Under the pieces are notes generated by a model that ran no database searches, had not been told where the DNA came from, and saw only the letters and a program-made list of their open reading frames with translations. The position numbers were made by a program, and so were the translations under genes. DNA of 64,000 nt from a candidate division FCPU426 bacterium (GTDB lineage Bacteria; Oederibacteriota; Muellerivitia; Muellerivitales; Muellerivitaceae). The DNA is taken from NCBI GenBank assembly GCA_003136635.1, contig PLFD01000013.1:54196-118195 (forward strand). The letters run 5' to 3'. Positions 1 through 64,000 of the stretch are shown piece by piece. The first letter of the stretch is position 1; each line of letters begins with the position of its first letter.

Positions 1-123
1 TCACGCCCCTCCCTTGGAAAACATGAAACGAATGGGGATTGAACCTTAGAGTAATAATTGTGTTTTTGCTTTTTAAAGGAAATTAGGCCTAATTCACCGC
101 ACATGGTTTAAAATTGTCAAATT

Positions 124-2256
124 ATGTTTTCTTACACTAAAAATTTATTTTTTAATCCCCTTCGGGCTTATTTTTTTTTATTCCTTATCTCGAATTTTTC
201 ATTAACTTATCTTGATCTTTCTATTCAATCCAAAATCGTCGTCATACTTTTGGGGCTCTTTTTCCCCTTTCTCATCGGCTTGGTATCAACGGGTCATTCC
301 TCCTCTGTTCAACCCGGGAATTCCGGCGAATGGCTTCCAGCTTTTTCATTCAGGATAATATCTCTTTTATTGTCCCTGGCGATTATCCTGCGATTTTACC
401 AGCTTACTTCTTTCTCCACCTGGCCAATACAGGATGAGTCGATTTGGGGATTTTTCGGCATGCATCTCAGCCAAAAATGGAATTGGAATTTTTTCTACTA
501 CTATACCCAATTACCCCCACTTTCCTTTTGGGGGCTGGGATTATTTTTCAAATGCTTTGGTGTTTCTTTAGCCACTTTCTGGGCCTATCCGGCTTTGTGG
601 TCTACATTAACTCTTCCATTTACTTATCTGTGTGCCAGATCCTTTTTTTCCAAAAGCACCTCGATTGTCTTCTCGTGTTTATGGGCATTTAGTTTTTGGC
701 CGATTTATTTGGATCGTTTATGCGTAGGTCACGGGATGCTGATCCTGTGGCAGTTAATAACATTCGCCATTTTAAGCCGTTTTTTAACCCGGCTAAAAAC
801 GGGTCCATCCATTGGACTAGGAGTCTTATTGGGTCTATTCACTTCAATTGGATTTTATATTTTGTTCCATGCCGCCATCATGGTGGTTTTCATATCGATT
901 ATCGTGATTTGTTCTTTTTATTATCACCCCTCATTGACCAGAAAACCTCTTTTCGCTTTTCTTGCTTCTCTCACCCTAGGCTCGGCGCCGATTATTGTGG
1001 TTTGGTTGCGATTCAATCACCAGAACGATTATGTCCACCATCTTTGGGCTTTTAATGGCAGCTTTAATCTTTTGTCTCAACTAATCGTGATATTCCAATA
1101 TATTTCCGGGCTTTTCTGGGGTGAAAATACTTACTTCTATTCTCTCCGAGCTTTTGGCGGCGGCTTCTTTAATCCTTGGCTTGATTCCTTGTTTTTAATC
1201 GGACTCATTCAATCTCTTAAAAACTGGAAAAAAGAGATAAATCTTTGTTTGATCGGCGGCATGGTATTTTCTTTGCTGCCGGCTTTTTTGACAGGACAGG
1301 TGGAGATGCTCCGCATGGTACTTGTCCTTCCATTTATTCTCATCTTTTGCGCCCTGGGGCTTCAGAGTCTTCTGAAAGATGTTTCTCTCGAAAAGAGCAT
1401 GGCTTCTTTCTTGATTCTTTTAATCATCGTGGCGTTTTCTGATTTTTACCGGTTGGAAATAACCTATCGTGATTTTTGGAAGGCTGATGCGGGCGTGTCT
1501 TTGCGTTACACAAAATCCTTAGAGCGTTGGAAAGCATATGAAATTCTGCATGAAAAATCGGATAACTCGGGTCCTGGGATTATTTTCACTGAGTTCAAAC
1601 CGGGCATTATTTTCGCTGAGTTCGATCCTACGCTTTACGATCAGACTTTGACCATTGCGACCTATCCATTCAATGCTGCTCGAAATCCCCAGTTGGATTA
1701 CTCCAAGGCAACTTGGGCAGGATTAATCACCAATGTCAATTACGTTCCTTTTCTATGTCACCAAATCCCATCCGCTAAATGGTTCCCACTCTCCATAGGA
1801 TTGGATGCTTCATTAGAAAATATGGCCTTGGGAATTATTCCCATTGGGCCCGAAACTTCAAAAAGAATATACGGCTGGTTGCAAATGGAAAAAAATCTTT
1901 GGCCTGTAACTTATGCTTTTTTTCAAATGCCTTACGGTCATTTAGACCCAAATATTTCAAAAATGCTGGTTCAATGCAGGGAATCAATCAATAACGATCC
2001 TTTCCTAGAATCTGTGTTGGATGAAAAACAGTTTATTTATGACGTTTCCAATCATGATCAAACGCAGGCCTTGAAAGACATGCAACAGGCGCTCACTTTA
2101 GGTTATCCCGCCGCTCATCTTTACAATGATCTGGGCGTACTTTGGTTCACCTTGGGCGACTTCACCAACGCACGGGAATGCTTCAAAGCCGCTCTTCGCG
2201 CCCCTTTAAATCATACGCGGGCTGCCATAAACCTGAGTCACACACCCCATTCTTAA
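124..2256 (+). CDS. GT-C superfamily membrane glycosyltransferase (GT39/ArnT-PMT-like) with C-terminal TPR-like region, paralog A
   Basis: About 12 predicted TM helices and a conserved first-loop D-E motif (TWPIQDESIWGF). The C-terminal segment is helical and TPR-like (LGYPAAHLYNDLGVLWFTLGDF...). It shares roughly 70% identity with the ORF at 2607..4673. The exact start is uncertain; the ATG at 124 has no obvious RBS. Confidence 0.6.
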   Translation: MFSYTKNLFFNPLRAYFFLFLISNFSLTYLDLSIQSKIVVILLGLFFPFLIGLVSTGHSSSVQPGNSGEWLPAFSFRIISLLLSLAIILRFYQLTSFSTWPIQDESIWGFFGMHLSQKWNWNFFYYYTQLPPLSFWGLGLFFKCFGVSLATFWAYPALWSTLTLPFTYLCARSFFSKSTSIVFSCLWAFSFWPIYLDRLCVGHGMLILWQLITFAILSRFLTRLKTGPSIGLGVLLGLFTSIGFYILFHAAIMVVFISIIVICSFYYHPSLTRKPLFAFLASLTLGSAPIIVVWLRFNHQNDYVHHLWAFNGSFNLLSQLIVIFQYISGLFWGENTYFYSLRAFGGGFFNPWLDSLFLIGLIQSLKNWKKEINLCLIGGMVFSLLPAFLTGQVEMLRMVLVLPFILIFCALGLQSLLKDVSLEKSMASFLILLIIVAFSDFYRLEITYRDFWKADAGVSLRYTKSLERWKAYEILHEKSDNSGPGIIFTEFKPGIIFAEFDPTLYDQTLTIATYPFNAARNPQLDYSKATWAGLITNVNYVPFLCHQIPSAKWFPLSIGLDASLENMALGIIPIGPETSKRIYGWLQMEKNLWPVTYAFFQMPYGHLDPNISKMLVQCRESINNDPFLESVLDEKQFIYDVSNHDQTQALKDMQQALTLGYPAAHLYNDLGVLWFTLGDFTNARECFKAALRAPLNHTRAAINLSHTPHS

Positions 2257-2280
2257 CAACGCAAAAGGAACCAAGGAAAC

Positions 2281-2410
2281 ATCGGATTTTTTAAATGTTA
2301 ATTTGTCGGCTCAATGCAAGGATTTGGTCGAAGAAATCGTTAAAACCTACCTGCCCTTCCTTGGGCCATGAAAAACGAGGCGGTAGTCAAGTTAAAAATC
2401 GAGCATCGCT
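2281..2410 (+). pseudogene. Decayed 5' remnant of a paralog of the 4688..5053 gene (start codon lost, 1-nt deletion, early stop)
   Basis: The DNA aligns to 4688..~4830 (SDFLNVNLSAQCKDLVEEIVKTY... versus SDFLNVDLAVQCNDLAGEIVKTY...). It lacks the ATG, carries a frameshift, and is truncated after about 120 bp. Confidence 0.6.
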
Positions 2411-2606
2411 TTTAAAATTTTGAGAAACTTATTTTTCTCCCAATAAACCGTTCCAACAGGCGGTTGAACTGCCATCACCTTATCATTATTAGGAAAGACT
2501 TTCTTTATGTCATAGAGCAGCAGAAAATTAGACCCATTTTATAACCCAATAGTTTAAGATTATTAGGTATGCTTTCTTCCGATAAAACTTCACTTTTAAA
2601 TCATCC

Positions 2607-4673
2607 TTGGGTTTTCTTTTTTTTATTTCTTGTCTCAAATTTTTCACTAACTTATTTCGAATTGCCTGTTCAATCCAAGATCATCGTTATTTTTTCGGTA
2701 TCTTCATTCCCTTTCTCGCTGCCGTAGCATCGACGCATTCACATTCCTTTGTTCCGCCAGTAAATTCCGCCGAATGGCTCCCATCTTTCAATTTTTTAGT
2801 CGTAACTTTGTTATTTGTCCTAGCCATTGTCATACGCTTTTGCCAGTTGACTTCCATGTCCACTTGGCCAATATCAGATGAAGCCATTTGGGGATTTTTT
2901 GGCATGTATCTCAGCCAAAAATGGAATTGGGATTATTTCTATGCTTTTACCCAATTACCACCTTTTTCCTTCTGGAGCCTTGGATTATTTTTTAAATGCT
3001 TCGGTGTTTCTTTAATGTCACTCTGGGCCTTTCCAGCCATCTTGTCGGCATTAACACTGCCTTTGGCTTATTGGTCCGCGAAGTCCTTTTTTTCCAAAAG
3101 CATTTCGATCGTTTTTTCATGTTTTTGGGCCTTCAGTTTCTGGCCGATTTATTTGGATCGCTTATGCGTAGGACACGGATTACTTATTCTATGGCAATTA
3201 CTAACTTTTGTTATTTTAGGTCGTTTTTTAAATCGCCTAATAGTGCGTCCCTCAATAGGCCTGGCGTTGCTTTTAGGCATTTGCACCTCTATAGGATTTT
3301 ACATTTTGTTCCATGCGGCCATCATGGTGGTTTACGTGATAATCATCGTTACTTACGCCATTCTTCACTGCCGTTCCTCAAACCGAAAACAGTTATACGC
3401 TTTTCTTTTTTCGTTTTTTTTAGGTTCTGCGCCTATTATCTCAGCTTGGCTGCGATTAAATCATCAAAGTGATTATCTTCATTATTTATGGGCCTTTAAA
3501 AACAATGTAAGCCCTCTTTCGCAACTCAAGGTGATATCACTGTATATTTCGGGACTTTTTTGGGGTGCAGATACATACAATTATTCTTATCGGGCTTTTG
3601 GGGGCGGTTTTTTTAATCCTTGGCTTGGTTCCTTGTTTTTAATTGGACTAATTCAATCTCTCATAAACTGGAAAAAAGAAATTAATCTTTGTCTGATCTG
3701 CGGTTTAGTGCTTTTTCTAATGCCAGCATTTCTAACTGGAGAAGTTGAAATGTTTCGCATGGTTCTCGCTCTGCCTTTCATCCTTATTTTCTGCGCCCTG
3801 GGACTTCAAAATCTTCTAGAATCGGCTTCTCCTCAAATGAGTCTGATTTCTTTTTTAATAATTTTAATCATCGTAGCATTTTCTGATTTTTATCGTCTGG
3901 AGATAACCTACCGGGATTTTTGGAAAGCTAATCCAAGCGTTTCTTTACGTTACACAAAATCTTTACAACGATGGAAAGCCTATGAAATTCTAAATCAACA
4001 AGCAAAAAAATTTGGTCCTGGCATTATTTTAACCGAATTCGACCCTACGCCTTATGATCAAACTTTGACCATCGCAACTTATCCATTCAATACGGCTCGA
4101 AATCCTCGGTTGGAATGCTCCAAATCAACATGGGCGGGAGTAATCACCAATGTTAATTACGTCCCTTATCTTTATCACCAAATACCATCGTCCCAATGGT
4201 TCCCTCTATCGATTGGACTAGATACTTCTATGGACAATTTGGTTCTGGGAATCATCCCTGTCAAATCCAGTACTTCCAAAAAAATATACAATTGGCTCCA
4301 AATGGAAAAAAATCTCTGGCCAATAACTTATGCTTTGTTTCAAATGCCCTATGGTCAATTAAACCCCAATATTTCTAAAATGTTGATTCAATGCCGATCG
4401 TCGATCAATGGCGATCCTTTTCTTGAATCTTTGCTGGATGAAAAGCTGTTTATTTACGACATGTCCAATCACGACGCATTACAGGCTTTGAAAGACATGC
4501 AACGAGCTCTAACCTTAGGTTTTCCTGCGGCTCATCTTTACAATAATCTGGGTGTGCTTTGGTTCACATTGGGCAATTACGCCAATGCACGTGAATCTTT
4601 TAAAGCCGCTCTTCATGCCCCCTTAAATCATACCCAAGCCGCTTTAAACTTAAGTCGCACACCTGCTCTTTAA
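2607..4673 (+). CDS. GT39/ArnT-PMT-like membrane glycosyltransferase with TPR-like C-terminus, paralog B (5' end frameshifted relative to the ancestral ATG at 2569)
   Basis: It is co-linear with the 124..2256 product. An upstream ATG at 2569 opens a 53-codon frame (MLSSDKTSLLNHPWVFFFLFLVSNFSLTYFELPVQSKIIVIF...) that is homologous to paralog A's N-terminus. That frame falls out of frame with the body at the T6 run 2690-2695. The ORF-track start at 2607 is a TTG in the body frame. Confidence 0.55.
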   Translation: MGFLFFISCLKFFTNLFRIACSIQDHRYFFGIFIPFLAAVASTHSHSFVPPVNSAEWLPSFNFLVVTLLFVLAIVIRFCQLTSMSTWPISDEAIWGFFGMYLSQKWNWDYFYAFTQLPPFSFWSLGLFFKCFGVSLMSLWAFPAILSALTLPLAYWSAKSFFSKSISIVFSCFWAFSFWPIYLDRLCVGHGLLILWQLLTFVILGRFLNRLIVRPSIGLALLLGICTSIGFYILFHAAIMVVYVIIIVTYAILHCRSSNRKQLYAFLFSFFLGSAPIISAWLRLNHQSDYLHYLWAFKNNVSPLSQLKVISLYISGLFWGADTYNYSYRAFGGGFFNPWLGSLFLIGLIQSLINWKKEINLCLICGLVLFLMPAFLTGEVEMFRMVLALPFILIFCALGLQNLLESASPQMSLISFLIILIIVAFSDFYRLEITYRDFWKANPSVSLRYTKSLQRWKAYEILNQQAKKFGPGIILTEFDPTPYDQTLTIATYPFNTARNPRLECSKSTWAGVITNVNYVPYLYHQIPSSQWFPLSIGLDTSMDNLVLGIIPVKSSTSKKIYNWLQMEKNLWPITYALFQMPYGQLNPNISKMLIQCRSSINGDPFLESLLDEKLFIYDMSNHDALQALKDMQRALTLGFPAAHLYNNLGVLWFTLGNYANARESFKAALHAPLNHTQAALNLSRTPAL

Positions 4674-4687
4674 CACTAGGATAGTAA

Positions 4688-5053
4688 ATGAACTCATCAG
4701 ATTTTTTAAATGTCGATTTAGCCGTTCAATGCAATGATCTGGCGGGCGAGATAGTCAAAACCTATCAACATCTACCCTGGGCGATGAAAAATGAGGCAGT
4801 GTCCCGGCTCAGCCGCCAAATTCATCAGCTCGCCGAGGAAGCCAAAAAAGCGCAGGACTCTCGAAGTGTCATGACGACTCAAACCCGGATAAAAGAAGCC
4901 CTTTCCTTAATCAATGAATGCGTACCACTGCTCGATTTGTGCCTGAGAAAAGTTTTAGTCTCGCCCGAACTTCATACCCGGTGGATTAAAAAATTGAATG
5001 GTTTAGAAATAGATTTTTCAGACTGGCTGAAAGGAATTTCAGCAGGGCATTAA
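4688..5053 (+). CDS. Hypothetical small helical protein (partner gene of the GT39-like paralogs)
   Basis: A 121-aa ORF that is duplicated together with the upstream glycosyltransferase; the first copy decayed at 2281..2410. I recognise no catalytic motif. Confidence 0.5.
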   Translation: MNSSDFLNVDLAVQCNDLAGEIVKTYQHLPWAMKNEAVSRLSRQIHQLAEEAKKAQDSRSVMTTQTRIKEALSLINECVPLLDLCLRKVLVSPELHTRWIKKLNGLEIDFSDWLKGISAGH

Positions 5054-5059
5054 TTGTCT

Positions 5060-6043
5060 TTATTTAGCTTCAGGGCCATGCATTAAAACACGGGCAGGTG
5101 CCTCAATTTGAAGTGTCGCGTGCTGAATCCCGCAATCGGTTTTTAAAACACGGGTCGCCTTTTCAACAATTTGCTGGGCCTGGCTTAAAACCTGGTCATT
5201 GACCACCAAGTGGGCCGTCAGATGAACTCTCCCCGCCCCGACTTCCCATAAGTGAATGTGATGAACTTCTTGAATATCATTAATTTGATTTTTCAGGGTA
5301 GAAACGATGGTTTCGGAGGTTAATCCTTTGGGAGCCGATTCTAAAAGGATTCGCAAAGCTTTGCGGAAAAGTTTTAATGCCCCCGACGCGATAAAAAGTG
5401 CGATGGCTAAACTTAAAACCGGATCCACCCAGCTCCATCCGGTCTGTGCGATCACTACAACCCCCATTAAAACCCCAAGTGACGACCCCAAATCACCCAT
5501 CACATGGATCCATGCGCCTTGAATGTTAATGTCATCCTCATGGCCGCCATGCAAAAACCAGGCGGAAAGAGCGTTCGCCAAAAAACCTATGGCCGCGATC
5601 AGACCCATGGTTTTCCAATCCGGGAGAGAGGGATGGGCAAATCGCTGGAAAGCTTCCCAGGCTACCCCCATGACCATGAGAAAAAACGTCATAGCGTTAC
5701 CCAGAGCGGCCAGAACTTCCAACCTCGCGAAACCATAGGTATGGGTGGCGCTGGCCGGTTTTTCCCCCATGATCATGGCGGTTAAGGAAATGAGAAGCGC
5801 CGCCAAGTCGGTCAGCATATGGCCCGCGTCGGACAAAAGGGCCAGACTTCCGGAAACAATGCCGCCGACCGCTTCCAAAATAAGAATGAGCGCTGTAATC
5901 CCAATCGCCCAAGCCATTTTGCTTTTTCGATTCATCCCGTGAGAATGGAATAATCCGGCGCCATGATCGTGAGCGCCCCCATGTGCGTGGTTATGGGAAT
6001 GATTGTGTTCGTGCGAGTGATCGTGTTCATGATGGTCTGACAT
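5060..6043 (-). CDS. Cation diffusion facilitator (CzcD/ZitB-like) metal efflux transporter with His-rich N-terminus
   Basis: The N-terminus is an HxH-rich segment (HEHDHSHEHNHSHNHAHGGAHDH), followed by 6 TM helices and a CDF C-terminal domain (HLWEVGAGRVHLTAHLVV). Confidence 0.85.
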   Translation of the reverse strand: MSDHHEHDHSHEHNHSHNHAHGGAHDHGAGLFHSHGMNRKSKMAWAIGITALILILEAVGGIVSGSLALLSDAGHMLTDLAALLISLTAMIMGEKPASATHTYGFARLEVLAALGNAMTFFLMVMGVAWEAFQRFAHPSLPDWKTMGLIAAIGFLANALSAWFLHGGHEDDINIQGAWIHVMGDLGSSLGVLMGVVVIAQTGWSWVDPVLSLAIALFIASGALKLFRKALRILLESAPKGLTSETIVSTLKNQINDIQEVHHIHLWEVGAGRVHLTAHLVVNDQVLSQAQQIVEKATRVLKTDCGIQHATLQIEAPARVLMHGPEAK

Positions 6044-6056
6044 GGCCTTATTGTAC

Positions 6057-9000
6057 CTATATCACTTGATCTTTGCGCAAGAAGTAAAGTCGGGCTTCTT
6101 TTACTTTCAAACCCGTAAAAGTTTCGAGAAGTTCGCTGTAATAACCAATCTGCTTTCGATAGGATTCCAGACCCCGTTGAGGATCATGGTCCGTTTTATA
6201 ATCCACCACTACCCAGGCACCATCCTCCAAGAAAGCCAAATCGATCACCGCATTCAAAAAAGTACCTTCAGGGTTCTTTCCTGTCAGGGATAATTCCCTG
6301 AAAACTTGCGTCGATTTTTTTGCTCTCATCAAAAGACTACTCGCCAAAGCTTTAGCGGCTAGCTCAGCCGCTTCTAGGGTTTTACCGACTGAAAGCCCCA
6401 AACCGGGCCCCCAAAGCTTGGCCGCCTTAGCCAAAGTTTCGTTATCCCAATTCCAACCCTTTTCCAGCAATTGATGGGTCAAAACCCCTAAGGCCTTGCC
6501 TTGCTGGTCGCCCGAAGCTGGCGGGTTTTCTCCCTCCAAAAAGTACCCTTCCCGTTCAGATTTGTCGTCGTCGGTGTGGGCTAAAGAGGTCACCGATTGA
6601 AGCCGAGTTTTTCCCCTTCGTCTTTCGATCAAAGACTTTTTCATTTTTTCCAATTCTTTTAAATAAACCTTTTGGTCCTCCACAACTTGGCTGTTCCTTT
6701 CTTTTTCAACCAGGTCTACCGCCAGCGCCGAAACTGCCGAGCGGTCTTGAATGGCTGTGACGTTTTGGATTTTTAATGCCTTCAGATCAAACGATCCCCT
6801 AATAGGTTTGAGGAACCCACCACCCTTTTCTTGGGTAAAAAGTGGAATAACCAAACTTTCCTTCGCCCTGGTACATCCCACATAAAGCAGCCGAAGGATT
6901 TCAGCCTTTTCCTGCGCCTCTTCCTCTTCCTGGGCTTTCTCAAATCCCGCCGTACAAAGCTTTAGTTCCTTATCACCCGCTTTAAACTGAGCATTGCCTT
7001 GATGGCGGTTCACGATAAAGTCAGACTTTCGGGGTTTTTCAGGCGCCGCACCCGAAAGGATGACCACTGGAAATTCCAAGCCTTTCGCTTTATGCAATGT
7101 CATAAGAGTCACCTGATTGCCCGTTTCCTCCGGGCCGGGCGCTTCGCCCTCCATGGCGGCTTCTTCCCTTTGGCGGACCAGCCATTTCACAAAAGCCCGG
7201 TAGGTGAAATTTTGCGATTCCTCCAGGTCGCGGCACTGATTGACGACCTTCATCAGATTGGCCACCCGCTGTTCACCGTGCGGCTGACAGGACACTACCG
7301 CTAGCAAGTTGGTCTTTTCGTACAAATAAAGCAGGGTCTCGGCCGGACTCAGTTGACGGGTTTCCAGATACCATTGGCGTAAATAACGGAAAGCTTCGCC
7401 CATTTTCCCTTTGGCCCCACGTAAAAATTCAAAAACCCCTCCGGCTTCCCGGTAAAGAAACAGTTCCTCATCGGTAAAGCCGAACAAAGAGCTTCGTAAT
7501 AAACCCGCTAGGCTTGCCTCATCAGCAGGAGATTCCAGACAGGTTAAGAGCGTTTCCAGCGCCACAATTTCGGGGCGGTTGTAGAACTTCTTTCCTCCTA
7601 CGATCTGAAACTGGATATGGCGGCGTCTTAAAGCGCTCTCATAAACGGATTCGGTGTTTGATAGTTCGCGGAACAGGATGGCGATATCTCCCGCCTGCAG
7701 GGGCCGTAGAATCGGTCTGTCCTTGGGAGACTTGGGATCAGTGATCAGCGGTTTTTCACGCAGAAGTTGCTCGATAAAATCGCCCACCGTTTCGGCTTCC
7801 AACTCGCGAAAAGCCGCGGTGCTTTGGTCTTCTTCGGGTATCTCGGGCATTTCTAGACCGATGAGCGGGGATAACCGCCCCTGTTGCATATCTAACAGGC
7901 GATGAGCGCTTTGGGGATTATAAGGAAAAGGTCCGTCTTGGAATAGTTGATCGAATCCCCGGTTAACCCAATCCACAATGGGCGACAAAGTGCGGAAGTT
8001 TTCAGTAAGTTTTTCCACTTGGCCCCCGCAGGCCGCCAGACGGACCTTGGCTTCGCCATAAATTTCAACGTCAGCCCGGCGAAAACGGTAAATGCTTTGC
8101 TGGGGATCGCCCACTAAAAATAACTTCCCGGGTTCCAGTTCAACCTTTTGCCATGACTTGGCTGGCTCACCTGCCGCGAGCCCACCAGGCGAGCGGCGAG
8201 CTTTGGTTGTGCCAAGGGCTTTACCAACCCTTGGCATACTTTTTTCAGATAAAAAGAAAACTATTTCTACCTGCAAAGGATCGGTATCCTGGAATTCATC
8301 GACAAACAAATGATCGTAGCGTTTTTTGAGTTCTTCCCGTACTTCCAGCCGGTCTTTCACCAGGTCCCGGGTCTTGGACAAGAGGTCGTCGAAATCGAGA
8401 AAGCCCTGTCGGGTCTTCATTTGGGCGTATTCGGCCAAGTAATCCCAAAGCCATAAAGCCGCTTTTTGAACCGCCGCATCTTTTGCTTGGGCCCCAAAAG
8501 TTTCCTGAGTTTCCCGCAAGGTTTCGATATGGGCTTTCACGTCTGCTAGGGCTTCTTTGCCCCAGTTGCCCTGACTGCCCACATTGCCGACTTTGGGCAC
8601 ATTGAGCCCTGCCAGTACGTAGAGAAGATTATCACCCGCAAGAACCTCAACTTCCCGCCAAATTGGGCCAAATTTCCCCAGTTTTTTCACCAGGCTGTCG
8701 TCAGGCGCGACGACTTTGGCTTTTTCTTGAATGAAAGCCCATGTCCGTTTCAAATCCAACAAAGTACTTTCGGGGTCGGGTAAATCAGATACCACCGGAG
8801 GCTCAAGAACAGACCGATTGCTCAAGAGATGGTTTTTCAGTTTTTCCAGATGCTCAAAGGTGCCGCCCAGACGGAAGAATGGCATGAGGCTTTCCACCGG
8901 GCGGGCCAGTGATTTTTTCAACCAGTTTTCCCAAGCTTCAGCTTCCAGGGCGTCGCTTTGTACCTGGTCGAGCACCGCAAATTGGGGATCAACCCCTACT

Positions 9001-9374
9001 TCCACCGGGTATTCCCGTAAAAGTGACGAGCAAAAAGAATGGATGGTCGAAACCGAGGCCTGTTCCAAATCTTTGAGCGCCCGGCGAAGTCGTTTTTCCC
9101 GTTCCTTTTGCGCTGCAGGTGAAAGTTTCAGCAAACTTTCAGAATCAAATTCTTTTTCCAGCCGAAGCCTTAGCCGTTCCACTAATTCCCCGGCGGCCTT
9201 ATCTGTAAAGGTAATGGCGGCGATACGGGCAAGCGATACTCCTTTTTCCAAAAGGAGTGCCACTAGACGGTCGATCAGCAAGGTGGTCTTACCCGTGCCG
9301 GCCCCAGCGTCTACCGCGAAGGAAATGTCGAGATCGGAAATAATCTTTTGACGGGCTGATTGGTCGGAGATCAT
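6057..9374 (-). CDS. addA: UvrD/PcrA-family helicase with C-terminal PD-(D/E)XK nuclease domain (AddA/RexA-like)
   Basis: It has a Walker A (GAGTGKTT) and UvrD-like helicase motifs. The C-terminal nuclease motif reads ...VVDYKTD... It is adjacent and co-directional to the AddB-like gene. Confidence 0.8.
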   Translation of the reverse strand: MISDQSARQKIISDLDISFAVDAGAGTGKTTLLIDRLVALLLEKGVSLARIAAITFTDKAAGELVERLRLRLEKEFDSESLLKLSPAAQKEREKRLRRALKDLEQASVSTIHSFCSSLLREYPVEVGVDPQFAVLDQVQSDALEAEAWENWLKKSLARPVESLMPFFRLGGTFEHLEKLKNHLLSNRSVLEPPVVSDLPDPESTLLDLKRTWAFIQEKAKVVAPDDSLVKKLGKFGPIWREVEVLAGDNLLYVLAGLNVPKVGNVGSQGNWGKEALADVKAHIETLRETQETFGAQAKDAAVQKAALWLWDYLAEYAQMKTRQGFLDFDDLLSKTRDLVKDRLEVREELKKRYDHLFVDEFQDTDPLQVEIVFFLSEKSMPRVGKALGTTKARRSPGGLAAGEPAKSWQKVELEPGKLFLVGDPQQSIYRFRRADVEIYGEAKVRLAACGGQVEKLTENFRTLSPIVDWVNRGFDQLFQDGPFPYNPQSAHRLLDMQQGRLSPLIGLEMPEIPEEDQSTAAFRELEAETVGDFIEQLLREKPLITDPKSPKDRPILRPLQAGDIAILFRELSNTESVYESALRRRHIQFQIVGGKKFYNRPEIVALETLLTCLESPADEASLAGLLRSSLFGFTDEELFLYREAGGVFEFLRGAKGKMGEAFRYLRQWYLETRQLSPAETLLYLYEKTNLLAVVSCQPHGEQRVANLMKVVNQCRDLEESQNFTYRAFVKWLVRQREEAAMEGEAPGPEETGNQVTLMTLHKAKGLEFPVVILSGAAPEKPRKSDFIVNRHQGNAQFKAGDKELKLCTAGFEKAQEEEEAQEKAEILRLLYVGCTRAKESLVIPLFTQEKGGGFLKPIRGSFDLKALKIQNVTAIQDRSAVSALAVDLVEKERNSQVVEDQKVYLKELEKMKKSLIERRRGKTRLQSVTSLAHTDDDKSEREGYFLEGENPPASGDQQGKALGVLTHQLLEKGWNWDNETLAKAAKLWGPGLGLSVGKTLEAAELAAKALASSLLMRAKKSTQVFRELSLTGKNPEGTFLNAVIDLAFLEDGAWVVVDYKTDHDPQRGLESYRKQIGYYSELLETFTGLKVKEARLYFLRKDQVI

Positions 9375-12300
9375 GGCAGGTCCTCCAACTGGTAATAGTT
9401 TTTTACTTTTTGATCTTCTTTTTTTCGTTTACCCCGGTCTTCCATGCCGGTGCCGCAAAGTTTGCGGTAATCGCAATGGTCGCAGGCGGTGCCCACCGAA
9501 GGAAAATGCCCCTGGACTACACCCTCCGCCACCGTTGTGAGCACTTGATCCAGAATGGGTTTCACTTCACCGGCGTCAGACGGATCAAAAGCCACTTTTT
9601 TATAGTCGCCCCGGCGGGTCATAAAATCGTACAAGGCCTGCTTGGAGATTTTTTCGGGATAAAGGTGGCGCAAAGCCCAAAGGTAAAAGGGCAATTGCAG
9701 TTTGGTACCGCTCTTCACGCTGTTCTTCTTGGTCCCAGCATCACTGCCGGTCTTATAGTCCACCACCCGAAGGGCTTGTCCATCGAGGGAAAGGTCTACC
9801 CGGTCCATGCGGCCTTGGAGCTTTAATTTTTGGCCATCCGCCAGTTCAAAAACGACTTCCTTTCCCTTTTCACCGAAAGCCACTTCGAAAGCAAAGGGGG
9901 TCCAATCCGGATCGGCCAGCACATCTTTCAGCACTGCCTGCAGATCTGAATCCATTTGTTCTTTTTCCCAATGCCATAACCCCGGCGCGCCGGGTATACC
10001 GGTCTTTTCGAACTGGCGGAAAGCTTTTTGAGTTTCTTCTTCCAGTACTTGAAGGCCTTGGGCAACATCCCGCTCAGCCACCCATTGCTCCTCCACTCCC
10101 CGGCGGAGGGTTTTCTCCAAAATATCGTGTATCAAGTTTCCCCGGTCAGAAGCTTGAATCTGGAGGATTTTCTCGGGATCGGGATAGACCATCAGGTGCA
10201 GAACGTAGCGGTAAAAATACCGAAGGGGGCAGGCCGCGAAAGTTTCCAACCGGGAGGCCGAAATAGAACTACCGGTCAATTCATGGTGCTGGGTCAAGGC
10301 TCTCAGAGCCGAAGCCCCGGTCAGAATGCCGTCATAAGCGGTAAAAAAGGGGCTGGCCTGTCGGTTCTTCAAAAGCTCTTTGCCTTCGAAATAGAAAGGC
10401 ATATCCCGGGTAACTGCGAGGGCGGGCACTGGATTGCCCTGGCGGGCCAAGTTGACGGAGGTGAGCAGGGTTTCCACCGGATTGCCGCAAGAGGCCATGT
10501 CGGGTTTAACCCAGTCGTTAACCGTTACGACCTGCACTAGGTTAACCGCGTCACCCAAACGGCTGACCCGGCGGCCCAAAATGGCTTCAGCGGATTCAAA
10601 CAGATAGATAGACGGTGTGCGAGGTGACCCCGTGGAAGGATTCAGGTGCGGCGCGGTCAGAATGAGAGACTTTTGAGCGCCCCGGACAGCCAGAAGAAAC
10701 AACAACCGCTCCTCCAAAGCACCCGCTTGTTTGGGGGCGATCTCTTCATCACCACGGCCCGTAATCAAGAGGCGTTCTTCGTCGAGTAGAAGCGGGTCTT
10801 GGCGCACCAGGCGCGGCACGAACTTTTCGACCAGGCCCGGCAATACAGCTACCTCGAAAGACACTCCCCGGGCCTGCATCAAATCAACCACCTGCGCCCC
10901 GCCCTTTTCCAGTTGTCGAGAGGGGCTTTGCTTTTGTTCGAGCATTGCCGCTAATAATTCTTTGAGGTCTTCCGAGGCAACGGTCAACTTAAAGGAAGCG
11001 CTCAAAAGTGACAGCGATTCGAGCACCGCGGTTGTTTCCCGCCGGGTATCAGAAATATTAAGAAATTTTTCAAGAAACCCTTTGAGTAAAACCAGCTGTC
11101 CGCCCCAGCTTTTTTCTTTTTGAAACCGGGCCCGGGCATTAAAAAGGGCGCCCAAAGCTTTTTCGAAAAAACGAGAGGCCTGCAGAATCTCTCCCGCGGG
11201 AGAATTTTCATCCTCTTCGGCGTTTTGCCTTTGTTTTTGCTCACGCCAGGCCAAAAGCCTGGAAATCCACTCTTTCTCTCCCTCCACAACCCGGGCTTCG
11301 CGGCTGATCACATCCCAAGACGAGGGATTCCAATTTTCGGGTTGAAGGTCAAACCCTTCTGGATTGAGGCAGGGACAGGAAAGCAGATTGATGGTGGTAT
11401 CCCGGGAAAAATCGCCGGTGAATCCGTCAAGAAGCAAGAGCAGGGTTTTGGCTTCGGTTGATTCGATCAAAGGAGCCGGCAGCGTCTTGGAAAGAGGAAC
11501 ACCCTGGGACCCGAAAGCGTGAGGCATCAGTTTGCGGTAAGAAGCGGTCTCCCGCAGAACCACCGCGCAGTCCGAAAGAAAAACATCTTTTTGGTTTGCC
11601 TCTTGGAGCAGTACCCGGGCAATCTCCTGGGCTTCCCGGGGCTCGCCGGGACAAAGAATGATTTGGCAGTCTGAAGAGACGTCTGCCGGAGGCGAAACCA
11701 AGGGAGCTGCCTCATCTTGAAAAAGACGATCCTGCAGCCTCTCCCGAGGACTTTCACCCCGCGCTTTCCAACGGTCTTGCTTTTTCACTTGCCCGAAACT
11801 TTTTGCCCAATCCACAAAAGGTTTCGCGTATTCAAAAGCCGGACTGTCCTCATAAGGGATAAACCACCCGCTCTCACCCGCGGCGCTCAAGTGGCGCAGG
11901 ACTTTCTTCTGCACGGCCGAGGCATCATAGAATCCATAGACCCAGACGACCCCCTCGCTTCGCGGAGGTTTCGCAAGCACTTTAAAATAGGTATCCTCCC
12001 GGTCAAGCCAGCGGCCTTTCTTTTTCCAGTCTTCATAGGCCTTAAAAAGCCCAGCAAATTCCTTGAGCTTGAGCGCCAACCGCGTTTCTTTTGCTTTCTC
12101 CAGACGGGCAGCGTGGCCGGCCAGACTCTCCGGCGTATAGAGTCCTTCTTTTAATTCGCTCAGCGTAGCCCTGAGAGCGTGATAAAACCCAGGCGTCTGG
12201 CTGACCGGACCAAAGGAACGGCTTTTAGAAAGTAATGATTTAGTCGCTTCTTTAAGTACCAGAGGCACCAGTACATCGGGCAGGTTTTGAAAATCTTCCA

Positions 12301-12538
12301 CGATGAATGTTTCTTCTGCCACGGCTTCCATGTAATGACGAAGTGTGTGAATTTCCAGGTTAAAAAGATTCTGACCCTTTTCGGTTAAAGTTTTTCGCAA
12401 ATGACCGACTAATAGAAAGTTGGGAACGAGAACGGTAACCTTCTCAAAGGGATTTTTCTTACGATAAGCCTGGAAGGCTTTAAGTAGTTCTTCTTCTAAA
12501 AAAGGCTGATAGGGACCCAAATAAAGGGAAATACTCAC
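9371..12538 (-). CDS. addB: AddB/RexB-like helicase-nuclease subunit (degenerate helicase N-terminus, C-terminal PD-(D/E)XK nuclease with Cys cluster)
   Basis: The C-terminus carries ...RVVDYKTG... and GTACDHCDYRKLCG, an Fe-S staple-like Cys pattern. Its start overlaps the stop of the addA-like gene by 4 bp. Confidence 0.75.
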   Translation of the reverse strand: MSISLYLGPYQPFLEEELLKAFQAYRKKNPFEKVTVLVPNFLLVGHLRKTLTEKGQNLFNLEIHTLRHYMEAVAEETFIVEDFQNLPDVLVPLVLKEATKSLLSKSRSFGPVSQTPGFYHALRATLSELKEGLYTPESLAGHAARLEKAKETRLALKLKEFAGLFKAYEDWKKKGRWLDREDTYFKVLAKPPRSEGVVWVYGFYDASAVQKKVLRHLSAAGESGWFIPYEDSPAFEYAKPFVDWAKSFGQVKKQDRWKARGESPRERLQDRLFQDEAAPLVSPPADVSSDCQIILCPGEPREAQEIARVLLQEANQKDVFLSDCAVVLRETASYRKLMPHAFGSQGVPLSKTLPAPLIESTEAKTLLLLLDGFTGDFSRDTTINLLSCPCLNPEGFDLQPENWNPSSWDVISREARVVEGEKEWISRLLAWREQKQRQNAEEDENSPAGEILQASRFFEKALGALFNARARFQKEKSWGGQLVLLKGFLEKFLNISDTRRETTAVLESLSLLSASFKLTVASEDLKELLAAMLEQKQSPSRQLEKGGAQVVDLMQARGVSFEVAVLPGLVEKFVPRLVRQDPLLLDEERLLITGRGDEEIAPKQAGALEERLLFLLAVRGAQKSLILTAPHLNPSTGSPRTPSIYLFESAEAILGRRVSRLGDAVNLVQVVTVNDWVKPDMASCGNPVETLLTSVNLARQGNPVPALAVTRDMPFYFEGKELLKNRQASPFFTAYDGILTGASALRALTQHHELTGSSISASRLETFAACPLRYFYRYVLHLMVYPDPEKILQIQASDRGNLIHDILEKTLRRGVEEQWVAERDVAQGLQVLEEETQKAFRQFEKTGIPGAPGLWHWEKEQMDSDLQAVLKDVLADPDWTPFAFEVAFGEKGKEVVFELADGQKLKLQGRMDRVDLSLDGQALRVVDYKTGSDAGTKKNSVKSGTKLQLPFYLWALRHLYPEKISKQALYDFMTRRGDYKKVAFDPSDAGEVKPILDQVLTTVAEGVVQGHFPSVGTACDHCDYRKLCGTGMEDRGKRKKEDQKVKNYYQLEDLP

Positions 12539-12642
12539 AAATTATTCCTTTTGGAAGAACGGGGGTTTCATTCAGGATTGGCCGTTATTATAATCAGTTT
12601 CCCTGGCGAAAGGTTTTTCGCCCATGATGAAAAGGATTAGAA

Positions 12643-13485
12643 ATGCCCCGTGAAATTCAAATCGCCAATGCCGCCGGTTTTTGCTTCGGCGTGAAAAAAG
12701 CCATTCAAAAAGCCGAAACCATGGAAAAAGCTTTCATCTTCGGCTCCCTGATCCATAACCCCCAGGAAGTGGCTCGGCTTGCCTCTCTCAACAAAAAAAT
12801 TGTCCACAAACTGGAAGACGTCGAAGACAACCGGGTTGTCATTACAGCCCACGGATTGGACATCAATGTTATTGGCCAAATGAAACAAAAGGGTTTGGAG
12901 ATAGTCGATACGACCTGCCCTCTGGTTACCAAAATTTATAACGAGGGCCTCAAATTGGAAGCTCAGGGATTACAAATCGTGATTGTCGGCGATCCCAAAC
13001 ACGTCGAAGTGAAAGGGATTGCCAGCCGTATGAAAAATCCCATTATTATTTACCATGAGGAAGACATCGTTAATGTTCCCGAAGGCGCCAAAATTGGCGT
13101 GGTTTGCCAAAGCACCCTTTTAATGGAAAAATTTGACCACTTCGTCAGCCTGCTCAAAACCCGCTGTTCGGAAGTAATCCCCATCAACACCATCTGCAAA
13201 CCTACTAAAGACCGTCAAACTTCCGCCGCCGCCCTCTCAAAACAAATGGAAATCATGATTGTCATTGGTGGTCGTAATTCCAGCAATACCCACAAATTGG
13301 CCGACACCTGTAAAATGAACCTGCCGAACGATACTTATCACATTGAAACCGCTCAGGAAATGGAACCCCAGTGGTTCGAGGGCAAAAACAAAGTGGGCAT
13401 TACGGCCGGGGCCTCGACTCCCGACTACCTGATTGAGGAAGTCATCGCCAAAATCCGGACTTATGATTCGCTGATTCCCGTTTAA
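12643..13485 (+). CDS. ispH: 4-hydroxy-3-methylbut-2-enyl diphosphate reductase (IspH/LytB)
   Basis: The N-terminus is MPREIQIANAAGFCFGVKKAI and the conserved Cys residues are present (TTCPLVTK, ...ICKPT). The length of about 280 aa is typical. Confidence 0.9.
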   Translation: MPREIQIANAAGFCFGVKKAIQKAETMEKAFIFGSLIHNPQEVARLASLNKKIVHKLEDVEDNRVVITAHGLDINVIGQMKQKGLEIVDTTCPLVTKIYNEGLKLEAQGLQIVIVGDPKHVEVKGIASRMKNPIIIYHEEDIVNVPEGAKIGVVCQSTLLMEKFDHFVSLLKTRCSEVIPINTICKPTKDRQTSAAALSKQMEIMIVIGGRNSSNTHKLADTCKMNLPNDTYHIETAQEMEPQWFEGKNKVGITAGASTPDYLIEEVIAKIRTYDSLIPV

Positions 13486-13504
13486 TTCCCTAATTTTCCC
13501 CAAA

Positions 13505-13545
13505 ATAAAAAAAGCCCGCATCCCTCACGGGAGCGGGCTTTTAAA
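13505..13545. terminator. Bidirectional rho-independent terminator between ispH and the LysM gene
   Basis: A-run, then the hairpin aaagcccgc-atccctcacgggag-cgggcttt, then a T/A run. Confidence 0.6.
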
Positions 13546-13555
13546 CAACTTTCAA

Positions 13556-13957
13556 TCAAAAATAATCCAGCGGCAGTTTTTTAAGAGGCTTTTTATGCTC
13601 TTTATACTTGCCGGTCTGACTGGCAAGTTTTTTAGCGTTTTCCACTTCATCTGTCGGAACAGTCTTATTGACTTCAAAATCCTGCTGAGGATAAATCAAA
13701 TCTGGATCCTGAATTTTGTCGCGGTTCGTCTTAAAAATGAGAGGCCATTGGAAAGAATCCCCGTAAATACTGGATTTTCCAGCGATATCCCAAAGTGTAT
13801 CCTTCGGTTTTACGGTGTAATGCATCATCGTATCCTGCGTTGGTTGTTCGGTCGGCGCGGCTTGCGGAACATCGGTTTCAACGTGCTTGGCTCCACAACT
13901 TACCAACAAAGCTGAACCTAAAAATAAAGTAAAAATGAACAAAAATGCCTTTTTCAT
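13556..13957 (-). CDS. LysM-domain lipoprotein
   Basis: Signal peptide with a lipobox (LLVSC). The C-terminus matches LysM (YTVKPKDTLWDIAG...). Confidence 0.75.
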   Translation of the reverse strand: MKKAFLFIFTLFLGSALLVSCGAKHVETDVPQAAPTEQPTQDTMMHYTVKPKDTLWDIAGKSSIYGDSFQWPLIFKTNRDKIQDPDLIYPQQDFEVNKTVPTDEVENAKKLASQTGKYKEHKKPLKKLPLDYF

Positions 13958-14241
13958 GAATGGCTCCTTAAAAGATACCTTTAGTTTTATCTCGATTGCG
14001 CCTAAAACACAATGGCCTCATAAGCCTTATCTAAATAATAGTACTTTTTGCCAGCGGTTTAAAAGCCCCTAAAACAAGCTTTTTTTGAACCTATTTGAAA
14101 AAGAGCATAATTTCTCTTTTTCAATAAAATTAACTTTGGGAGCAAATCCCACAGTGCTAATCTAGAGAAAGAAAGAAGTAGTAGATACAGTTGACGTTGG
14201 CCCGCTTGAAATACAGTTCAAATCCTTCACGAGGAGACCGT

Positions 14242-15021
14242 ATGAAATCTTTTCAAGCAATACCGTTACCCGAATCCCTTAAACCCCTTATTCCACAACT
14301 GGCGCATGATTTTCGAGCCGCTATCAGCTATGTGTCTTTTTATCCTGTGGATAGTTCTTTTGTCGCCCAATCGGTCCAAAAACTTTATGAGGATTTTCAA
14401 AAAATTCTTCAATGCGGACAGCCTTTAATCTTTCGCGCTGAAAATCAAAAACTTTATATCAACGATCAATTTCTTTCGTCTTTTGACGATATCATTCACT
14501 TATTTCAAACTCAAAATATCCTCGGCGTTGAAATAGAAAAAGATATTTCAGAAGCGGAATTAACCGATTGGCTTCAAATTATCGCTTTTTCGTCAGAGGA
14601 AGATATTAAGAACTATGAAAAAAATCAAACCGCTCACATTCGTCTCATACTCAAATTGAACACCGAACCCATGTCTAAAATTCTGAAAGAGCCGATAGCT
14701 TTCGCGTTAAACGCATTCGAATCTTTCGACGCCTTGACACAGCGTTCTCACTCTAATCGAATCGATGGCTTTCATCAAAATCATCAGGCGCTTTTGGGTT
14801 TCGTGGAAGAATCCTGGCAATTTATCCAAACGCAGCAGAAAAAACTGGGGCGTTCCGCCGAAATGACTTATTGGTCGGAAACTTTCGATCAATTTTTCAA
14901 ACATCTGCTGGACAGAATGGAAAAACCCTCTCCGGACCTTAAAGATTTGAATGTTTGTTTTAAAAATCCGTCAGAGCTGTTTTTAAACGAAATAGAAAAC
15001 CTATTTGGTTTAGAACAGTGA
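14242..15021 (+). CDS. Hypothetical protein (lower-GC insertion)
   Basis: The ATG at 14242 is preceded by a GAGGAG RBS; the ORF track starts 51 nt earlier without one. I recognise no domain. The gene is visibly AT-richer than its neighbours and its 3' end overlaps the convergent nuclease gene. Confidence 0.5.
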   Translation: MKSFQAIPLPESLKPLIPQLAHDFRAAISYVSFYPVDSSFVAQSVQKLYEDFQKILQCGQPLIFRAENQKLYINDQFLSSFDDIIHLFQTQNILGVEIEKDISEAELTDWLQIIAFSSEEDIKNYEKNQTAHIRLILKLNTEPMSKILKEPIAFALNAFESFDALTQRSHSNRIDGFHQNHQALLGFVEESWQFIQTQQKKLGRSAEMTYWSETFDQFFKHLLDRMEKPSPDLKDLNVCFKNPSELFLNEIENLFGLEQ

Positions 15022-16038
15022 CAGTTGGTCCGTTGAAACAGCCTTAATTCTTTTTCTGCCGGAAGGAATCGCCGTGCCAAAAACCGCCGCGGCGGTACCG
15101 GCTACACTGGGAGCTACCGATTCGACAGGATCCGCTAAATTTTCAGCCGCGGTGGTCAAAGACGGCACAGGGGTCGCATCCACAACCGAGGCAGTTTCTT
15201 CTTCCTCGAAATTTTTATCTTTGCTCTTCACCCAGGCTTTGCCGTCAGAACAAATGGTTAAATACTCGCACCATTTGCAAAGAATGCTGGTTTTGGTGGA
15301 ATAGCTTTTCGCTTTTTCAATGGTTTCGATTTTGGCAATGTATTTTTGCTTGAGCCAATCAATTTCTTTAGAGTTTCTCTCGCCCATGACCTGATCTTTT
15401 TCAAAAGCCACAAAATGCCAAAGTAATTTAAACTTTTCTTTAGGTCCAAATCGGGGATTTTGGTAAAGCCCCGCTTGATAAAGAGCCAATTGATCCTCGC
15501 CTCTGGCATCTTCTTCCGACATTTTACGGGCGCTGGTTTTATAGTCATGAATCCACAGAGTGCCGTACTCATCACGGCCAAGACGGTCGATAAAGCCCTG
15601 CATCTTAAACTCACCCTTGGGATCTAAATTAAAAGCGACCTTTAACTCAATGCCTTCGGTCTTATCCTGGTCAAAGGGGTGATATTGGTGAAAGTAATTT
15701 TCTACAAACAATTGGCCTTTATGGAAATAGTCCTCTACTGTCTGCCCCGACTTAGCGATGCGAAGAGTGTTGGTAAAGTTACGCTCTTTTTGTTTTTGAA
15801 GTGATTGCTGCCAATGCTTTTCCCAAAGCTGGTTAAAATAATTAACCAGCTCATTCACCGTGGGAACTTTGTGGTTTATTTGCTCATAAAGATATTCCAT
15901 GGTCTCGTGAAAGCGGGAGCCCAGGAACAATTCAACGCCTTCGGCTACGGGCGAAGGCCTGCGTTCGATATAGCGGAATTGAAATTGAGCGGGACAGGTG
16001 AAGTAAGTGTTAATGCGGGAGTAAGAATAAATCGTCAT
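15010..16038 (-). CDS. Cas4/RecB-like PD-(D/E)XK nuclease with 4-Cys Fe-S staple and a low-complexity A/T/V/S-rich C-terminal tail
   Basis: N-terminus YSYSRINTYFTCPAQFQFRYI (the PDDEXK_1 start, first Cys). Core motif GFIDRL...IHDYKT. C-terminal Cys pattern CKWCEYLTIC (C-X2-C-X5-C). This is followed by an approximately 70-aa low-complexity tail. Confidence 0.75.
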   Translation of the reverse strand: MTIYSYSRINTYFTCPAQFQFRYIERRPSPVAEGVELFLGSRFHETMEYLYEQINHKVPTVNELVNYFNQLWEKHWQQSLQKQKERNFTNTLRIAKSGQTVEDYFHKGQLFVENYFHQYHPFDQDKTEGIELKVAFNLDPKGEFKMQGFIDRLGRDEYGTLWIHDYKTSARKMSEEDARGEDQLALYQAGLYQNPRFGPKEKFKLLWHFVAFEKDQVMGERNSKEIDWLKQKYIAKIETIEKAKSYSTKTSILCKWCEYLTICSDGKAWVKSKDKNFEEEETASVVDATPVPSLTTAAENLADPVESVAPSVAGTAAAVFGTAIPSGRKRIKAVSTDQLSLF

Positions 16039-16148
16039 GGGCCGATTATAACGACGACGCCCTGAGGGACAACCCTTTTTTCCCAGTTATTTAGGTGAAC
16101 CGCGACTAAAATAAACTCCTCTTTTTCAAATCTTCCAGGAGATCTTTC

Positions 16149-17885
16149 ATGACTCTTTTGACCGCCCAATCCGTTCCTCACAATTATCCCAGACACTATC
16201 TTCCAGCCCAAACTAATCTGGGCGATTGGTCGGTCGTCGAACCGTTTTTAAAAGAACTTCAAACCCGCTCGCTTCATTCCCCCATTGATCTGGAAAAATG
16301 GCTAAAAGATCTGAACGAACTGGAACAAGCTTTGGGTGAAGAAGGTTCCATTCGGTATGTGCGAATGACCTGTAAGACAGACGACCCTCAGATTGAAAAA
16401 GATTATGTCAATTTTCTGGAGAAAATTTCCGAACCCAGCAAATCTCTTTTCTTCGGATTACTCAAAAAATATTGGGAATCGCCTTACCGTTCTTTTCTCA
16501 ATGAAAAGGACTACTTTCTTTTTAACCGCTCGGTCGAAAACCAATTGGCTCTTTATCGCGAGGAAAATATTCCGCTGGAGACTGAGATTGAAAAACTGTC
16601 CCAGCAATATCAAAAACTAAGCGGTTCTCTCACTGTGCAATACGAAGGAAAGGAACAGACGCTTCAACAAATGGGCCGTTACCTGGAATCCACTGACCGC
16701 CAAAAGCGGGAAGAAGCCTGGCGTCTGACTTCGGAACGCCGTTTAAAAGAAAAAGATAAATTTGAGGATCTGTTTGACGAAATGTTAAAAATTCGCGTCC
16801 AAATCGCCAAGAACGCCGGCTTTGACAATTACCGTGACTATATTTTCCGCCGCAAAGAACGGTTTGATTACAGCGCCAAGGATTGCGAAGCTTTTCACGA
16901 AAGCGCCGAAAAAACCATTAAACCCCTCGTGGATAATCTCCAAAAAAAACGTGCGGCCCAAATGGGCCTGAGCACCCTGAAACCTTGGGATATGTCCGTA
17001 GACCCGTTGGGTCTGGCTCCACTCAAACCCTTTGAAAACACGGACCAACTTATCGCCGGATGTGAAACCCTTTTGGGACAGGTGGATCCCGAATTCGGCA
17101 AAAACTTCAAATCCATGAAAGAGCTGCGTTTATTGGATCTAGATTCGCGTAAAGGAAAAGCGCCGGGCGGCTACCAGGTAGATTTGGAAGAAGCCCGCAT
17201 CCCTTTTATTTTCGCCAACTCGGTGGGAGTCGATCACGACGTGCGAACCCTTCTGCATGAAGGCGGCCACGCCATGCATAGCTTCGCCTGGAAAAATATC
17301 TCTTTTTACCCTTACCGCCACGCCCCCATGGAATTTTGCGAGGTGGCTTCGATGAGCATGGAACTGATGGCCGATCCTTACCTTTCGGTTTTTTATCCCA
17401 ACCCCAAAGACGCGGCGCGTTCTATCATCCGCCATTTGGAAGATGTCATTGTACTTTTACCCTGGATCGCCACCATTGACGCTTTTCAGCACTGGATTTA
17501 TACCCATTCCAACCACACCCGTCAGGAACGGTCCGACTATTGGGTGAGTTTAAGAAAACGCCTGGGGGGAATTGATGATTGGACCGGGTTTGAGGAAGTC
17601 CGTTCCAGCCTTTGGCACCGCCAGTTGCATATTTTTGAATATCCCTTTTATTACATTGAATACGGTATCGCCCAATTAGGCGCATTACAGATATGGAAAA
17701 ATTTTCGTCAAAACAAAGCGGAAGGAGTTCGTCTTTATAAGCAAGGTCTGGCGGTCGGAGGTAGTCAAACCTTGCCGGAAATTTTTAAATCCGCCGGAAT
17801 CCACTTTGATTTCAGCTTAAAAATGATCGAACCTTTAATGGCCGAAGTGGCTAAAGAATTGGAACAACAGGAAAAAATTGGTTAA
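16149..17885 (+). CDS. pepF: Oligoendopeptidase F (M3B family)
   Basis: Zinc motif LLHEGGHAMHS, a length of about 580 aa, and a PepF-like architecture. Confidence 0.85.
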   Translation: MTLLTAQSVPHNYPRHYLPAQTNLGDWSVVEPFLKELQTRSLHSPIDLEKWLKDLNELEQALGEEGSIRYVRMTCKTDDPQIEKDYVNFLEKISEPSKSLFFGLLKKYWESPYRSFLNEKDYFLFNRSVENQLALYREENIPLETEIEKLSQQYQKLSGSLTVQYEGKEQTLQQMGRYLESTDRQKREEAWRLTSERRLKEKDKFEDLFDEMLKIRVQIAKNAGFDNYRDYIFRRKERFDYSAKDCEAFHESAEKTIKPLVDNLQKKRAAQMGLSTLKPWDMSVDPLGLAPLKPFENTDQLIAGCETLLGQVDPEFGKNFKSMKELRLLDLDSRKGKAPGGYQVDLEEARIPFIFANSVGVDHDVRTLLHEGGHAMHSFAWKNISFYPYRHAPMEFCEVASMSMELMADPYLSVFYPNPKDAARSIIRHLEDVIVLLPWIATIDAFQHWIYTHSNHTRQERSDYWVSLRKRLGGIDDWTGFEEVRSSLWHRQLHIFEYPFYYIEYGIAQLGALQIWKNFRQNKAEGVRLYKQGLAVGGSQTLPEIFKSAGIHFDFSLKMIEPLMAEVAKELEQQEKIG

Positions 17886-18083
17886 AACAGCTTTAATTTA
17901 CTTTCCATTAACCCCTTTTTCCATTTATCACCAGAAACACACTTTAAAAAATTAATTCAATTTTTTTAAACACAAAAACTTTAATTTCCTTTTTTTAAAA
18001 AAATTCAGTTTTTTTATTATTTTTAGTAATTTCCTCTGTTTTTTTCTTACAATAAGTCCGCTTTAAAAAATAAAAGGTTCGGA
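17886..18083. promoter_or_regulatory. Strongly AT-rich A/T-tract region (probable curved-DNA promoter or silencing region) upstream of the hypothetical gene
   Basis: Repeated tttttttaaa / tttaaaaaa tracts with several phased A- and T-runs. This is the most AT-rich intergenic stretch in the window. Confidence 0.3.
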
Positions 18084-18902
18084 ATGACTACAGTAACGCT
18101 CGATGATTCCAAATACGCCAAGGGAACAGGTATTTTTTCGATCTATAAAAATGTCGAATTCCCGACAGACGTTAAAAAACGCTGTATGGCTTTGCTTGAA
18201 TTGGGCACCGAGACCCTTTTAGCGAATAACTTCATCATTTTGGATTTTATTCCCTATCCCGGATTAGGTGAAGTGGGCGAGGATGAGGTTTTAAGATATT
18301 CCTGGATCCTTTCCGAGTCACACCGCATTCTCATTTACAATCCCAAAACCAAAACCCTGATTGACGAACTTTACACCTGCAGTCCCGAAAAAGACGGACG
18401 CATCATGTTTGAAAAAACCAATAAACGTCTGGGCAATCCGTTAAAAAATCACATGCTCAACGAGATCGTCAGCAAAGAAATCGCTTTGGAAGAGGAACCG
18501 GATAAATTGTTCCATTCGGTGCAAACCGCTTCGGATAAATTCAAACTGGCGAACGAAAAGAACTATTGTGTGTCCGCGGTATTCTTTGATATTCCGGACC
18601 GCAAGTTGGATGAAGATAGCCTCGAAGACATGCTCACCATCGCGCTAAATAAAGATGACCAAAAACCGGTTATTGAATCCGCCTGCCGCTATGACCCTCA
18701 GGGTTATACCTATATCCATCAGTCCTCCAAACATTTCGCGGGCCTTCACAGCTATCCGGGCACCTTGAAGTCGGCTCATTTAAGTTTGATCGGATCAGGC
18801 AACGCCATTCTTTCCGTCTTGGAAGATGTGGAAACCGTAGTTTATAAATCGAAGAAAAAAGAACCCACGATCAGCATTAAGATTGTTGCCGAAAATTTTT
18901 AA
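18084..18902 (+). CDS. Hypothetical protein
   Basis: A 272-aa ORF with no motif I recognise. It lies downstream of the AT-rich tract and is co-directional with the zinc-ribbon ORF. Confidence 0.5.
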   Translation: MTTVTLDDSKYAKGTGIFSIYKNVEFPTDVKKRCMALLELGTETLLANNFIILDFIPYPGLGEVGEDEVLRYSWILSESHRILIYNPKTKTLIDELYTCSPEKDGRIMFEKTNKRLGNPLKNHMLNEIVSKEIALEEEPDKLFHSVQTASDKFKLANEKNYCVSAVFFDIPDRKLDEDSLEDMLTIALNKDDQKPVIESACRYDPQGYTYIHQSSKHFAGLHSYPGTLKSAHLSLIGSGNAILSVLEDVETVVYKSKKKEPTISIKIVAENF

Positions 18903-18951
18903 TCCTCAGTTTTTCATCTAATAAAAATAATCTATTCTCAGAAGGATACTT

Positions 18952-19146
18952 ATGGCGTCCTGTTTAGGTTGTGGCAAAGACATGGAAGAAGCTTCTCGAA
19001 AAATAATGAAAGGTGAGGGTTCAAGCGGAAGCCCCAATTACAAAGTGGTTTATCAATGTCAAAACCCTTCTTGCTCAAAAAAAGGATTAAAAATTCCGTT
19101 TCTTGACGACGGAATGATGATGATTCCCCTGCCTGACGGCCAATAA
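18952..19146 (+). CDS. Small zinc-ribbon protein (CxxC...Cx4C)
   Basis: A 64-aa protein with MASCLGCGK...CQNPSC Cys pairs. It starts 49 bp after the upstream ORF. Confidence 0.45.
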   Translation: MASCLGCGKDMEEASRKIMKGEGSSGSPNYKVVYQCQNPSCSKKGLKIPFLDDGMMMIPLPDGQ

Positions 19147-19275
19147 ATTAAAGCTGATTCGCTTTTAACAACCGTTTAGCCTAACGCGGATCGCTATTAT
19201 TAACCCCGACAGGGTTGACGCGGCCTGTCATCTGGTAAAATGTTTAAAATTATTTAAAAACCGAAAGGAGATTTT

Positions 19276-19641
19276 ATGGAAAAAGTTTTGAGTTTTGTGG
19301 GCCGTTTTATTTTCGCTCTTCCCTTTTTACTTTTTGGGGCCAACCACTTAATGAGCGCGGATCAAATGGCGCCGATGGTGCCGGCTTATATTCCCGGCGG
19401 AGTTTTTTGGATTTATTTCACCGGCGCGGCTATGATCCTGGCGGCTTTGGCCATTATTACGGGAAAACAGGGCCGTGCCGCTTGTTTCGGCTTGGCTGTA
19501 ATGCTTTTGGTATTTATTGTCGCCGTTCACTCACCGGGATTGTCCAACCCGCAGATGAAAATGATGTCGATGATCAATTTACTCAAAGATACGGCTTTAA
19601 TGGGAGCCTGCCTGTTTATGGCGGGAACTTTCAAAAAATAA
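19276..19641 (+). CDS. DoxX-family membrane protein
   Basis: 121 aa and 4 TM helices, with a DoxX-like sequence (FVGRFIFALPFLLFGANHL...). The RBS aaggag is present. Confidence 0.75.
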   Translation: MEKVLSFVGRFIFALPFLLFGANHLMSADQMAPMVPAYIPGGVFWIYFTGAAMILAALAIITGKQGRAACFGLAVMLLVFIVAVHSPGLSNPQMKMMSMINLLKDTALMGACLFMAGTFKK

Positions 19642-19666
19642 GGTTTCATGGTTTACAGTCAATTTT

Positions 19667-19697
19667 TAAAAGCCGGTCTTCGGGCCGGCTTTTTTAT
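19667..19697 (+). terminator. Rho-independent terminator after the DoxX gene
   Basis: Hairpin aaaagccggtcttcgggccggctttttt followed by T6. Confidence 0.6.
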
Positions 19698-19740
19698 TTG
19701 GGGGTTTATTTTTTTAAATAACGCTTTATCCTAGGCCCCC

Positions 19741-20628
19741 ATGGCAACCGTTCCCCTTTCCCATCAACCGATCCCTTCTTTCCTCATCAACCCCAACCCC
19801 AAATACCCCTTTCGCGAGGCTATCGCCAAGCTCCCAATGAACGGCATTCATACCATTTGTGAAGAAGCAAAATGCCCCAACCGGGGTGAATGTCTGCCCC
19901 AGCATGGGACTATTTCGATTATGGTCATGGGTTCTATTTGTACCCGAGGATGCCCCTTTTGCGCGGTCACCACGGGCCGTCCCCAGCCTCTGGACGAAAC
20001 CGAACCCCAAAAAGTGGTCGATATCGCCAAAGCTTTGGCGGTACGTTATCTGGTCATGACTTCCCCGAATCGGGATGAATTGGCGGATGGCGGCGCTTCC
20101 CAATTCGTGAAAATTACCGAAGCCTTGAGAGCTTTTAATCAGGATCTGAAAATTGAAATCCTGGTACCGGACTTTGAAGGGAAAGAAGTTTCTTATCAAG
20201 TTTTGCTTCAAAACCCTCCGGATGTCATCGCCCATGACCTTCAAACCATTCCCCGGCTTTACGGGCCTATCCGTCCGGGCGCCAAATATGAAAGATCTTT
20301 AAACCTTTTTCGCTGGTTCAAGACCCATACAGACTCTTCAAAAGTCATGCTCAAAGCGGGGCTTATGGTCGGCTTTGGTGAAACCGCAGAAGAAGTCAAA
20401 GAAGTCTTACGCGATGCGGTTGACGCCGGAGTGCGTTTTTTCACCATCGGGCAATATCTCAAACCGCCAGGGTCGACGCTGGAAGTAACCGAATATGTTC
20501 CCCTGGAACGTTATAACCATTGGACCGAGTATGGAAAAGAAATTGGTCTTAACGTGCAGGCCAGCCCCCTCACCCGTTCCAGTTATCTGGCTGATCGCTT
20601 GTCTTCTACTCAAACCAAACCCTTTTAA
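19741..20628 (+). CDS. lipA: Lipoyl synthase
   Basis: Both cluster motifs are present: CEEAKCPNRGEC and the radical-SAM motif CTRGCPFC. The length is about 295 aa. Confidence 0.9.
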   Translation: MATVPLSHQPIPSFLINPNPKYPFREAIAKLPMNGIHTICEEAKCPNRGECLPQHGTISIMVMGSICTRGCPFCAVTTGRPQPLDETEPQKVVDIAKALAVRYLVMTSPNRDELADGGASQFVKITEALRAFNQDLKIEILVPDFEGKEVSYQVLLQNPPDVIAHDLQTIPRLYGPIRPGAKYERSLNLFRWFKTHTDSSKVMLKAGLMVGFGETAEEVKEVLRDAVDAGVRFFTIGQYLKPPGSTLEVTEYVPLERYNHWTEYGKEIGLNVQASPLTRSSYLADRLSSTQTKPF

Positions 20629-20677
20629 CCACCAAGACGGTTCTTGACCTTGCGGGTGAACCGCACAAAAATACGTC

Positions 20678-21475
20678 ATGGTTTCCAATCCTCCCCCAAA
20701 ACCCAAACATCCTTTTTCTTTCTATCTTCTTCCTTTCATTTTGCCCATCCTTCTCATAACCGTATGGCAACTCGCCAGCAATCTGGATTGGCTCCAGTCC
20801 TCGATCCTCCCTTCACCCCTCGTCATCGCTCAAACTCTTCTGGATTTGTTGAAATCCGGCGAACTGCTGAAAAACATTGCGGTCAGTTTGCTTCGGGTAC
20901 TCGAAGGTTTCGCCATCGGTGCCGGTTTGGGACTGATTGCGGGTTTGATCATGGGTCTTTCCCGATCGATGGAACGATTGCTTTCCCTCATCACAGGACT
21001 TTTACGGCCCATCCCCACTATCGCCTGGATACCGGCTCTTATCCTTTGGATGGGTATCGGGGAATCTTCCAAAATCACGGTCATTGCCGTCGGCAGTTTT
21101 TGGCCCGTTCTTTTAAGCGTCATTCAGGGTGTCCGCAGCACCGACCCGAAATATCTGGAAGTGGCCCGGATTCTGGAAAAAGACCGGGTAACCCTTCTGA
21201 CTAAAGTCATTATTCCCTCGGCTCTTCCCTCGATTTTTACGGGCTTACGGATAGGCATGGGCATCGCCTGGGCCAGTGTGGTGGGGGCGGAACTCATCGC
21301 GGCATCCTCCGGTATCGGCTTTATGATCATGTACGCGCGGGAAGTTTCCCAGCCGGATGTCATGCTGGTGGGTGTCGCGGCCATCGGCTTAACCGGTCTT
21401 CTGATCGATTTTCTACTGCTCCAACTTCAACGCCGTTTATTGAAATGGAATAGCGTCTGGGGCGGTGAATCATGA
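20678..21475 (+). CDS. ABC transporter permease (SsuC/TauC nitrate-sulfonate-bicarbonate family)
   Basis: It has 6 TM helices and a BPD_transp_1-type EAA loop. It is followed by an ATPase and a substrate-binding protein with overlapping junctions. Confidence 0.8.
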   Translation: MVSNPPPKPKHPFSFYLLPFILPILLITVWQLASNLDWLQSSILPSPLVIAQTLLDLLKSGELLKNIAVSLLRVLEGFAIGAGLGLIAGLIMGLSRSMERLLSLITGLLRPIPTIAWIPALILWMGIGESSKITVIAVGSFWPVLLSVIQGVRSTDPKYLEVARILEKDRVTLLTKVIIPSALPSIFTGLRIGMGIAWASVVGAELIAASSGIGFMIMYAREVSQPDVMLVGVAAIGLTGLLIDFLLLQLQRRLLKWNSVWGGES

Positions 21476-22248
21476 CCAAACCCATGTCCCTGAAAATCGA
21501 AAATTTGACCAAGCATTACAGTCTTCCTCAGGGCGATCTGGCTGTCTTGACGGGCGTCGATTTAACCGTTCAACCTGGCGAATTTATCAGCATCGTAGGC
21601 GCCAGCGGCTGCGGCAAAAGCACCCTACTTCGGCTTATCGGCGGATTGGAGCAAGTCTCGGAAGGCCGGATTCTTTTCGACGAAACGCCGATTCAAAACC
21701 CGGGGTTGGACCGGGGCATCGTGTTTCAGGAATCCCGTCTTTTTCCCTGGTTTACCATTGAGGAAAACATCGCTTTCGGCTGCCGAAAAAATTTAGTCGA
21801 AAGTGAAAAACAACAGATAGTTCAGGATCACATAAAACTGGTCGGGCTTTTGGGTTTTGAAAAGGCCTATCCCCATCAACTTTCGGGCGGCATGCAGCAG
21901 CGAACTGCCATCGCCCGGGCCCTGGTCAGCCGTCCCCAAATACTGCTGCTGGATGAACCCTTCGGTGCGCTGGATGCCTTGACCCGTATCCAAATGCAGC
22001 AGGAAATTTTAAACATTTGGCAGAAAGAAAAAATCACGGTCATCTTGGTGACCCACGACATTGACGAAGCCGTTTTTCTGGGGGACCGCGTTTTGGTCAT
22101 GTCCAACCGCCCAGGAACATTTAAAAAAACCTTATCCGTGCCTTTAGCCCGCCCGCGGGACCGTAACAGTGCGGCCTTCTTGGCCCTGCGTAAGAAAATT
22201 TATGACGAATTCTTTTCAAAGAAAAAAACAGGGGGCCGTTCGCGATGA
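21472..22248 (+). CDS. ABC transporter ATP-binding protein (SsuB/TauB-like)
   Basis: Walker A GASGCGKST, signature LSGGMQQR and Walker B LLLDEPF. Confidence 0.85.
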   Translation: MTKPMSLKIENLTKHYSLPQGDLAVLTGVDLTVQPGEFISIVGASGCGKSTLLRLIGGLEQVSEGRILFDETPIQNPGLDRGIVFQESRLFPWFTIEENIAFGCRKNLVESEKQQIVQDHIKLVGLLGFEKAYPHQLSGGMQQRTAIARALVSRPQILLLDEPFGALDALTRIQMQQEILNIWQKEKITVILVTHDIDEAVFLGDRVLVMSNRPGTFKKTLSVPLARPRDRNSAAFLALRKKIYDEFFSKKKTGGRSR

Positions 22249-23195
22249 TCAAAACCATTCTAAGCCTCATCGTTCTGTCGGGATTCGTTCCCCTTTCCTA
22301 CGGCCAAACACCGGTCGTGGTCCGCATCGCGTACCAACCCACCAGTTCCGCCATTCTATTGGGCAAAGCCAAAGGTTTTTACGATCAGTCCTTTGCCAAA
22401 GAAGGCGCCAAGGTCGAGTACGACCTTTTTCTATCCGGCCCCTTAGCGGTAGAAGCCGCCGCGGGCGACCATGTGGATTTACTTAATGTCGGCAACATAC
22501 CCCCCGTCATCGCCCGAGCTAACGGCATCGATGTAAAAGTTATCGCCAAATCCGCCTTCAATCCCGCCACCAATGCCGTTCTGGTTTCACCCAACTCCTC
22601 CATCCAAACGATTGAGGATTTGAAAGGCAAGAAAGTCGCGGTCCAGGTAGGCTCCAGCGTTCATTATTTTCTTTCCCAGGTTTTGGCCCAGAAAGGTCTG
22701 ACCCTCGCAGATGTCCAATTGGTTAATCTGCCGGGGCCGGACCAGGGTCCCGCTTTGGAAAGCGGTAACGTGGACGCCATCGTGCTTTGGATGCCTTACC
22801 GAACCCAGTTGGAAATGGCGGGAAAAGCGCGGGTGCTGGTGGATTCGGCCCATTTTTCCGGCGGCATCGGCGTTTTTATGGTTCGAAACGAGTTTGGAAA
22901 ACAAAACCCCAAACTGGTCCAATGCTTTTTAAAAGCCACTAAAGAGGCGAACAACTATTTAAAAAAACATCCCCAGGAAGCCCTCAAATTATTAGCGGCC
23001 AATAGTCAATTTCCCGCGGCCATTTTGGCGAAAAGCCTGGAGGGGTTTGATTGGTCGATGGGAATCACGCCAAAAGATGTAGAAGCGATGAATGGGATTA
23101 AACAATTTTTGAAGTCCACCCAAGTGATTCGAAAAGATTTTGTCATTCAGGAACTTTTCGATACAAGTTATTACCAGCAAGCGGGCCTGCGTTAA
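22245..23195 (+). CDS. ABC transporter periplasmic substrate-binding protein (NMT1/SsuA-like)
   Basis: A signal peptide and a roughly 315-aa NMT1-like fold. The operon order is permease-ATPase-binding protein. Confidence 0.75.
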   Translation: MIKTILSLIVLSGFVPLSYGQTPVVVRIAYQPTSSAILLGKAKGFYDQSFAKEGAKVEYDLFLSGPLAVEAAAGDHVDLLNVGNIPPVIARANGIDVKVIAKSAFNPATNAVLVSPNSSIQTIEDLKGKKVAVQVGSSVHYFLSQVLAQKGLTLADVQLVNLPGPDQGPALESGNVDAIVLWMPYRTQLEMAGKARVLVDSAHFSGGIGVFMVRNEFGKQNPKLVQCFLKATKEANNYLKKHPQEALKLLAANSQFPAAILAKSLEGFDWSMGITPKDVEAMNGIKQFLKSTQVIRKDFVIQELFDTSYYQQAGLR

Positions 23196-23524
23196 TGACA
23201 GTTTATTCCGATTCACTTCACCATGTGGTGGTTTATGTTACCGAGCGAAAACCTCTTTTAGGGGGCGAACTCAAAACGCTGACAGAACACAGCCTCCGCA
23301 AACTCCCCACACGCTTCCCGGGTCTCAAAATGATAGACGCCGCCGTTCACCCCGACCGGGTGGAACTCCTGCTTGATTTTCAGCGAATTGATGAAGATGT
23401 GCTTCGGGTGGTTCAATCGTTCAAAACCGAGGTCAAAAACCTCGCCAAAAAAAAGGGTTTTGAGGGCGATTCTTTCTGGCAATGGCAGTTTGACGATGAA
23501 TGGATTTCAAAGCCGGCGCCTTGA
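23195..23524 (+). CDS. Inactivated IS200/IS605-fold (TnpA/Y1-transposase-like) protein lacking the HuH and catalytic Tyr residues
   Basis: It aligns to IS200 TnpA: HHVVVYVTERK versus YHIVFAPKYRR, HPDRVELLLDF versus ADHIHMLLEIP, and FWQWQFDDEW versus FWCRGYYVDT. The His pair and the Tyr are replaced. Its start overlaps the upstream stop (TAATG). Confidence 0.6.
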   Translation: MTVYSDSLHHVVVYVTERKPLLGGELKTLTEHSLRKLPTRFPGLKMIDAAVHPDRVELLLDFQRIDEDVLRVVQSFKTEVKNLAKKKGFEGDSFWQWQFDDEWISKPAP

Positions 23525-23645
23525 ATTAAGTTTTTGAGACTCCATCACCATCCTCACTATTAAATGGGAAAGGGGCTTTCATCCCGGATAGTTTTGTGGG
23601 TAAACTCTTCTCAAGATTAAGTTTTAAAAATGAGGAGGAAAGACG

Positions 23646-24014
23646 ATGAAGAAACTTTTCGCAATGGGAATCGCCGCCCTGTTTTTGGCGATGGCTCAAG
23701 TTACTTACGCGGATGACGCCGCTACAGCCGCGCCAGCTGGCAAAGCCATGAATTTCACCGTAGTGGACGTAGCCTGCTATATCAGCAAGGGCGCTTACGG
23801 TCCGGACCATCAAGCTTGCGGCAACAAGTGTGTCAAAGCCGGGGGCGAATTGGCTTTGAAGAATGGTGAAAATCTTTATATTCCCGTGACTAGCGATTAC
23901 AAATCGGCCCGCAAGCAGTTTGTTAAAAAATGCGATACCGATGTCACCGTCACCGGTAATGTGGTCAGCAAGGGCGGCGTGAATTATTTTGTGATTAGCG
24001 ATAACGCGAAATAA
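23646..24014 (+). CDS. Secreted Cys-containing hypothetical protein
   Basis: Signal peptide MKKLFAMGIAALFLAMAQVTYA, 4 Cys residues, a strong RBS gaggagga, and a terminator downstream. Confidence 0.5.
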   Translation: MKKLFAMGIAALFLAMAQVTYADDAATAAPAGKAMNFTVVDVACYISKGAYGPDHQACGNKCVKAGGELALKNGENLYIPVTSDYKSARKQFVKKCDTDVTVTGNVVSKGGVNYFVISDNAK

Positions 24015-24038
24015 GACTATTGTTGTCGACGTTGTTTG

Positions 24039-24072
24039 AAAGGCTTCGGATTAAACTCCGAGGCCTTTTTTA
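24039..24072 (+). terminator. Rho-independent terminator
   Basis: Hairpin aaaggcttcggattaaactccgaggcc followed by T6. Confidence 0.6.
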
Positions 24073-24082
24073 TGAAGTGTGC

Positions 24083-25495
24083 TTATTTCGGTTCATATTC
24101 AGCCATCAGTCTGGTTCGAAGGTTCATTAATTTCTGGCTGGTTCCCACTTTATAAGTATGCGGGTTTTCAAACCGTTTTCGTTCAGGCGAAAGCTTGGCC
24201 AGCCGTTCTTTCGCGTAAGCCGCCGCTTCTTTCACCGTCAAGTGGGTCAGCGTCTTCCCCTCTTCCATGACCTTATACAAAATATTTTCGGGATAGCAGT
24301 GCGCCACGCGGCTTTTTTGATCGGGAAAGAGCGGATGATAAATATATTCGGTGGCCTTTTCGTCCTCTAAAAGAATTCCATCGCCGTAAAAAAACCCATC
24401 CGGGTCCGTATAACGCACAACTTTTTTAACGCCTGGCAAAGAGGTCTTAGCCGGATTTTCCGATATTTTCAGACAGGGTTTCCCGTCGTAATGGCTGAGC
24501 TTATAAACCCCGTCCAAAGCTGGCGTGTCCTGTCCGGTTAAAAGGCTCGTTCCCACACCGAACACATTAATCGGCGCGCCCTGATCATGAAGACTTTTAA
24601 TAATGGTTTCATCCAATTGATTGGAAGCTACTATCTTCACATAGTGAAGGTCCGCTTGATCCAGCATGGTTCGGGCCCGCTTACTCAAATAAGCCAGATC
24701 CCCCGAGTCCAACCGAATACCCACCAGCCGATGGCCTGCTTGCTCTAATTCCTTCGCCACAATGATGGCGTTGGGTATTCCGCTTTCCAGCGTGTGGTAG
24801 GTATCCACCAGAAAAATAGAACGATCCGGATAAATTTTGGCGAATTCACGGAAGGCTGTCAGTTCATCGGGAAAACTTTGAATCCAGGAATGGGCCTGCG
24901 TGCCCGAAGGAGAAAGGTGATAAAGAAAGGAGGCATAAACATTCGAGGTTCCACTGACCCCGCCGATGGCGGCGGCCCGGGAAGCCTGAATGCCGCCCAG
25001 CCCCTGGGCCCTTCGAAATCCAAAGTCAATTACCCGGCGGCTATGGGCCGCCGCAACCATTCGGGAAGCCTTGGTCGCGATGAGGGATTCAAAATTAATA
25101 AAGTTGAGAAGCAGGGTTTCGATCAACTGGGTTTCTAAAAAGGTGCCTTCGACCCGAAGAATAGGCTCCAGGGGGAAAACCACTTCCCCTTCCCGAACCG
25201 AGTAAATCTTGCCTTTGAACCGGAAGTTTTGAAGATAGTCCAGAAAAGGCTTTTGAAACCCCAACTCCCTTAAATACTCCAAATCTTCCTTTTCAAACTT
25301 CAAATCTTCCAGCGCTTCCAAAAGGTCCGCCAGCCCGGCAAAGATCACGTAGCCACCCTTGAAAGGGTTTTCGCGGAAGAAGTAATCAAAAACGGCGGGT
25401 TTGTCGGCGCGGCCCGTTAAAACAAACCCTTGCGCCATGGTCAGTTCATAAAAGTCGGTATAAAGGCCTGAGTGTTTGGGAATGAGGGATGACAT
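24083..25495 (-). CDS. pncB: Nicotinate phosphoribosyltransferase
   Basis: An NAPRTase-family sequence (LYTDFYELTMAQGF...) of about 470 aa. Confidence 0.85.
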   Translation of the reverse strand: MSSLIPKHSGLYTDFYELTMAQGFVLTGRADKPAVFDYFFRENPFKGGYVIFAGLADLLEALEDLKFEKEDLEYLRELGFQKPFLDYLQNFRFKGKIYSVREGEVVFPLEPILRVEGTFLETQLIETLLLNFINFESLIATKASRMVAAAHSRRVIDFGFRRAQGLGGIQASRAAAIGGVSGTSNVYASFLYHLSPSGTQAHSWIQSFPDELTAFREFAKIYPDRSIFLVDTYHTLESGIPNAIIVAKELEQAGHRLVGIRLDSGDLAYLSKRARTMLDQADLHYVKIVASNQLDETIIKSLHDQGAPINVFGVGTSLLTGQDTPALDGVYKLSHYDGKPCLKISENPAKTSLPGVKKVVRYTDPDGFFYGDGILLEDEKATEYIYHPLFPDQKSRVAHCYPENILYKVMEEGKTLTHLTVKEAAAYAKERLAKLSPERKRFENPHTYKVGTSQKLMNLRTRLMAEYEPK

Positions 25496-25504
25496 GGATA
25501 GACC

Positions 25505-26509
25505 CTATTCTTCGATTTCGGTTAAAAATGATTTGACCGTATTTTCATTAATTTCGCCACCTTTTGAAAAAATGGTTTTCAATTCAGAAAAGTCAAAATC
25601 ATACGGATTTCGAATGTGGGAGGCTGTTAATTGAAGTAGAGCAGATGTGGTTAAAAGAACGGTCGTTACGTTTGTTTGCTCTCGAATATCTTGAACTGCT
25701 TTTTTGCAGTCCGAATTGAAAGACCGCGCCACAAAAACAAAAAACAAAGTTTTAATTCCCTCTTTCTCAAGGGATTCTCGATAGTCACCAATATATCGTT
25801 CCGCTTTCCGTCTATCGTTGGCATCAATCGAATAACCATCTTTATGCGATTTAGCGTCGCCAATAATGGCGTAATGGTCTTTAGGTCTCTTAGCAATAAA
25901 ATCAGGATTTTCACCTTGGCCTTGTCCTAAAAGGTTGGTTTTAAATCCTAGTAATTGAAAAGCTATACCCACTTGGGTTTCAAAATCGTTTGAGTCGTCT
26001 GTATCTTCAAGGTTTTTAAGAACTGGCGGCACAAACAAATGAAAATCTTCGAGGTGAGTGGTAATAACATTTGTCATTTCTTTTTCATCGGATTTCGGAA
26101 GATAAACTAAAACATCCGCATATTCAGGTCTATCTTTGGCGAAGTCTTTAAAACGAAGAGGAATTTCAGAAAATTTACAGTTAAATTTATATTGAAAGGT
26201 TCTACCGATCGGCTGAAATTTGTAATAACTCCATTCAGCCTTAGATGGCGGATGTTTTAATTTATAAAGTATGTCTGAATATGACTTCCACATTTGTTCT
26301 ATTGGAATTAAAGGAATATCTCGAACTGTGGAACGAGGCTCGAACCCAGATTCTGTCATTAAGTTACTAAAATTAAGAAATAATTTTATAAGGTAATGAT
26401 TAGTTACATTTGTTTCTGAAATGAATTCTTCAAAAAAAGGTGGTCGACCTTTAATGCCCGCTAATCGCTTCATTTCTTGAATACAGTATTCTTTGGTAAT
26501 ATCGGCCAT
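25505..26509 (-). CDS. Two-domain protein: unknown N-terminal domain (~180 aa) plus C-terminal FokI-like (restriction-endonuclease-fold) cleavage domain
   Basis: The C-terminal half aligns to the FokI catalytic domain across the active site: PDFIAKRPKDHYAIIGDAKSHKDGYSIDANDRRKAERYI versus PDGAIYTVGSPIDYGVIVDTKAYSGGYNLPIGQADEMQRYV. The downstream helices also align (FFVFVARSFNSDCKKAV... versus FLFVSGHFKGNYKAQL...). The gene is much more AT-rich than its flanks. Confidence 0.7.
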   Translation of the reverse strand: MADITKEYCIQEMKRLAGIKGRPPFFEEFISETNVTNHYLIKLFLNFSNLMTESGFEPRSTVRDIPLIPIEQMWKSYSDILYKLKHPPSKAEWSYYKFQPIGRTFQYKFNCKFSEIPLRFKDFAKDRPEYADVLVYLPKSDEKEMTNVITTHLEDFHLFVPPVLKNLEDTDDSNDFETQVGIAFQLLGFKTNLLGQGQGENPDFIAKRPKDHYAIIGDAKSHKDGYSIDANDRRKAERYIGDYRESLEKEGIKTLFFVFVARSFNSDCKKAVQDIREQTNVTTVLLTTSALLQLTASHIRNPYDFDFSELKTIFSKGGEINENTVKSFLTEIEE

Positions 26510-26569
26510 TTATTATTCCTGGATCAATTAAAAACTGAACCTATTTAGAACTTTAATATAGCAGGTTGT

Positions 26570-28519
26570 TTATCGGCAGAGCCACTGGGGCAAAGCCATG
26601 GTGAGGAACGGGATATAGGTAATCGCGAAGACCATCAGATGCAAAATGATGTACATCGGCAGAACCGCCATATACACCTCGGTCATGGGTTTCTTGAAAC
26701 GGTAGGACGACAGGAAAAGGTTCAGCCCCAGGGGCGGCGCCAGAAAGCCCAGTTCCATATTGGCCAAAAAGATAATCCCCATGTGTACCGGGTCTACCCC
26801 AAAAGCGGCGGCCATGGGCATGAGGAGCGGCACCACCACCACGATAGCGGCGAAAATCTCCAGCAGGCTTCCCACCACGATCAGCATTATGTTGACCATC
26901 AACAGGAATACCCATTGCTGATGAACCGTGTCATGGACCCATGCGGCCAGGTGTGCGGGAACCTGGGCGTCCACCATGTCGTTGGTAAAACCGAGCGACA
27001 CGCCGAGGATGAGAAGAACCCCGCCGACCAGGATGCCGCATTCGGTGATGACTCTCGGCACATTCTTGAACTTGAGTTCGCGGTAAATAATCACTTCCAC
27101 TACAAAAGCGTAAAGGGCGGTGAGCGCTGCGGATTCGACCAGCGTGACCTTGACGATGAAGAGAAAAAAGAAAACCACAAGGGGCAGTAAAAGTTCCCAC
27201 TTGGCGGCCCAGGCTGAGGAGAGGGCTTCTTCCTTATGGAAAGGATGTTTGGAAGCCTGGGCTTTGGAACCCTTCACCACACCCCACCAAGCGGTGATGA
27301 CCAACAGCAGTATTCCCGGCACCAACCCTCCCAGAAACAACTGGTCGATCGGCGTGTGGGAAACTACCCCGTACAAAATAACCGGCAGACTGGGTGGAAA
27401 GAGCATACCCAACGAACCGGCGGAAGTTAAAAGACCCAAAGCATCCCGCTCTTTATATTTTTCAGCGATCAGGATGGGCATCAACAACCCGCCCAAAGCC
27501 AGGATGGTCACACCTGAACCGCCGGTGAAACAGGTAAAAAAAGCGCAGACCAAAGCGGTTACAATCGCCGGGCCGCCCCGCAGTGAGCCGAAGAAAGCCT
27601 GAAATACCCGAAGTAGACGTTGGGACGCGCCGCCCTCAGCCAGAAAATAACCCGTGAGGGTAAATAACGGAATAGTTGGAATAGTCGGCGAAACCACCAT
27701 GCGGTAGGTTTCGGCGGGAATGGAATCGATCGGGGTGTCAGAGTTCCACAAAAAGATCAGGGCTGCGCCGCCCAAAACCAGAAACACCGGCATGCCCAAA
27801 ACCACCGCCACCATCAACAAGCCAAAACAAATGTAAATAAAAGTTTCCGAGGGACCATGAATAATCGGCCCCAGTGACGCCAACCCCACCGCGACTGCCA
27901 GCGTCAATAACCGAAGGCTGTTTTTATCTGAAACGCGCCAGATCATACGGGCCAAAATCATGCTGAAACCCACGGGTAAAAAGAAAAGGATGAACCATTT
28001 GGAGATGCCGATGGCGATGATATCGCCGACGCCTTTTTCGATCATCGAAAACTGGAAACTGGCTTTGACCAGATAAGCGGTGATGGCCGCGCCCAGGGCG
28101 GTCGTTATGACACGGACAATGGTTTTATAACGGTCGGGTATCATGCTGGCGGTGGTCGCCAGCTGCAGCAGTTTGCCTTCCCTCGCCGCGATGGCCCCGC
28201 CGAACATCATGATGGCCAGAGTAGCGTGCTGAACCAGGGCCAGCGAGCCGGGAATGGGGGATACGGGGACGAAGTTAAAATAAGCGTGCAGTTTGCGGCT
28301 GACGATATCCAAAAGGGGCAGGACCATCATGGTCGCGAAGAAAAAGGTTAAAAGAAGGTTCTCGCCGTAGTGCCAGAAAGCAGGCTTGGCAGGTGCCTCG
28401 CCGGGATGGGCCATCACGCTGTCGTGAACTTCGGTGGTCGGCACCAAAAGGGCTTCTTGCTCCCCCGGAGCAGGAAGTTTAGGCGCGCGCTTTTGGCCCG
28501 AACGTTTTGGGGAAGCCAT
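26570..28519 (-). CDS. TRAP transporter fused small/large permease (DctQ-DctM fusion)
   Basis: A roughly 650-aa polytopic protein. The N-terminal region of about 4 TM helices is DctQ-like and the C-terminal region is DctM-like. It lies directly upstream of the DctP-like gene. There is an N-terminal Pro/Ala-rich extension, so the start is uncertain. Confidence 0.8.
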   Translation of the reverse strand: MASPKRSGQKRAPKLPAPGEQEALLVPTTEVHDSVMAHPGEAPAKPAFWHYGENLLLTFFFATMMVLPLLDIVSRKLHAYFNFVPVSPIPGSLALVQHATLAIMMFGGAIAAREGKLLQLATTASMIPDRYKTIVRVITTALGAAITAYLVKASFQFSMIEKGVGDIIAIGISKWFILFFLPVGFSMILARMIWRVSDKNSLRLLTLAVAVGLASLGPIIHGPSETFIYICFGLLMVAVVLGMPVFLVLGGAALIFLWNSDTPIDSIPAETYRMVVSPTIPTIPLFTLTGYFLAEGGASQRLLRVFQAFFGSLRGGPAIVTALVCAFFTCFTGGSGVTILALGGLLMPILIAEKYKERDALGLLTSAGSLGMLFPPSLPVILYGVVSHTPIDQLFLGGLVPGILLLVITAWWGVVKGSKAQASKHPFHKEEALSSAWAAKWELLLPLVVFFFLFIVKVTLVESAALTALYAFVVEVIIYRELKFKNVPRVITECGILVGGVLLILGVSLGFTNDMVDAQVPAHLAAWVHDTVHQQWVFLLMVNIMLIVVGSLLEIFAAIVVVVPLLMPMAAAFGVDPVHMGIIFLANMELGFLAPPLGLNLFLSSYRFKKPMTEVYMAVLPMYIILHLMVFAITYIPFLTMALPQWLCR

Positions 28520-29541
28520 TATGGGGCGGAAGCCTTCGCGGCTTCTTTAGCCCGGTATTCATCCCGGTACTTCACCGCCAGGTCAAAAATGTCGGATGGA
28601 ATAATGGTGCCGGAAATTTGGGGATAGGAACCCACAAAGAGACTGGCCCACTTCTGATAGGTAGCGTCATCCACGTCATGAACCACCAACCCGTGGGTTT
28701 TCATGACCTCAATGGCTTTGTCATTGCCCGCGCGGATTTCGGTGCGGAACCTTTTACCAGCGACGGCGGCGGCTTTTAAGATGGCCGGTTTGGCGGCATC
28801 CGGTATTGAATCCCAGGCCTTGGTGGTCACGATAGTGGCCCCCACTAACGGACAATATTTGATGTTGGTCATATGGGGCGCCAGGGCAAACCATTGAAAG
28901 GACAAGGCCGAAAGAGGCGTGGTATCAAAGCAATTGATGAGGCCCGTCTGTAAGTTCGGCAGAATATCCGTAGCGGACAAGGGAATGGGTGAAAACCCGG
29001 CGGATTTCCAAAGGTTCATCGTGTCCGTATCGTCGCCCCACACAAAGAACTTGGCGGCTTTCAAATCATCCGGCGTGAGGATGGGATTTTTGCCAAAGAA
29101 ATAAACCCAGCCCGCTTCGCCCCAGTTGAGAACCTTAAACCCTTTGGCTAAAAGCCGCTTTTCCAAAATCGGCTGCAGCTTGCCCCGCACATAATCGCTT
29201 TCCGCGTCGTCTTTGTATAAGAGGGGAATGGACAGGGCCTGTACCGCCTTGTCAATTTGGGCCAACCCCACCACCGTGAAGACCCCGGCCTGGATTTGGC
29301 CGATGCGCATTTTACTCACCATGTCTGGCTCGTCGCCCAATACGCCGCCCGGATAGATTTGCAAATTGACGCCCGCGGCTTTCCATTGCTGACCCATGTC
29401 CTGCATGATCAGATCCCAGGAAGAACCTTCCGGTGCCAGGGTACCCAGCTTAATGGTCATTTCATCCGCCTGGGCCGTGCCGAAGGCCAGAATGAACATG
29501 GCAACCAAAACAAACCCGAACTTTTTGAATAAATTCAACAT
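28519..29541 (-). CDS. TRAP transporter solute-binding protein (DctP family)
   Basis: Signal peptide MLNLFKKFGFVLVAMFILAFGTAQA and a DctP fold. The start at 29541 has a GGGAGAG RBS; the ORF track begins 45 nt earlier. Confidence 0.8.
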   Translation of the reverse strand: MLNLFKKFGFVLVAMFILAFGTAQADEMTIKLGTLAPEGSSWDLIMQDMGQQWKAAGVNLQIYPGGVLGDEPDMVSKMRIGQIQAGVFTVVGLAQIDKAVQALSIPLLYKDDAESDYVRGKLQPILEKRLLAKGFKVLNWGEAGWVYFFGKNPILTPDDLKAAKFFVWGDDTDTMNLWKSAGFSPIPLSATDILPNLQTGLINCFDTTPLSALSFQWFALAPHMTNIKYCPLVGATIVTTKAWDSIPDAAKPAILKAAAVAGKRFRTEIRAGNDKAIEVMKTHGLVVHDVDDATYQKWASLFVGSYPQISGTIIPSDIFDLAVKYRDEYRAKEAAKASAP

Positions 29542-29560
29542 ACTCTCTCCCTTGGAAAAT

Positions 29561-30496
29561 TTACTGCACAAACAAAGTATCTTCACGCGACAACAGCCAG
29601 CGGGCGCGCTTTTGCATGATTAAATTGACCAGCCTCGTACTTTTATTTTGATCCGGATCGATGGCGAGGGCTTTGTTCAGCATGTCCTCGAAATCCTGGC
29701 GGTTTTGTTCTTTTTCATCCACCGCTTCGGCGTAGTTCACATAAGTAGAAGCGCTCAAGCCTTTGTTGAGTTCTAACGCTCTGTCAAAATGTTCCTTCGC
29801 CTTTTTCACCGAACCTCCCATGAGAACCGGTTTACCCGCTTCGTAGGTAATCAGAAACTCATGGAGAGACCCGTTGTCATAGTCGGGATTAATCTCATAG
29901 GCTTCATAGAGAAGAGCTTCAGCCTGAGGAATATCCGCCACCAACTCCGGATCATCTTTGCCGATAGAGATAGCTGCCATCCAGGAAACGCCCGTCCAAT
30001 AAAGAAGATCCATATCATCTTTGTTCATTTTTGATACTGCGGCTTTAGGGTCCGTCATGATCATTTGGCTAAAGTGATCGTGGCGGGTATCCAGACCTCT
30101 GAGTCCATAACCCAGTGCCCGTTGGTAAAGTCTTCTAGCCCGGATCCGCATTTCATGGGCCTTGGCATAGTCCGTATCCGCGATGTAATCCGCCTCACAT
30201 TGCACATAAGCGTAGCTGTATTCGGTAAAATTTTTGGTTAAAGCGGTAAGAAGGGCTGTGTGTTGGGGGGTAGCGGCCAGAATGCTTTCCATAAATTTAA
30301 GGCTAAAAGGAACAGCTTCCTTGATTAACTGCGGATCATCATCGGAAGAAAAAGTGTCACCCTCTCCCGCCAAACCATCGGCCATGGAGTTAACGGCGAT
30401 GGATTTAATAAAACAGCCGTTTAAAACCGGTGAAAATCCGATTAAAAGCAGCAAAACCCAAAGACGATATAAAGAATAAACCTTATTTTGGAACAT
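29561..30496 (-). CDS. TRAP-transporter-associated TPR lipoprotein (TatT-like)
   Basis: Signal and lipobox (LNGC), an all-helical TPR-like body, and a position immediately upstream of dctP and dctQM. This is the organisation described for TPR-associated TRAP transporters. Confidence 0.7.
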   Translation of the reverse strand: MFQNKVYSLYRLWVLLLLIGFSPVLNGCFIKSIAVNSMADGLAGEGDTFSSDDDPQLIKEAVPFSLKFMESILAATPQHTALLTALTKNFTEYSYAYVQCEADYIADTDYAKAHEMRIRARRLYQRALGYGLRGLDTRHDHFSQMIMTDPKAAVSKMNKDDMDLLYWTGVSWMAAISIGKDDPELVADIPQAEALLYEAYEINPDYDNGSLHEFLITYEAGKPVLMGGSVKKAKEHFDRALELNKGLSASTYVNYAEAVDEKEQNRQDFEDMLNKALAIDPDQNKSTRLVNLIMQKRARWLLSREDTLFVQ

Positions 30497-30751
30497 CCCG
30501 TATCCTCGCTAAATTTTAGAAATGGGCCAACGTTTTACCCCTGGGAAACAAGGGTGTCAATACGCCTATGAGAGCCTAAAACTATGGAGAATTATAAAGA
30601 TTTTCAAAGTTTCCGGGGGAAATATCCCCTTTGGGCCTAAAAGCAGGGGTTTTGCCTTTTAAAAATAAAAAGGAGATCAGGATTCCCCAACCTCCTCGAT
30701 ATTTTATAAACGAATCCTTCGTTGTTTCATACAACCGTGAAAAGGTTCAAT

Positions 30752-31162
30752 TTAATTGGCGTCGTTACTATCGTCGGGTGCATTTGAATCGGTTGATGTT
30801 GATTGCCCGGGATGTTTAGCCTGATAAATGACTTTGGAATTGTCATCTAACAGCTGGTTGATTTGAGTTTTTTGATCATCCGTCAAAGGCTTTTTCCCGT
30901 TTTCATTAAAATCAGCTCTGACCTGATCGCCTATCGATTTCAATTTGTCCATCAAAGCCGTCGCCTGATCTTTGGAAAGCACCCCGGATTTTAAACCCTG
31001 GCGAATTCGCAGAGCTTGATAGCGAAGCCGCGCGCGAACTTCCGATTTTCCATGTGGTGCTGCAACCGAAGCGCCCGTTGTAGGAGTCGCGTCTTGGGCC
31101 AGTGAAAATCCCGCGACCGTCGTAATTAGCAGCGACAATAAACCTGCCAGTAACTTCTTCAT
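30752..31162 (-). CDS. Periplasmic Spy/CpxP-family (LTXXQ motif) stress protein
   Basis: A signal peptide and two LTXXQ-type motifs (LSKDQATAL, LTDDQKTQI). The protein is helical and about 136 aa. Confidence 0.6.
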   Translation of the reverse strand: MKKLLAGLLSLLITTVAGFSLAQDATPTTGASVAAPHGKSEVRARLRYQALRIRQGLKSGVLSKDQATALMDKLKSIGDQVRADFNENGKKPLTDDQKTQINQLLDDNSKVIYQAKHPGQSTSTDSNAPDDSNDAN

Positions 31163-31224
31163 TTCAAATTTTCCTTTCTATTTCAACATCAAGTTCGACT
31201 TGATGATTTAGACGTTTTAAAAAT

Positions 31225-31260
31225 AAAAAGCGGCCCGAACCATCTTCGGGCCGCCAGAAA
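31225..31260 (-). terminator. Rho-independent terminator after the first Asr-like gene (minus strand)
   Basis: On the minus strand, the hairpin ggcggcccgaagatggttcgggccgc is followed by a T-run. Confidence 0.6.
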
Positions 31261-31291
31261 AGAGCCGGTGATTGAACCAGCTCTCGGTTGG

Positions 31292-31474
31292 TTATTTACT
31301 GACAGGTGAAGAAACTGGCGTAACCGTCTTTTTCACTTTTTTGTGAGTCTTGTGCTTCATCGCTTTCTTAACGGTCGGAGTCGCGGAGGCAGTGGTGGTG
31401 CCCTGGGCGAAAACCAATCCCGAAGTGGAAGCGAAAAGAACTAAGGCTGTTGCGATGGCGAATAACTTTTTCAT
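31292..31474 (-). CDS. Asr-like small periplasmic Lys/Ala/Thr-rich protein
   Basis: 60 aa with a signal peptide. The mature part is T/A-rich then K/H-rich (KKAMKHKTHKKVKK), resembling the acid shock protein Asr. A paralogous copy lies upstream. Confidence 0.55.
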   Translation of the reverse strand: MKKLFAIATALVLFASTSGLVFAQGTTTASATPTVKKAMKHKTHKKVKKTVTPVSSPVSK

Positions 31475-31669
31475 GACATCCTCCCTAAAAAATTTTATTT
31501 CTTACTACGCTTATAGGACGCGGACACGGATAAAAAAGTTGCACGGTATTTCCTGCGAATATTGCGTTTTCAAGAACGAGTAAATTTTTTAAATAAACTT
31601 GTTGGATAAAATTAATGGAATGGACAAGATTTCAAAAGCGAGGGAGGGAAATACATTTGGGAAGGAATA

Positions 31670-31704
31670 AAAAAAGCGGCCCGGCCTTGAGGGCCGAACC
31701 GCTT
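31670..31704 (-). terminator. Rho-independent terminator after the second Asr-like gene (minus strand)
   Basis: A GC-rich hairpin (aagcggcccggccttgagggccgaaccgctt) followed on the minus strand by T7. Confidence 0.55.
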
Positions 31705-31744
31705 GATTAACCGGGTTCTTTCGAACCTGACTCAAACCGTTAAA

Positions 31745-31942
31745 TTACTTGGCGGCAGGAGTGGTCGCAGCAGCGGCAGCCATTTTCTTCTTTTTCTTGT
31801 GCGCCTTCTTCTTAGCTTTCATCGGAGCAGCGGCCGGAGTTGTAGCAGCCGGAGCAGCGGTCGTGGTGGTTTGGGCCAAAACCAAGCTGGAAGTAGAAGC
31901 AACAAACAAAGCGACTAAAGCCATCGCGAATAACTTTTTCAT
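31745..31942 (-). CDS. Asr-like small periplasmic Lys/Ala/Thr-rich protein (paralog)
   Basis: 65 aa with a signal peptide MKKLFAMALVALFVASTSSLVLA, followed by TTTTAAPAATTPAAAPMKAKKKAHKKKKK. Confidence 0.55.
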   Translation of the reverse strand: MKKLFAMALVALFVASTSSLVLAQTTTTAAPAATTPAAAPMKAKKKAHKKKKKMAAAAATTPAAK

Positions 31943-32139
31943 GATAATTCTCCTTTTAATTTGGGCGGATCAAAAACTAGCTCTGTCCTACCTCACTCAT
32001 TGGACGGAGGGGAGGTTTAAAAAGTTGCAATCATGAAAAAATGCTTCAAAATGGCTCAAAAATAGGGGTTTTTGACGAAACTTATTTTTCAATTCGGAAC
32101 ATTGACAATTAACCGACCGGTCGGTAGTTTAATGCGCCT

Positions 32140-32745
32140 ATGACCAACCTATTAAATCCACAAAAACATGCCGATCAAAGAACCCGTCTTTTGTCCCATG
32201 CCCGCCATCTTTTCGCGGTTCAGGGAATCAAAGAGACCAGTATGTCCCAAGTGGCGAAGGCCTGCAAAGTAACAAAGGCCACCCTTTACCACTATTTCAA
32301 AAGTAAAGACGCCATTCTCAAGGAAATTCTCGACTGCCGCAGTAAGACGATTGAAGCCACAACTCAAGGATCGAAAGCCAGGAACTTAGAAGAATGTTTG
32401 GATCAAATTGCCCGCAGTCATTTAAAACAAATGGATGAACCGGAAAATCTGGAACTCATGAAGATTATGATTTCGGAAACCATGAAAAATCAGGAAATGC
32501 GAAAGTTCTACATGGAATTTTTGAAAGAAAATATCGGACTGGGTGCCCAGGCTGTCGTTCCTTTTATTCAAGGGAAGAAAAACGAAAAAGAAATGCGGCT
32601 GCTCTTTTTCCAATTCATGTCAACGCTGGTTCATTACGACTGGAATGTAAAGATGGTAGGAGACCCTTCGGGTTTTATCGGCGGCGAGGAAGCTTTTGTG
32701 CGCCAATTGGTAAAAACATATACTCCGGCGTTTCAAGCGGTTTGA
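32140..32745 (+). CDS. TetR-family transcriptional regulator
   Basis: An N-terminal HTH (MSQVAKACKVTKATLYHYFKSKDAIL) and a length of about 200 aa. Confidence 0.8.
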   Translation: MTNLLNPQKHADQRTRLLSHARHLFAVQGIKETSMSQVAKACKVTKATLYHYFKSKDAILKEILDCRSKTIEATTQGSKARNLEECLDQIARSHLKQMDEPENLELMKIMISETMKNQEMRKFYMEFLKENIGLGAQAVVPFIQGKKNEKEMRLLFFQFMSTLVHYDWNVKMVGDPSGFIGGEEAFVRQLVKTYTPAFQAV

Positions 32746-32902
32746 CCGCCGACCGCGGAAGGAAAACAGGGATAAATGGCCGTTACACTTTGTTACAAAA
32801 TGATACAGGGTCGTAAAGCAGTGGAACCTCTTTTGTTTTATAAGTGACCTGAATGAAACTGATGATTTTTTGGATTCTGTTTTTAAAATTATGGAGTGGA
32901 AT

Positions 32903-34393
32903 ATGAAAAAGATTTTAGGATTTGGTTTGGGACTCTATCTGGCGGGAAGCGCTGCTTTCGCCCAAACGCTGGCACTGGCGGACTATTTAAAACAGGTTGA
33001 ATCCCAGGGGCCTGATTATCAATCAGCTCAGGCCGCGGTCGTGGGATTGGAAAAACAATCCCATCAGCAGGACCTGACTTATTCACCTGTGTTGGTAGCC
33101 AGCTACAATCACTTCGACGATCAGGAACAGCAAACCAATCCCTTTGAGGGACCTCACACCCAGACCGACACAGCCGGCGTTTCCATTACGGATGAGCTGC
33201 CTTTTGGGCCTACGGTTTCAGTGGGTTACGCTTTTACCAACACCAATTCCCCCCTGTCAGCGGTGGAATCGTCTTTTGTCTCAGGTTTCGGGTTGAGCCC
33301 CAGTTCCATCCCGACTTCTTACTATCAAATCGCGCCCGTGATTTCGCTTTCAGTTCCTCTCTTTAAGAATTTCGGCGGCGCCCAAACCGCCGCGGGAGTT
33401 CATGAGGTGCAATATCAATTGGAATCGGCTGAAAAAAACTCGGCTTATCAGCGGGAACAGCTCCTTTACAACGCCAAGCTGGCTTACTGGAATTTGGCCC
33501 TGGTTCGGGCCCAGGTCAAAATCCGTCAAAACACTCTGGACCGAAGCACCGATATCTGGAATTGGACTAAAAAGCGGGTAGAACGCAATTTGGCCGAAGC
33601 CCCGGACGCTCTTCAGGCCGAAGCCTCCGTCCGGGTGGCTGAATTGGATTTACAAAGCGCCACCGAATCCGAACGCTCCGCCCGCCTGCAATTTAACCGC
33701 TACCGGAACACCAAAGACGCCGCCGTACCGGAAGATTTGGAAGAGCTGGAAACTTCCCTGACCGAGGAGAAGGTTGAAATCCCAACCCTCTTGCCTGAAC
33801 GGCTGGATTTAAAAGCCGCCGAAGACGCCACCAACCAGCAAAAAGCCGCTTATGACCAGGCTTATCAAAATGTTTATCCCGATATCACCCTTAACGCTTC
33901 GTATAGAGGTAATGGGTTAGATCCCAATTATGGGGTAGCTAACTCGATCGCCTGGGGACCCGATTATCCTACTTGGAATTTAGGCGCCCAGTTTAATTTG
34001 CCGTTGGACGTTTTTACCTCTTCCACTGTGGCGGAGGGTTATAAGAAAAATTACGAAAGCTCGATGTTGAGTTTGCAGGACAAACAACTGGAAGTGAATC
34101 AGGAATGGACTGACTTGGTCAACCATCTGCAGGATGTTGATAAACGCCTCTCCATGGCCACCGAGATTGAGTCGATCCAGCAGACCAAAGCGGACCAGGA
34201 AAGAAAGCGGCTGGAATACGGAAGAACCACCGAGTTCCAACTGCTCTCGTTTGAGAATGATTACAACTCCGCCCAGCTCAGCCGGCTGGCTATTATTTCA
34301 GAAAAATTATCTGTCCTGGCCCAGGCCGAATGGTGGTTGTCCACCGATGTTCATCCGTCCAACGTTGATACTTCATCCACAGGAGCTAATTAA
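32903..34393 (+). CDS. Outer-membrane efflux protein (TolC/OEP family)
   Basis: A signal peptide and two OEP repeats. The start at 32903 has a ggagtgg RBS. It abuts the RND gene. Confidence 0.8.
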   Translation: MKKILGFGLGLYLAGSAAFAQTLALADYLKQVESQGPDYQSAQAAVVGLEKQSHQQDLTYSPVLVASYNHFDDQEQQTNPFEGPHTQTDTAGVSITDELPFGPTVSVGYAFTNTNSPLSAVESSFVSGFGLSPSSIPTSYYQIAPVISLSVPLFKNFGGAQTAAGVHEVQYQLESAEKNSAYQREQLLYNAKLAYWNLALVRAQVKIRQNTLDRSTDIWNWTKKRVERNLAEAPDALQAEASVRVAELDLQSATESERSARLQFNRYRNTKDAAVPEDLEELETSLTEEKVEIPTLLPERLDLKAAEDATNQQKAAYDQAYQNVYPDITLNASYRGNGLDPNYGVANSIAWGPDYPTWNLGAQFNLPLDVFTSSTVAEGYKKNYESSMLSLQDKQLEVNQEWTDLVNHLQDVDKRLSMATEIESIQQTKADQERKRLEYGRTTEFQLLSFENDYNSAQLSRLAIISEKLSVLAQAEWWLSTDVHPSNVDTSSTGAN

Positions 34394-37300
34394 TGAATTT
34401 ACCTAAACTCGCGATTGAACGTCCCGTTTTTGTCAGTTGTGTTGTCATCTTATTAATGGTGCTGGGATTTATGTCCTACCGTTCTTTAGGCGTCGATCTT
34501 TTTCCCGACGTCAGCTTTCCTTTCGTGTCTGTCACTACCAGTTACAAGGGCGCGGCCCCGGAAGAAATAGAAACCCAGATTTCCAAACCTATTGAGGAGC
34601 AGATCTCCACTTTGGAAGGGGTTAAAAAAGTTTATTCGGTCAATCAGGAAGGTTTTTCGATTGTGACGGTTCAATTCTCTTTGGAAACGGACAGCAAAGA
34701 CGCGGAGCAAAGGGTGCGGGACAAAATGTCTTTCGTACGCCCCCAATTACCGAAGGATATTGACGAGCCGGTCATTCAGCGGCTTGACCCTTCCGATTCG
34801 CCCATTATGATTTTATCCCTCCAATCCGGTTTGTCGCCTTCGGAAGCCTACGACATCGTCGATCAGGTCATCAAACCCCAGTTGTCCCAGGTGCCGGGTG
34901 TTGGCGTGGTCGATATCATCGGCGGACTGAAACGCGAAATCCGTGTGGAGTTGGACCGCAATAAGCTGAACGCCTACCGCATCAGCGCGACCTCGGTGGC
35001 GAACAATATCGGCCTCAACGGTATGAATGTGCCGGTGGGTAAATTCCAGACCAACGGGCAAAATATGCTTTTTAGGTCCGTCGGTGAATATAACGACCTG
35101 GACCGTTTACGGCATACGGTAGTTAACTTTTTAGGCTCCGATGTTCCTATCACCGTAGATAAAGTGGGCAAAGTCATCGATACCACGATAGATCCTCCGA
35201 ATTACAGCTTTCTCAACGGCGAGCCAGCGCTCTTTTTGCTGGTCCATAAACAATCCAAAGCCAATACGGTGGCAGTCGTCAACGGCGTATTTAAGACCAT
35301 GGACCGGCTGAACGATTTATTAAAAACAAAACCCGGCGCGCCCAAAATCGGTCTGGTACGCGAGGATGGACGCATTGTCAAAATGAACCTGGATGACGTT
35401 CAACACACCATCACTTTGGGTATTTTACTCACTGTGTTGGTGGTTTTTTTCTTCCTGGGAAGCTTCCGCTCCACTTTAATTACCATTACCTCCTTGCCCG
35501 TTTCGCTTCTCGGATCATTTATTTTGATGAACGGAATGGGATTTACCTTAAACCTGATGACTCTTCTGGCCTTATCCCTGGCGGTGGGGCTCCTGATCGA
35601 TGACGCTATTGTGGTTCGGGAAAACATCTGGCGTCATATGGAAGAAGGGGAAGAACCGAAAGTAGCGGCTCTCAACGGAACCCTGGAAGTCGCCATGGCG
35701 GTCGTCGCGACTACCTCTGTCATCATCGCTGTTTTTCTTCCCATCGCTTTTTTAAAGGGCACCGTGGGGCAGTTTTTCAAACAATTCGGCATGACGGTCT
35801 GTTTTGCCATGGCGGTTTCTCTTTTTGAAGCCATGGTCATGGGCCCTATGCTTTCAGCCTATTGGGCCAAGAAAAGCAAAAAGGGAAAACACGACAAACC
35901 CAAAGGCATTTTGAAATGGTTCGATGATTTTCAAACATCCATGGAAAATGGCTACGCGGTACTCATCGGGTGGAGTATCCGCCACCGGTTAATGGTAGTC
36001 ATAGGGGCCGTTCTTATCTTTATCGCCAGTCTGGGACTCACCAAGTTTATCAAATTCACTTTCTTGCCCGGCGGCGATAACGGTGAATTCCGAGTAACCT
36101 TGAAACTGCCTCCCAGCACCTCTCTGGAAGCTACCCGGGACGCTTCCCATAAAGTGATTGATATCCTGAAGACTCACCCGGAAATTCTTTTAACCTCCGA
36201 AACCATCGGCGACACTCAGGGCAACGATAATACCAGCACTATCTACGCCAAGCTCACGCCCTGGCAAACCCGAAAGCTATCGACCTCGGACCTGAAAGAA
36301 ATTGTCCGTAAAGAATTGGAACCTTATCGCGAGCAATATCAGCCCCAGGTAGCGGACTATGATTTGGTCAATAACGCCGCTCCCTTCAACTTGGTTTTGG
36401 TGGGGGATGATTACAAAACATTGGCACCCCTGGCCAATGACCTGATGGAAAAAGTCCGTAAGATTCCCGGTTTGGTGGATTTACAAACCAATTATGACGG
36501 AGATAAACCGGAGTTTCAGGCGGTGTTGGACCCAGCCAAGCTCCGGCAGTTGGGCGTTTTGGGTATTGAGGCAGGCAATGAACTGCGCACCCAGGTGGAA
36601 GGAACGGTGCCGGCGAAATTTCGTCAAAACGGTTTGGAATATGACATCCGCGTCCGCATGCAGGAAGATCAGCGCGATCTTCAAAAAGACTTTAATAAGG
36701 TCTGGGTTCCCAATAGCAACCAACTGCAAGTGAGGCTGTCGGATATCGCCGCGCCTGTGACGACCGTAGGTCCATCAAAGATTAACCGTCTCAATCGGGC
36801 GAGGTACATACAAATTTCAGGTCAATTAGGCCCCGGGGGCGCTTTAGGTAATATCACCAGCGCGGCGGATAAAATCATGGCCGCCACCCAACTCCCTCCC
36901 GGCGTGTCTTATAACTTTGTGGGTCAGGCGGAGGACTTGGGCGACCTGGTGTCCAGCATGATCACCGCGGTCGGCCTGGCCCTTCTTTTTACTTACATGA
37001 TTCTGGCCAGTTTGTACGAATCGCCGATTCTGCCCTTTACCATCATGATGTCCATCCCCCTGTCCATCGTCGGGGCCTTTATCGCTCTGGCGGTAACGGG
37101 GCAAACGCTGAATATCTTCAGCATGATCGCGCTCATCATGCTCATGGGGTTAGTGACCAAAAACGCCATTCTGTTGGTGGACTACATTGTGCAGATGGAA
37201 AAGAAAGGCTTGCCGAGGAATGAAGCCATCCGCCGGGCCGGGATGATCCGCTTGAGGCCTATTGTGATGACCACTTTGGCTTTGATCGCCGGTATGATCC

Positions 37301-37506
37301 CCACAGCCCTGGCTTTAACCGAAGTAGGCAAATTCCGCCAGTCTATGGGCGTAGCCATTATCGGGGGTTTGGTCAGTTCCCTTTTCTTGACCTTGATTAT
37401 CGTACCGTCGGTTTACGGCTATGTGGATGACTTCCGTATCTGGCTAAGACATCTATTCAACCTCGATGGAGAAAAACCGTTGAAAATAAAGACACCTAAA
37501 CGCTGA
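34393..37506 (+). CDS. RND efflux transporter (AcrB/HAE1-like)
   Basis: 1037 aa with 12 TM helices and two large periplasmic loops; the N-terminus is MNLPKLAIERPVFVSCVVILLMVLG. Confidence 0.9.
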   Translation: MNLPKLAIERPVFVSCVVILLMVLGFMSYRSLGVDLFPDVSFPFVSVTTSYKGAAPEEIETQISKPIEEQISTLEGVKKVYSVNQEGFSIVTVQFSLETDSKDAEQRVRDKMSFVRPQLPKDIDEPVIQRLDPSDSPIMILSLQSGLSPSEAYDIVDQVIKPQLSQVPGVGVVDIIGGLKREIRVELDRNKLNAYRISATSVANNIGLNGMNVPVGKFQTNGQNMLFRSVGEYNDLDRLRHTVVNFLGSDVPITVDKVGKVIDTTIDPPNYSFLNGEPALFLLVHKQSKANTVAVVNGVFKTMDRLNDLLKTKPGAPKIGLVREDGRIVKMNLDDVQHTITLGILLTVLVVFFFLGSFRSTLITITSLPVSLLGSFILMNGMGFTLNLMTLLALSLAVGLLIDDAIVVRENIWRHMEEGEEPKVAALNGTLEVAMAVVATTSVIIAVFLPIAFLKGTVGQFFKQFGMTVCFAMAVSLFEAMVMGPMLSAYWAKKSKKGKHDKPKGILKWFDDFQTSMENGYAVLIGWSIRHRLMVVIGAVLIFIASLGLTKFIKFTFLPGGDNGEFRVTLKLPPSTSLEATRDASHKVIDILKTHPEILLTSETIGDTQGNDNTSTIYAKLTPWQTRKLSTSDLKEIVRKELEPYREQYQPQVADYDLVNNAAPFNLVLVGDDYKTLAPLANDLMEKVRKIPGLVDLQTNYDGDKPEFQAVLDPAKLRQLGVLGIEAGNELRTQVEGTVPAKFRQNGLEYDIRVRMQEDQRDLQKDFNKVWVPNSNQLQVRLSDIAAPVTTVGPSKINRLNRARYIQISGQLGPGGALGNITSAADKIMAATQLPPGVSYNFVGQAEDLGDLVSSMITAVGLALLFTYMILASLYESPILPFTIMMSIPLSIVGAFIALAVTGQTLNIFSMIALIMLMGLVTKNAILLVDYIVQMEKKGLPRNEAIRRAGMIRLRPIVMTTLALIAGMIPTALALTEVGKFRQSMGVAIIGGLVSSLFLTLIIVPSVYGYVDDFRIWLRHLFNLDGEKPLKIKTPKR

Positions 37507-37531
37507 CTGATAGAGGGAGATACGCAAATCG

Positions 37532-38443
37532 ATGCCGACCGACAGCCTGATTGAAGCCCGACAGCTCGTTAAAAATTATGACGATTTTCGCGCGGTGGAT
37601 GGGGTGGATTTTCATGTTCGGCCGGGTGAGTGTTTCGGCTTTTTAGGCCCCAATGGCGCGGGCAAATCCACCCTCATGAAGATGATCTATTGTTTCTCTC
37701 CTCGGGGCGGAGGCGAGCTTTCCATTTTCGGCCTGGACCCGGATAAGAAGGCTTCTGAAATTAAAAACCGTTTAGGGGTTGTAGCCCAAACCGACAACCT
37801 GGATGAAGACATAACAGTTACCCAGAATCTGCAAATTTATTCCGGTTATTTTGGATTTTCTCGTAAACAAATTCAGCCCAAAATTGATGAATTGCTGGCT
37901 TTCATGTCGCTGGAAAGCAAAGCCCATGCGGGCATCCGCCAGCTGTCCGGCGGCATGAAACGGCGCCTGGTTATCGCCAGGGCGCTTTTAAACGACCCGG
38001 ATCTTCTGATCCTCGATGAACCAACCACCGGGCTCGACCCTCAAGTTCGTCATCTTATCTGGGCGAAACTACGCGAACTTAAAACGCAGGGTGTGACGAT
38101 TTTGCTGACCACCCATTACATGGAAGAAGCTCAGGAGTTATGCGACAGGCTATTGGTACTGGATAAAGGCAAAGTGCTGTCCTTAGGCAGGCCCGAAGAA
38201 CTGGTTAAAAATAATTTACATCCTTATGTACTGGAACTGCCGGTTGCTAAAAAGAGTGAAATTCAAATCCCGCCATCCATACAGTTGGAAACGCATGGGG
38301 ATAAACTGTTTCTTTTCTCCGACACGCCTTCCGAGTTGGAAAAAATAGCGCTTCCGTTTCAGGGACAATTTCGTATCCGCACCACCGGGCTGGAGGATTT
38401 ATTTTTAAAATTAACCGGAAGGGATCTGCATGAGTCCGAATAA
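37532..38443 (+). CDS. ABC transporter ATP-binding protein (ABC-2/DrrA-like exporter)
   Basis: Walker A GPNGAGKST, signature LSGGMKRR and Walker B LILDEPT. Confidence 0.8.
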   Translation: MPTDSLIEARQLVKNYDDFRAVDGVDFHVRPGECFGFLGPNGAGKSTLMKMIYCFSPRGGGELSIFGLDPDKKASEIKNRLGVVAQTDNLDEDITVTQNLQIYSGYFGFSRKQIQPKIDELLAFMSLESKAHAGIRQLSGGMKRRLVIARALLNDPDLLILDEPTTGLDPQVRHLIWAKLRELKTQGVTILLTTHYMEEAQELCDRLLVLDKGKVLSLGRPEELVKNNLHPYVLELPVAKKSEIQIPPSIQLETHGDKLFLFSDTPSELEKIALPFQGQFRIRTTGLEDLFLKLTGRDLHESE

Positions 38444-39218
38444 AATCCGCCAGCTCCCCACTTTCGCCCGTATGGTCAGCGCCATTTGGTACAGGCATTA
38501 CCGGGTTTATCAAAATAATTTTTGGACCAACTCCTTTCCCACCGTTCTGGAACCGCTGATTTTCATCTTGGCCGTGGGCTGGGGACTGGCCAGCGCGGTG
38601 GGAACCATGGATGGGATGGACTATTTGACTTTCATCGCTCCTGCCCAGGCAATGATGGCAGCCGTATATACCTCCGCCTTCGAGGAATCCTACGGGACTT
38701 ATTTCCGCATGATGGTGGATCATAATTACGACGCGATGATTTCAACCCCCGTGGGAGTCAACGAGGTTTTTTGGGGAGAACTGCTCTATACCGGAACCAA
38801 AGGATGGTTTTTTTCCCTGGTGGTTATTGTGGTTTTATCTTTCTTTGGTGTCATTCATTCGGCCTGGGCCGTCCTGGTGCCGTTTGTGGGGTTTTTCACG
38901 GCTGTGGCTTTTGGAAGTTTGGGACTTTTCGCCGCTCGGCTGGTGAAAAATATAAATCAATTTAATTTCTTTATCACCGGAGTCATATCACCGTTGATTC
39001 TGTTTTCCGGAACGCTTTTCCCCGTGGATAAATTGCCGCCCGTTGTTTCTATCGTGGCAAAAATGCTGCCGCTTTATTACTTTATCGACGTGTCCCGTAT
39101 GCTCACAACCGGTAGGTTCACCAGTGATCTTTATATCGCCGTTCCCTATTTGCTGGTCGTTCCTTTTATTCTGGGAGCCTTCGCGGTGAACTCTATGAAT
39201 AAAAAGCTAATACAGTAA
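38430..39218 (+). CDS. ABC-2 family transporter permease
   Basis: 262 aa with 6 TM helices. Its start overlaps the stop of the ATPase gene. Confidence 0.7.
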   Translation: MSPNKIRQLPTFARMVSAIWYRHYRVYQNNFWTNSFPTVLEPLIFILAVGWGLASAVGTMDGMDYLTFIAPAQAMMAAVYTSAFEESYGTYFRMMVDHNYDAMISTPVGVNEVFWGELLYTGTKGWFFSLVVIVVLSFFGVIHSAWAVLVPFVGFFTAVAFGSLGLFAARLVKNINQFNFFITGVISPLILFSGTLFPVDKLPPVVSIVAKMLPLYYFIDVSRMLTTGRFTSDLYIAVPYLLVVPFILGAFAVNSMNKKLIQ

Positions 39219-39231
39219 TTCAAATCAAAAT

Positions 39232-41433
39232 CTAACGGCCCCTAATGGGACCAAAAGCGGTCGGCGGCACCACTTCCCATTGATTTTGACCCGGAATCAT
39301 CCAGACCAAATGGACGGATATCAAATCCCCTTCCGTCTTTTTGTATTCCACCTGTATTGAATGAAAACCCTTTTTCATTGAAACGCTTTCTTCTTCCGGC
39401 TTTTCAGTATTAAAAACCTCCCTCCCATCCACCTTAATCAGGGCTTTATCCGTGGTTAAAAGCCGTATTCGATAGGTTCCGCCTGCTTCAATAAGCATCC
39501 GTCCTTTCCAGCGGATAAAAAAGGGCGGGTAATTCTGAAAAGGAAAATCGTGTTTGGACGTGAAATTTAAAACCGGGTCTTGGCGGCTTAAAACCGGGTT
39601 GTCCATAGCGTCTGTAGCATTCCAATAGGTTCCCGTCAGTCCTCGATTCCATTTTTTAAACTGTCTTAAGTAATCCGCTGGTACGTCATATCGGTAAAGC
39701 AAAACATGGCCCTCTGAATTTTTGAGAAGAATTTCGTGTCCCTCAGGGAAAAGGGTTTTCAAAAACTCAAACCCGGCTGTTTTGTTCTGCTCCATAAAAA
39801 ACACGGCGTCTTTGTCTGTTGGAAAATCGCCCTGGGCCAGTGCGGTTAAATCCAGCGGAGAGCTTTCCGCCATGCCCTGATAACCCAGAAAACGGACCAC
39901 ATGATTGTCAAAATAAAAGGGCGTAATGAAGAAATGAAAGCGCCCCGGCGACGCCTTTTGAAGGTCGCCGATAGTTTGGCCTATGGTCGCCTGCTCCAAC
40001 CCCAAGCTGAGGCGGCAATCCTCGTTGTTCGCTTGTTCCACAAAATAGCTGTAAGTATTTTGCGCGGTGATCGCCGTTAAGACTGCCGCGACGATAATCG
40101 CGCTTATTTTCTTTCCCGAAGGAAAAAATTTTTCCAGATAACTCCAGATCAATTCCAAAAAAGAACCCGCGAAGTAAGCCGTGAAGGCAGTTAAAACCAC
40201 TAACCGATTGGAGTTGTTAGGCTGATTGGAGAGAAGTCCTGCGAGGGCCAAGACAAAAAAACCCGCCAGAGCGTAAAAGGAATCCCGATGTTTACGCCGA
40301 CAAAAAGCTAAACCCAACCCTAAGATAAAAAGAATGCCCGTCACATCGTCTAACATTCGGTGTCCAGAAATATTATGGCGAGCGATTTCATCCCCCGTTC
40401 GATTAAACATTAACGCGTTACCAACCCAAACATCCCAGAGCGGCCTTAAACTTTTTTGTTCTAACAGCGTATTGCCGATAAAGACATCACGTTCCCGGTT
40501 TCCCAGTGTTTTTTCCTGCCAAAAATAATGAAGCAGAGGCAACGCCAATACAAAAACGATCAAAAAATAACAAACGATCGTGGAAAATCGGATGGGATTC
40601 CCTTTGCGGTTTCGGGAATATTCCGCCGCCGCGTAAATCAAAAAAAGAAAGGGGACGAGTTTGAAAGCCTGATAGGTATAAAGACCTGCGCCCATAAAAA
40701 ACGCGGATAAAATAAAAGCCCAGATTTTTTCCTTCTGAAGTCCATAAACCCAAAAACACATAGCGCCAAATAGATAAAAGATCACTTCACTGCTGGGATA
40801 ACCAGTACGGGTCTCAATCCAGCTCCAACGGGTAACCGCCAAGATGAACAAAGAAAGAAGCGCGGTTTTCGAGCCGGAGAGCTGGCGGATGGTGGCGTAA
40901 AAGAAAACAAAAGCGAAAAGGGCTTGAAGCGTGAAAAAAAAATGAAAATTAAAGAGTGAATCCCCGACCCAGTGGAACCAAACGGCGAGCTGATAAAAAA
41001 GTAAAACTTCAGGGATCTGGTAGTTGAAAATTTCGTAGAAAGGCCGCCAACCCTCATGTTCGATGCGAAGAGCGCATAAACCGGTCAATCCCTGATCGGT
41101 ATGCATTCCAGCGGGCAAAACATCAATCCGATAAAGGCGAAAAAAACAGGCCAAACCCAGAATCAAAACCAGAAAAAAACTTTCGGTCTGGGTGGATATT
41201 GGCCGCAAAGGTAACTTAGCCGACGAAAAAAAGGATTTTAATTCCCAAAGAGCTAAACCGTAAAAAAACAACCCCATCCAGAGCGTGTAAGGTCTGTCCG
41301 CTTGTGCTATAAAAAATTGACCCGTAACGGCAAAGAGGGTCAAAAACCTCAGGGAAACTTTGGAACTTTGAGATGAATTCGTCAGGGACACGCAAAACTC
41401 CAAATCAGAAGAGAAATAAGACGCTTTCATCAT
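39232..41433 (-). CDS. GT-C (GT39/ArnT-PMT-like) membrane glycosyltransferase with C-terminal PA14-like domain
   Basis: The N-terminal polytopic region resembles the two paralogs at 124..4673. The C-terminal ~170 aa matches a PA14/GLEYA pattern (GGTYRIRLLTTDKALIKVDGREVF...VHLVWMIPGQNQWEVVP). Confidence 0.6.
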   Translation of the reverse strand: MMKASYFSSDLEFCVSLTNSSQSSKVSLRFLTLFAVTGQFFIAQADRPYTLWMGLFFYGLALWELKSFFSSAKLPLRPISTQTESFFLVLILGLACFFRLYRIDVLPAGMHTDQGLTGLCALRIEHEGWRPFYEIFNYQIPEVLLFYQLAVWFHWVGDSLFNFHFFFTLQALFAFVFFYATIRQLSGSKTALLSLFILAVTRWSWIETRTGYPSSEVIFYLFGAMCFWVYGLQKEKIWAFILSAFFMGAGLYTYQAFKLVPFLFLIYAAAEYSRNRKGNPIRFSTIVCYFLIVFVLALPLLHYFWQEKTLGNRERDVFIGNTLLEQKSLRPLWDVWVGNALMFNRTGDEIARHNISGHRMLDDVTGILFILGLGLAFCRRKHRDSFYALAGFFVLALAGLLSNQPNNSNRLVVLTAFTAYFAGSFLELIWSYLEKFFPSGKKISAIIVAAVLTAITAQNTYSYFVEQANNEDCRLSLGLEQATIGQTIGDLQKASPGRFHFFITPFYFDNHVVRFLGYQGMAESSPLDLTALAQGDFPTDKDAVFFMEQNKTAGFEFLKTLFPEGHEILLKNSEGHVLLYRYDVPADYLRQFKKWNRGLTGTYWNATDAMDNPVLSRQDPVLNFTSKHDFPFQNYPPFFIRWKGRMLIEAGGTYRIRLLTTDKALIKVDGREVFNTEKPEEESVSMKKGFHSIQVEYKKTEGDLISVHLVWMIPGQNQWEVVPPTAFGPIRGR

Positions 41434-41622
41434 AACTGATAAAACAAAGTTTTAATCTTGAGGAAAAATGAGTTTGGGGCTTAACCCTTCCTTTGATGAA
41501 CACGATAAACAATGGGCAGGATAAATCCCCGTTTTTGATTTTTCTATTTCAAATAATGAAATGGGGAGTTCAACAATCTGTTAGGATAAGCCTTTATATT
41601 ATTACGCAAAGGGTTTCTCAAT

Positions 41623-42189
41623 TTGGTGAAACATACGAGCTCTTCAACTCTATCCAGTTTCATCTTCCCTCGTCTTATCGGTTGGACTTTTCTTATCTCG
41701 CTCGGCGCTCTTTTATTCTACGGCCTGATTTCGTTACCGCCTTTAGGGGATGCCAATCCCACCTTTCATGTGGCTTCCCGCTATTTAGATCATGGCGCGG
41801 AAGAGACTGGATTCACCTCTCCCTTTTTATCGGTTTTACTCGACTATCGGAGTTTTGATTTAATCCTTTTTGATTTATTTTTTCTCGCTTTGACTTTGAC
41901 GATTTTGTTGTTCCACGTGGTGGAGAATTTGCCCATTCGTCCTTCAGACTGGATCTGGGCCTGCGTTTCCCTATTTTCTTCCTTAATGCTTTTCGTTTTG
42001 GGCTGGATGGGTTTAAAAAACGGCAGTAATTTCATGGATTATGAGTTTTGGTCGGGCATTTTGGGCGCGTTTTCCCGGGTTCACGGTGCCTGGATCACGG
42101 GTGGACTGGTGTTATTAACCATCCTGGCTTCTTTAAGGTGGGCTTGGAAAACTTTGGTTTTGGGAAAGAAGAAGCGGCTTGATCCTTAA
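41623..42189 (+). CDS. MnhB/MrpB-like antiporter-complex subunit
   Basis: An MnhB-domain motif (SPFLSVLLDYRSFDLILFDLFFL) in a TM-rich protein. Confidence 0.65.
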   Translation: MVKHTSSSTLSSFIFPRLIGWTFLISLGALLFYGLISLPPLGDANPTFHVASRYLDHGAEETGFTSPFLSVLLDYRSFDLILFDLFFLALTLTILLFHVVENLPIRPSDWIWACVSLFSSLMLFVLGWMGLKNGSNFMDYEFWSGILGAFSRVHGAWITGGLVLLTILASLRWAWKTLVLGKKKRLDP

Positions 42190-42499
42190 TACTCTTTTGA
42201 TCATCCGAATTTCAATCCTCCTCTTAGGCTTAACCGCTTTTTACCGTCTTTTCGCATCAACCCATTTGGTAAAAAAAATCGCGGCCTGGGCGGTTTTTCA
42301 GGCCAGTATCGTTTTGTTATGGCTCTCCGCTTCTTCTCATTACCACGGACAGGAAAATCCAATTCCCCGGGTTGTTGCTTTTCTGATCGGTGTTTTTTCT
42401 ATGGGTATTTTAGGAATAATGCTGATATTCGCTTTGGGTGTTTTGAGAAGACGGGGCTCGTGGGAAATTGAAAACAAGGACGCGAAAAGGTCCACGTGA
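42179..42499 (+). CDS. MnhC/MrpC (NuoK-like) subunit
   Basis: 106 aa and 3 TM helices. It overlaps the upstream gene and is followed by the NuoN-like subunit. Confidence 0.6.
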   Translation: MILNTLLIIRISILLLGLTAFYRLFASTHLVKKIAAWAVFQASIVLLWLSASSHYHGQENPIPRVVAFLIGVFSMGILGIMLIFALGVLRRRGSWEIENKDAKRST

Positions 42500-44004
42500 A
42501 AGAACACTTACCTATTTTAATTTTAATTCTTCCTTTGGTCTCGGTTCCATTTATAGCGGGGTTGTCTTTTACCTCAAACTGGATGAATCGGCTTTTTGTT
42601 TTAATTGTTTTTACGACAGGCTGGGTTTTCGGATGGGAAACCCTGGAAGGCGTTTTATCCAATGGATTATCGTTCTACAACCTTGGCGGCTGGGCCGCTC
42701 CCTGGGGAATAGAAGTGGTCCTAACCCCCTTCACCGTTTTTCTCGCCGGATGGATTTGGCTGATTGGAATGTCAACCTGGTTTTACGGCTTGCCCTATTG
42801 GATTCTTCAGCGTAAGGAATCCGTGAAAGAAGGTTTATTTAACGCTTTTCTTTTTTTACTCCTCGGCTCGGTTTTGGGACTTTTATTTCTTCGGGATCTA
42901 TTGAGTCTTTATTTTTGCTTGGAAACAGCTTTAGCGGCGGCGGCGGGTTTGATGGTGGTGGGACAGGCAAAAAACTGGGCGGATGGATTTTATCTCTTCT
43001 TTTGGGGCAGCGCCGGAGCTTCTCTTTTACTCTTGTCCGCTTTTTTCCTATACGCCTCAACCGGAACCCTCAATTTGGACGATCTTTTATCCCAAATTTT
43101 CATTTCCAAAAACGCCGCCGTCGTTCTGACCGCCGGTCTATTGAGCGTCTTTGCTTTTGTTGTGCCTCTCACATTCCCCTTACCCTCTTTCTTCTCCCGA
43201 TTAGTGAGTCAAACCCCCTCCTTTGTCATGGGATTGCTTTCGTCCATCCTAGTGCGGAGCTTGGTCTATCTCCTTTTTATTCTTTTGTTTTTCACACTGA
43301 ATTTGCCAGGCTTCCATCAACCCTTTTGGATCTTGGGATTCGAATATCTTCTGATTCCTCTTTTATTTTGGAACTTTGTTTTGGCTTTCCGTCAAAATGA
43401 TTTTCAGCAATCAATAGCTTTTATTGGCGTGGCTCAATTGGGGTTTCTTTTCGTAGGTTTTTTTTTAGGAAATAAAAGCGCCCTCACCGGAAGCTTGCTC
43501 GAACTTTTAAATCAACTGCTGATAGTGGCCGGATTATTTTTCATCGCCGGAACTCTTCGTGCCACTCCAGGCGTTCTGCCCTTATCTCGTTTGGCGGGAT
43601 TGGGCCGTCAAAGACCCTGGACGGGATTGGCCTTGATTGTTTTCGCCGCGTCTTTGGTGGGCATTCCTCCCACTTGCGGATCCCTAGGAAAGTGGTACTT
43701 AATTCAAGGAGCTCTTGAAAGAAATAATTGGATTCTCTTGGTTCTGGTGGCCGCAACCGTATTGTTAAATCTTTTTTATTTCATCAAGCTGATCGTTTTA
43801 ATCTATGAACACCGGGATGCGGCCGCAACGGAATCTTCATCCATCGCGTCGAAAATTCCGATTTTGATTCTAGCCTTGGGCATAATTATTCTGGGTGTCT
43901 TTCATCAAACCGTTATAGATCGTTTTATCGAACCGGCTTTGCCAAAAGCTTTTCAAAATATTTCCATACCGAACGTGCCGTTCCTCGGTAAACAAGTCGA
44001 ATAA
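42496..44004 (+). CDS. MnhD/MrpD (NuoN/NuoM-like) proton-pumping antiporter subunit
   Basis: 502 aa and about 14 TM helices with the NADH-dehydrogenase-chain-N/M-like fold. Confidence 0.75.
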   Translation: MKEHLPILILILPLVSVPFIAGLSFTSNWMNRLFVLIVFTTGWVFGWETLEGVLSNGLSFYNLGGWAAPWGIEVVLTPFTVFLAGWIWLIGMSTWFYGLPYWILQRKESVKEGLFNAFLFLLLGSVLGLLFLRDLLSLYFCLETALAAAAGLMVVGQAKNWADGFYLFFWGSAGASLLLLSAFFLYASTGTLNLDDLLSQIFISKNAAVVLTAGLLSVFAFVVPLTFPLPSFFSRLVSQTPSFVMGLLSSILVRSLVYLLFILLFFTLNLPGFHQPFWILGFEYLLIPLLFWNFVLAFRQNDFQQSIAFIGVAQLGFLFVGFFLGNKSALTGSLLELLNQLLIVAGLFFIAGTLRATPGVLPLSRLAGLGRQRPWTGLALIVFAASLVGIPPTCGSLGKWYLIQGALERNNWILLVLVAATVLLNLFYFIKLIVLIYEHRDAAATESSSIASKIPILILALGIIILGVFHQTVIDRFIEPALPKAFQNISIPNVPFLGKQVE

Positions 44005-44076
44005 ATCTTTTTAGAAAGGGAGTTGTTTAGAAATAAAAAGCCGGACCTTTTTAAAAGATCCAGCTTTTTAGAAAAA

Positions 44077-44319
44077 CTAAGGCAAACTTTTGTGCGTACC
44101 GTCACAGTATGGTTTGTTGTTCGAGTGTTTGCATTGGCATAAATAAGCGGTTTTCTTTTCCTCCGCTTTAAAAATAAGAGGTGTGAACTCGCTTCCGCTG
44201 TGTGAACCGTCGCAAAAAGGCTGCGATTTCGAATGGCCGCAGGCGCACCAAGCGTATGTTTTCCCGGCTTCCAATTCCACAGCGATGGGAGCTTTAGCTG
44301 CCACATGAGGCTCGGACAT
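44077..44319 (-). CDS. CDGSH iron-sulfur domain protein (two CDGSH motifs)
   Basis: Two zf-CDGSH motifs: CACGHSKSQPFCDGSH and CQCKHSNNKPYCDGTH. Confidence 0.8.
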   Translation of the reverse strand: MSEPHVAAKAPIAVELEAGKTYAWCACGHSKSQPFCDGSHSGSEFTPLIFKAEEKKTAYLCQCKHSNNKPYCDGTHKSLP

Positions 44320-44444
44320 AGATATTCTCCTTGAGTCGATTTGGGTGTTTTGCCTGACACTATGGTAAGGTTTTGCCGTCTAAAAATACATCACCGAACG
44401 AGCTTTTGCGTTACGGTCGAGTAACTCCTCTTGAGGATTTGATG

Positions 44445-45122
44445 AAATTGAATAGATCTTGCCTTCTGGGACTAGTGCTGACATTGACCCTGTTCTCTAA
44501 ACCATCCGGATGCTGGGCCGTGCCGACAGAAGAGGATGACAGCCGATTAACCGTATGGTGGACCAGCGGTCCCGTCACGGCTTATCACGACGAAAGAGAT
44601 GAAACCGCTCGTCTTCGCATCGCCGAATCGGTAGACGATGGCGATAATATTTTGACCGGCGCGAAAGGGGAGGCTCTTTTAAGACTACCGGGAAAAGCTT
44701 ATATTTTTCTCGGACCTCATACGAAAATTCATATCAGCCGCTTAAGATCCGAAGATAAAAATTTACAGGTCCGGTTAAATCTCTTAACCGGCGATCTCTG
44801 GTGCCAATTAGATCAAGCTCCGCAAAATATGACATTTGAGGTTTCGATGCAAAGTTTGATCTGCCGCTGTCACGGAATTCTTTTTGAGGCTATCCGCCAG
44901 AAAAACGCGGTCAGACTCAACGCTTTTAACGGGCCGGTGGTAACTGTTTCCCGAGGACAGGTCAAAATAGCGAAAACTGGAGAAGTAACCCAATATATTC
45001 AGGACAAATTCAGCTATAAACATCGTTTAAAAAATTCCGATGACGACCTCTTGGATCAATGGAAAACCCATTTGGCCGACATTTTGGCTAAAACTCCCGT
45101 GAAAAACTCGGTAAATCCTTGA
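44445..45122 (+). CDS. Secreted FecR-domain protein
   Basis: The start at 44445 has a gagga RBS and a signal peptide. It has a FecR-like beta-rich domain. Confidence 0.6.
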   Translation, partial: KLNRSCLLGLVLTLTLFSKPSGCWAVPTEEDDSRLTVWWTSGPVTAYHDERDETARLRIAESVDDGDNILTGAKGEALLRLPGKAYIFLGPHTKIHISRLRSEDKNLQVRLNLLTGDLWCQLDQAPQNMTFEVSMQSLICRCHGILFEAIRQKNAVRLNAFNGPVVTVSRGQVKIAKTGEVTQYIQDKFSYKHRLKNSDDDLLDQWKTHLADILAKTPVKNSVNP

Positions 45123-45234
45123 TTTCGTGAATTAACCTAATCGCCATCATAAAGAGGTTATAATATGTAGCCCATGATTAATAAGCTTTGTGGGAATGTC
45201 GTTATAAAACCCAAATTGGGCGGAGGATTTTTAA

Positions 45235-46296
45235 ATGTCTTTTTTGAACAGGGTATTAGATCCACCCTCTTATGGCTACCTGAAGGATGAAAAGTTGTAT
45301 GTTCCAACCCAGGGAGAACTGGTTCGCGAGTTTTTCGCTAGGCTGAATATTTTTAAATCCAGAAAAAACTGGTTACCGCTTTTTAGCTGGCTTACCATTC
45401 TTTTTTTCGCGCCTTTTCTCTTCGTGTTTCTTTTTCACTATTTCACCTGGAAGCTTTTTATCATTGCCTTTATTTACAGCATGGTCATTTTGGGCACCCA
45501 TGGAACCATTTATTTACACCGCTATGGAACCCATCACGCTTTCACCTTCTCCCATAAAATTTGGCTTTTTATTGTCCGTCAGATGGTTATCAAGCTAATT
45601 CCGGAGGAAGTTTATATTGTCTCCCACCATGTGCATCACCAGTTCTCGGAAAAACCAGGAGATCCCTATAACGTCCACGGTGGATGGCTTTATTGCTTTT
45701 TGGCGGATGTAAATCATCAGGCTATTGCCCGAGACATGGACCGCAAGGATTACATTCGAACCGCGGCCCTGGTTCAACACACGGGTGTCAAGGTCAACAG
45801 CTACGAACAATATCTAAAATGGGGTTCGATTTGTCACCCCTTCTGGACGATTTCCCACTTCCTCCTCAACTGGGCTTTTTGGTTTACGGTTTTCTATTTT
45901 ATCGGCGGCATGCCCCTGGTCTGTGCCATCTTTGGCGGAGCGGCTTTTTGGGCCGTCGGGGTTCGCACTTATAATTACAGCGGCCATGGAGGCGGCAAAG
46001 ACCTTCGTAAAGAAGGCGACGATTTTGACCGCACCAACCTTTCCATCAATCAGCTTTGGCCTGGCTTGGTCACTGGTGAATGGCACAACAACCACCATTT
46101 GTACCCGAACGGCATTCGCGCGGGATTTTTACCCTATCAATGGGATTATGCGTGGCTTTTTATCTGCTTTTACCGCTCCATTGGCGGCATTGATACCTGG
46201 CGGGATCACAAGGACCAGTTTTATGCCAATCATTACGAGCCTTATTTGAAACAGAAGGCCATGGAACGGACCCAGGCGAAAACCGTCAAGTCCTGA
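45235..46296 (+). CDS. Membrane fatty-acid desaturase (three His boxes)
   Basis: His boxes HRYGTHHAF, HHVHHQFSE and HNNHHLYP, with 4 TM helices. Confidence 0.8.
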   Translation: MSFLNRVLDPPSYGYLKDEKLYVPTQGELVREFFARLNIFKSRKNWLPLFSWLTILFFAPFLFVFLFHYFTWKLFIIAFIYSMVILGTHGTIYLHRYGTHHAFTFSHKIWLFIVRQMVIKLIPEEVYIVSHHVHHQFSEKPGDPYNVHGGWLYCFLADVNHQAIARDMDRKDYIRTAALVQHTGVKVNSYEQYLKWGSICHPFWTISHFLLNWAFWFTVFYFIGGMPLVCAIFGGAAFWAVGVRTYNYSGHGGGKDLRKEGDDFDRTNLSINQLWPGLVTGEWHNNHHLYPNGIRAGFLPYQWDYAWLFICFYRSIGGIDTWRDHKDQFYANHYEPYLKQKAMERTQAKTVKS

Positions 46297-46379
46297 TTTA
46301 AGGCCGATCCTTCTTGACTCTCCCTTTAATTCATCCGAAAATTGCGTCCCTTATTTCTACTATGGAGTGTTGTTAAAGC

Positions 46380-48062
46380 ATGATCTCGGCAAAAGATATT
46401 ACCCTTCGATTCGGCAAGAAAACTCTTTTCGACAAAGTCACCGTCAAATTCAATCCCGGCTATTGCTATGGCCTCATCGGCGCTAATGGCGCGGGCAAAT
46501 CTACTTTTATGAAAATCCTGTCCGGCGAGATTAAAGCCGACGAAGGCGAAATCGCGGTGGATCGCGGCGTAAAAGTCGCGGTTTTAAAGCAGAACCAATA
46601 CGCCTATGACGAATATACTGTTTTAGAAACGGTTCTCATGGGCCGGGAAGACCTTTGGAAAGTTCAGCAGGAAAAAGACGCTCTCTACGCCAAAGCGGAA
46701 ATGACTCATGATGAAGGTATCCGCGTGGCCGAATTAGAATCCCAGTTTGGCGACATGGACGGCTATACCATTACGGCCGCCGCGGGCGAACTACTCGAAG
46801 GTTTAGGCGTAGAAACCGCGAAACACGACTGGAAAATGCAGCAACTTACCGGCGGATGGAAAGTCCGGGTTTTGTTAGCCCAGGTCCTTTACGCCAAACC
46901 CGATGTGCTGTTGCTCGACGAACCCACCAACAACCTGGATATTCGCACCATCGACTGGCTGGAAGAATATCTCAACAGCTATGAAGGAACCATTATTGTT
47001 ATCAGCCATGACCGCCACTTTTTAAATCACATTTGCACCCATATCGCTGACGTAGACCGGGAAAAGGTTACTGTTTACTCAGGTAACTATGATTACTTCA
47101 CCGCCGCTTCCAAACAAAACTTAGACGCGAAAATGACGGAGAACGTCCGTAAGGAAAAACAAATTGCCGAGCTAAAAGCTTTCGTTGCCCGCTTTTCGGC
47201 TAACGCCAGTAAAAGCGCCCAGGCCACCAGCCGCGCCAGGCTTTTGGAAAAAATCGAGTTGGAACAAATCATTCCCACAACCCGTCAATATCCCCGTCTT
47301 TTCTTTAAAGAAAAACAACCGGCCGGTAAGGACGTTCTTAATGTTAAAAGCATCAGCAAGAGCTATGGCGAATTAAAAGTCCTTAACAAGGTTAGCTTTA
47401 TCGTCGGCAATGGCGACAAAATTGCGGTCATTGGTCCCAACGGCGTGGGTAAAACCACTTTGGTCAAATGTCTGGTGGGAACCTATCAGGCAGAGGGTTC
47501 GGATTTGGCTCAATGGGGTGTAAAAATTGATGAGGGCCAAGCGGCATGGGGAAGCACCGTAAGGCTCAGCAGCATGCCTCAGGACGTCAAAGAAGAGCTT
47601 ACCCGCGACATGACAGCGCTGGAATGGCTGCGCCAATTTGCGCCGCTCGAAGAAGGCCAAGTCATTCGAGGAATGCTGGGGCGCATGCTTTTTACCGGCG
47701 AAGAGCAGGACAAGAATGTGAAAGTTCTTTCCGGGGGTGAATGCCAGCGTATGGTACTGTCGCGGTTGATGCTGGAAGGCGGCAATGTGCTGATCATGGA
47801 CGAACCGACCAACCATATGGATTTGGAATCCATCGAGTCCCTCAGCACAGCCTTGGCGGAATACACCGGAACGGTAGTTTTCACCAGCCATGACCAGGAC
47901 TTAATCGGCAAAGTGGCCAACCGTATTTTGGAACTCAGACCCGATGGTACTTTTACGGATTTTAAAGGCAGCTACGCCGAATATGAAGATTGGCAGGCGT
48001 TGGAAGCCAAAAAAGCCAAAGAAGCGGCCAAAGCCGGTGCTAACAGGGTGCTGAAAAAATGA
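46380..48062 (+). CDS. ABC-F family ATPase (EttA/YbiT-like, two ABC domains)
   Basis: Tandem Walker A/B and signature motifs with no TM helices, about 560 aa. Confidence 0.85.
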   Translation: MISAKDITLRFGKKTLFDKVTVKFNPGYCYGLIGANGAGKSTFMKILSGEIKADEGEIAVDRGVKVAVLKQNQYAYDEYTVLETVLMGREDLWKVQQEKDALYAKAEMTHDEGIRVAELESQFGDMDGYTITAAAGELLEGLGVETAKHDWKMQQLTGGWKVRVLLAQVLYAKPDVLLLDEPTNNLDIRTIDWLEEYLNSYEGTIIVISHDRHFLNHICTHIADVDREKVTVYSGNYDYFTAASKQNLDAKMTENVRKEKQIAELKAFVARFSANASKSAQATSRARLLEKIELEQIIPTTRQYPRLFFKEKQPAGKDVLNVKSISKSYGELKVLNKVSFIVGNGDKIAVIGPNGVGKTTLVKCLVGTYQAEGSDLAQWGVKIDEGQAAWGSTVRLSSMPQDVKEELTRDMTALEWLRQFAPLEEGQVIRGMLGRMLFTGEEQDKNVKVLSGGECQRMVLSRLMLEGGNVLIMDEPTNHMDLESIESLSTALAEYTGTVVFTSHDQDLIGKVANRILELRPDGTFTDFKGSYAEYEDWQALEAKKAKEAAKAGANRVLKK

Positions 48063-48258
48063 TTTTTTACCCTGTCTACAGCCACGGGGTGGGAGCGAAT
48101 CAATCTTACCCTTTGTTTTTCAAAGGGTGATTTGCGACAAAAATACGAATCCCCGACCAGGGGATTCATCATACTGTATAAAAGTAAAAGGCTTGTCGGA
48201 GAGCTTTTCCATTCCGAGTATAATCACATCAACCATCATCCATCTTAAGGGGTAAAAA

Positions 48259-48561
48259 ATGGCAGACAACGATTGGCAGTCTCGATTAAAAACAGGCCGG
48301 AACGACGAGTGTCCTTGCGGCTCGAAGAAGAAATACAAAAAGTGCCACTTGGAAGCGGATGAAAAAGCTAAAAGCGAAGCTTTGGCCAAAACCAACGCCG
48401 AATCGGCCTCTCACGCGGATCATGATCACGACCATGAAGGCCACGACCACCATAGCCATGATCATGGGCACAAGCATGAAAAGGGCGGACCTATGAGACC
48501 CAACACATCAACCAGCACCAGCCGGCAAATCAGCGCTCCCCGCAAAACAGGTTCCGCTTAA
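48259..48561 (+). CDS. SEC-C motif protein with His/Asp-rich metal-binding tail
   Basis: A CPCGSKKKYKKCH motif followed by HADHDHDHEGHDHHSHDHGHKHE. Confidence 0.6.
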   Translation: MADNDWQSRLKTGRNDECPCGSKKKYKKCHLEADEKAKSEALAKTNAESASHADHDHDHEGHDHHSHDHGHKHEKGGPMRPNTSTSTSRQISAPRKTGSA

Positions 48562-48597
48562 AAACAATTTGGAATTAATCACTCTCAGGAGTTTTTT

Positions 48598-48987
48598 ATG
48601 TCAAAACGTGAAAATATCAGCACCGGTTCCAAATGGGAACCAATCCTCGGCTACTCGCGCGCGGTAAAAGTCGGCAATTATGTTCATGTCTCCGGCACCA
48701 CTGGCAGCGGCACGGACGGAAAAATTGTCGGTGTGGGTGATCCTTACGCTCAAACCGTTCAGGCGATTAAAAATCTTCAAGCGGGACTGGAAAGAGCGGG
48801 AGCGGATTTGGAAAACGTGGTTCGCACCCGGCTTTTTGTGACCAAGATCAGCGAATGGGAAAAATTCGGAAAAGCCCATGGCGAGTTTTTTGGGGATATC
48901 CGCCCGGCCATGACCATCGTGGAAGTTTCCAAACTCATTGATCCCGATATGATGATTGAGATTGAAGCGGACGCTTACATCGAATAA
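48598..48987 (+). CDS. RidA/YjgF-family protein
   Basis: 129 aa with the YjgF/chorismate-mutase-like fold ([13 protein letters not shown]...). Confidence 0.8.
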
Positions 48988-49055
48988 GAAAATCGCTGGA
49001 AAAACTTCCTTTCATTAAAAAACCAAATCCGTATCAAGTATTAAGGAAATCGCAT

Positions 49056-50021
49056 ATGCCATTACAAAAAAGAATTTTAGGTAAAACCAATATTTCCGTT
49101 GCCGATGTCGGTTTGGGCCTCTGGGCCGTCAGCGGCTCCGAGTGGGGAACCGCCGAAGACCGCGAGACTTTTGCCGCCATTGATAAGGCATTGGACATGG
49201 GCGTTAATTTTTTCGATACCGCCGATGTCTACGGAAACGGCCACAGCGAGGAACTACTCGGCCAGGCTATGAAGGGCCGGCGGGAGAAGTTTATTGTCTC
49301 CACCAAAATCGGCTGGATTGGTTATGACGGTAATCAATCCCAATACACCACCGTGGATAAATTTATCGCGGGCGTGGAATCAAACCTCAAACGGCTTCAA
49401 ACCGATTATGTGGATATTATCTTCAGTCATATTCCTTATGCCGAACCGAACCTTCATGTTTTCCTCGAGGGCTTTGAAAAACTTCAAAAACAGGGAAAAA
49501 TTAAAGGTTATGGCGCCAGCACCAGTGATTTTGATTTTCTCAAAAAATTCAACTCCAACGGCCTTTGTTCCGTGCTTCAGATTGATTACAGCCTTTTAAA
49601 CCGCACCCCCGAAGCCGAGATTCTTCCCTACTGCCAAAAAGAAAATATCGGCGTCCTCATTCGCGGCCCTCTGGTAATGGGCCTGTTAACGGGCAAATTA
49701 AATAAGGATTCCCATTTTGAGGCCAGCGATTTCAGAAGAAATTGGCAGAATAAGCCCGAGGAGAAAAAAATATTTTTGGATGACTTGGAGAAGGTGGAGC
49801 AATTGAGGCCTCTGGCCAAAGGCAAAACGCTCGCCCAGCTGTCGCTTCAATTCACCCTGGCCCACCCCGCGGTCTCGGTGATCATTCCCGGCGCCAAGCG
49901 TCCCCAGCAGGTGGAAGAAAATGTCTCAGCGGGCCTTTTGGCCCCTTTAACCGGGGCGGAACTGAAAAATATGGAAAAAATTACGCCCCAAAACGGCGGT
50001 AGAAGAATATGGCCTGCATAA
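49056..50021 (+). CDS. Aldo/keto reductase
   Basis: About 320 aa with the AKR pattern (FFDTADVYGNGHSEELLG, ...IFSHIP...). Confidence 0.85.
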   Translation: MPLQKRILGKTNISVADVGLGLWAVSGSEWGTAEDRETFAAIDKALDMGVNFFDTADVYGNGHSEELLGQAMKGRREKFIVSTKIGWIGYDGNQSQYTTVDKFIAGVESNLKRLQTDYVDIIFSHIPYAEPNLHVFLEGFEKLQKQGKIKGYGASTSDFDFLKKFNSNGLCSVLQIDYSLLNRTPEAEILPYCQKENIGVLIRGPLVMGLLTGKLNKDSHFEASDFRRNWQNKPEEKKIFLDDLEKVEQLRPLAKGKTLAQLSLQFTLAHPAVSVIIPGAKRPQQVEENVSAGLLAPLTGAELKNMEKITPQNGGRRIWPA

Positions 50022-50121
50022 CGTTAGGTCGGCCGCTATTCGGTTAGTGAAAAATTGAGTTGGTAATGATTTAAAAGTCCGTCCCCTTTTGGGGCGGGCT
50101 TTTTATCTTAAAGGAGCTGTT

Positions 50122-50595
50122 ATGGGACATTTATGGATACCCGATATTCCCGTTTGGGAGAAACTTTTGAGATCGTTCGTCATCTATTTTTTTATTCTAA
50201 TAGCCTTCCGGTTTACAGGCAAAAGACAGGTCGGCCAGCTGACGCCCTTTGACCTGGTGGTGCTTTTAATTATTTCCAATGTGGTCCAGAACGCTGTCAT
50301 CGGCAACGACAATTCCCTGGGCGGCGGAATGATCGGTGCGGTTACCATTTTGGTCCTCAACTGGGGCGTGGTTGAAATTTCCTACCGGTTTAAATTTATG
50401 CGCCGGACAATGGAAGGGAATCCTACTATCCTGATTCATAACGGAAAAATTTTGCAGGAGAACTTGAAGCGGGAAAGAATCACGCTGGAAGACCTTCAGG
50501 CGGCCCTGCGAAAAAACGGCGTGGTTGAAGCGGGCCAGGTTCGCTTCGCTGTTTTAGAAGAGAACGGACAAATTAGCGTCATCGCTAAAAATTAA
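50122..50595 (+). CDS. DUF421/YetF-like membrane protein
   Basis: Two N-terminal TM helices plus a YetF C-terminal domain. The start at 50122 has an aaggag RBS. Confidence 0.6.
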   Translation: MGHLWIPDIPVWEKLLRSFVIYFFILIAFRFTGKRQVGQLTPFDLVVLLIISNVVQNAVIGNDNSLGGGMIGAVTILVLNWGVVEISYRFKFMRRTMEGNPTILIHNGKILQENLKRERITLEDLQAALRKNGVVEAGQVRFAVLEENGQISVIAKN

Positions 50596-50605
50596 AACCG
50601 ATTAG

Positions 50606-51358
50606 TTAATTTTTATCCGCGATTTTATCTTCTGCGGATTTTCCCATCAGTTCCGCCACAACCGGAAGAGTTTTAATGTCGCTTTTGGCCGCCTGTTTGC
50701 GTAACCCCTCAAAAGTGTCCTGGGGCCAGCCCTGCTGGAAGAAATTCACCAGCCATTTGGCGATACTGCCTTTGGGGTCCGTGAAAACCCGGGCTTCCAC
50801 ATAGGTTTGATCCGGAATGGACATACGAACCAGTTTGAATTCGCAATCCACAATGCCGCGGGTATATTTTTTGATGAGCGGCGCGTCCGGGTCCGTAGTC
50901 GGTTTATAACTAACCGTCATCCACCCCGTCCTGGTGTCATAGATGACGTTCACATCGGATACAAAATCGCGGTCCGAGATAACCTGATCGAAAGGAAAGG
51001 GGATCCCCACATGGTCATACTCGATAAACTCGGTGTCCGAAATATTCCGGACCACTTTGGATAAAACCAGGCTGTTGATCCATTCCACGCCCCGGGTGGT
51101 ATCGATAATGATCGAGGCGACCTTTTCCATGGGCGCGTTCACAATCCCCTCGCCGCGAAAAGCGATAACCTGGCTTCCCTTTACGTTCGCCCAATAAGTG
51201 GTTAACCCGTTGTCATCGGAGCATTGATTCCACTGAACCACCGAATTGCTGAGAGAAACAACTGTGGTAGGAGTGGGTGTCGCTGTCTGAGACAGCTCGG
51301 CTTTTAAAAGACTAGGGAAAGACGCCAAAACCGCCAATAGGATGAAGAACTGTTTCAT
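50606..51358 (-). CDS. Secreted START/SRPBCC-like lipid-binding domain protein
   Basis: A signal peptide and an approximately 210-aa alpha/beta body with a START-like pattern. It is co-directional with the downstream lipid-modification cluster. Confidence 0.5.
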   Translation of the reverse strand: MKQFFILLAVLASFPSLLKAELSQTATPTPTTVVSLSNSVVQWNQCSDDNGLTTYWANVKGSQVIAFRGEGIVNAPMEKVASIIIDTTRGVEWINSLVLSKVVRNISDTEFIEYDHVGIPFPFDQVISDRDFVSDVNVIYDTRTGWMTVSYKPTTDPDAPLIKKYTRGIVDCEFKLVRMSIPDQTYVEARVFTDPKGSIAKWLVNFFQQGWPQDTFEGLRKQAAKSDIKTLPVVAELMGKSAEDKIADKN

Positions 51359-51428
51359 GGAACCCTCTGGTTAAAGTACGAAAATCATAGTTCGCTCATC
51401 TAAACCAGCCAAGGAGATTTATACGAAA

Positions 51429-52982
51429 TCAGTTAGCTTTTTTACGGCTATAAAGGCCTAAAAGTATTACGCCGATGAAAACGTAAACCATCCCGAAGTC
51501 TGGCGCGGCCCACAGACCGAATTGGTTGAGAATCTCTCCATCCGGCGTCAGGACATAGGCGTGAATCAGTCCCGTGAAAGAAAACAGCGAAGCCGCGAAA
51601 CACCAATAAGCCGCCTTCTTGAATTGTCTTTCAATGATGAAAACCAAAATAGCCGCGAAAATCATCGACGTTAAAAGAAACCCCTGGCTCAGTGAAATGA
51701 GTCCTTTTAAGTGAAAACTTTCCTCTAAGGCCGGAGCGGCGGCCGCTAAAGAAACATGGGCCGCCTGTAACGTCGGCTCCACTATCAACTCCAAAGTAAA
51801 AGCGGCGAAAGCGGGGATAAAACCAAAAGCCACGGCCAAAGCATGCGGCTTCGGGATTTCCTGAAAAGCCTGGGCTGTAATGATAATGGCGATCCAAAGC
51901 AAAATGCCCAGGATGCACTCCTGCGGAATCAGCCTCAAAAAGAGCGTAATCCCGCCGAACAGACATAAAAGTGAAATCAAAACCCCGTTTAGAATGGAGT
52001 AGCCGTGCCGTGCCCCCATGGCTTTCCAGCCGGGGTGGCCGATGTAGATGGTGGTGGGGAAAGCGCTGCCAAAAAAAGCGGCAGCGACGGTGGCGATACC
52101 GTTGGTTAATAAGGATGGCCGGGTGGGATAACTGTCGCCGCCCGCCTCGGCGCTTTCCAAATTTTGAAGCGACCCGATCACGTTAAAAAGTCCCATCGGA
52201 AAAATAACCGCCATGTATTTCCAACCCATAGGACTTGTCAAAAAGGAGAGGATATCCTGCGGAACAGCGTGGGGCGGATGGAATCCCCAGAGAATCGGAT
52301 CGTTGGAAACATTAAAGGAAACGAAACCGAAATATTTCAAAATCCAGGCGAAGACCGTGCCAACCACGACGGCTAAAAACCCGCCGGGCAATCCAGCCGG
52401 CCATTTCACCCGGCCCGCGTAGGAAATCAAAATTAAAAAGGTCGGTAAAAGTCCCACTAACGGATTTGAGAAAATCTGAAAAATGAATCCCATGGCGATA
52501 AAGGTAATGGCGATGCCGGCTAACGCGCAGAGAAGCGCCGCCCGGGGGGTGTTTTTGCGGATCCAATCGCCCCCATAGGCCCCGATAATTTCCATGACTC
52601 CGTTGAGAAAACAGGCGAAAAGCCCCGCCTGCCAGGCCAAATGGTAATCTTTTGTTTCCTGATAAACGGGCGCCATGATGAGAAAAATAAAGGCGATCAA
52701 ACTGGGCGTGTTAATCCCAAAAGGCAGCGCCGTGACGTCTTCCCTGCCGGAGGAGAGCGCCAGTTGACGGGCCTGCCAGGCATAGTAGAGATTGCCGATG
52801 AGAATCGAAAGTGCCGCTCCGGGCAAAACCTGTCCCGTGATAAATTCCGTGGGAAAGCCGCAGAAGAGTTTGCAAAGAATACCCATGAGCATGAGTTGAA
52901 GCAGGTTATCCACGAAGAGGCCGAAAAAGCCGTCAAGGTCTCCCCGGGTAAACCAGGGAACAGAAGAAATTTTTTTATTCAT
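51429..52982 (-). CDS. Polytopic membrane permease (family uncertain; possibly xanthine/uracil-permease-like)
   Basis: 517 aa and about 12-14 TM helices. No family assignment is possible by eye. Confidence 0.45.
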   Translation of the reverse strand: MNKKISSVPWFTRGDLDGFFGLFVDNLLQLMLMGILCKLFCGFPTEFITGQVLPGAALSILIGNLYYAWQARQLALSSGREDVTALPFGINTPSLIAFIFLIMAPVYQETKDYHLAWQAGLFACFLNGVMEIIGAYGGDWIRKNTPRAALLCALAGIAITFIAMGFIFQIFSNPLVGLLPTFLILISYAGRVKWPAGLPGGFLAVVVGTVFAWILKYFGFVSFNVSNDPILWGFHPPHAVPQDILSFLTSPMGWKYMAVIFPMGLFNVIGSLQNLESAEAGGDSYPTRPSLLTNGIATVAAAFFGSAFPTTIYIGHPGWKAMGARHGYSILNGVLISLLCLFGGITLFLRLIPQECILGILLWIAIIITAQAFQEIPKPHALAVAFGFIPAFAAFTLELIVEPTLQAAHVSLAAAAPALEESFHLKGLISLSQGFLLTSMIFAAILVFIIERQFKKAAYWCFAASLFSFTGLIHAYVLTPDGEILNQFGLWAAPDFGMVYVFIGVILLGLYSRKKAN

Positions 52983-53037
52983 GGGCCAAGCCTAAACGCC
53001 GCCCTTTGGTGGGTCAAGATTTTTTAGCCCTAATTGT

Positions 53038-54075
53038 CTATTCCATCACTTTTTTAAACAAATAATGGGACACAACCCATTCCTGCCCTTGGGCGTAGCC
53101 CCATAATTCGGCACAGGCCATGAAAAATACCCGCCAATAGGACCAGCGCCAGAGAACCTGGTCAGGACCGTAAACCCTTTTGAAAATCTCAAAAATTCGT
53201 TCTTTGTGCCGGTCAGCGTTTTGAAGCCAGGCCTCGCTGGTCTTTTGGTAATGCCTCCCATCCACCTGCCAATGTTTTGCCAGGGACAAATCATTTTGAA
53301 AATAAAGCAGTAGATCGTCCGAGGGCATGATGCCACCGCTAAAAAAATACCTAGTCATCCAGTCATTCGGGTCTTTGTCCTCAAATAAATAAGCCACCTG
53401 AACGTGGGTAAAAATATGGACAAAAAGGAGGGCCCCGGGTTTCATCCAGGAAGATACCTTGGCCAGAAGCAGCTCGTAGTTTCGCATGTGCTCGAACATT
53501 TCAATTGAAACAATCCGGTCAAAAGTCTCGGGGGAATGAAATTCTTTCAAATTAGCCGTAATCACCCTTAGGTTGGAAAAACCTCTCAAGCGGGCCTGCT
53601 CCTCAATATAAGCCCGTTGTGTTGCTGAATTGGAAAGGGCCGTAATATCACAGTCCGGATAATATTCCGCCAGATATAGCGACAAGGATCCCCATCCGCA
53701 GCCCAGATCCAATATTTTTTGTCCCTTTTGAATTCGGGCTCTTTCACAGGTCAGTTTTAACATGGCTTCTTCGGACTCGTTTAAGTCCGTGATTCCCGCC
53801 GGCCAATAACCACAGCTATATTTAAGCCTTTTTCCCAAAACCAATTGGTAAAACTCCGTCGGCACTTCATAGTGTTGTTCATTGGCGTCCGCGGTGTTAA
53901 CCGCGATGGGACTTTCTTTTAAAAACCGGATTAAATCCGAAAGGACCTGCTGGCGTCGTTCCACCGTTTCCCATCGGCCCGCTGTTTTCAATCTTTCTTT
54001 CAGCAACCGCCGGATACCCAGTCGGATCAGCGGGTCCGGGAGCAGGTTTTTTCGAATAAGAGTATCAGCGAGCAT
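53038..54075 (-). CDS. cfa: Cyclopropane-fatty-acyl-phospholipid synthase (CFA synthase) paralog 1
   Basis: SAM motif LDLGCGWGSLSLYLAE and CFA synthase C-terminal motifs. The start at 54075 has an AGGAGG RBS; the ORF track begins 33 nt earlier. Confidence 0.8.
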   Translation of the reverse strand: MLADTLIRKNLLPDPLIRLGIRRLLKERLKTAGRWETVERRQQVLSDLIRFLKESPIAVNTADANEQHYEVPTEFYQLVLGKRLKYSCGYWPAGITDLNESEEAMLKLTCERARIQKGQKILDLGCGWGSLSLYLAEYYPDCDITALSNSATQRAYIEEQARLRGFSNLRVITANLKEFHSPETFDRIVSIEMFEHMRNYELLLAKVSSWMKPGALLFVHIFTHVQVAYLFEDKDPNDWMTRYFFSGGIMPSDDLLLYFQNDLSLAKHWQVDGRHYQKTSEAWLQNADRHKERIFEIFKRVYGPDQVLWRWSYWRVFFMACAELWGYAQGQEWVVSHYLFKKVME

Positions 54076-54874
54076 CCTTCCCTCCTTGAAGCGGGAACCA
54101 GGGAACAAAGACGCTGGTGGTCCTTTGATAATGCCGATACGCTTCTCCCTTGGTTTTTAAAGCTTGGGCTTCCGTCAGCGGTATGCCGCTGACCCTCAAC
54201 AACAGGAAAAGGATGAAAAGCGGGCTGGCCACGCCAATCCATCCCCAGGGCGAGGCCAGGGCATAAAGGGCGTAAGCGATCCAGGTCAGCCACTCAAAAA
54301 AATAATTGGGGTGTCGTGAATAGCGCCACAGACCTGCCCGGCAAACTTGGCTTTTATGGTCTGGGTTCGATTTGAAACGATGAAGCTGCCAATCCGCCAG
54401 GGACTCGCCCCCAACCGCGACGAACCAAACCAAAACCCCGGCTCCTTCCGCGAATGAAAACGACGGCTGGGTATTTTGCGATGGGATCAAAAAAGGAATG
54501 GATAAGAAAACCACCAAGAGGCCCTGAAACTGGAACATCAAAAAAAATTTAAACTCGATGGCCTGTCCCCAATTTTTCCGGATCTGGGTATAACGGGGGT
54601 CTTCTGGCACTTTGGCTAACACCCTTGTCGTCAAAAGATAAAAAGCCAGCCGGCCCCCCCAAAGGGCCACCAGAAGAGCCAATAACCACCGGCGAAAGGC
54701 AAACCCCTCTCCTCCGGCCGCGAATAAAACCGCCAGAATCACATAACCCAAAGACCAGCCCACATCCACAATGGCGGCGTTTTTGGTGAAAAGGTGAATC
54801 CACCAAAGGATCAACATCATGACCGTGATAAGCGCCCAACCTGTTAACAAGAGATGGATAGAGGATTCAAGCAT
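54065..54874 (-). CDS. DUF1295-family membrane protein (isoprenylcysteine-methyltransferase / 5-alpha-reductase-like fold)
   Basis: 269 aa and 6-7 TM helices. The C-terminus carries ...GLWRYSRHPNYFFEWLTW, typical of DUF1295/ICMT-like proteins. Confidence 0.65.
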   Translation of the reverse strand: MLESSIHLLLTGWALITVMMLILWWIHLFTKNAAIVDVGWSLGYVILAVLFAAGGEGFAFRRWLLALLVALWGGRLAFYLLTTRVLAKVPEDPRYTQIRKNWGQAIEFKFFLMFQFQGLLVVFLSIPFLIPSQNTQPSFSFAEGAGVLVWFVAVGGESLADWQLHRFKSNPDHKSQVCRAGLWRYSRHPNYFFEWLTWIAYALYALASPWGWIGVASPLFILFLLLRVSGIPLTEAQALKTKGEAYRHYQRTTSVFVPWFPLQGGKDAR

Positions 54875-55343
54875 TTTTCAGTTTCCCCTTCATCAACCGG
54901 CGTAATAAAAAAACGAAAGAAGCGTAAAAACCAAGCCCTAGGGGAATGGCGACGATCCCCCAGGCCCCAATACCTTCCAGGGTGATGATCCAAAGACGCG
55001 CGATGGAACTCCAGGGGTCGTCCCGGATCATTTGAATCAATTGGGGCATCGAAAGGGAAAGAGCTTTGCCTCCAAAAAACCGTTGGCCAAGCCCCCAAAA
55101 GGGCAAAAGCAAAAGAAGTTGAAGCGGATAAACCAAATAATTTACCAGCTGGATCAGGGGCAGATTCAACCTAAATAAAACCCCCGCCAGGGCACATAAA
55201 AAGGTGGTAGAACCCAAAACGGGGAAAATCCCCAGCAGCAATCCGAGAACCAGACACCCCGCGATTTTTTCCACGCTGATCCCCTGTTGAAACAGTTCCA
55301 GAATCAATCGAGCGGCCCGCCATTGTTTCAAATGCCCGTTCAA
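54867..55343 (-). CDS. DUF2062-family membrane protein
   Basis: The DUF2062-like core runs from ...LKQWRAARLILELF...ISVEKIAGCLVLG. I chose a TTG start overlapping the upstream stop (TTGA). The ORF-track version starts at 55571 and would overlap the upstream gene by 230 nt. Confidence 0.5.
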   Translation of the reverse strand: MNGHLKQWRAARLILELFQQGISVEKIAGCLVLGLLLGIFPVLGSTTFLCALAGVLFRLNLPLIQLVNYLVYPLQLLLLLPFWGLGQRFFGGKALSLSMPQLIQMIRDDPWSSIARLWIITLEGIGAWGIVAIPLGLGFYASFVFLLRRLMKGKLKNA

Positions 55344-55681
55344 AGGGTCTTCTGACGTAACAAAAGATCCCGGATGCCCGAGTTGGGTTTTAACCGGTAT
55401 AGTTTGATGAGCATATAGGCGGCGATAGCGATATTGCCCAGTCCCATGATGAGAACAAACCATAGAATTCGCCGAAACCAGTTTTTTTCCTGGTAAGCCG
55501 TCCAGAGCCAAAAGGTCAGGAAACCAAAAAAGGTGTCGAAAAAAGTGGCCCGGCCCCATGGCAGGTTCCAAATCACCGCTCCCGCGGGAATCACATTGCC
55601 CCCGGCGAAACTGGCCCAGACATTCACCGCGATCATGACGGCTAAAATGAACCCGTATAAAAAAATCAATTTTGTTTTCAT
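55340..55681 (-). CDS. Small integral membrane protein (3 TM helices)
   Basis: I chose the ATG start at 55681; the ORF track starts at a TTG at 55738. The gene lies inside the CFA cluster. Confidence 0.45.
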   Translation of the reverse strand: MKTKLIFLYGFILAVMIAVNVWASFAGGNVIPAGAVIWNLPWGRATFFDTFFGFLTFWLWTAYQEKNWFRRILWFVLIMGLGNIAIAAYMLIKLYRLKPNSGIRDLLLRQKTL

Positions 55682-55694
55682 GGCATACTTTCTT

Positions 55695-57746
55695 TCAACG
55701 GGAAGAGGCGATTTTGAAAACCGCCTCGCTTTGTTCAATCCGTAACCCGGCCGCTTCGGCCGCCGGCAGGTCCTTGTTATTGGGCCGGGTCAGAACCAGA
55801 TGCAAATTCCCCAAAATGCGGGTCGCAAAGCCCGCTTCACAGTAGCAAAAGTAATAATTCCACATGCGTTGAAAAGCTTCGTCAAAACCGAGGACTTTGA
55901 TTTTTTCCGAATGGGCGTTGAACCGTACCCGCCATTCGGCGAGGGTGCGGGCATAGTGGATGCCGATGTTTTCCAGGTCTTCCACAATGAATCCGGAGTG
56001 TTGGGTCATCGCCTCGCTCAGGGCGCTCAGGGAAGGAATGACCGATCCCGGAAAAATATGTTTTTGGATCCAGTCGCACCGTTTTAAATAATCCTCATAG
56101 CGCTGATCCGCCTGGGTGATACTTTGGATCACCACCAGGCCATTGGATTTGAGCAGCCGGTCGCAGGCTTTGAAAAAATCACCGAAATGCTCATGGCCTA
56201 CCGCCTCGATCATTTCCACCGAGATGATCCGGTCGAACTGACCAGTCATGTGGCGGTAATCGCGAAGCAAAACTTCGACCCTGTCTTCTACCCCAGCCTG
56301 GCGCACCCTTTCCCGTGCCAATTTCAACTGTTCATCCGAAAGCGTAATAGTGGTCACCCGGCAGCCGGTGGTTTTGGCCGCTTCGATGGATAAGGCGCCC
56401 CAGCCGGATCCGATTTCCAGCAAATGGTGGTGTTTTTGAAGACGGGCTTTCTGCAGAATGGCGTGGATCTTCTTTTTTTGGGCCGCCTCCAAGCTGTGCG
56501 TGGACTCGTCAAAGATGGCGCAGGAATAGGTCATGGATTCGTCGAGGAAGGTTTTAAAAAAATCGTTGCTTAGATCGTAATGGGCTTTAATATTTTCCCG
56601 GCTTCCCGTGACGGAGTTGTGCCGGGCCAAATGGGCCATCCGGTCCAAAAACAGGCGGACCTGGGTGGTCCGGGGGTTGCGGTCAATGATCTGCTGCTGG
56701 TTTTCGATCAAAAGCCGGATAAGGCCGGTCAAGTCGTCCGTTTCCCAATCTCCCGCCGTATAACCCTCGCCAAAAGCGATATCTCCCCCCCGGATCATGT
56801 TCCAGAAAAAGTCGTAGGTTTTCACCCTCAAGGTCACCGCCAAATGCTCCGGGGACTGGGGATCGCCGAAAAGTTTAATTGTCCCATCCGGCAAAACCAT
56901 GTTCAGGCATCCCACTTTCATGCCCGAGAGCCAGTTAAAGACTCCCTTCATGGCCATTCTTTGCCATAGGCTGGGCGCCTTTACCCGGAGGGTCCAATCG
57001 CTCCGGGGATGGGGTTTGGTATAAACTTTCAGACCCTTGAGGTAAAGCCGGCCCGCCTGCCAGAGAATCCTAGGCATGCTCAGGGCGGCCGTCACAGGAA
57101 ACTTTAAGACCGTTCCCACAAAATTTTCGGATGTCATTGGCATGGCTTCCCCCCACATTCTGGAATAAAAAACCTCCCGGCCTTCGCGCAGGATATTGAT
57201 TCGGATATCCAGCTTTTTCCGGATGTCAGAAAAATAAAAATCGTACTGCCCCCGCATGTCGTTAAAAGGCGACACGTGAAAATCTTTATCAACCAAATAA
57301 TGTTCCTTGAACCCTTTTTTCGCGCTCTGGGGATCGTCCAAAAAATAAACATGCTTCTCGCCGAAGGTGTTGTTGACCTCCGCCAGGACACAGACCAAAG
57401 CCTCATCGGCCCCATAGCAGTAATAAAAGGAGGCAGGATTGAAAACATAATTGAAATAGCGGGCACTGGTGACCAATTCCACCCTTTCCACCCGGTGCGC
57501 CAGTCCCCTCTGGATCAGTAAACCGAAAAGCTTTTCACGGATACTGCCCGAACCCTTTTGTAAATGGTCCTTGTCGTATAGGGAAACCACCGCCGGTTTG
57601 TTGTAACCAAAAAACCAGAGTTTCTGGCTCAGATCCGGAAGTTCCTCCAGGTCAAAGCAGTAGAAATAAAGGGGATATTCGAATTGATGGCCCATCGGCG
57701 AGAGCCTCTGGTGCGTTACCCCTCCAGTGAAGATGCGGGAATTCAT
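55695..57746 (-). CDS. Fused DUF1365 - cyclopropane-fatty-acyl-phospholipid synthase
   Basis: The N-terminal ~250 aa carry DUF1365 hallmarks (GGVTHQRLSPMGHQFEYPLYFYCFDLEEL). The C-terminal ~420 aa are a CFA synthase (LLEIGSGWGALSIEAA...). Confidence 0.75.
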   Translation of the reverse strand: MNSRIFTGGVTHQRLSPMGHQFEYPLYFYCFDLEELPDLSQKLWFFGYNKPAVVSLYDKDHLQKGSGSIREKLFGLLIQRGLAHRVERVELVTSARYFNYVFNPASFYYCYGADEALVCVLAEVNNTFGEKHVYFLDDPQSAKKGFKEHYLVDKDFHVSPFNDMRGQYDFYFSDIRKKLDIRINILREGREVFYSRMWGEAMPMTSENFVGTVLKFPVTAALSMPRILWQAGRLYLKGLKVYTKPHPRSDWTLRVKAPSLWQRMAMKGVFNWLSGMKVGCLNMVLPDGTIKLFGDPQSPEHLAVTLRVKTYDFFWNMIRGGDIAFGEGYTAGDWETDDLTGLIRLLIENQQQIIDRNPRTTQVRLFLDRMAHLARHNSVTGSRENIKAHYDLSNDFFKTFLDESMTYSCAIFDESTHSLEAAQKKKIHAILQKARLQKHHHLLEIGSGWGALSIEAAKTTGCRVTTITLSDEQLKLARERVRQAGVEDRVEVLLRDYRHMTGQFDRIISVEMIEAVGHEHFGDFFKACDRLLKSNGLVVIQSITQADQRYEDYLKRCDWIQKHIFPGSVIPSLSALSEAMTQHSGFIVEDLENIGIHYARTLAEWRVRFNAHSEKIKVLGFDEAFQRMWNYYFCYCEAGFATRILGNLHLVLTRPNNKDLPAAEAAGLRIEQSEAVFKIASSR

Positions 57747-59011
57747 AAATTGCCTCCCAGGGAACGTGATACCACGACGGCCGATTTCACCGCGTCCTCA
57801 TGAAAGCCGTACCCAAAATAACTGCCGCAAAAATAAGTGTTCCGCGTTCCATTCAAACCGGGGAGAGAACTTTGGGTTTTAACCGACGCCAGGGTGTAAC
57901 TGGGATGGGTGTAGTTGAACTCCCGAAGGATGGAAGCGGGTTCTATGGCCGTGGCGCGGTTGAGGGTCACCCAATAGCGTTTTTGGGTTTTGAACCCCTG
58001 GAGGCGGTTCATGTCGTAAGTGAGGGAGGTTTTGCCCTGGGGCCCGGAGCCCGCCTCCCGGGTGTAATTCCAGGAAGCCCAGGCGGCTCGGTAGGGAGGC
58101 ATGACGGAGATATCCGTATGTAAAACCGTGTGATTTTTTTGATACTGCCAGGGCGAAAGCAGCCTCTTTTCCTCCGCCGAAGGATCTTGCAAGAGGGCCA
58201 GGGCTTCATCCGCGTGGACGGCCACAATCACTTTGTCGAACTGTTCCGGCGGCTGATCGCGAAATTGAATTTTGACCGAGTTGGAAAGCCGGGCGATGGA
58301 GACACTGGATTGGTTGGTTTTCACGGTTCCTTTAAAGGATTTGAGGAAAGCCCTGATATAGGTATGAGACCCCCCCACCACCGTCTGCCATTGGGGCCGG
58401 TCGGATAAATCGAGCAGCCCGTGGTTTTTGAAAAAACTTAAAAAAGATTCGGTGGGAAAATCCCCAATCTCGCCCGGCGGGGTGGACCAAATGGCCGACC
58501 CCATGGGCAGAAGGTAATCATTGATCATGTTTTGAGAAAACTTTTTCGCCGACAGGTATTTTCCCAAAGTGGCTTCGTAACCGCCATGGCCCAGATCACT
58601 CTCCCCTTCTTTCCCGAAACGCCGAATATCCCAAAGCATCCGGTAAAAAGCGGGTTTGAGGATGTTTTTGGGTTGTGCAAAAATTCCATTCAGATTGTTT
58701 CCGGCATAACATAGGGCGGTGCTTTCATCGTAAAAACCGAAAGACATGTCGCTGGAACGGATGGGTACCTGGAGCCGGGAAAGAAACTGGGTGAAATTGG
58801 GGTAGGTTCGGTCATTAAGAACAATGAATCCCGTATCCACCGCTGATCCCTCGTCGGGACCCTGGTCGATGACAATAGTATGGGTATGGCCACCCACATA
58901 ATCATTTTTCTCGAATAGGGTTACATCGTGAGTGTCCTGAAGAAGAAAGGCGGACACCACTCCGGACACCCCGCCTCCGACCACCGCGATTTTTAATCTG
59001 GGACTGGGCAT
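57743..59011 (-). CDS. FAD-dependent oxidoreductase (amine-oxidase-like)
   Basis: A GxGxxG motif (IAVVGGGVSGV) in a roughly 420-aa protein. Its start overlaps the downstream gene (ATGA). Confidence 0.75.
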   Translation of the reverse strand: MPSPRLKIAVVGGGVSGVVSAFLLQDTHDVTLFEKNDYVGGHTHTIVIDQGPDEGSAVDTGFIVLNDRTYPNFTQFLSRLQVPIRSSDMSFGFYDESTALCYAGNNLNGIFAQPKNILKPAFYRMLWDIRRFGKEGESDLGHGGYEATLGKYLSAKKFSQNMINDYLLPMGSAIWSTPPGEIGDFPTESFLSFFKNHGLLDLSDRPQWQTVVGGSHTYIRAFLKSFKGTVKTNQSSVSIARLSNSVKIQFRDQPPEQFDKVIVAVHADEALALLQDPSAEEKRLLSPWQYQKNHTVLHTDISVMPPYRAAWASWNYTREAGSGPQGKTSLTYDMNRLQGFKTQKRYWVTLNRATAIEPASILREFNYTHPSYTLASVKTQSSLPGLNGTRNTYFCGSYFGYGFHEDAVKSAVVVSRSLGGNL

Positions 59012-59014
59012 GGG

Positions 59015-59314
59015 TTATTTCTTTCCCGGAGGATTTTCCTTGGCCGCGCGGGCCAATAATTCTTTGAGCTGTTTTTTTTCTTTGTGGGGAAGCTTGAGTT
59101 TTTGGACTTCTTTGAGTTGAAGCGCTGGTTCACCGGCCCGGCCGGCCAATTCCCGCATCATCTGGATTTGTTGTAGATAATTTTCACAGTCTTTTCCCCC
59201 GACGTACTGGCAGAGGAAAAGGTGAATCTTGACTTTGAGTTTTTCATAGGGCGAAAGGGGCTGCTCGAAAGACTTGGAGATGAGGGCCGAGGCGGTTTTG
59301 CAGGGAACGATCAT
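59015..59314 (-). CDS. Putative anti-sigma factor (zf-HC2-like Cys/His motif)
   Basis: A 99-aa protein with C...H-x3-C...C (CKTASALISKSFEQPLSPYEKLKVKIHLFLCQYVGGKDC). Its ATG overlaps the sigma-factor stop (ATGA). Confidence 0.55.
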   Translation of the reverse strand: MIVPCKTASALISKSFEQPLSPYEKLKVKIHLFLCQYVGGKDCENYLQQIQMMRELAGRAGEPALQLKEVQKLKLPHKEKKQLKELLARAAKENPPGKK

Positions 59315-59913
59315 TTTTCCGGCTTCTTTCCGGTCGGTTCCTCCTTTCCGGGGGTCCCAAACCATTTCACTTCCAGACATTTTCGAAGACGCAGTCTTGC
59401 CCGATGCATCATCACTACCAGATTAGTCGGTGAAATTTGGAAAACATTACACACTTCATCGCTTTTAATTTGGTCGATTTCCCGCAGGGTAAAAATCTGC
59501 CGCAACCGGTCCGGCAGTTCCCGGACGCAGCGCTGGAATACGGCTAAAAGCTCTTTGTTTTCAAGAGTTTTGGAGGGAAGCTGACCCCAGCTTTGAGGAT
59601 GGTCTTTCCACGGACCGCTTTTTTGAAAAAAGCGGTCGATTTCCTCCCCGGGATGAGACTGGAGGGAGACTTCGGTTTTACTTTTCTGGTTTCCCCGGAA
59701 GTGGTCGAGGATTTTGAACTTGAGTATTCCGATCAGCCAGGTTCTTTCGGAAGACTTTCCTTTAAATTGGCTGGAACTTTTAAGGGCGGCCAAAAAGGTT
59801 TCCTGCACCAGTTCGGACGCCGTCTCGGGGTTGCCGACCCTCATCATGGCGAAACGAAAAAGGATGTCTCCATGCAGGTCCACCCATTTTTCCGGATTTA
59901 AGAGAGAAGTCAT
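59311..59913 (-). CDS. ECF (sigma-70 family group 4) RNA polymerase sigma factor
   Basis: Region 2 (ELVQETFLAALKS) and region 4 (VREL...EVCNVFQISPTNLVVMMHRARLRLR) motifs in a 200-aa protein. Confidence 0.85.
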   Translation of the reverse strand: MTSLLNPEKWVDLHGDILFRFAMMRVGNPETASELVQETFLAALKSSSQFKGKSSERTWLIGILKFKILDHFRGNQKSKTEVSLQSHPGEEIDRFFQKSGPWKDHPQSWGQLPSKTLENKELLAVFQRCVRELPDRLRQIFTLREIDQIKSDEVCNVFQISPTNLVVMMHRARLRLRKCLEVKWFGTPGKEEPTGKKPEK

Positions 59914-60056
59914 CGCGCTTTAACCAAGTTCACTTCTTAATCATATTTTGATCAACCTGTTCAGAAGAACCGGGGCAGCCTGAACCGGAAGCCCCAACCC
60001 TTAAAATCATCTTATACTTATTTTGACGGGTTAAAGACAAACAAAATGACGCTGTC

Positions 60057-60752
60057 TCATTCGTACTTGAGCCGATAGCCGACACCCGGCTCGGTGACAA
60101 TATATTTGGGCCGGTTGGGATTGGTCTCCAGTTTTTGACGCAATTGATGGATATAAAGCCGCAAATATTGGGTTTGATCGTCGCTATAAGGTCCCCATAT
60201 CTCTTTTAAGATGTGCTTTTGAGTCACCACCTTGCCCGCGTAACGAATGAGCAGGACTAAGAGGTCGTACTCATTGGGGGTCAAGTGGACTTCCTTTCCT
60301 TTGACCTTCACAATTCGTGCCGATAAGTCCACCGTAAAGTCGGGCGTTTCAAATAACGATTCCTCGGTTCCCTGTTTTAATCGTTGGGCATGGCGCAAAG
60401 CCACCTTGACCCGCGCGATCAATTCACCCATATCAAAAGGTTTGGTTAAATAATCATCCGCGCCCGCCTCCAGCCCCGCGACTTTGTCTTTTTCTTTACC
60501 ACGGGCGGTTAAAACAATAATTTGAACCTCGCTCCATTCCCGCAGACGGCGAATCACTTCAAGTCCGTCCATATCGGGCAGTCCCAAATCCAAAAGAACC
60601 ACATCGGGTTTATGCGAAGCCGCCAAAGCCAAACCCTCCTCTCCGGTCACAGCCTCAATCACCTTGAACTTGTGACTTTCCAGGGATGGTTTCAGGAAGC
60701 GCCGTATGGCCAGTTCGTCCTCGATCATCAGAACAACATCATTTTCACTCAT
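60057..60752 (-). CDS. kdpE: OmpR-family response regulator KdpE
   Basis: A receiver domain (VVLLDLGLPDMDG) and a winged-helix output domain. Its start overlaps the kdpD stop. Confidence 0.85.
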   Translation of the reverse strand: MSENDVVLMIEDELAIRRFLKPSLESHKFKVIEAVTGEEGLALAASHKPDVVLLDLGLPDMDGLEVIRRLREWSEVQIIVLTARGKEKDKVAGLEAGADDYLTKPFDMGELIARVKVALRHAQRLKQGTEESLFETPDFTVDLSARIVKVKGKEVHLTPNEYDLLVLLIRYAGKVVTQKHILKEIWGPYSDDQTQYLRLYIHQLRQKLETNPNRPKYIVTEPGVGYRLKYE

Positions 60753-63496
60753 GCTTCACCTTTGGGTATTTCTTGTTTTGACTTTAAAGGAATGGAAAAA
60801 CCAAAATTCGATCCGCCGCCCGTTCGGTTTCGGGCCCAAATAACACCGCCATGGATTTGAATAACTCCCTTACAGATCGACAAACCCAGCCCCGCTCCGC
60901 TTTTATTCGATTTTTGAGAACCCCGGTAAAATTTATCAAAAAGCCGTTCCGAATCCTCCTCCGGCACACCCGGTCCCCGGTCTTCCACTTGAACCACCAG
61001 GTCCCTGCCGTCGACTTTCGCTGAAATATCAATCGGGCTCTGATCCGGTGTGTATTTTAGGGCATTATCCAGCAAGTTGACCAAAACCTGTTCCATCAAC
61101 AGCCCATCCATTGGGACAAAAGGGAGATCGGAAGGGATTTGTATATTCAACGTCCGGCCATTTAAGTTTTTCTCAATGCGCGCGATAGCCGAGCCGATGA
61201 CTTCGCCCGGATGCAGCGATTCTTTTTGCAAAGTCACCGTACCCGATTCCAGCTTGGTCATTTCCAAAAGATTGGTGACCAAACGCTCCAACCGGTTGGT
61301 TTCATCATAAATGTTTTCTAAAAGATCCTTTTTGGTCGCCGTTCCCAAAGTTTCCTGGTTCTCCAACAGACTGCTGATCGATCCCGCGATAGCCGCCAAA
61401 GGCGTGCGTAAATCGTGGGAAACAGAACTTAAAAGGGAGCTGCGGAGCCTTTCGGTTTCCATTTCCATCTGGGTTTGATGTTCCTTCTCCATCAGTTTAT
61501 CCCCCGCCACCGCCAAAGCGGTTTGATGGGCGAACGCCTCCAATAGATGCAGCTGTTCAGGAATAAATAACCGGTCCGCCGAAGGAGGTTTGATGCCCAG
61601 GGCCCCAATAGGCTCCCCCGTGGCGATCAAGGGCGCGTAAATGGCTTCGGTACCCGGCAAAGTATCCGTGCCTCGGCCCGCCATTTGGCCCAGGTCATAA
61701 GCCCAATGGGCGACGCCCATTTCTTTGGTAGTCATGTTGAAGTCTTTAACATTGCCGCACCGCACCTGAAGTTTTCCGTGCTCATCCGGCAGTAAAGCGA
61801 TCACTGAACTCTCGAAAACTTCGGAGATGTGTTTGACCGCTATTTCCAACAGCTCTTCCGTGCCACGGGTGCTGGCCAATTCTTTCGATAAGGCGTAAAG
61901 CGCCGCGGTCCGCCGTTCCCTCAAACGGGAAACCTGGGCCTGCTGCCGGACCCGGACGGTTAAATTGCTGATCGCCACCCCCACCAAAAACATAACGAAG
62001 AAAACCAAGAAATACTGGGTATCCGAAACCGCGAAAGTAAACCGGGGAGGAACAAAAAAATAATCCAAAGCCAAAACGCTTAAAAAAGAAGCGAAAACCG
62101 AAGGCCCCAATCTCTGACGGGAAGAAATAAACAAAATACCCAAAAGGTAAACCATGATCAGATTGGACAGATCAACGAAGGAATATAACATCCAGGAAAT
62201 CCCCGTGCTTCCCGCCACGGTTAGAATTGAATAACCGTAATCTTTCCAGGAAAAAGTTGTGTTTGAAAAAAAGATTTTAACGCTCTTGGGAGCCGCAGTT
62301 TCGCCCTTGGTCGCGTAAACGTCGATTTCCCCGCTGGTGCGCAAAAGCTGGTCCACCGGCGACTGGAAAAAGAAGCTTTTCCAGGAAGAACTCATGGGCT
62401 TTCCCACGAAAATTTTAGTCACGTTTCGGGCCCTGGCGTAGGTCACGACTTCCTCGGCGAAATTGGGGCCGCTTAAGGTGGCCGTCTCCGCTCCCAGCTG
62501 TTCAGCCAATCTTAAATTTTGAATCGCCTGAACTTTATGCTGGTCTGAAACGCTGGAGAGTTGGGCCGTTTCTACCGTCACCGCGATCCAGTCCGCTCTC
62601 AGACTTTTCGCCATGCGGTGGGCCGCCCGGATCAAATTAGCGGAGGAAGGGCTGGCGCTGACGCAGACCAGAATCCGGTCCGTTGTGGGCCAGGTTTGGG
62701 CGATGGATTTATCCCGCCGGTAGACTTGGACCTGGTCATTCACCCGGTCAGCGGTCACTCTTAAAGCCATTTCCCGCAGGGCGATCAGATTGCCTTTTTT
62801 GAAAAAATTATTCACGGCCCTTTGAGCCGATTCGGGAACGTAAACCTTTCCTTCTTGCAGGCGTTTTAAAAGGTCGTCCGGCGGAAGATCGACCAGCTCA
62901 ACTTCATCGGCCGTTTCTAAAACCGAGTCCGGCAGGGTTTCCCTTACGATAACGCCCGTAATCTGGGCGACAATGTCATTCAGGCTTTCGATATGCTGAA
63001 CATTCAGTGTGGAATAAACATTGATGCCGCTATCCAGCAGTTCCTGAACATCCTGCCAGCGCTTGATATGGCGGCAGCCGTCCGCGTTCGTGTGGGCCAG
63101 CTCATCCACCAGCAAAAGACCCGGACGGCGTTTAATCGCGCCGTCCAAATCAAACTCGTGCAAATAGGTTCCCTTGTATTCCACTTCCAAGCGCGGTAAC
63201 ACCTCAAACCCCTCGGTCAAAGCGACCGTATCCTTCCGGCCATGGGTTTCTACCAGTCCGACCACGACCTCCACGCCTTCGGCCTTTTTGGCGCGGGCCG
63301 CTTCCAGCATGGCGTAGGTTTTACCCACGCCGGGCGAAGAGCCGAAAAATATCTTTAGCTTTCCCCTGTGTGATTCACGCTCCTCGGCCTGTATGCGGCT
63401 TAACAGCTCATTCGGATCAGGCCGCTTATCGCTCATATAGGGAAAGCCCTGAATGCCGTCGGGAGATTCGTGTGGATTAGGAAGTTTTTCAGTCAT
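60749..63496 (-). CDS. kdpD: Sensor histidine kinase KdpD
   Basis: 915 aa in the usual KdpD order: an N-terminal KdpD domain with Walker-like GSSPGVGKT, a USP-like domain, 4 TM helices, a GAF-like domain, then HisKA/HATPase (SHDLRTPL...). Confidence 0.9.
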   Translation of the reverse strand: MTEKLPNPHESPDGIQGFPYMSDKRPDPNELLSRIQAEERESHRGKLKIFFGSSPGVGKTYAMLEAARAKKAEGVEVVVGLVETHGRKDTVALTEGFEVLPRLEVEYKGTYLHEFDLDGAIKRRPGLLLVDELAHTNADGCRHIKRWQDVQELLDSGINVYSTLNVQHIESLNDIVAQITGVIVRETLPDSVLETADEVELVDLPPDDLLKRLQEGKVYVPESAQRAVNNFFKKGNLIALREMALRVTADRVNDQVQVYRRDKSIAQTWPTTDRILVCVSASPSSANLIRAAHRMAKSLRADWIAVTVETAQLSSVSDQHKVQAIQNLRLAEQLGAETATLSGPNFAEEVVTYARARNVTKIFVGKPMSSSWKSFFFQSPVDQLLRTSGEIDVYATKGETAAPKSVKIFFSNTTFSWKDYGYSILTVAGSTGISWMLYSFVDLSNLIMVYLLGILFISSRQRLGPSVFASFLSVLALDYFFVPPRFTFAVSDTQYFLVFFVMFLVGVAISNLTVRVRQQAQVSRLRERRTAALYALSKELASTRGTEELLEIAVKHISEVFESSVIALLPDEHGKLQVRCGNVKDFNMTTKEMGVAHWAYDLGQMAGRGTDTLPGTEAIYAPLIATGEPIGALGIKPPSADRLFIPEQLHLLEAFAHQTALAVAGDKLMEKEHQTQMEMETERLRSSLLSSVSHDLRTPLAAIAGSISSLLENQETLGTATKKDLLENIYDETNRLERLVTNLLEMTKLESGTVTLQKESLHPGEVIGSAIARIEKNLNGRTLNIQIPSDLPFVPMDGLLMEQVLVNLLDNALKYTPDQSPIDISAKVDGRDLVVQVEDRGPGVPEEDSERLFDKFYRGSQKSNKSGAGLGLSICKGVIQIHGGVIWARNRTGGGSNFGFSIPLKSKQEIPKGEA

Positions 63497-63669
63497 ACAA
63501 GGCGTCCTAAGAGGAATTAATCACGCATCATTATAGGTTTAGTTCACGCTATAAGCAGGATACCCGAAACCGTCTATGGGAAATCATTAGGATTTTATTA
63601 GGAGTAATTCGCTGAAAAAGTATAGCTGATGAGCTCGATTTGTAAGATTAGGTCAGGAATTCTGAGATT

Positions 63670-63948
63670 CTATTTTTTCTCGGCATCCGTCAATATGTAC
63701 TTCCCTGTTTTTTTGGAGCCGGTCCGTTTCATCAATCCCGCCTGGATCAAGGGATTCATGATTTTCATGGCACCCTGCTTTGTGACGCCCAAGCCGTCCC
63801 ATATTTCCTGCGGCGATAAACTGTGTTGGTCCCGCAGGAGCCCTAAAAGTCTCTCTTGTTTGGGCGTCAAAAGAATTTTCCCGGCTCCCGTTTCGCCCTT
63901 TAAACGCTGAATTCTTTCCCAAACCCGTTCCAGGGTCAAATGAACCAC
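63670..63948 (-). CDS. Small putative winged-helix DNA-binding protein
   Basis: A 92-aa ORF with a helix-turn-helix-like segment (LSPQEIWDGLGVTKQGAMKIMNPLIQAGLMKR). It sits at the window edge. Confidence 0.4.
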   Translation of the reverse strand: MVHLTLERVWERIQRLKGETGAGKILLTPKQERLLGLLRDQHSLSPQEIWDGLGVTKQGAMKIMNPLIQAGLMKRTGSKKTGKYILTDAEKK

Positions 63949-64000
63949 TTCAGCGGTATATTCCAGCCAGCCTGTCAGGTCGTCCTCTTCTTTGCGGACG

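Follow-up and report, generated by a model that had tools for sequence, protein, structure and literature searches.

A stand-alone Fe-S RecB/Cas4-like nuclease with a predicted sliding-clamp-binding tail, and its truncated HEAT-repeat neighbour, in an FCPU426 bacterium

The stretch of DNA analysed here (64 kb from a candidate division FCPU426 bacterium, referred to below as the window) contains two convergent genes, one encoding a nuclease of 342 aa and the other a faster-evolving protein that is called the partner in the following. Both reading frames were confirmed in the region that had been flagged in an earlier note on this DNA (15010..16038 on the minus strand and 14191/14242..15021 on the plus strand), and the start of the partner could be placed at the ATG at 14242, the Met at which its homologues also begin. 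A Pfam scan identified ispH (PF02401), a LysM lipoprotein and a pepF-like M3 oligoendopeptidase as the flanks of the pair, in agreement with what had been read from the sequence. An AddA/AddB pair is encoded separately at 6057..12538, 2.5 kb from the nuclease, with an AddB of 1055 aa that contains both ADDB_N and PDDEXK_1; the nuclease had been described as independent of AddAB, and this description is correct. The features of the locus are collected in Table 1.

Table 1. Features of the convergent gene pair and its immediate surroundings (positions in the window).
Feature	Position	Strand	Basis or remark
Partner gene, 259 aa, N-terminal module of HEAT-repeat protein	14242..15021	+	Long orthologues, homology to residue ~250
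Shine-Dalgarno GGAGA, 5 nt upstream of partner ATG	14233-14237	+	Direct sequence reading
12-nt antisense overlap of both 3' ends	15010..15021		Partner L-E-Q-stop opposite nuclease S-L-F-stop
Stand-alone Fe-S RecB/Cas4-like PD-(D/E)XK nuclease, 342 aa (cluster predicted)	15010..16038	-	ORF; PF12705; stop codon 15010-15012
DQLSLF, residues 337-342, extreme C-terminus, predicted beta-sliding-clamp-binding motif	15013..15030	-	Conservation and consensus match
Disordered Ala/Pro/Ser/Thr/Val-rich linker, residues 278-334	15037..15207	-	AlphaFold pLDDT below 50
Basic patch RKRIK, residues 328-332, upstream of terminal motif	15043..15057	-	Homologue alignment
C254-x2-C257-x5-C263, predicted cluster-binding motif	15250..15279	-	With C15, four-Cys Fe-S staple
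Nuclease core, residues 1-263	15250..16038	-	Cys15 codon 15994-15996; D151, D165-Y-K167, Q183xxxY187
Best promoter-like site, TTGTCC-16-TATAAT, 10/12 matches	16045..16072	-	Consensus match only; just upstream of nuclease start
pepF-like M3 oligoendopeptidase	16149..17885	+	PF01432; divergent neighbour anchoring the chromosomal position of the nuclease

The locus belongs to an ancestral part of an FCPU426/Firestonebacteria-type chromosome that has been inherited vertically. The adjacency of the nuclease and pepF is kept in 26 of the 29 FCPU426/Firestonebacteria loci, and the block addA-addB-ispH-LysM-partner-nuclease-pepF was found in the same order in close relatives and sister species. The earlier note had interpreted the pair as a low-GC two-gene insertion, and had itself named a conserved position, as for a housekeeping family, as an observation that would speak against this. 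The nuclease does occupy a conserved position beside pepF and has an ordinary GC content, and the insertion is not supported. An assembly artefact was also considered and rejected, because an identical nuclease is present on 19 contigs and the layout is the same in all three of the contigs listed.

With regard to base composition, the 42 genes of the window have a mean GC of 0.479 (sd 0.040). Both genes of the pair had been regarded as AT-richer than their flanks, which is true of the partner (GC 0.391, GC3 0.375, z=-2.2) but not of the nuclease (GC 0.448, GC3 0.484, z=-0.8), which is indistinguishable from pepF (0.461) and ispH (0.471). Low GC is common to the short orthologues of the partner (0.38-0.42), and the same region in the long forms described below lies only ~1-4.5 points under the locus average GC. 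Recent horizontal transfer of the partner was rejected, since its orthologues in sister species have the same low GC and the same synteny.

It had further been proposed that the pair could be a mobile recombination or anti-phage module, that is, that both genes were acquired horizontally as a low-GC unit. Besides the AT-richness of the partner, several observations might be cited for such an origin, including a match of the nuclease to the phage exonuclease family phrog_69 (1e-24), its weak matches to PADLOC Cas4 models, and the defence-island-like context of a distant 399-aa homologue. However, these Cas4 matches (best E=4e-6, 25 bits) were the only ones returned by PADLOC for the nuclease, the partner had none, and the phage and plasmid relatives of the nuclease show at most 29% identity, in the core only. 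For the partner, neither a phage match nor a PHROG match was found. No tRNA is present in the window and no integrase among the genes examined around the pair, no mobility gene adjoins it, flanking repeats around it occur at chance level with none significant, Rfam gave no matches, and tandem repeats did not suggest any element boundaries. Moreover, the position of either gene is conserved throughout the phylum, purifying selection is strong, the inheritance looks vertical, and the GC of the nuclease is ordinary. The mobile or anti-phage module is thus largely refuted and must be considered very improbable. What appeared to be a low-GC Cas4-like insertion is old syntenic chromosome, in which the AT-rich gene is a truncated resident and not a foreign one; low GC in combination with an unassigned function should be taken as a sign of mobility only after synteny has been checked.

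The nuclease matched PF12705 (PDDEXK_1) with E=3e-30 and 106.3 bits (cutoff 22) over residues 5-263, covering profile positions 3-246 of 247, and 110 homologues were found. C15, C254, C257, C263, D151, D165-Y166-K167, Q183 and Y187 are unchanged across 27 aligned homologues (alignment A1), and the DYK, QxxxY and CX2CX5C motifs were detected in all 94 homologues of at least 300 aa. The profile match and the invariant residues confirm the Cas4/AddB architecture recognised earlier (an N-terminal Cys, a D...D-Y-K core and C-X2-C-X5-C). The core was modelled by AlphaFold with pLDDT above 90, and its nearest solved folds in Foldseek were the nuclease domains of AdnAB/AddAB together with ACE1, Exo5 and Cas4 (E 2e-10 to 1e-3), with MGME1 and RecE also matched. 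The probability was ~1.0 for AdnAB, AddAB, RecE, Exo5 and Cas4, and the nearest solved relatives are only 12-19% identical. When the nuclease profile was compared with the sequences of solved structures, weak matches to AdnAB and ACE1 were all that was obtained. Strong purifying selection acts on the gene, with an approximate dN/dS of 0.03-0.06 that is comparable to those of ispH and pepF.

These data support the assignment of the protein to Cas4/AddB-like four-Cys PD-(D/E)XK enzymes separate from AddAB, with an Fe-S cluster and nuclease activity as predicted properties. Of the profile searches that had been suggested, the one with PF12705 was clearly positive, whereas the Cas4 model TIGR00372 gave 19.3 bits against a cutoff of 65; PF01930 had no match at E up to 0.01, and membership in the Cas4 family is not indicated by score. 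The AddB model TIGR02786 likewise gave 20 bits against a cutoff of 486, and the protein consists of the nuclease domain only, without the long N-terminal ADDB_N region, an inactivated helicase. The scanned genes of the window included no cas gene, TRF detected no CRISPR-like array anywhere in the 64 kb, and a cas context was likewise absent from the relatives' loci examined.

Behind the last Cys, the nuclease carries a tail of 79 aa (A 16%, S 11%, V 11%, T 9%), most of which is predicted to be disordered. The low-complexity Ala/Thr/Val/Ser-rich extension pointed out in the earlier note is therefore real, but it is not atypical for the family as had been claimed: a low-complexity tail with a QLxLF-like ending is present in 95 of the 107 database homologues and in 26 of the 29 FCPU426 loci. 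The tails of the homologues have 45-106 aa (median 79) and are variable in length and sequence, with a conserved composition (A 19%, P 18%, S 12%). Although the linkers cannot be aligned between homologues, the terminal Q, L, L and F are 100% conserved among 77 of them, and the D before QLxLF is conserved in 95%. In the same number of homologues, K/R residues occupy positions -18 to -14, with K or R at -15 in 98%. Within the terminal motif, position 3 is variable (S, P, K, R), and positions 1, 2, 4 and 5 are invariant. By comparison, none of 1033 background ORFs ended in a QLxLF-like motif.

Residues 338-342 of the nuclease read QLSLF and are placed at the terminus after the disordered linker. 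They match the beta-clamp-binding consensus QL[S/D]LF, in which positions 1, 4 and 5 count most, and QLSLF is also the C-terminal motif of PolC (PMC12309361). Judging from the identity, position and conservation of the motif and from the disorder preceding it, the nuclease probably binds the beta-clamp. The C-terminal ~80 residues would then act as a flexible linker, composed of a disordered Ala/Pro/Ser-rich spacer, a Lys/Arg patch and the terminal QLSLF, the last of which would dock in the hydrophobic cleft of the sliding clamp (DnaN). The length of the linker could allow the nuclease to reach DNA ends, flaps or gaps beside clamps left behind at replication forks or repair patches, and single-stranded DNA or DNA ends might be the substrate that the tethered enzyme trims there. 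In its logic, such an enzyme would be a bacterial counterpart of the PCNA- or clamp-tethered nucleases FEN1, EndoMS/NucS and RecB.

Alternatively, DQLxLF might serve a target other than the beta-clamp, for example as a degron or as a docking site for another repair protein, with the tail as a mere spacer. A short C-terminal linear motif could well bind another partner, the K/R patch and the V-S-x-D context are specific to this nuclease family, and QxxLF-like peptides differ widely in their affinity for the clamp, some matches being weak binders (PMC12309361). On the other hand, QLSLF exactly fits the strongest consensus (the QLSLF/QLDLF class), its location at the extreme C-terminus of a disordered region resembles that in PolC and other clamp clients, and the combination of four invariant positions with a variable third one agrees with the known tolerance of clamp motifs (PMC12309361). 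In addition, a QLxLF-like motif recurs in a second clade, and clamp-tethered PD-(D/E)XK nucleases have precedents in RecB and EndoMS/NucS. A different target for the motif is therefore considered rather unlikely.

The second clade is separate and comprises Acidobacteriota, Polarisedimenticolia and Deltaproteobacteria, whose nucleases likewise have a low-complexity tail with a QLxLF-like motif at its end. In most of the remaining lineages, a folded C-domain of ~150 aa takes the place of the tail. In distant homologues this domain had no PDB match and gave sub-threshold Mu Gam/Sipho_Gp157-like Pfam matches, which are a lead and not a finding. Two origins of the tail are argued from a neighbour-joining tree without support values. 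The odds appear to be roughly even that both the FCPU426/Firestonebacteria phylum and, independently, the Acidobacteriota-centred clade use a Cas4/AddB-like nuclease tethered to the clamp via a linker and QLxLF, and that this tether replaced the Gam/Gp157-like and possibly DNA-end-binding C-domain. That a folded C-domain and a clamp tether have apparently been exchanged inside a single family may represent a case of modular recruitment.

As for the partner, the earlier note had listed a convergent gene of 260 aa and unknown function. The ORF and its convergent orientation stand (259 aa from the ATG), and a family can now be assigned. Long orthologues of 668-720 aa occur in relatives, where they are also convergent with the nuclease, and those in loci L001, L012 and L009 (668-717 aa) have a C-terminal PF13646 (HEAT_2). 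The homology of the partner to the long forms ends at residue ~250, its last 9 residues are without homology, and no match to the PF13646 HEAT repeats was found in it by Pfam. Its identity in tblastn is 43-52% to the closest long forms (L001, L012 and L029) and 24-33% to more distant ones; the aligned identity to long forms is 24-57% (alignment A4), and profile matches range from 1e-43 to 1e-12. The 3' end was compared with that of L001 by direct sequence reading and protein alignment, as a global MAFFT DNA alignment misplaced it. Family scans with Pfam, NCBIfam, PADLOC and PHROGs gave nothing significant for the partner, and the remote similarities that it shows are weak and lie with signalling proteins (GGDEF-STAND-X-HEAT) and GAF-like folds rather than with DNA enzymes.

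As judged from these alignments, the partner is a lineage-specific truncation that has lost a C-terminal HEAT solenoid of ~420 aa. In this genus-level lineage the solenoid was deleted, which brought the shortened ORF right up to the nuclease stop so that it terminates inside the nuclease gene; the partner is a separate transcription unit that is still selected and has drifted AT-rich. The extent of the loss, the AT-rich drift, an evolutionary rate about 3-5 times that of the neighbours, the non-homologous last residues and the stop inside a neighbouring gene could also be taken as signs of a decaying, functionless pseudogene fragment left by the deletion. However, the dN/dS of the partner is 0.09-0.18, values that are approximate because dS (0.8-1.7) is near saturation but that lie far below 1 across species with dS ~1. 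The ORF is intact with a good Shine-Dalgarno sequence, intact short forms occur in four or more divergent lineages at the species level and have more than 100 columns invariant among them, and the gene calls of the three contigs listed, out of the 19 with the identical nuclease, all include the 259-aa gene. The predicted structure contains a confident alpha/beta N-subdomain plus a helical bundle. A pseudogene was rejected on dN/dS, and there is hardly any room left for it. The remnant is instead functional but fast-evolving, as the good ribosome-binding site and the dN/dS indicate, and offers an example, of minor interest, of domain loss with an N-terminal module retained under selection.

The 3' ends of the two genes had been said to overlap without leaving terminator space, and this was borne out. 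The overlap of 12 nt in the window is 4 nt in the sister species, in the long-form relatives the arrangement varies between a 4-nt overlap and a gap of 426 nt, and no terminator-like site was found between partner and nuclease. The best promoter-like site of the region lies in the divergent spacer of 110 nt between the nuclease and pepF, and the promoter and terminator scan gave site counts at, not above, the shuffled expectation.

Across the 29 FCPU426 loci, the HEAT protein directly abuts the nuclease in convergent orientation in about 10, and the two are separated by 1.7 kb in one further locus and by 5.7-6 kb in three others. This recurrent proximity might suggest a functional pair, in which the HEAT or N-module protein would be a regulator, scaffold or inhibitor of the nuclease and the abutting 3' ends would couple expression by transcriptional interference. 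Consistent with this, the two families occur essentially only, or mainly, in one and the same phylum, several lineages have 3' ends that overlap or lie very close together without an intervening terminator, and the N-module was kept under selection after the HEAT region had been lost. However, the two genes never point in the same direction and are never co-transcribed, no HEAT-protein match is present in the retrieved flank of about 12 loci that have at least 3.5 kb downstream of the nuclease, and two intervals examined hold unrelated cargo (a toxin-antitoxin pair with IS elements in one case and kinases in the other). The partner lost 60% of its length, yet the nuclease stayed as it was (89-90% identity to sister species), and the remote similarities of the partner point to signalling proteins rather than to DNA enzymes. 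In the co-occurrence survey, no partner homologue was found beside a nuclease homologue outside the phylum. The partner is thus not supported as an independent component of a two-gene module, a functional pair is not favoured and seems unlikely, and we infer that the two genes are probably without a functional tie.

Taken together, the locus is best explained by a vertically inherited, stand-alone Fe-S RecB/Cas4-like nuclease that was probably recruited to the sliding clamp and lies next to a truncated but functional neighbour (probability of about 0.6 for this reading as a whole). From the combination of a linker, a basic patch and QLSLF-COOH on a nuclease of this type, a new class of beta-clamp clients is predicted. 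What solo-Cas4-type nucleases do outside CRISPR is acknowledged to be an open question (PMC5704561), for which the clamp tether offers a testable hypothesis, namely replication- or repair-coupled processing of ends or flaps. The motif also extends recent evidence for RecB-family nucleases working together with the clamp. If the prediction is true, a beta-clamp client would have been demonstrated for the first time in the Cas4 family, as an analogue in bacteria of the flap and end nucleases that are tethered to PCNA, acting at forks or repair patches.

Several known systems can be compared with this locus. The FCPU426 HEAT-repeat proteins of 668-720 aa with C-terminal PF13646 are syntenic with the partner, and their N-terminal module is homologous to its residues 1 to ~250. 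Unlike them, the partner has no HEAT repeats, ends in 9 non-homologous residues and evolves faster. The nuclease shares the fold class, the D...D-x-K and QxxxY motifs, and the N-terminal Cys with C-x2-C-x5-C with solo-Cas4 and other PF12705 RecB-family Fe-S nucleases (Cas4, AddB, AdnAB, Exo5 and ACE1). It differs from Cas4 in scoring far below the Cas4 thresholds, in the lack of cas genes among the window genes scanned and of a CRISPR-like array in the window, and in the size of the core (263 aa vs ~160-200 aa in Cas4). A disordered linker with a clamp-binding motif is not mentioned in the Cas4-family literature searched. Exo5 and Dna2 are not known to carry a C-terminal clamp peptide. The latter two enzymes have the Fe-S RecB-like nuclease fold in common with the nuclease, and vertical inheritance with ordinary purifying selection has been reported for solo-Cas4, as was found here (PMC5704561).

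Other clamp-associated nucleases are related to the present one in different respects. EndoMS/NucS, which in Actinobacteria and Archaea serves as a mismatch endonuclease activated by the clamp, has a clamp motif at its C-terminus (PMC6159521). Its fold match to the nuclease in Foldseek was not significant (5gke, E=0.06); NucS is a dimer with an N-terminal mismatch-binding domain and, in contrast to the nuclease described here, has neither an Fe-S cluster nor a long low-complexity linker, and nothing in the nuclease points to mismatch specificity. For E. coli RecB, binding to the beta-clamp via a motif within the nuclease domain has recently been reported, and DNA degradation and survival were affected (bioRxiv 10.1101/2025.08.20.671105). 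The RecB-family nuclease domain is common to RecBCD/AddAB and the present enzyme, which has no helicase, and the RecB motif is an internal, partly buried hexapeptide, whereas a canonical pentapeptide on a disordered tail is found here. In FEN1, which acts with PCNA, the nuclease core is reportedly followed by a flexible C-terminal extension and a terminal clamp-interaction peptide. The fold of FEN1 is different, and the likeness would be one of architectural logic, in which a nuclease core is held to the clamp by a flexible tail.

The 342-aa Fe-S nuclease of the window combines an intact RecB-type core with a disordered linker and a canonical predicted clamp-binding peptide conserved at its C-terminus. 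The core matched the PDDEXK_1 profile (PF12705, E=3e-30, residues 5-263), and C15, C254, C257, C263, D151, D165-Y-K167, Q183 and Y187 were invariant among 27 aligned homologues; at the sequence level, the RecB-type active site is thus intact and the four-Cys staple complete. Residues 1-277 were modelled by AlphaFold with pLDDT >90, and the closest solved folds were the nuclease domains of AdnA/AdnB and AddAB, ACE1 (an Argonaute-associated, Cas4-family protein), RecE, MGME1, Exo5 and Cas4, all at 12-19% identity. The profile, the invariant residues and the fold matches together place the protein firmly within the Fe-S RecB/Cas4-like superfamily, and the earlier note was right in assigning it to the Cas4/AddB-like Fe-S PD-(D/E)XK nucleases. 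It is not Cas4 in the strict sense, nor is it AddB, scoring 19 bits with the Cas4 model TIGR00372 (cutoff 65) and 20 bits with the AddB model TIGR02786 (cutoff 486). PADLOC returned weak Cas4 matches and nothing more, and PHROGs grouped the protein with phage "exonuclease" families. One FCPU426 copy (locus L024), which lacks the CX2CX5C motif and seems frameshifted or truncated, may be a genuine pseudogene or reflect misassembly.

The C-terminal tail, previously regarded as atypical for the family, is instead the signature of a clade. In 26 of the 29 FCPU426 loci, a tail of 53-106 aa extends past the last Cys and carries a QLxLF-like motif at most one residue from the C-terminus (exactly DQL.LF in 23 of these 26), the three exceptions being a contig end, a frameshifted copy and a protein with four residues beyond the motif. 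The strict motif pattern was fitted by 93 of the 107 database homologues whose tail reaches 30 aa or more, and a loose one by 2. For the 77 homologues with the motif at their very end, conservation was 100% at Q, L, L and F and 95% at the preceding D, position 3 was variable (S 38%, P 35%, K, R), and a K/R patch was present at positions -18 to -14. The same ending was absent from all 1033 other ORFs (150 aa or longer) of the window and the fetched loci. The window nuclease ends in RKRIKAVSTDQLSLF (predicted clamp motif Q338 to F342), and residues 278-334 are disordered in the AlphaFold prediction; the linker is unalignable among homologues, yet constant in composition (A 19%, P 18%, S 12%). 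It has been reported that QL[S/D]LF is the consensus motif for binding the bacterial beta-sliding clamp (DnaN), that PolC has QLSLF as its C-terminal motif, and that motif positions 1, 4 and 5 are critical (PMC12309361), with which the conservation pattern of the tail agrees. In a rough neighbour-joining tree of nuclease cores, which carries no support values, the tail and motif fell in two separate clades (FCPU426, and Acidobacteriota/Polarisedimenticolia/Deltaproteobacteria), both nested among lineages that have a folded C-domain of ~150 aa instead. This domain, found in most distant homologues (L040 and equivalent regions of L030-L079), gave sub-threshold yet consistent Mu Gam/Sipho_Gp157-like matches (DUF7376, DUF7307, PF22709), and a Gam/Gp157-like nature may be taken as a lead only.

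Features of the window and of fetched loci with homologues
Feature	Location	Strand	Basis or remark
Nuclease gene	15010..16038	-	ORF, 342 aa
Partner gene	ORF from TTG 14191; true start ATG 14242	+	259 aa; ORF and homologue starts
Overlap of nuclease and partner 3' ends	15010-15021		12 nt
Neighbours of the pair			ispH (PF02401), LysM lipoprotein, divergent M3 oligoendopeptidase (pepF-like)
AddA/AddB pair	6057..12538		complete, same window
ORF downstream of pepF	18084-18902	+	272 aa
ORF downstream of pepF	18952-19146	+	64 aa, Cys-rich
Lowest-GC gene	25505-26509	-	334 aa; FokI cleavage domain (E=4e-12) and HNH-associated repeat
Low-GC ~700-aa gene	124-2256	+	GC 0.416; weak C-terminal TPR match
Low-GC ~700-aa gene	2607-4673	+	GC 0.391; weak C-terminal TPR match
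Shortened nuclease copy	L024 6001-6654		217 aa
Folded C-domain	L040 6742-7191		distant homologue
Variable cargo 3' of nuclease	L088 11246-14530; L089 11262-16603		FCPU426 genomes without adjacent HEAT gene
Surroundings of P0108	L090 2119-9171		defence-island-like

The nuclease has been inherited vertically throughout FCPU426, and the earlier proposal of an insertion or mobile module is contradicted by its conserved neighbourhood, its low dN/dS and the lack of tRNA genes and of repeats beyond chance level. The closest genomes were MAGs of candidate division FCPU426/Candidatus Firestonebacteria. Searches with the window neighbours (tblastn) found pepF adjoining the nuclease in 26 of 29 FCPU426 loci, a conserved position of the kind that the earlier note had named as refuting its proposal, and the order addA-addB-ispH-LysM-partner-nuclease-pepF is kept in the nearest relatives (L001, L012, L029) and the sister species (L080-L083); in L080, the longest-reaching sister locus, the genes that follow pepF (272-aa, 64-aa and DoxX) are also kept. 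Relative to the sister species, dN/dS of the nuclease was 0.03-0.06, similar to that of ispH, LysM and pepF. An identical nuclease protein is borne by 19 independently assembled contigs, and all three shown had the same arrangement, 259-aa gene call and 12-nt overlap. No tRNA, Rfam match or CRISPR-like array was found in the window, and repeats around the pair did not exceed chance level. Phage and plasmid relatives matched only the core, at no more than 29% identity. The 272-aa and 64-aa ORFs, which gave no match in family searches, also lie downstream of pepF in other contigs of the window species (L085, L086). Elsewhere in the family, a distant 399-aa homologue (P0108) is accompanied by a WYL regulator, PDDEXK_4, RNase_H_2 and a ScoMcrA_N protein, and other branches may thus be defence-associated, unlike the FCPU426 branch.

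Base composition was computed for 42 genes of the window, each coding for 150 aa or more (mean GC 0.479, sd 0.040; mean GC3 0.534, sd 0.075). The supposed low-GC two-gene unit holds for the partner (GC 0.391, GC3 0.375, z ~-2.2), one of four genes that low, but not for the nuclease (GC 0.448, GC3 0.484, z=-0.8), which is close to pepF (0.461) and ispH (0.471). All short partner orthologues have a GC of 0.38-0.42, whereas the corresponding region of the ~670-720-aa long forms lies just ~1-4.5 points under the locus average, indicating that AT-richness tracks truncation and relaxed constraint, not foreign origin. The FokI-domain protein is encoded by the gene of lowest GC in the window (GC 0.354, GC3 0.278, z=-3.1); this gene, which adjoins a nicotinate phosphoribosyltransferase gene, is a much better candidate than the flagged pair for a horizontally acquired nuclease/restriction-type gene. 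The two low-GC ~700-aa genes, which lie side by side, may be paralogues.

The partner is a truncated HEAT-repeat protein. Its start was placed at ATG 14242 because the same Met begins all homologues, a Shine-Dalgarno GGAGA lies 5 nt upstream and public gene calls agree; both genes already have public entries, under the names "RecB family exonuclease" and "hypothetical protein". In L001 (whose nuclease is 82% identical to that of the window), L012 and L009, the nuclease faces a convergent gene that encodes 668-717 aa with PF13646 HEAT repeats near the C-terminus, and a long-form query returned 76 relatives of ~670-720 aa, many sharing a contig with a nuclease homologue. The window partner aligns with long-form residues 1 to ~250, the homology reaching through "...DRMEKPSPDLKDLNVCFKNPSELFLN" (L001 "...DRMEKSSPDFKNICAWFKNPTGDFLAEG"), after which nine unrelated residues precede a stop within the nuclease 3' end; its final codons TTA GAA CAG TGA are antisense to S-L-F-stop of the nuclease, and a scan of the region found no terminator-type hairpin between the genes. 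Versions in the sister species (237-240 aa) end ~16 codons sooner, sharing 4 nt with the nuclease gene. These short forms imply that the HEAT solenoid was lost in this genus-level lineage, either by one deletion and a small second one or by two independent deletions. The partner evolves 3-5 times faster than neighbouring genes, and a pseudogene was ruled out by its dN/dS of 0.09-0.18 (approximate, as dS of ~0.9-1.6 is near saturation), more than 100 invariant columns among the short forms and an N-terminal subdomain confidently folded in the predicted structure. This subdomain weakly matches (E 1e-5 to 6e-4) a module inside large GGDEF/AAA_16 STAND-ATPase/HEAT-repeat proteins (P0210, P0212-P0215), one of which also carries a Ser/Thr kinase domain, suggesting a recurring 'X-HEAT' signalling cassette.

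The long form was also used as a query over the 29 FCPU426 loci and 50 loci outside the phylum. A HEAT gene abuts the nuclease 3' end in ~10 of the 29, the two overlapping by 4 nt at one extreme and standing 426 nt apart at the other, and lies 1.7 kb away in one locus and 5.7-6 kb away in three; the fetched flank gave no HEAT match in ~12 loci that extend at least 3.5 kb downstream of the nuclease, and the remaining few were truncated or too short downstream to be judged. Outside the phylum, none of the 50 loci had a HEAT gene beside the nuclease homologue. Two of the intervals between separated genes were examined, one holding a TacA/GNAT toxin-antitoxin and two IS1595 transposases and the other, in another genome, a methyltransferase and histidine kinases, and the spacer that separates the two convergent ends resembles a hot spot for insertions. 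That the nuclease and the HEAT protein form a functional pair seems unlikely, since the two genes are co-directional in no locus and the nuclease did not change when 60% of the partner was lost. Their adjacency is interpreted as synteny kept from an ancestor, the gap being prone to insertions.

As for the nuclease itself, its terminal peptide would dock on DnaN, and the long linker would bring within the enzyme's reach those ends, flaps or gaps that lie close to a clamp at a fork or repair patch. The novelty lies in interpreting the tail as a putative clamp tether on a Cas4-like nuclease; the retrieved Cas4-family literature makes no mention of a clamp-binding motif, and a Cas4 phylogenomics paper mentions neither clamp nor PCNA. 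As a precedent, E. coli RecB is reported to carry a clamp-binding motif, with effects on DNA degradation and survival (bioRxiv 10.1101/2025.08.20.671105), but it is located in the nuclease domain, whereas that predicted in the window nuclease is at the C-terminus. In this respect the window nuclease, with its predicted motif, resembles a second precedent, EndoMS/NucS, whose C-terminal clamp motif is required in vivo (PMC6159521).

Follow-up and report, generated by a model that had tools for sequence, protein, structure and literature searches.

One of the genes in the 64-kb window (the whole 64,000-nt stretch of DNA analysed here) encodes a 334-aa protein in which two small HNH_repeat modules precede a FokI-type cleavage domain, and our analysis supports the view that this nuclease gene is solitary and horizontally acquired, with an intact FokI-type domain and without a cognate methyltransferase. 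We propose that its product is a putative stand-alone, methyltransferase-independent and dimerising DNA endonuclease of the restriction/defence type, an assignment that we consider to have about an even chance of being correct. All functional statements on the nuclease are drawn from sequence and genomic context.

The ORF (positions 25505..26509, minus strand) was defined from the ORF list and base composition; it starts with ATG and encodes 334 aa followed by a stop. With a GC content of 0.35 it is the lowest-GC ORF among the 55 in the window, and the values range from 0.33 to 0.40 along the gene versus 0.50-0.57 in both flanks. The first-pass annotation had described a single-ORF, low-GC insertion between pncB and a TRAP operon, and this description was confirmed by the composition and by the synteny of the flanks with annotated relatives. 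Public assemblies hold a 100% identical protein annotated as 'hypothetical protein', the label that every source also gives to the other family members. The protein length (~330-350 aa) is constant over roughly 30 cluster representatives, and the AlphaFold model of the 334-aa protein has a mean pLDDT of 89, with both domains confident throughout. Single-sequence searches of NCBIfam, PHROGs and the PDB returned no match to the 334-aa protein, and in the literature on PF18780, FokI-like defence genes and FokI-type homing endonucleases we found no description of an architecture combining two HNH_repeat modules with a FokI-type domain. In PADLOC-DB v2, no model of a named anti-phage system matched, and the generic REase_II model matched the C-terminal 160 aa with 25.5 bits. 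That PADLOC support is limited to this generic C-terminal match counts against a defence reading.

The FokI-type cleavage domain spans aa 173-334 (25508..25993, minus strand) and was delimited by Pfam, a PDB profile, Foldseek and the PADLOC REase_II match. The Pfam model FokI_cleav_dom (PF09254) matched residues 167-304 with E=4e-12 and 46.4 bits (gathering score 25), and a 30-sequence family profile matched the FokI chains 1FOK/2FOK with E=3e-9 (3.3e-9). In the latter alignment, nPDg lies over KPDG of FokI and DAK over DTK (VDTKA). When the AlphaFold model was compared with the PDB using Foldseek, FokI was the best match (2FOK, E=8e-8; 2FOK/1FOK about 1e-7), followed by Nt.BspD6I and the small subunit of R.BspD6I. 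The C-terminal half is thus predicted to have the fold of the FokI cleavage domain, together with the catalytic D...D-x-K arrangement noticed initially. The first catalytic residue, D203 within the P-D motif (codon at 25901..25903, minus strand), corresponds in the alignment to the first of the catalytic Asp residues of FokI, and the D-x-K motif D218-A219-K220 (codons at 25850..25858, minus strand) to VDTKA; D203, D218 and K220 are invariant across 30 family members that share 23-75% identity in the conservation alignment. The most conserved non-catalytic segment is a helix carrying D232, R233, E237 and Y239, which aligns with the dimer-interface helix of FokI, with D232 over FokI D483. The Mrr_cat model gave no match to the window protein, 24.8 bits for the L011 orthologue (gathering score 21) and 12-17 bits for relatives, and it was outscored by the FokI model every time in the window protein and its relatives.

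The N-terminal ~180 aa had initially been judged to match nothing, a statement that has to be corrected: the N-terminal ~140 aa match Pfam HNH_repeat (PF18780) with 27.1 and 31.2 bits (gathering score 26). Module 1 (aa 4-57; 26339..26500, minus strand) is a four-helix HTH-like bundle that is presumed to bind DNA. Module 2 (aa 67-124; 26138..26311, minus strand) is a degenerate second copy, as indicated by its helices 70-84, 90-95, 102-109 and 113-124, which have the four-helix topology of module 1 in the AlphaFold model, by a profile-profile alignment (hhalign) of residues 1-62 with residues 63-140 (in register, E=3.2e-5) and by the relative P0044, whose residues 69-114, in the corresponding place, are assigned to HNH_repeat by Pfam. 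A Smith-Waterman comparison of the same two segments as single sequences was not significant (z=-0.7), so that module 2 is visible only by profile-profile comparison and in the predicted structure. Given the HTH-like fold predicted for both modules, we infer that they bind DNA. The name of their Pfam family refers to homing endonucleases, and this, together with the lack of a recognisable modified-base reader domain, speaks against a defence reading. The FokI recognition domains FokI_D1 and FokI_dom_2 gave no match in the window protein and were both detected in the control protein P0087; likewise, no modified-base reader domain (Mrr_N, SRA, EVE/PUA, YTH and similar) was recognisable in the window protein, and no sensor or antitoxin-like domain was present in its 334 aa. 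A word-indexed search with the N-terminal profile gave a single match of 76 aa and no overview of further fusions of the module, and a fold search of viral structures with the N-terminal model returned nothing at E <= 0.001. The modules are joined to the cleavage domain by a linker (aa 135-172; 25994..26107, minus strand) that contains a disordered segment (pLDDT <50 at residues 141-152), shows the lowest conservation within the protein, with a mean identity of 19% across the 30 sequences, and aligns at its end with the linker/first helix of FokI.

A rough motif screen of the 55 main ORFs of the window detected no DPPY/NPPY or PCQ DNA-methyltransferase motif. The two SAM-methyltransferase genes located ~27-31 kb from the nuclease encode CMAS-family lipid cyclopropane synthases, in agreement with the initial view that CFA synthases are the only methyltransferase-like genes in the window. 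Around the nuclease gene, the nearest few genes include no DNA methyltransferase gene at any of about 13 distinct loci of the family (L001-4, L005, L006, L011, L016, L017, L019, L021, L023, L025, L026 and L045), and the same neighbourhood approach detected methyltransferase or R-M genes beside the longer relatives L034 and L041.

The gene is located in a variable cargo slot between core genes. Downstream lies pncB (nicotinate phosphoribosyltransferase; 24083..25495, minus strand), a conserved flank outside the element with 77-95% identical orthologues that carry NAPRTase Pfam domains, and upstream lie the TRAP transporter genes dctQM (26570..28519, minus strand), likewise a conserved flank outside the element and syntenic with L008, L012 and L016, where DctQ/DctM Pfam domains are present and nucleotide identity at the dctQM 3′ end is 78-92%. 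In L012 and L013 the slot is empty, with dctQM and pncB 29 nt apart; it is occupied by the nuclease gene in the window, L005, L011 and L016, and it holds unrelated cargo in L008 and L010. Even among close relatives the slot may be empty, contain Phd-ParE plus nuclease, or contain unrelated cargo, and the distribution of occupied slots is patchy when set against the similarity of pncB. A 264-aa methyltransferase in the L008 slot was considered as an orphan partner and rejected, because its matches were limited to generic small-molecule SAM-methyltransferase families (Methyltransf_11/25).

The 9-nt junction GGTCTATCC (25496..25504, minus strand) between the nuclease stop codon and the pncB ATG is left over from the native spacer upstream of pncB; in the empty-site relative L012 this spacer is 29 nt long (...GGTCTATAATGCCCTC). 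The window retains only GGTCTAT+CC of the L012-type spacer, and the TATAAT box has therefore been lost. On the other side, an AT-rich 60-nt leader (26510..26569, minus strand) travels with the nuclease gene. It contains the motif TAAAGTTCTAAATAGGTT (26538-26555), which occurs once in the window (against 0 expected by chance) and recurs, in a corresponding position upstream of the nuclease, in every one of the conjugative-element copies (L001-L004 and L014). The shared mobile unit consists essentially of the ORF, preceded by about 30-60 nt and followed by about 10 nt. Beside the nuclease gene we found no transposon or integration hallmarks (target-site duplication, terminal inverted repeats, tRNA or integrase), and matches to promoter and terminator consensus sequences were not above chance.

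Elsewhere in the family, homologues are found next to defence genes, as had been suggested for a follow-up. On a TraG-bearing (conjugative) element, MmeI, Mrr_cat and TIR genes are located near the nuclease, the Mrr_cat gene adjoining it in L001, and HNH and DpnII-like REase genes also occur as neighbours in the family. The conjugative-element copy retains a decayed pncB 5′ fragment, indicating that flanking pncB sequence moved with the nuclease. Toxin-antitoxin genes are recurrent neighbours: Phd-ParE (three times), HicA, MNT-HepT, Fic and RES were observed, with Phd-ParE directly upstream on the same strand, 19-24 nt from the nuclease, in L005, L011 and L016, an HicAB pair in the same position and orientation in L017, and a weak PIN-like gene upstream in L001. 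The types vary by locus, so there is no specific conserved partner, and the copies in the window, L006, L021, L023 and L025 have no toxin-antitoxin partner. Relatives sharing the nuclease domain adjoin GmrSD, AbiEii, Type I R-M and DUF1156 methylase genes. Searches for phage relatives in IMG/VR, INPHARED and PHROGs gave no matches, a plasmid search gave one weak match confined to the nuclease domain, and the nuclease is not phage-borne. Two features of these neighbourhoods count against a defence reading: at several loci (L021, L023, L025 and the window) the gene is a lone insertion among housekeeping genes and not part of a clear defence island, and toxin-antitoxin genes nearby are a sign of mobile or accessory DNA as such, not of defence in particular.

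The two halves of the gene have evolved differently. Compared with three relatives, dN/dS of the nuclease gene is about 0.13-0.18. Identity is 45% in the N-half versus 73% in the C-half, and dN is 2-3 times higher in the N-half. L011 combines an N-half like that of P0004 with a C-half like those of P0002/P0003, and P0006 shows 81% identity in the C-half and 32-35% in the N-half. The DNA-binding modules are thus shuffled against a conserved nuclease module. This extends to the copies at the pncB site, where the N-halves of L011 and L005/P0005 are 56% and 55% identical to that of the window and the N-half of L016 differs from that of the window with a dN of 0.76; with sequence as a proxy, these copies do not appear to keep one recognition specificity. 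The alleles at this site diverged anciently (dS saturated) and are nevertheless under purifying selection.

From these observations we derive the following model. The two tandem four-helix HTH-like HNH_repeat modules would bind DNA, and a flexible linker of ~35 residues would tether to them the FokI-type cleavage domain, with its single PD...DxK active site deduced from the sequence and predicted fold. By homology to FokI, two nuclease domains would have to pair for both strands to be cut, at a distance from the bound site. The host could be spared by a long or rare composite site, by a two-site requirement or by dependence on a modification of foreign DNA. The gene itself is accessory cargo in the slot between the core genes dctQM and pncB; it passes from genome to genome as well as to a conjugative element, and it diversifies by swapping its DNA-binding modules against the conserved nuclease module.

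A selfish, free-standing homing-endonuclease-like gene is a serious rival to this model, because the N-terminus consists of two homing-endonuclease-associated HNH_repeat modules; we assign it a low but appreciable probability. The modules would then be specific for a long site located around either the dctQM-pncB junction or the 5′ end of pncB, the FokI-type domain would cut alleles without the gene, and repair would copy in the gene with adjacent sequence. Modular GIY-YIG and HNH homing enzymes are composed of binding modules, a linker and a nuclease, a layout resembling that found here, and Pfam describes PF18780 as 'homing endonuclease associated repeat'. The exact single-ORF insertion 2-9 nt from pncB in four genomes, the intact empty site in L012, the patchy occupancy in close relatives, the small size of the mobile unit and the decayed pncB fragment accompanying the conjugative-element copy all fit such a gene. 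However, different DNA-binding halves at the same pncB site are unexpected for one conserved target, most family members reside at unrelated sites beside toxin-antitoxin or defence genes, no copy was found in a phage, intron or intein, and the combination of saturated dS and purifying selection at the pncB site also argues against homing. Moreover, the recognised homing classes are LAGLIDADG, HNH, GIY-YIG, His-Cys box, I-Ssp6803I-type PD-(D/E)XK and EDxHD; the FokI-type domain, although a member of the PD-(D/E)XK superfamily, lies outside them, and we know of no FokI-type homing endonuclease. It is a rather unlikely possibility that the protein may be the first natural homing-type endonuclease with a FokI-type domain, having spread at dctQM-pncB in bacterial chromosomes and hopped onto conjugative elements with a swappable long-site specificity provided by its HNH_repeat modules.

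The first-pass annotation had offered four options, namely a stand-alone defence or toxin effector, a modification-dependent nuclease, a nuclease with its methyltransferase elsewhere, and a degenerate R-M remnant, of which the former two are kept. A toxin or abortive-infection effector that stays inactive until triggered, for instance together with an upstream Phd-ParE-type module, and then kills or arrests the cell by non-specific DNA degradation would agree with the same-strand upstream toxin-antitoxin pairs in four loci and the PIN-like gene in L001, and FokI, which is auto-inhibited before binding and dimerisation, offers a precedent; the five copies without such a partner and the lack of a sensor or antitoxin-like domain make it distinctly unlikely. 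An ordinary Type IIS-like restriction enzyme with its cognate methyltransferase elsewhere in the genome appears highly improbable. Its cleavage domain would be of the right FokI/Type IIS type, the window covers 64 kb of the genome, and some longer relatives with the same domain do adjoin DNA methylases or R-M genes; against it, none of the about 13 family loci has an adjacent methyltransferase, a FokI-type recognition domain is absent, and the ORF alone is mobile, a mode of spread not open to a lethal restriction gene without protection. Finally, the idea that an R-M system once stood here and is now decaying, or that the gene is non-functional, is hardly credible: the gene is AT-rich and solitary, and in one assembly a frameshift within the linker divides the copy into two (P0286 plus P0281), but the low dN/dS, the invariant catalytic triad, the constant length and the confident model of both domains led us to reject it. 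The copy in L022 is intact.

The stand-alone endonuclease of the restriction/defence type remains our preferred reading, to which the present analysis adds the HNH_repeat N-terminus, the homing alternative, the variable dctQM-pncB slot and the frequent co-travel with Phd-ParE in relatives, all of which the earlier reading lacked. If active, the protein would be a compact natural nuclease of 334 aa that combines a FokI module with a small, modular and swappable DNA-binding unit and works without a methyltransferase. It would represent a new architecture among solitary restriction/defence nucleases and assign a role to the PF18780 repeat, so far uncharacterised; targeted nucleases could possibly be built on it as a natural scaffold of small size. 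Should the homing alternative be true, it would found a new class of homing endonucleases and a natural counterpart of ZFN/TALEN nucleases. The locus itself cleanly exemplifies a slot for variable cargo flanked by core genes, in a candidate phylum (FCPU426-related) about which little is known, and the pncB fragment on the conjugative element is a molecular footprint showing the direction of gene movement.

Among known systems, FokI, Nt.BspD6I and the small subunit of R.BspD6I share the cleavage fold and the PD...D-x-K active site with the window protein, and in FokI the linker helix and the dimer-interface helix align as well. They also have in common the modular layout seen in FokI and further Type IIS enzymes, in which a non-specific cutter is tethered to a part that binds DNA; however, FokI (583 aa) has a D1-D3 recognition domain of ~380 aa, whereas the protein studied here (334 aa) has two HNH_repeat modules of ~55 aa each within ~140 aa and no adjacent methyltransferase at any family locus. 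Outside the family, the most similar nuclease domains (37-44% identity) belong to the 430-480-aa proteins P0023 and P0027 (L027, L034, L035, L041), which differ by longer N-terminal regions without Pfam match and are located in a defence context of DUF1156/N6_N4 methylase, Type I R-M, GmrSD and AbiEii genes, some with an adjacent methyltransferase. Type IV Mrr is likewise encoded by a single gene without methyltransferase, is of similar size (about 300-340 aa), combines a C-terminal Mrr/FokI-like PD-(D/E)XK nuclease with a small DNA-binding domain at the N-terminus, as is presumably the case here, and shares the defence-island setting, exemplified by the L001 copy next to an Mrr_cat gene; in contrast, the N-terminal domain described here is neither Mrr_N nor a known modified-base reader. 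The homing endonucleases I-TevI/I-BmoI (GIY-YIG) and the HNH enzymes resemble it in their small helical modules, flexible tether and single-active-site nuclease, the HNH homing enzymes with HNH_repeat even in the PF18780 module, and free-standing homing endonucleases in the single-ORF intergenic insertion by a conserved gene and the presence/absence polymorphism; the FokI-type nuclease, the lack of a phage, intron or intein and the differing DNA-binding halves at one site set it apart. The window protein would follow the same principle as engineered zinc-finger and TALE nucleases, an array of small DNA-binding modules, a linker and a dimerising FokI-type domain, but it is a natural protein, and neither zinc fingers nor TALE repeats are related to its binding modules.

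The nuclease gene (25505-26509, minus strand, ATG start, 334 aa) lies between pncB (24083-25495), which begins 9 nt downstream of it, and the TRAP transporter genes dctQM (26570-28519), 60 nt upstream, all on the same strand; both neighbours were identified by synteny with relatives carrying the NAPRTase, DctQ/DctM, DctP and TAtT Pfam domains. GC content is 0.33-0.40 along the ORF compared with 0.50-0.57 on either flank, and its average of 0.35 is the lowest among the 55 main ORFs of the window, so that the single low-GC insertion described in the first-pass annotation was borne out by the ORF list, the GC profile and synteny. Further low-GC stretches (0.39-0.42) at 124-4673, where the window opens with two large ORFs (710 and 688 aa), and at 30400-30800 may be additional acquired DNA.

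The proposed C-terminal alignment to FokI, including the catalytic D...D-x-K region, proved correct. Residues 167-304 match the Pfam family FokI_cleav_dom (E=4e-12, 46.4 bits, gathering score 25), and a 30-member family profile searched against all PDB sequences matched FokI only (1FOK, E=3.3e-9), with the family motifs nPDg and DAK aligned to KPDG and DTK of FokI and the alignment reaching into the FokI linker helix. An AlphaFold model from the family alignment (mean pLDDT 89.3) found FokI as the best Foldseek match in the PDB (E=8e-8), followed by the nickase Nt.BspD6I and the R.BspD6I small subunit. D203, D218 and K220, as well as E177, R233 and Y239, are invariant in 30 full-length relatives with 23-75% identity. 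With the Pfam threshold exceeded and the catalytic residues and predicted fold in place, the nuclease belongs to the FokI cleavage-domain family.

The N-terminal half, which had been thought to match nothing recognisable, consists of two HNH_repeat modules. Residues 4-57 match PF18780 ("HNH_repeat, homing endonuclease associated repeat") with 27.1 bits in the complete protein and 31.2 bits when the N-terminus is taken by itself (gathering score 26). In the AlphaFold model, the helices of module 1 (6-20, 26-32, 37-44 and 47-53) and module 2 (70-84, 90-95, 102-109 and 113-124) share an identical four-helix topology, followed by a linker with a disordered stretch at 141-152. Plain pairwise comparison within the window protein alone gave no significant internal repeat, but profile-profile comparison placed residues 3-29 in register with 67-93 (E=3e-5), and the relative P0044 has a Pfam HNH_repeat stretch at the position of the second module. 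These modules probably bind DNA; the protein contains none of the known modified-base reader domains.

Family members are named "hypothetical protein" in every source. A word-indexed search of 5.8 billion proteins returned only eight full-length relatives (45-100% identity), and an exhaustive search of 1.84 billion representatives gave 292 hits, ~30 of them with the same ~330-350-aa architecture and the remainder sharing the nuclease domain only, usually as the C-terminal part of 430-480-aa proteins. One relative is located in a MAG with the label "candidate division FCPU426 bacterium". Searches of NCBIfam, of PHROGs and, with a single sequence, of the PDB gave no match, PADLOC matched only its generic REase_II model, no relative was found among IMG/VR viral contigs and INPHARED phage records, and a plasmid search yielded just one weak match, limited to the nuclease domain. 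Our literature search found no description of an HNH_repeat plus FokI-type cleavage architecture.

Against three relatives, dN/dS values were 0.147/1.12, 0.20/1.14 and 0.23/1.67; dS is saturated and the ratios are rough, with dN far below dS. The N-half evolves faster, with 45% mean identity among close relatives compared with 73% for the C-half and a dN 2-3 times higher. The two halves also have discordant histories: at locus L011 the N-half is closest to P0004 (78%) and the C-half to P0002/P0003 (86-88%), while P0006 is 81% identical to P0002/P0003 in its C-half and 32-35% in its N-half. This discordance indicates that DNA-binding modules have been exchanged against a conserved nuclease, and the copies that share the pncB insertion site (window, L011, L005 and L016) differ in their N-halves. 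One assembly holds a split copy in the 90% cluster of the window protein (P0286, 179 aa, and P0281, 155 aa, on a 9560-bp ENA contig), near-identical to the window nuclease and frameshifted in the linker after residue ~144, which may reflect either a true pseudogene or misassembly of an A-rich run; every other copy is intact.

The dctQM-pncB slot was compared across close pncB orthologues with 77-95% identity to the window. It is empty in L012 and L013 (pncB ~81%), with a 29-nt spacer (L012:6972-7000), and holds unrelated low-GC cargo in L010 (pncB 95%; a 207-aa lipoprotein-like ORF, L010:1279-1902) and L008 (pncB 87%; a generic 264-aa SAM methyltransferase, L008:6162-6956), the nuclease alone in the window, and a Phd-ParE pair plus the nuclease in L011, L005 and L016 (pncB 77-83%). 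The L008 gene matches Methyltransf_11/25, which is not a DNA-methylase family. The low-GC Phd-ParE pairs (within L005:1866-4087, L011:135-699 and L016:1357-1966) lie 19-24 nt upstream of the nuclease. The slot is thus a small accessory-gene hotspot, patchily occupied relative to host relatedness: L010, the nearest relative of the window, lacks the nuclease, and L012, the nearest relative of L005 (pncB 89.6%), has an empty site. At every locus the GC content of the nuclease is below that of the surrounding DNA (0.35-0.41 versus 0.42-0.55), and in occupied genomes 2-9 nt separate its stop from the ATG of pncB. Ahead of this ATG the empty site reads ...GGTCTATAATGCCCTC and the window retains only GGTCTATCC; the window has thus lost the TATAAT-like box, and transcription of its pncB probably comes from upstream. 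The insertion shows neither a target-site duplication nor terminal inverted repeats, and no tRNA or integrase marks it.

Beyond pncB, L005, L011 and L012 continue directly with pncA, encoding an isochorismatase-family nicotinamidase (L005:6666-7214, L011:3164-3712, L012:8534-9082). The window and L008 have no pncA there; the corresponding gap in the window (24015-24082) is followed by a 122-aa secreted-looking protein (23646-24014, plus strand) and a 109-aa ORF. The L005 island also holds a RES-domain protein and borders two NAD-salvage genes, pncB and pncA. RES toxins are known to degrade NAD+, a possible link that may be coincidental.

P0003, 66% identical to the window nuclease, sits on a TraG-bearing conjugative element (L001-L004 and L014) together with a PIN-like gene, a DprA-like gene, an MmeI-type R-M enzyme, an Mrr_cat protein and a TIR-domain protein. 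Its stop is followed by an 11-nt spacer and ~72 nt aligning with the pncB 5' end (VSSLIPKNLDFYT(stop) versus MSSLIPKHSGLYTDFYEL in the window), a decayed fragment with an in-frame stop (L001:7545-7630, also in L002, L003, L004 and L014). A search of the entire window with the 160 nt that follow the P0003 gene gave a sole significant match (E=1.2e-6, 72.6% over 84 nt), mapping exactly to 25505-25424, a span made up of the nuclease stop codon, the spacer and the opening 72 nt of pncB. This footprint shows that the element-borne copy came from a chromosomal site next to pncB. The 18-nt motif TAAAGTTCTAAATAGGTT (26538-26555), unique in the window with none expected by chance, also occurs upstream of every element-borne copy. 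Between L001 and L006, homology is limited to the ORF, ~29 nt upstream and 11 nt downstream.

As the first-pass annotation had it, the two SAM-dependent genes at 53038-54108 and 55695-57746 are CMAS-family cyclopropane-fatty-acid synthases; a rough motif screen detected DPPY/NPPY or PCQ motifs in no window ORF. Elsewhere in the window, two adjacent minus-strand genes of 1105 and 1055 aa (6057-12538) may form a helicase-nuclease repair pair, with a nearby 342-aa PD-(D/E)XK nuclease (PDDEXK_1, E=3e-30; 15010-16038) separate from it. At other family loci, toxin-antitoxin and defence genes recur beside the nuclease: Phd-ParE (three loci), HicA with a HicB-like ORF, MNT-HepT, an HNH gene with a DpnII-like REase, Fic and a RES-domain protein, besides SNase, RNase_T-HD, Bro-N, a polysaccharide-synthesis gene, dUTPase, amidohydrolase, a TonB-dependent receptor and DUF1697. 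No DNA methyltransferase was among these neighbours. As a control, longer proteins with the same nuclease domain adjoin a DUF1156/N6_N4 DNA methylase (L034), GmrSD (L035) or AbiEii (L027), or form part of a Type I R-M locus (L041). Lacking a methyltransferase is thus characteristic of the 340-aa family, and an association with defence loci extends across the entire nuclease clade. An ~885-aa gene follows longer FokI-like proteins or fragments at L034:6664-9327, L037:6680-9334 and L039:6586-9252, matching DUF1156 and N6_N4_Mtase in L034 and same-sized in the other two; nuclease and methylase seem to form a recurrent pairing of their own here, which may be a distinct system.

What is established is an intact, selected FokI-type nuclease domain with a two-module HNH_repeat N-terminus, horizontally mobile, in a variable slot and with no adjacent methyltransferase. 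We favour, at roughly even odds, a methyltransferase-independent restriction-type defence nuclease, because the family and its nuclease-domain relatives have defence and toxin-antitoxin neighbourhoods, the slot behaves as a hotspot and the recognition half is diversifying and shuffled. The HNH_repeat modules would bind DNA and the cleavage domains would dimerise to cut both strands, with targets possibly defined by a long or rare site, a two-site requirement or DNA modification. The main rival, a selfish homing-endonuclease-like gene, would account for the PF18780 modules, the insertion of a single ORF exactly against a conserved gene, the existence of an empty allele and the pncB fragment transferred with the gene, but we consider it unlikely, as recognition halves differ at the same site, the family occupies many unrelated insertion sites and none of its members lies in a phage, intron or intein. 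An effector of the triggered-toxin or abortive-infection kind seems improbable, a classical R-M enzyme served by a distant methyltransferase is a long shot, and a decaying remnant is hardly credible for an intact gene under selection.

Lacking both a FokI-type recognition domain and an adjacent methyltransferase, the nuclease falls outside the definition of a Type IIS R-M system. In its presumed way of working it resembles Mrr-type solitary enzymes and modular homing endonucleases, and in principle the engineered ZFN and TALEN nucleases, likenesses that do not place it in any of these groups.
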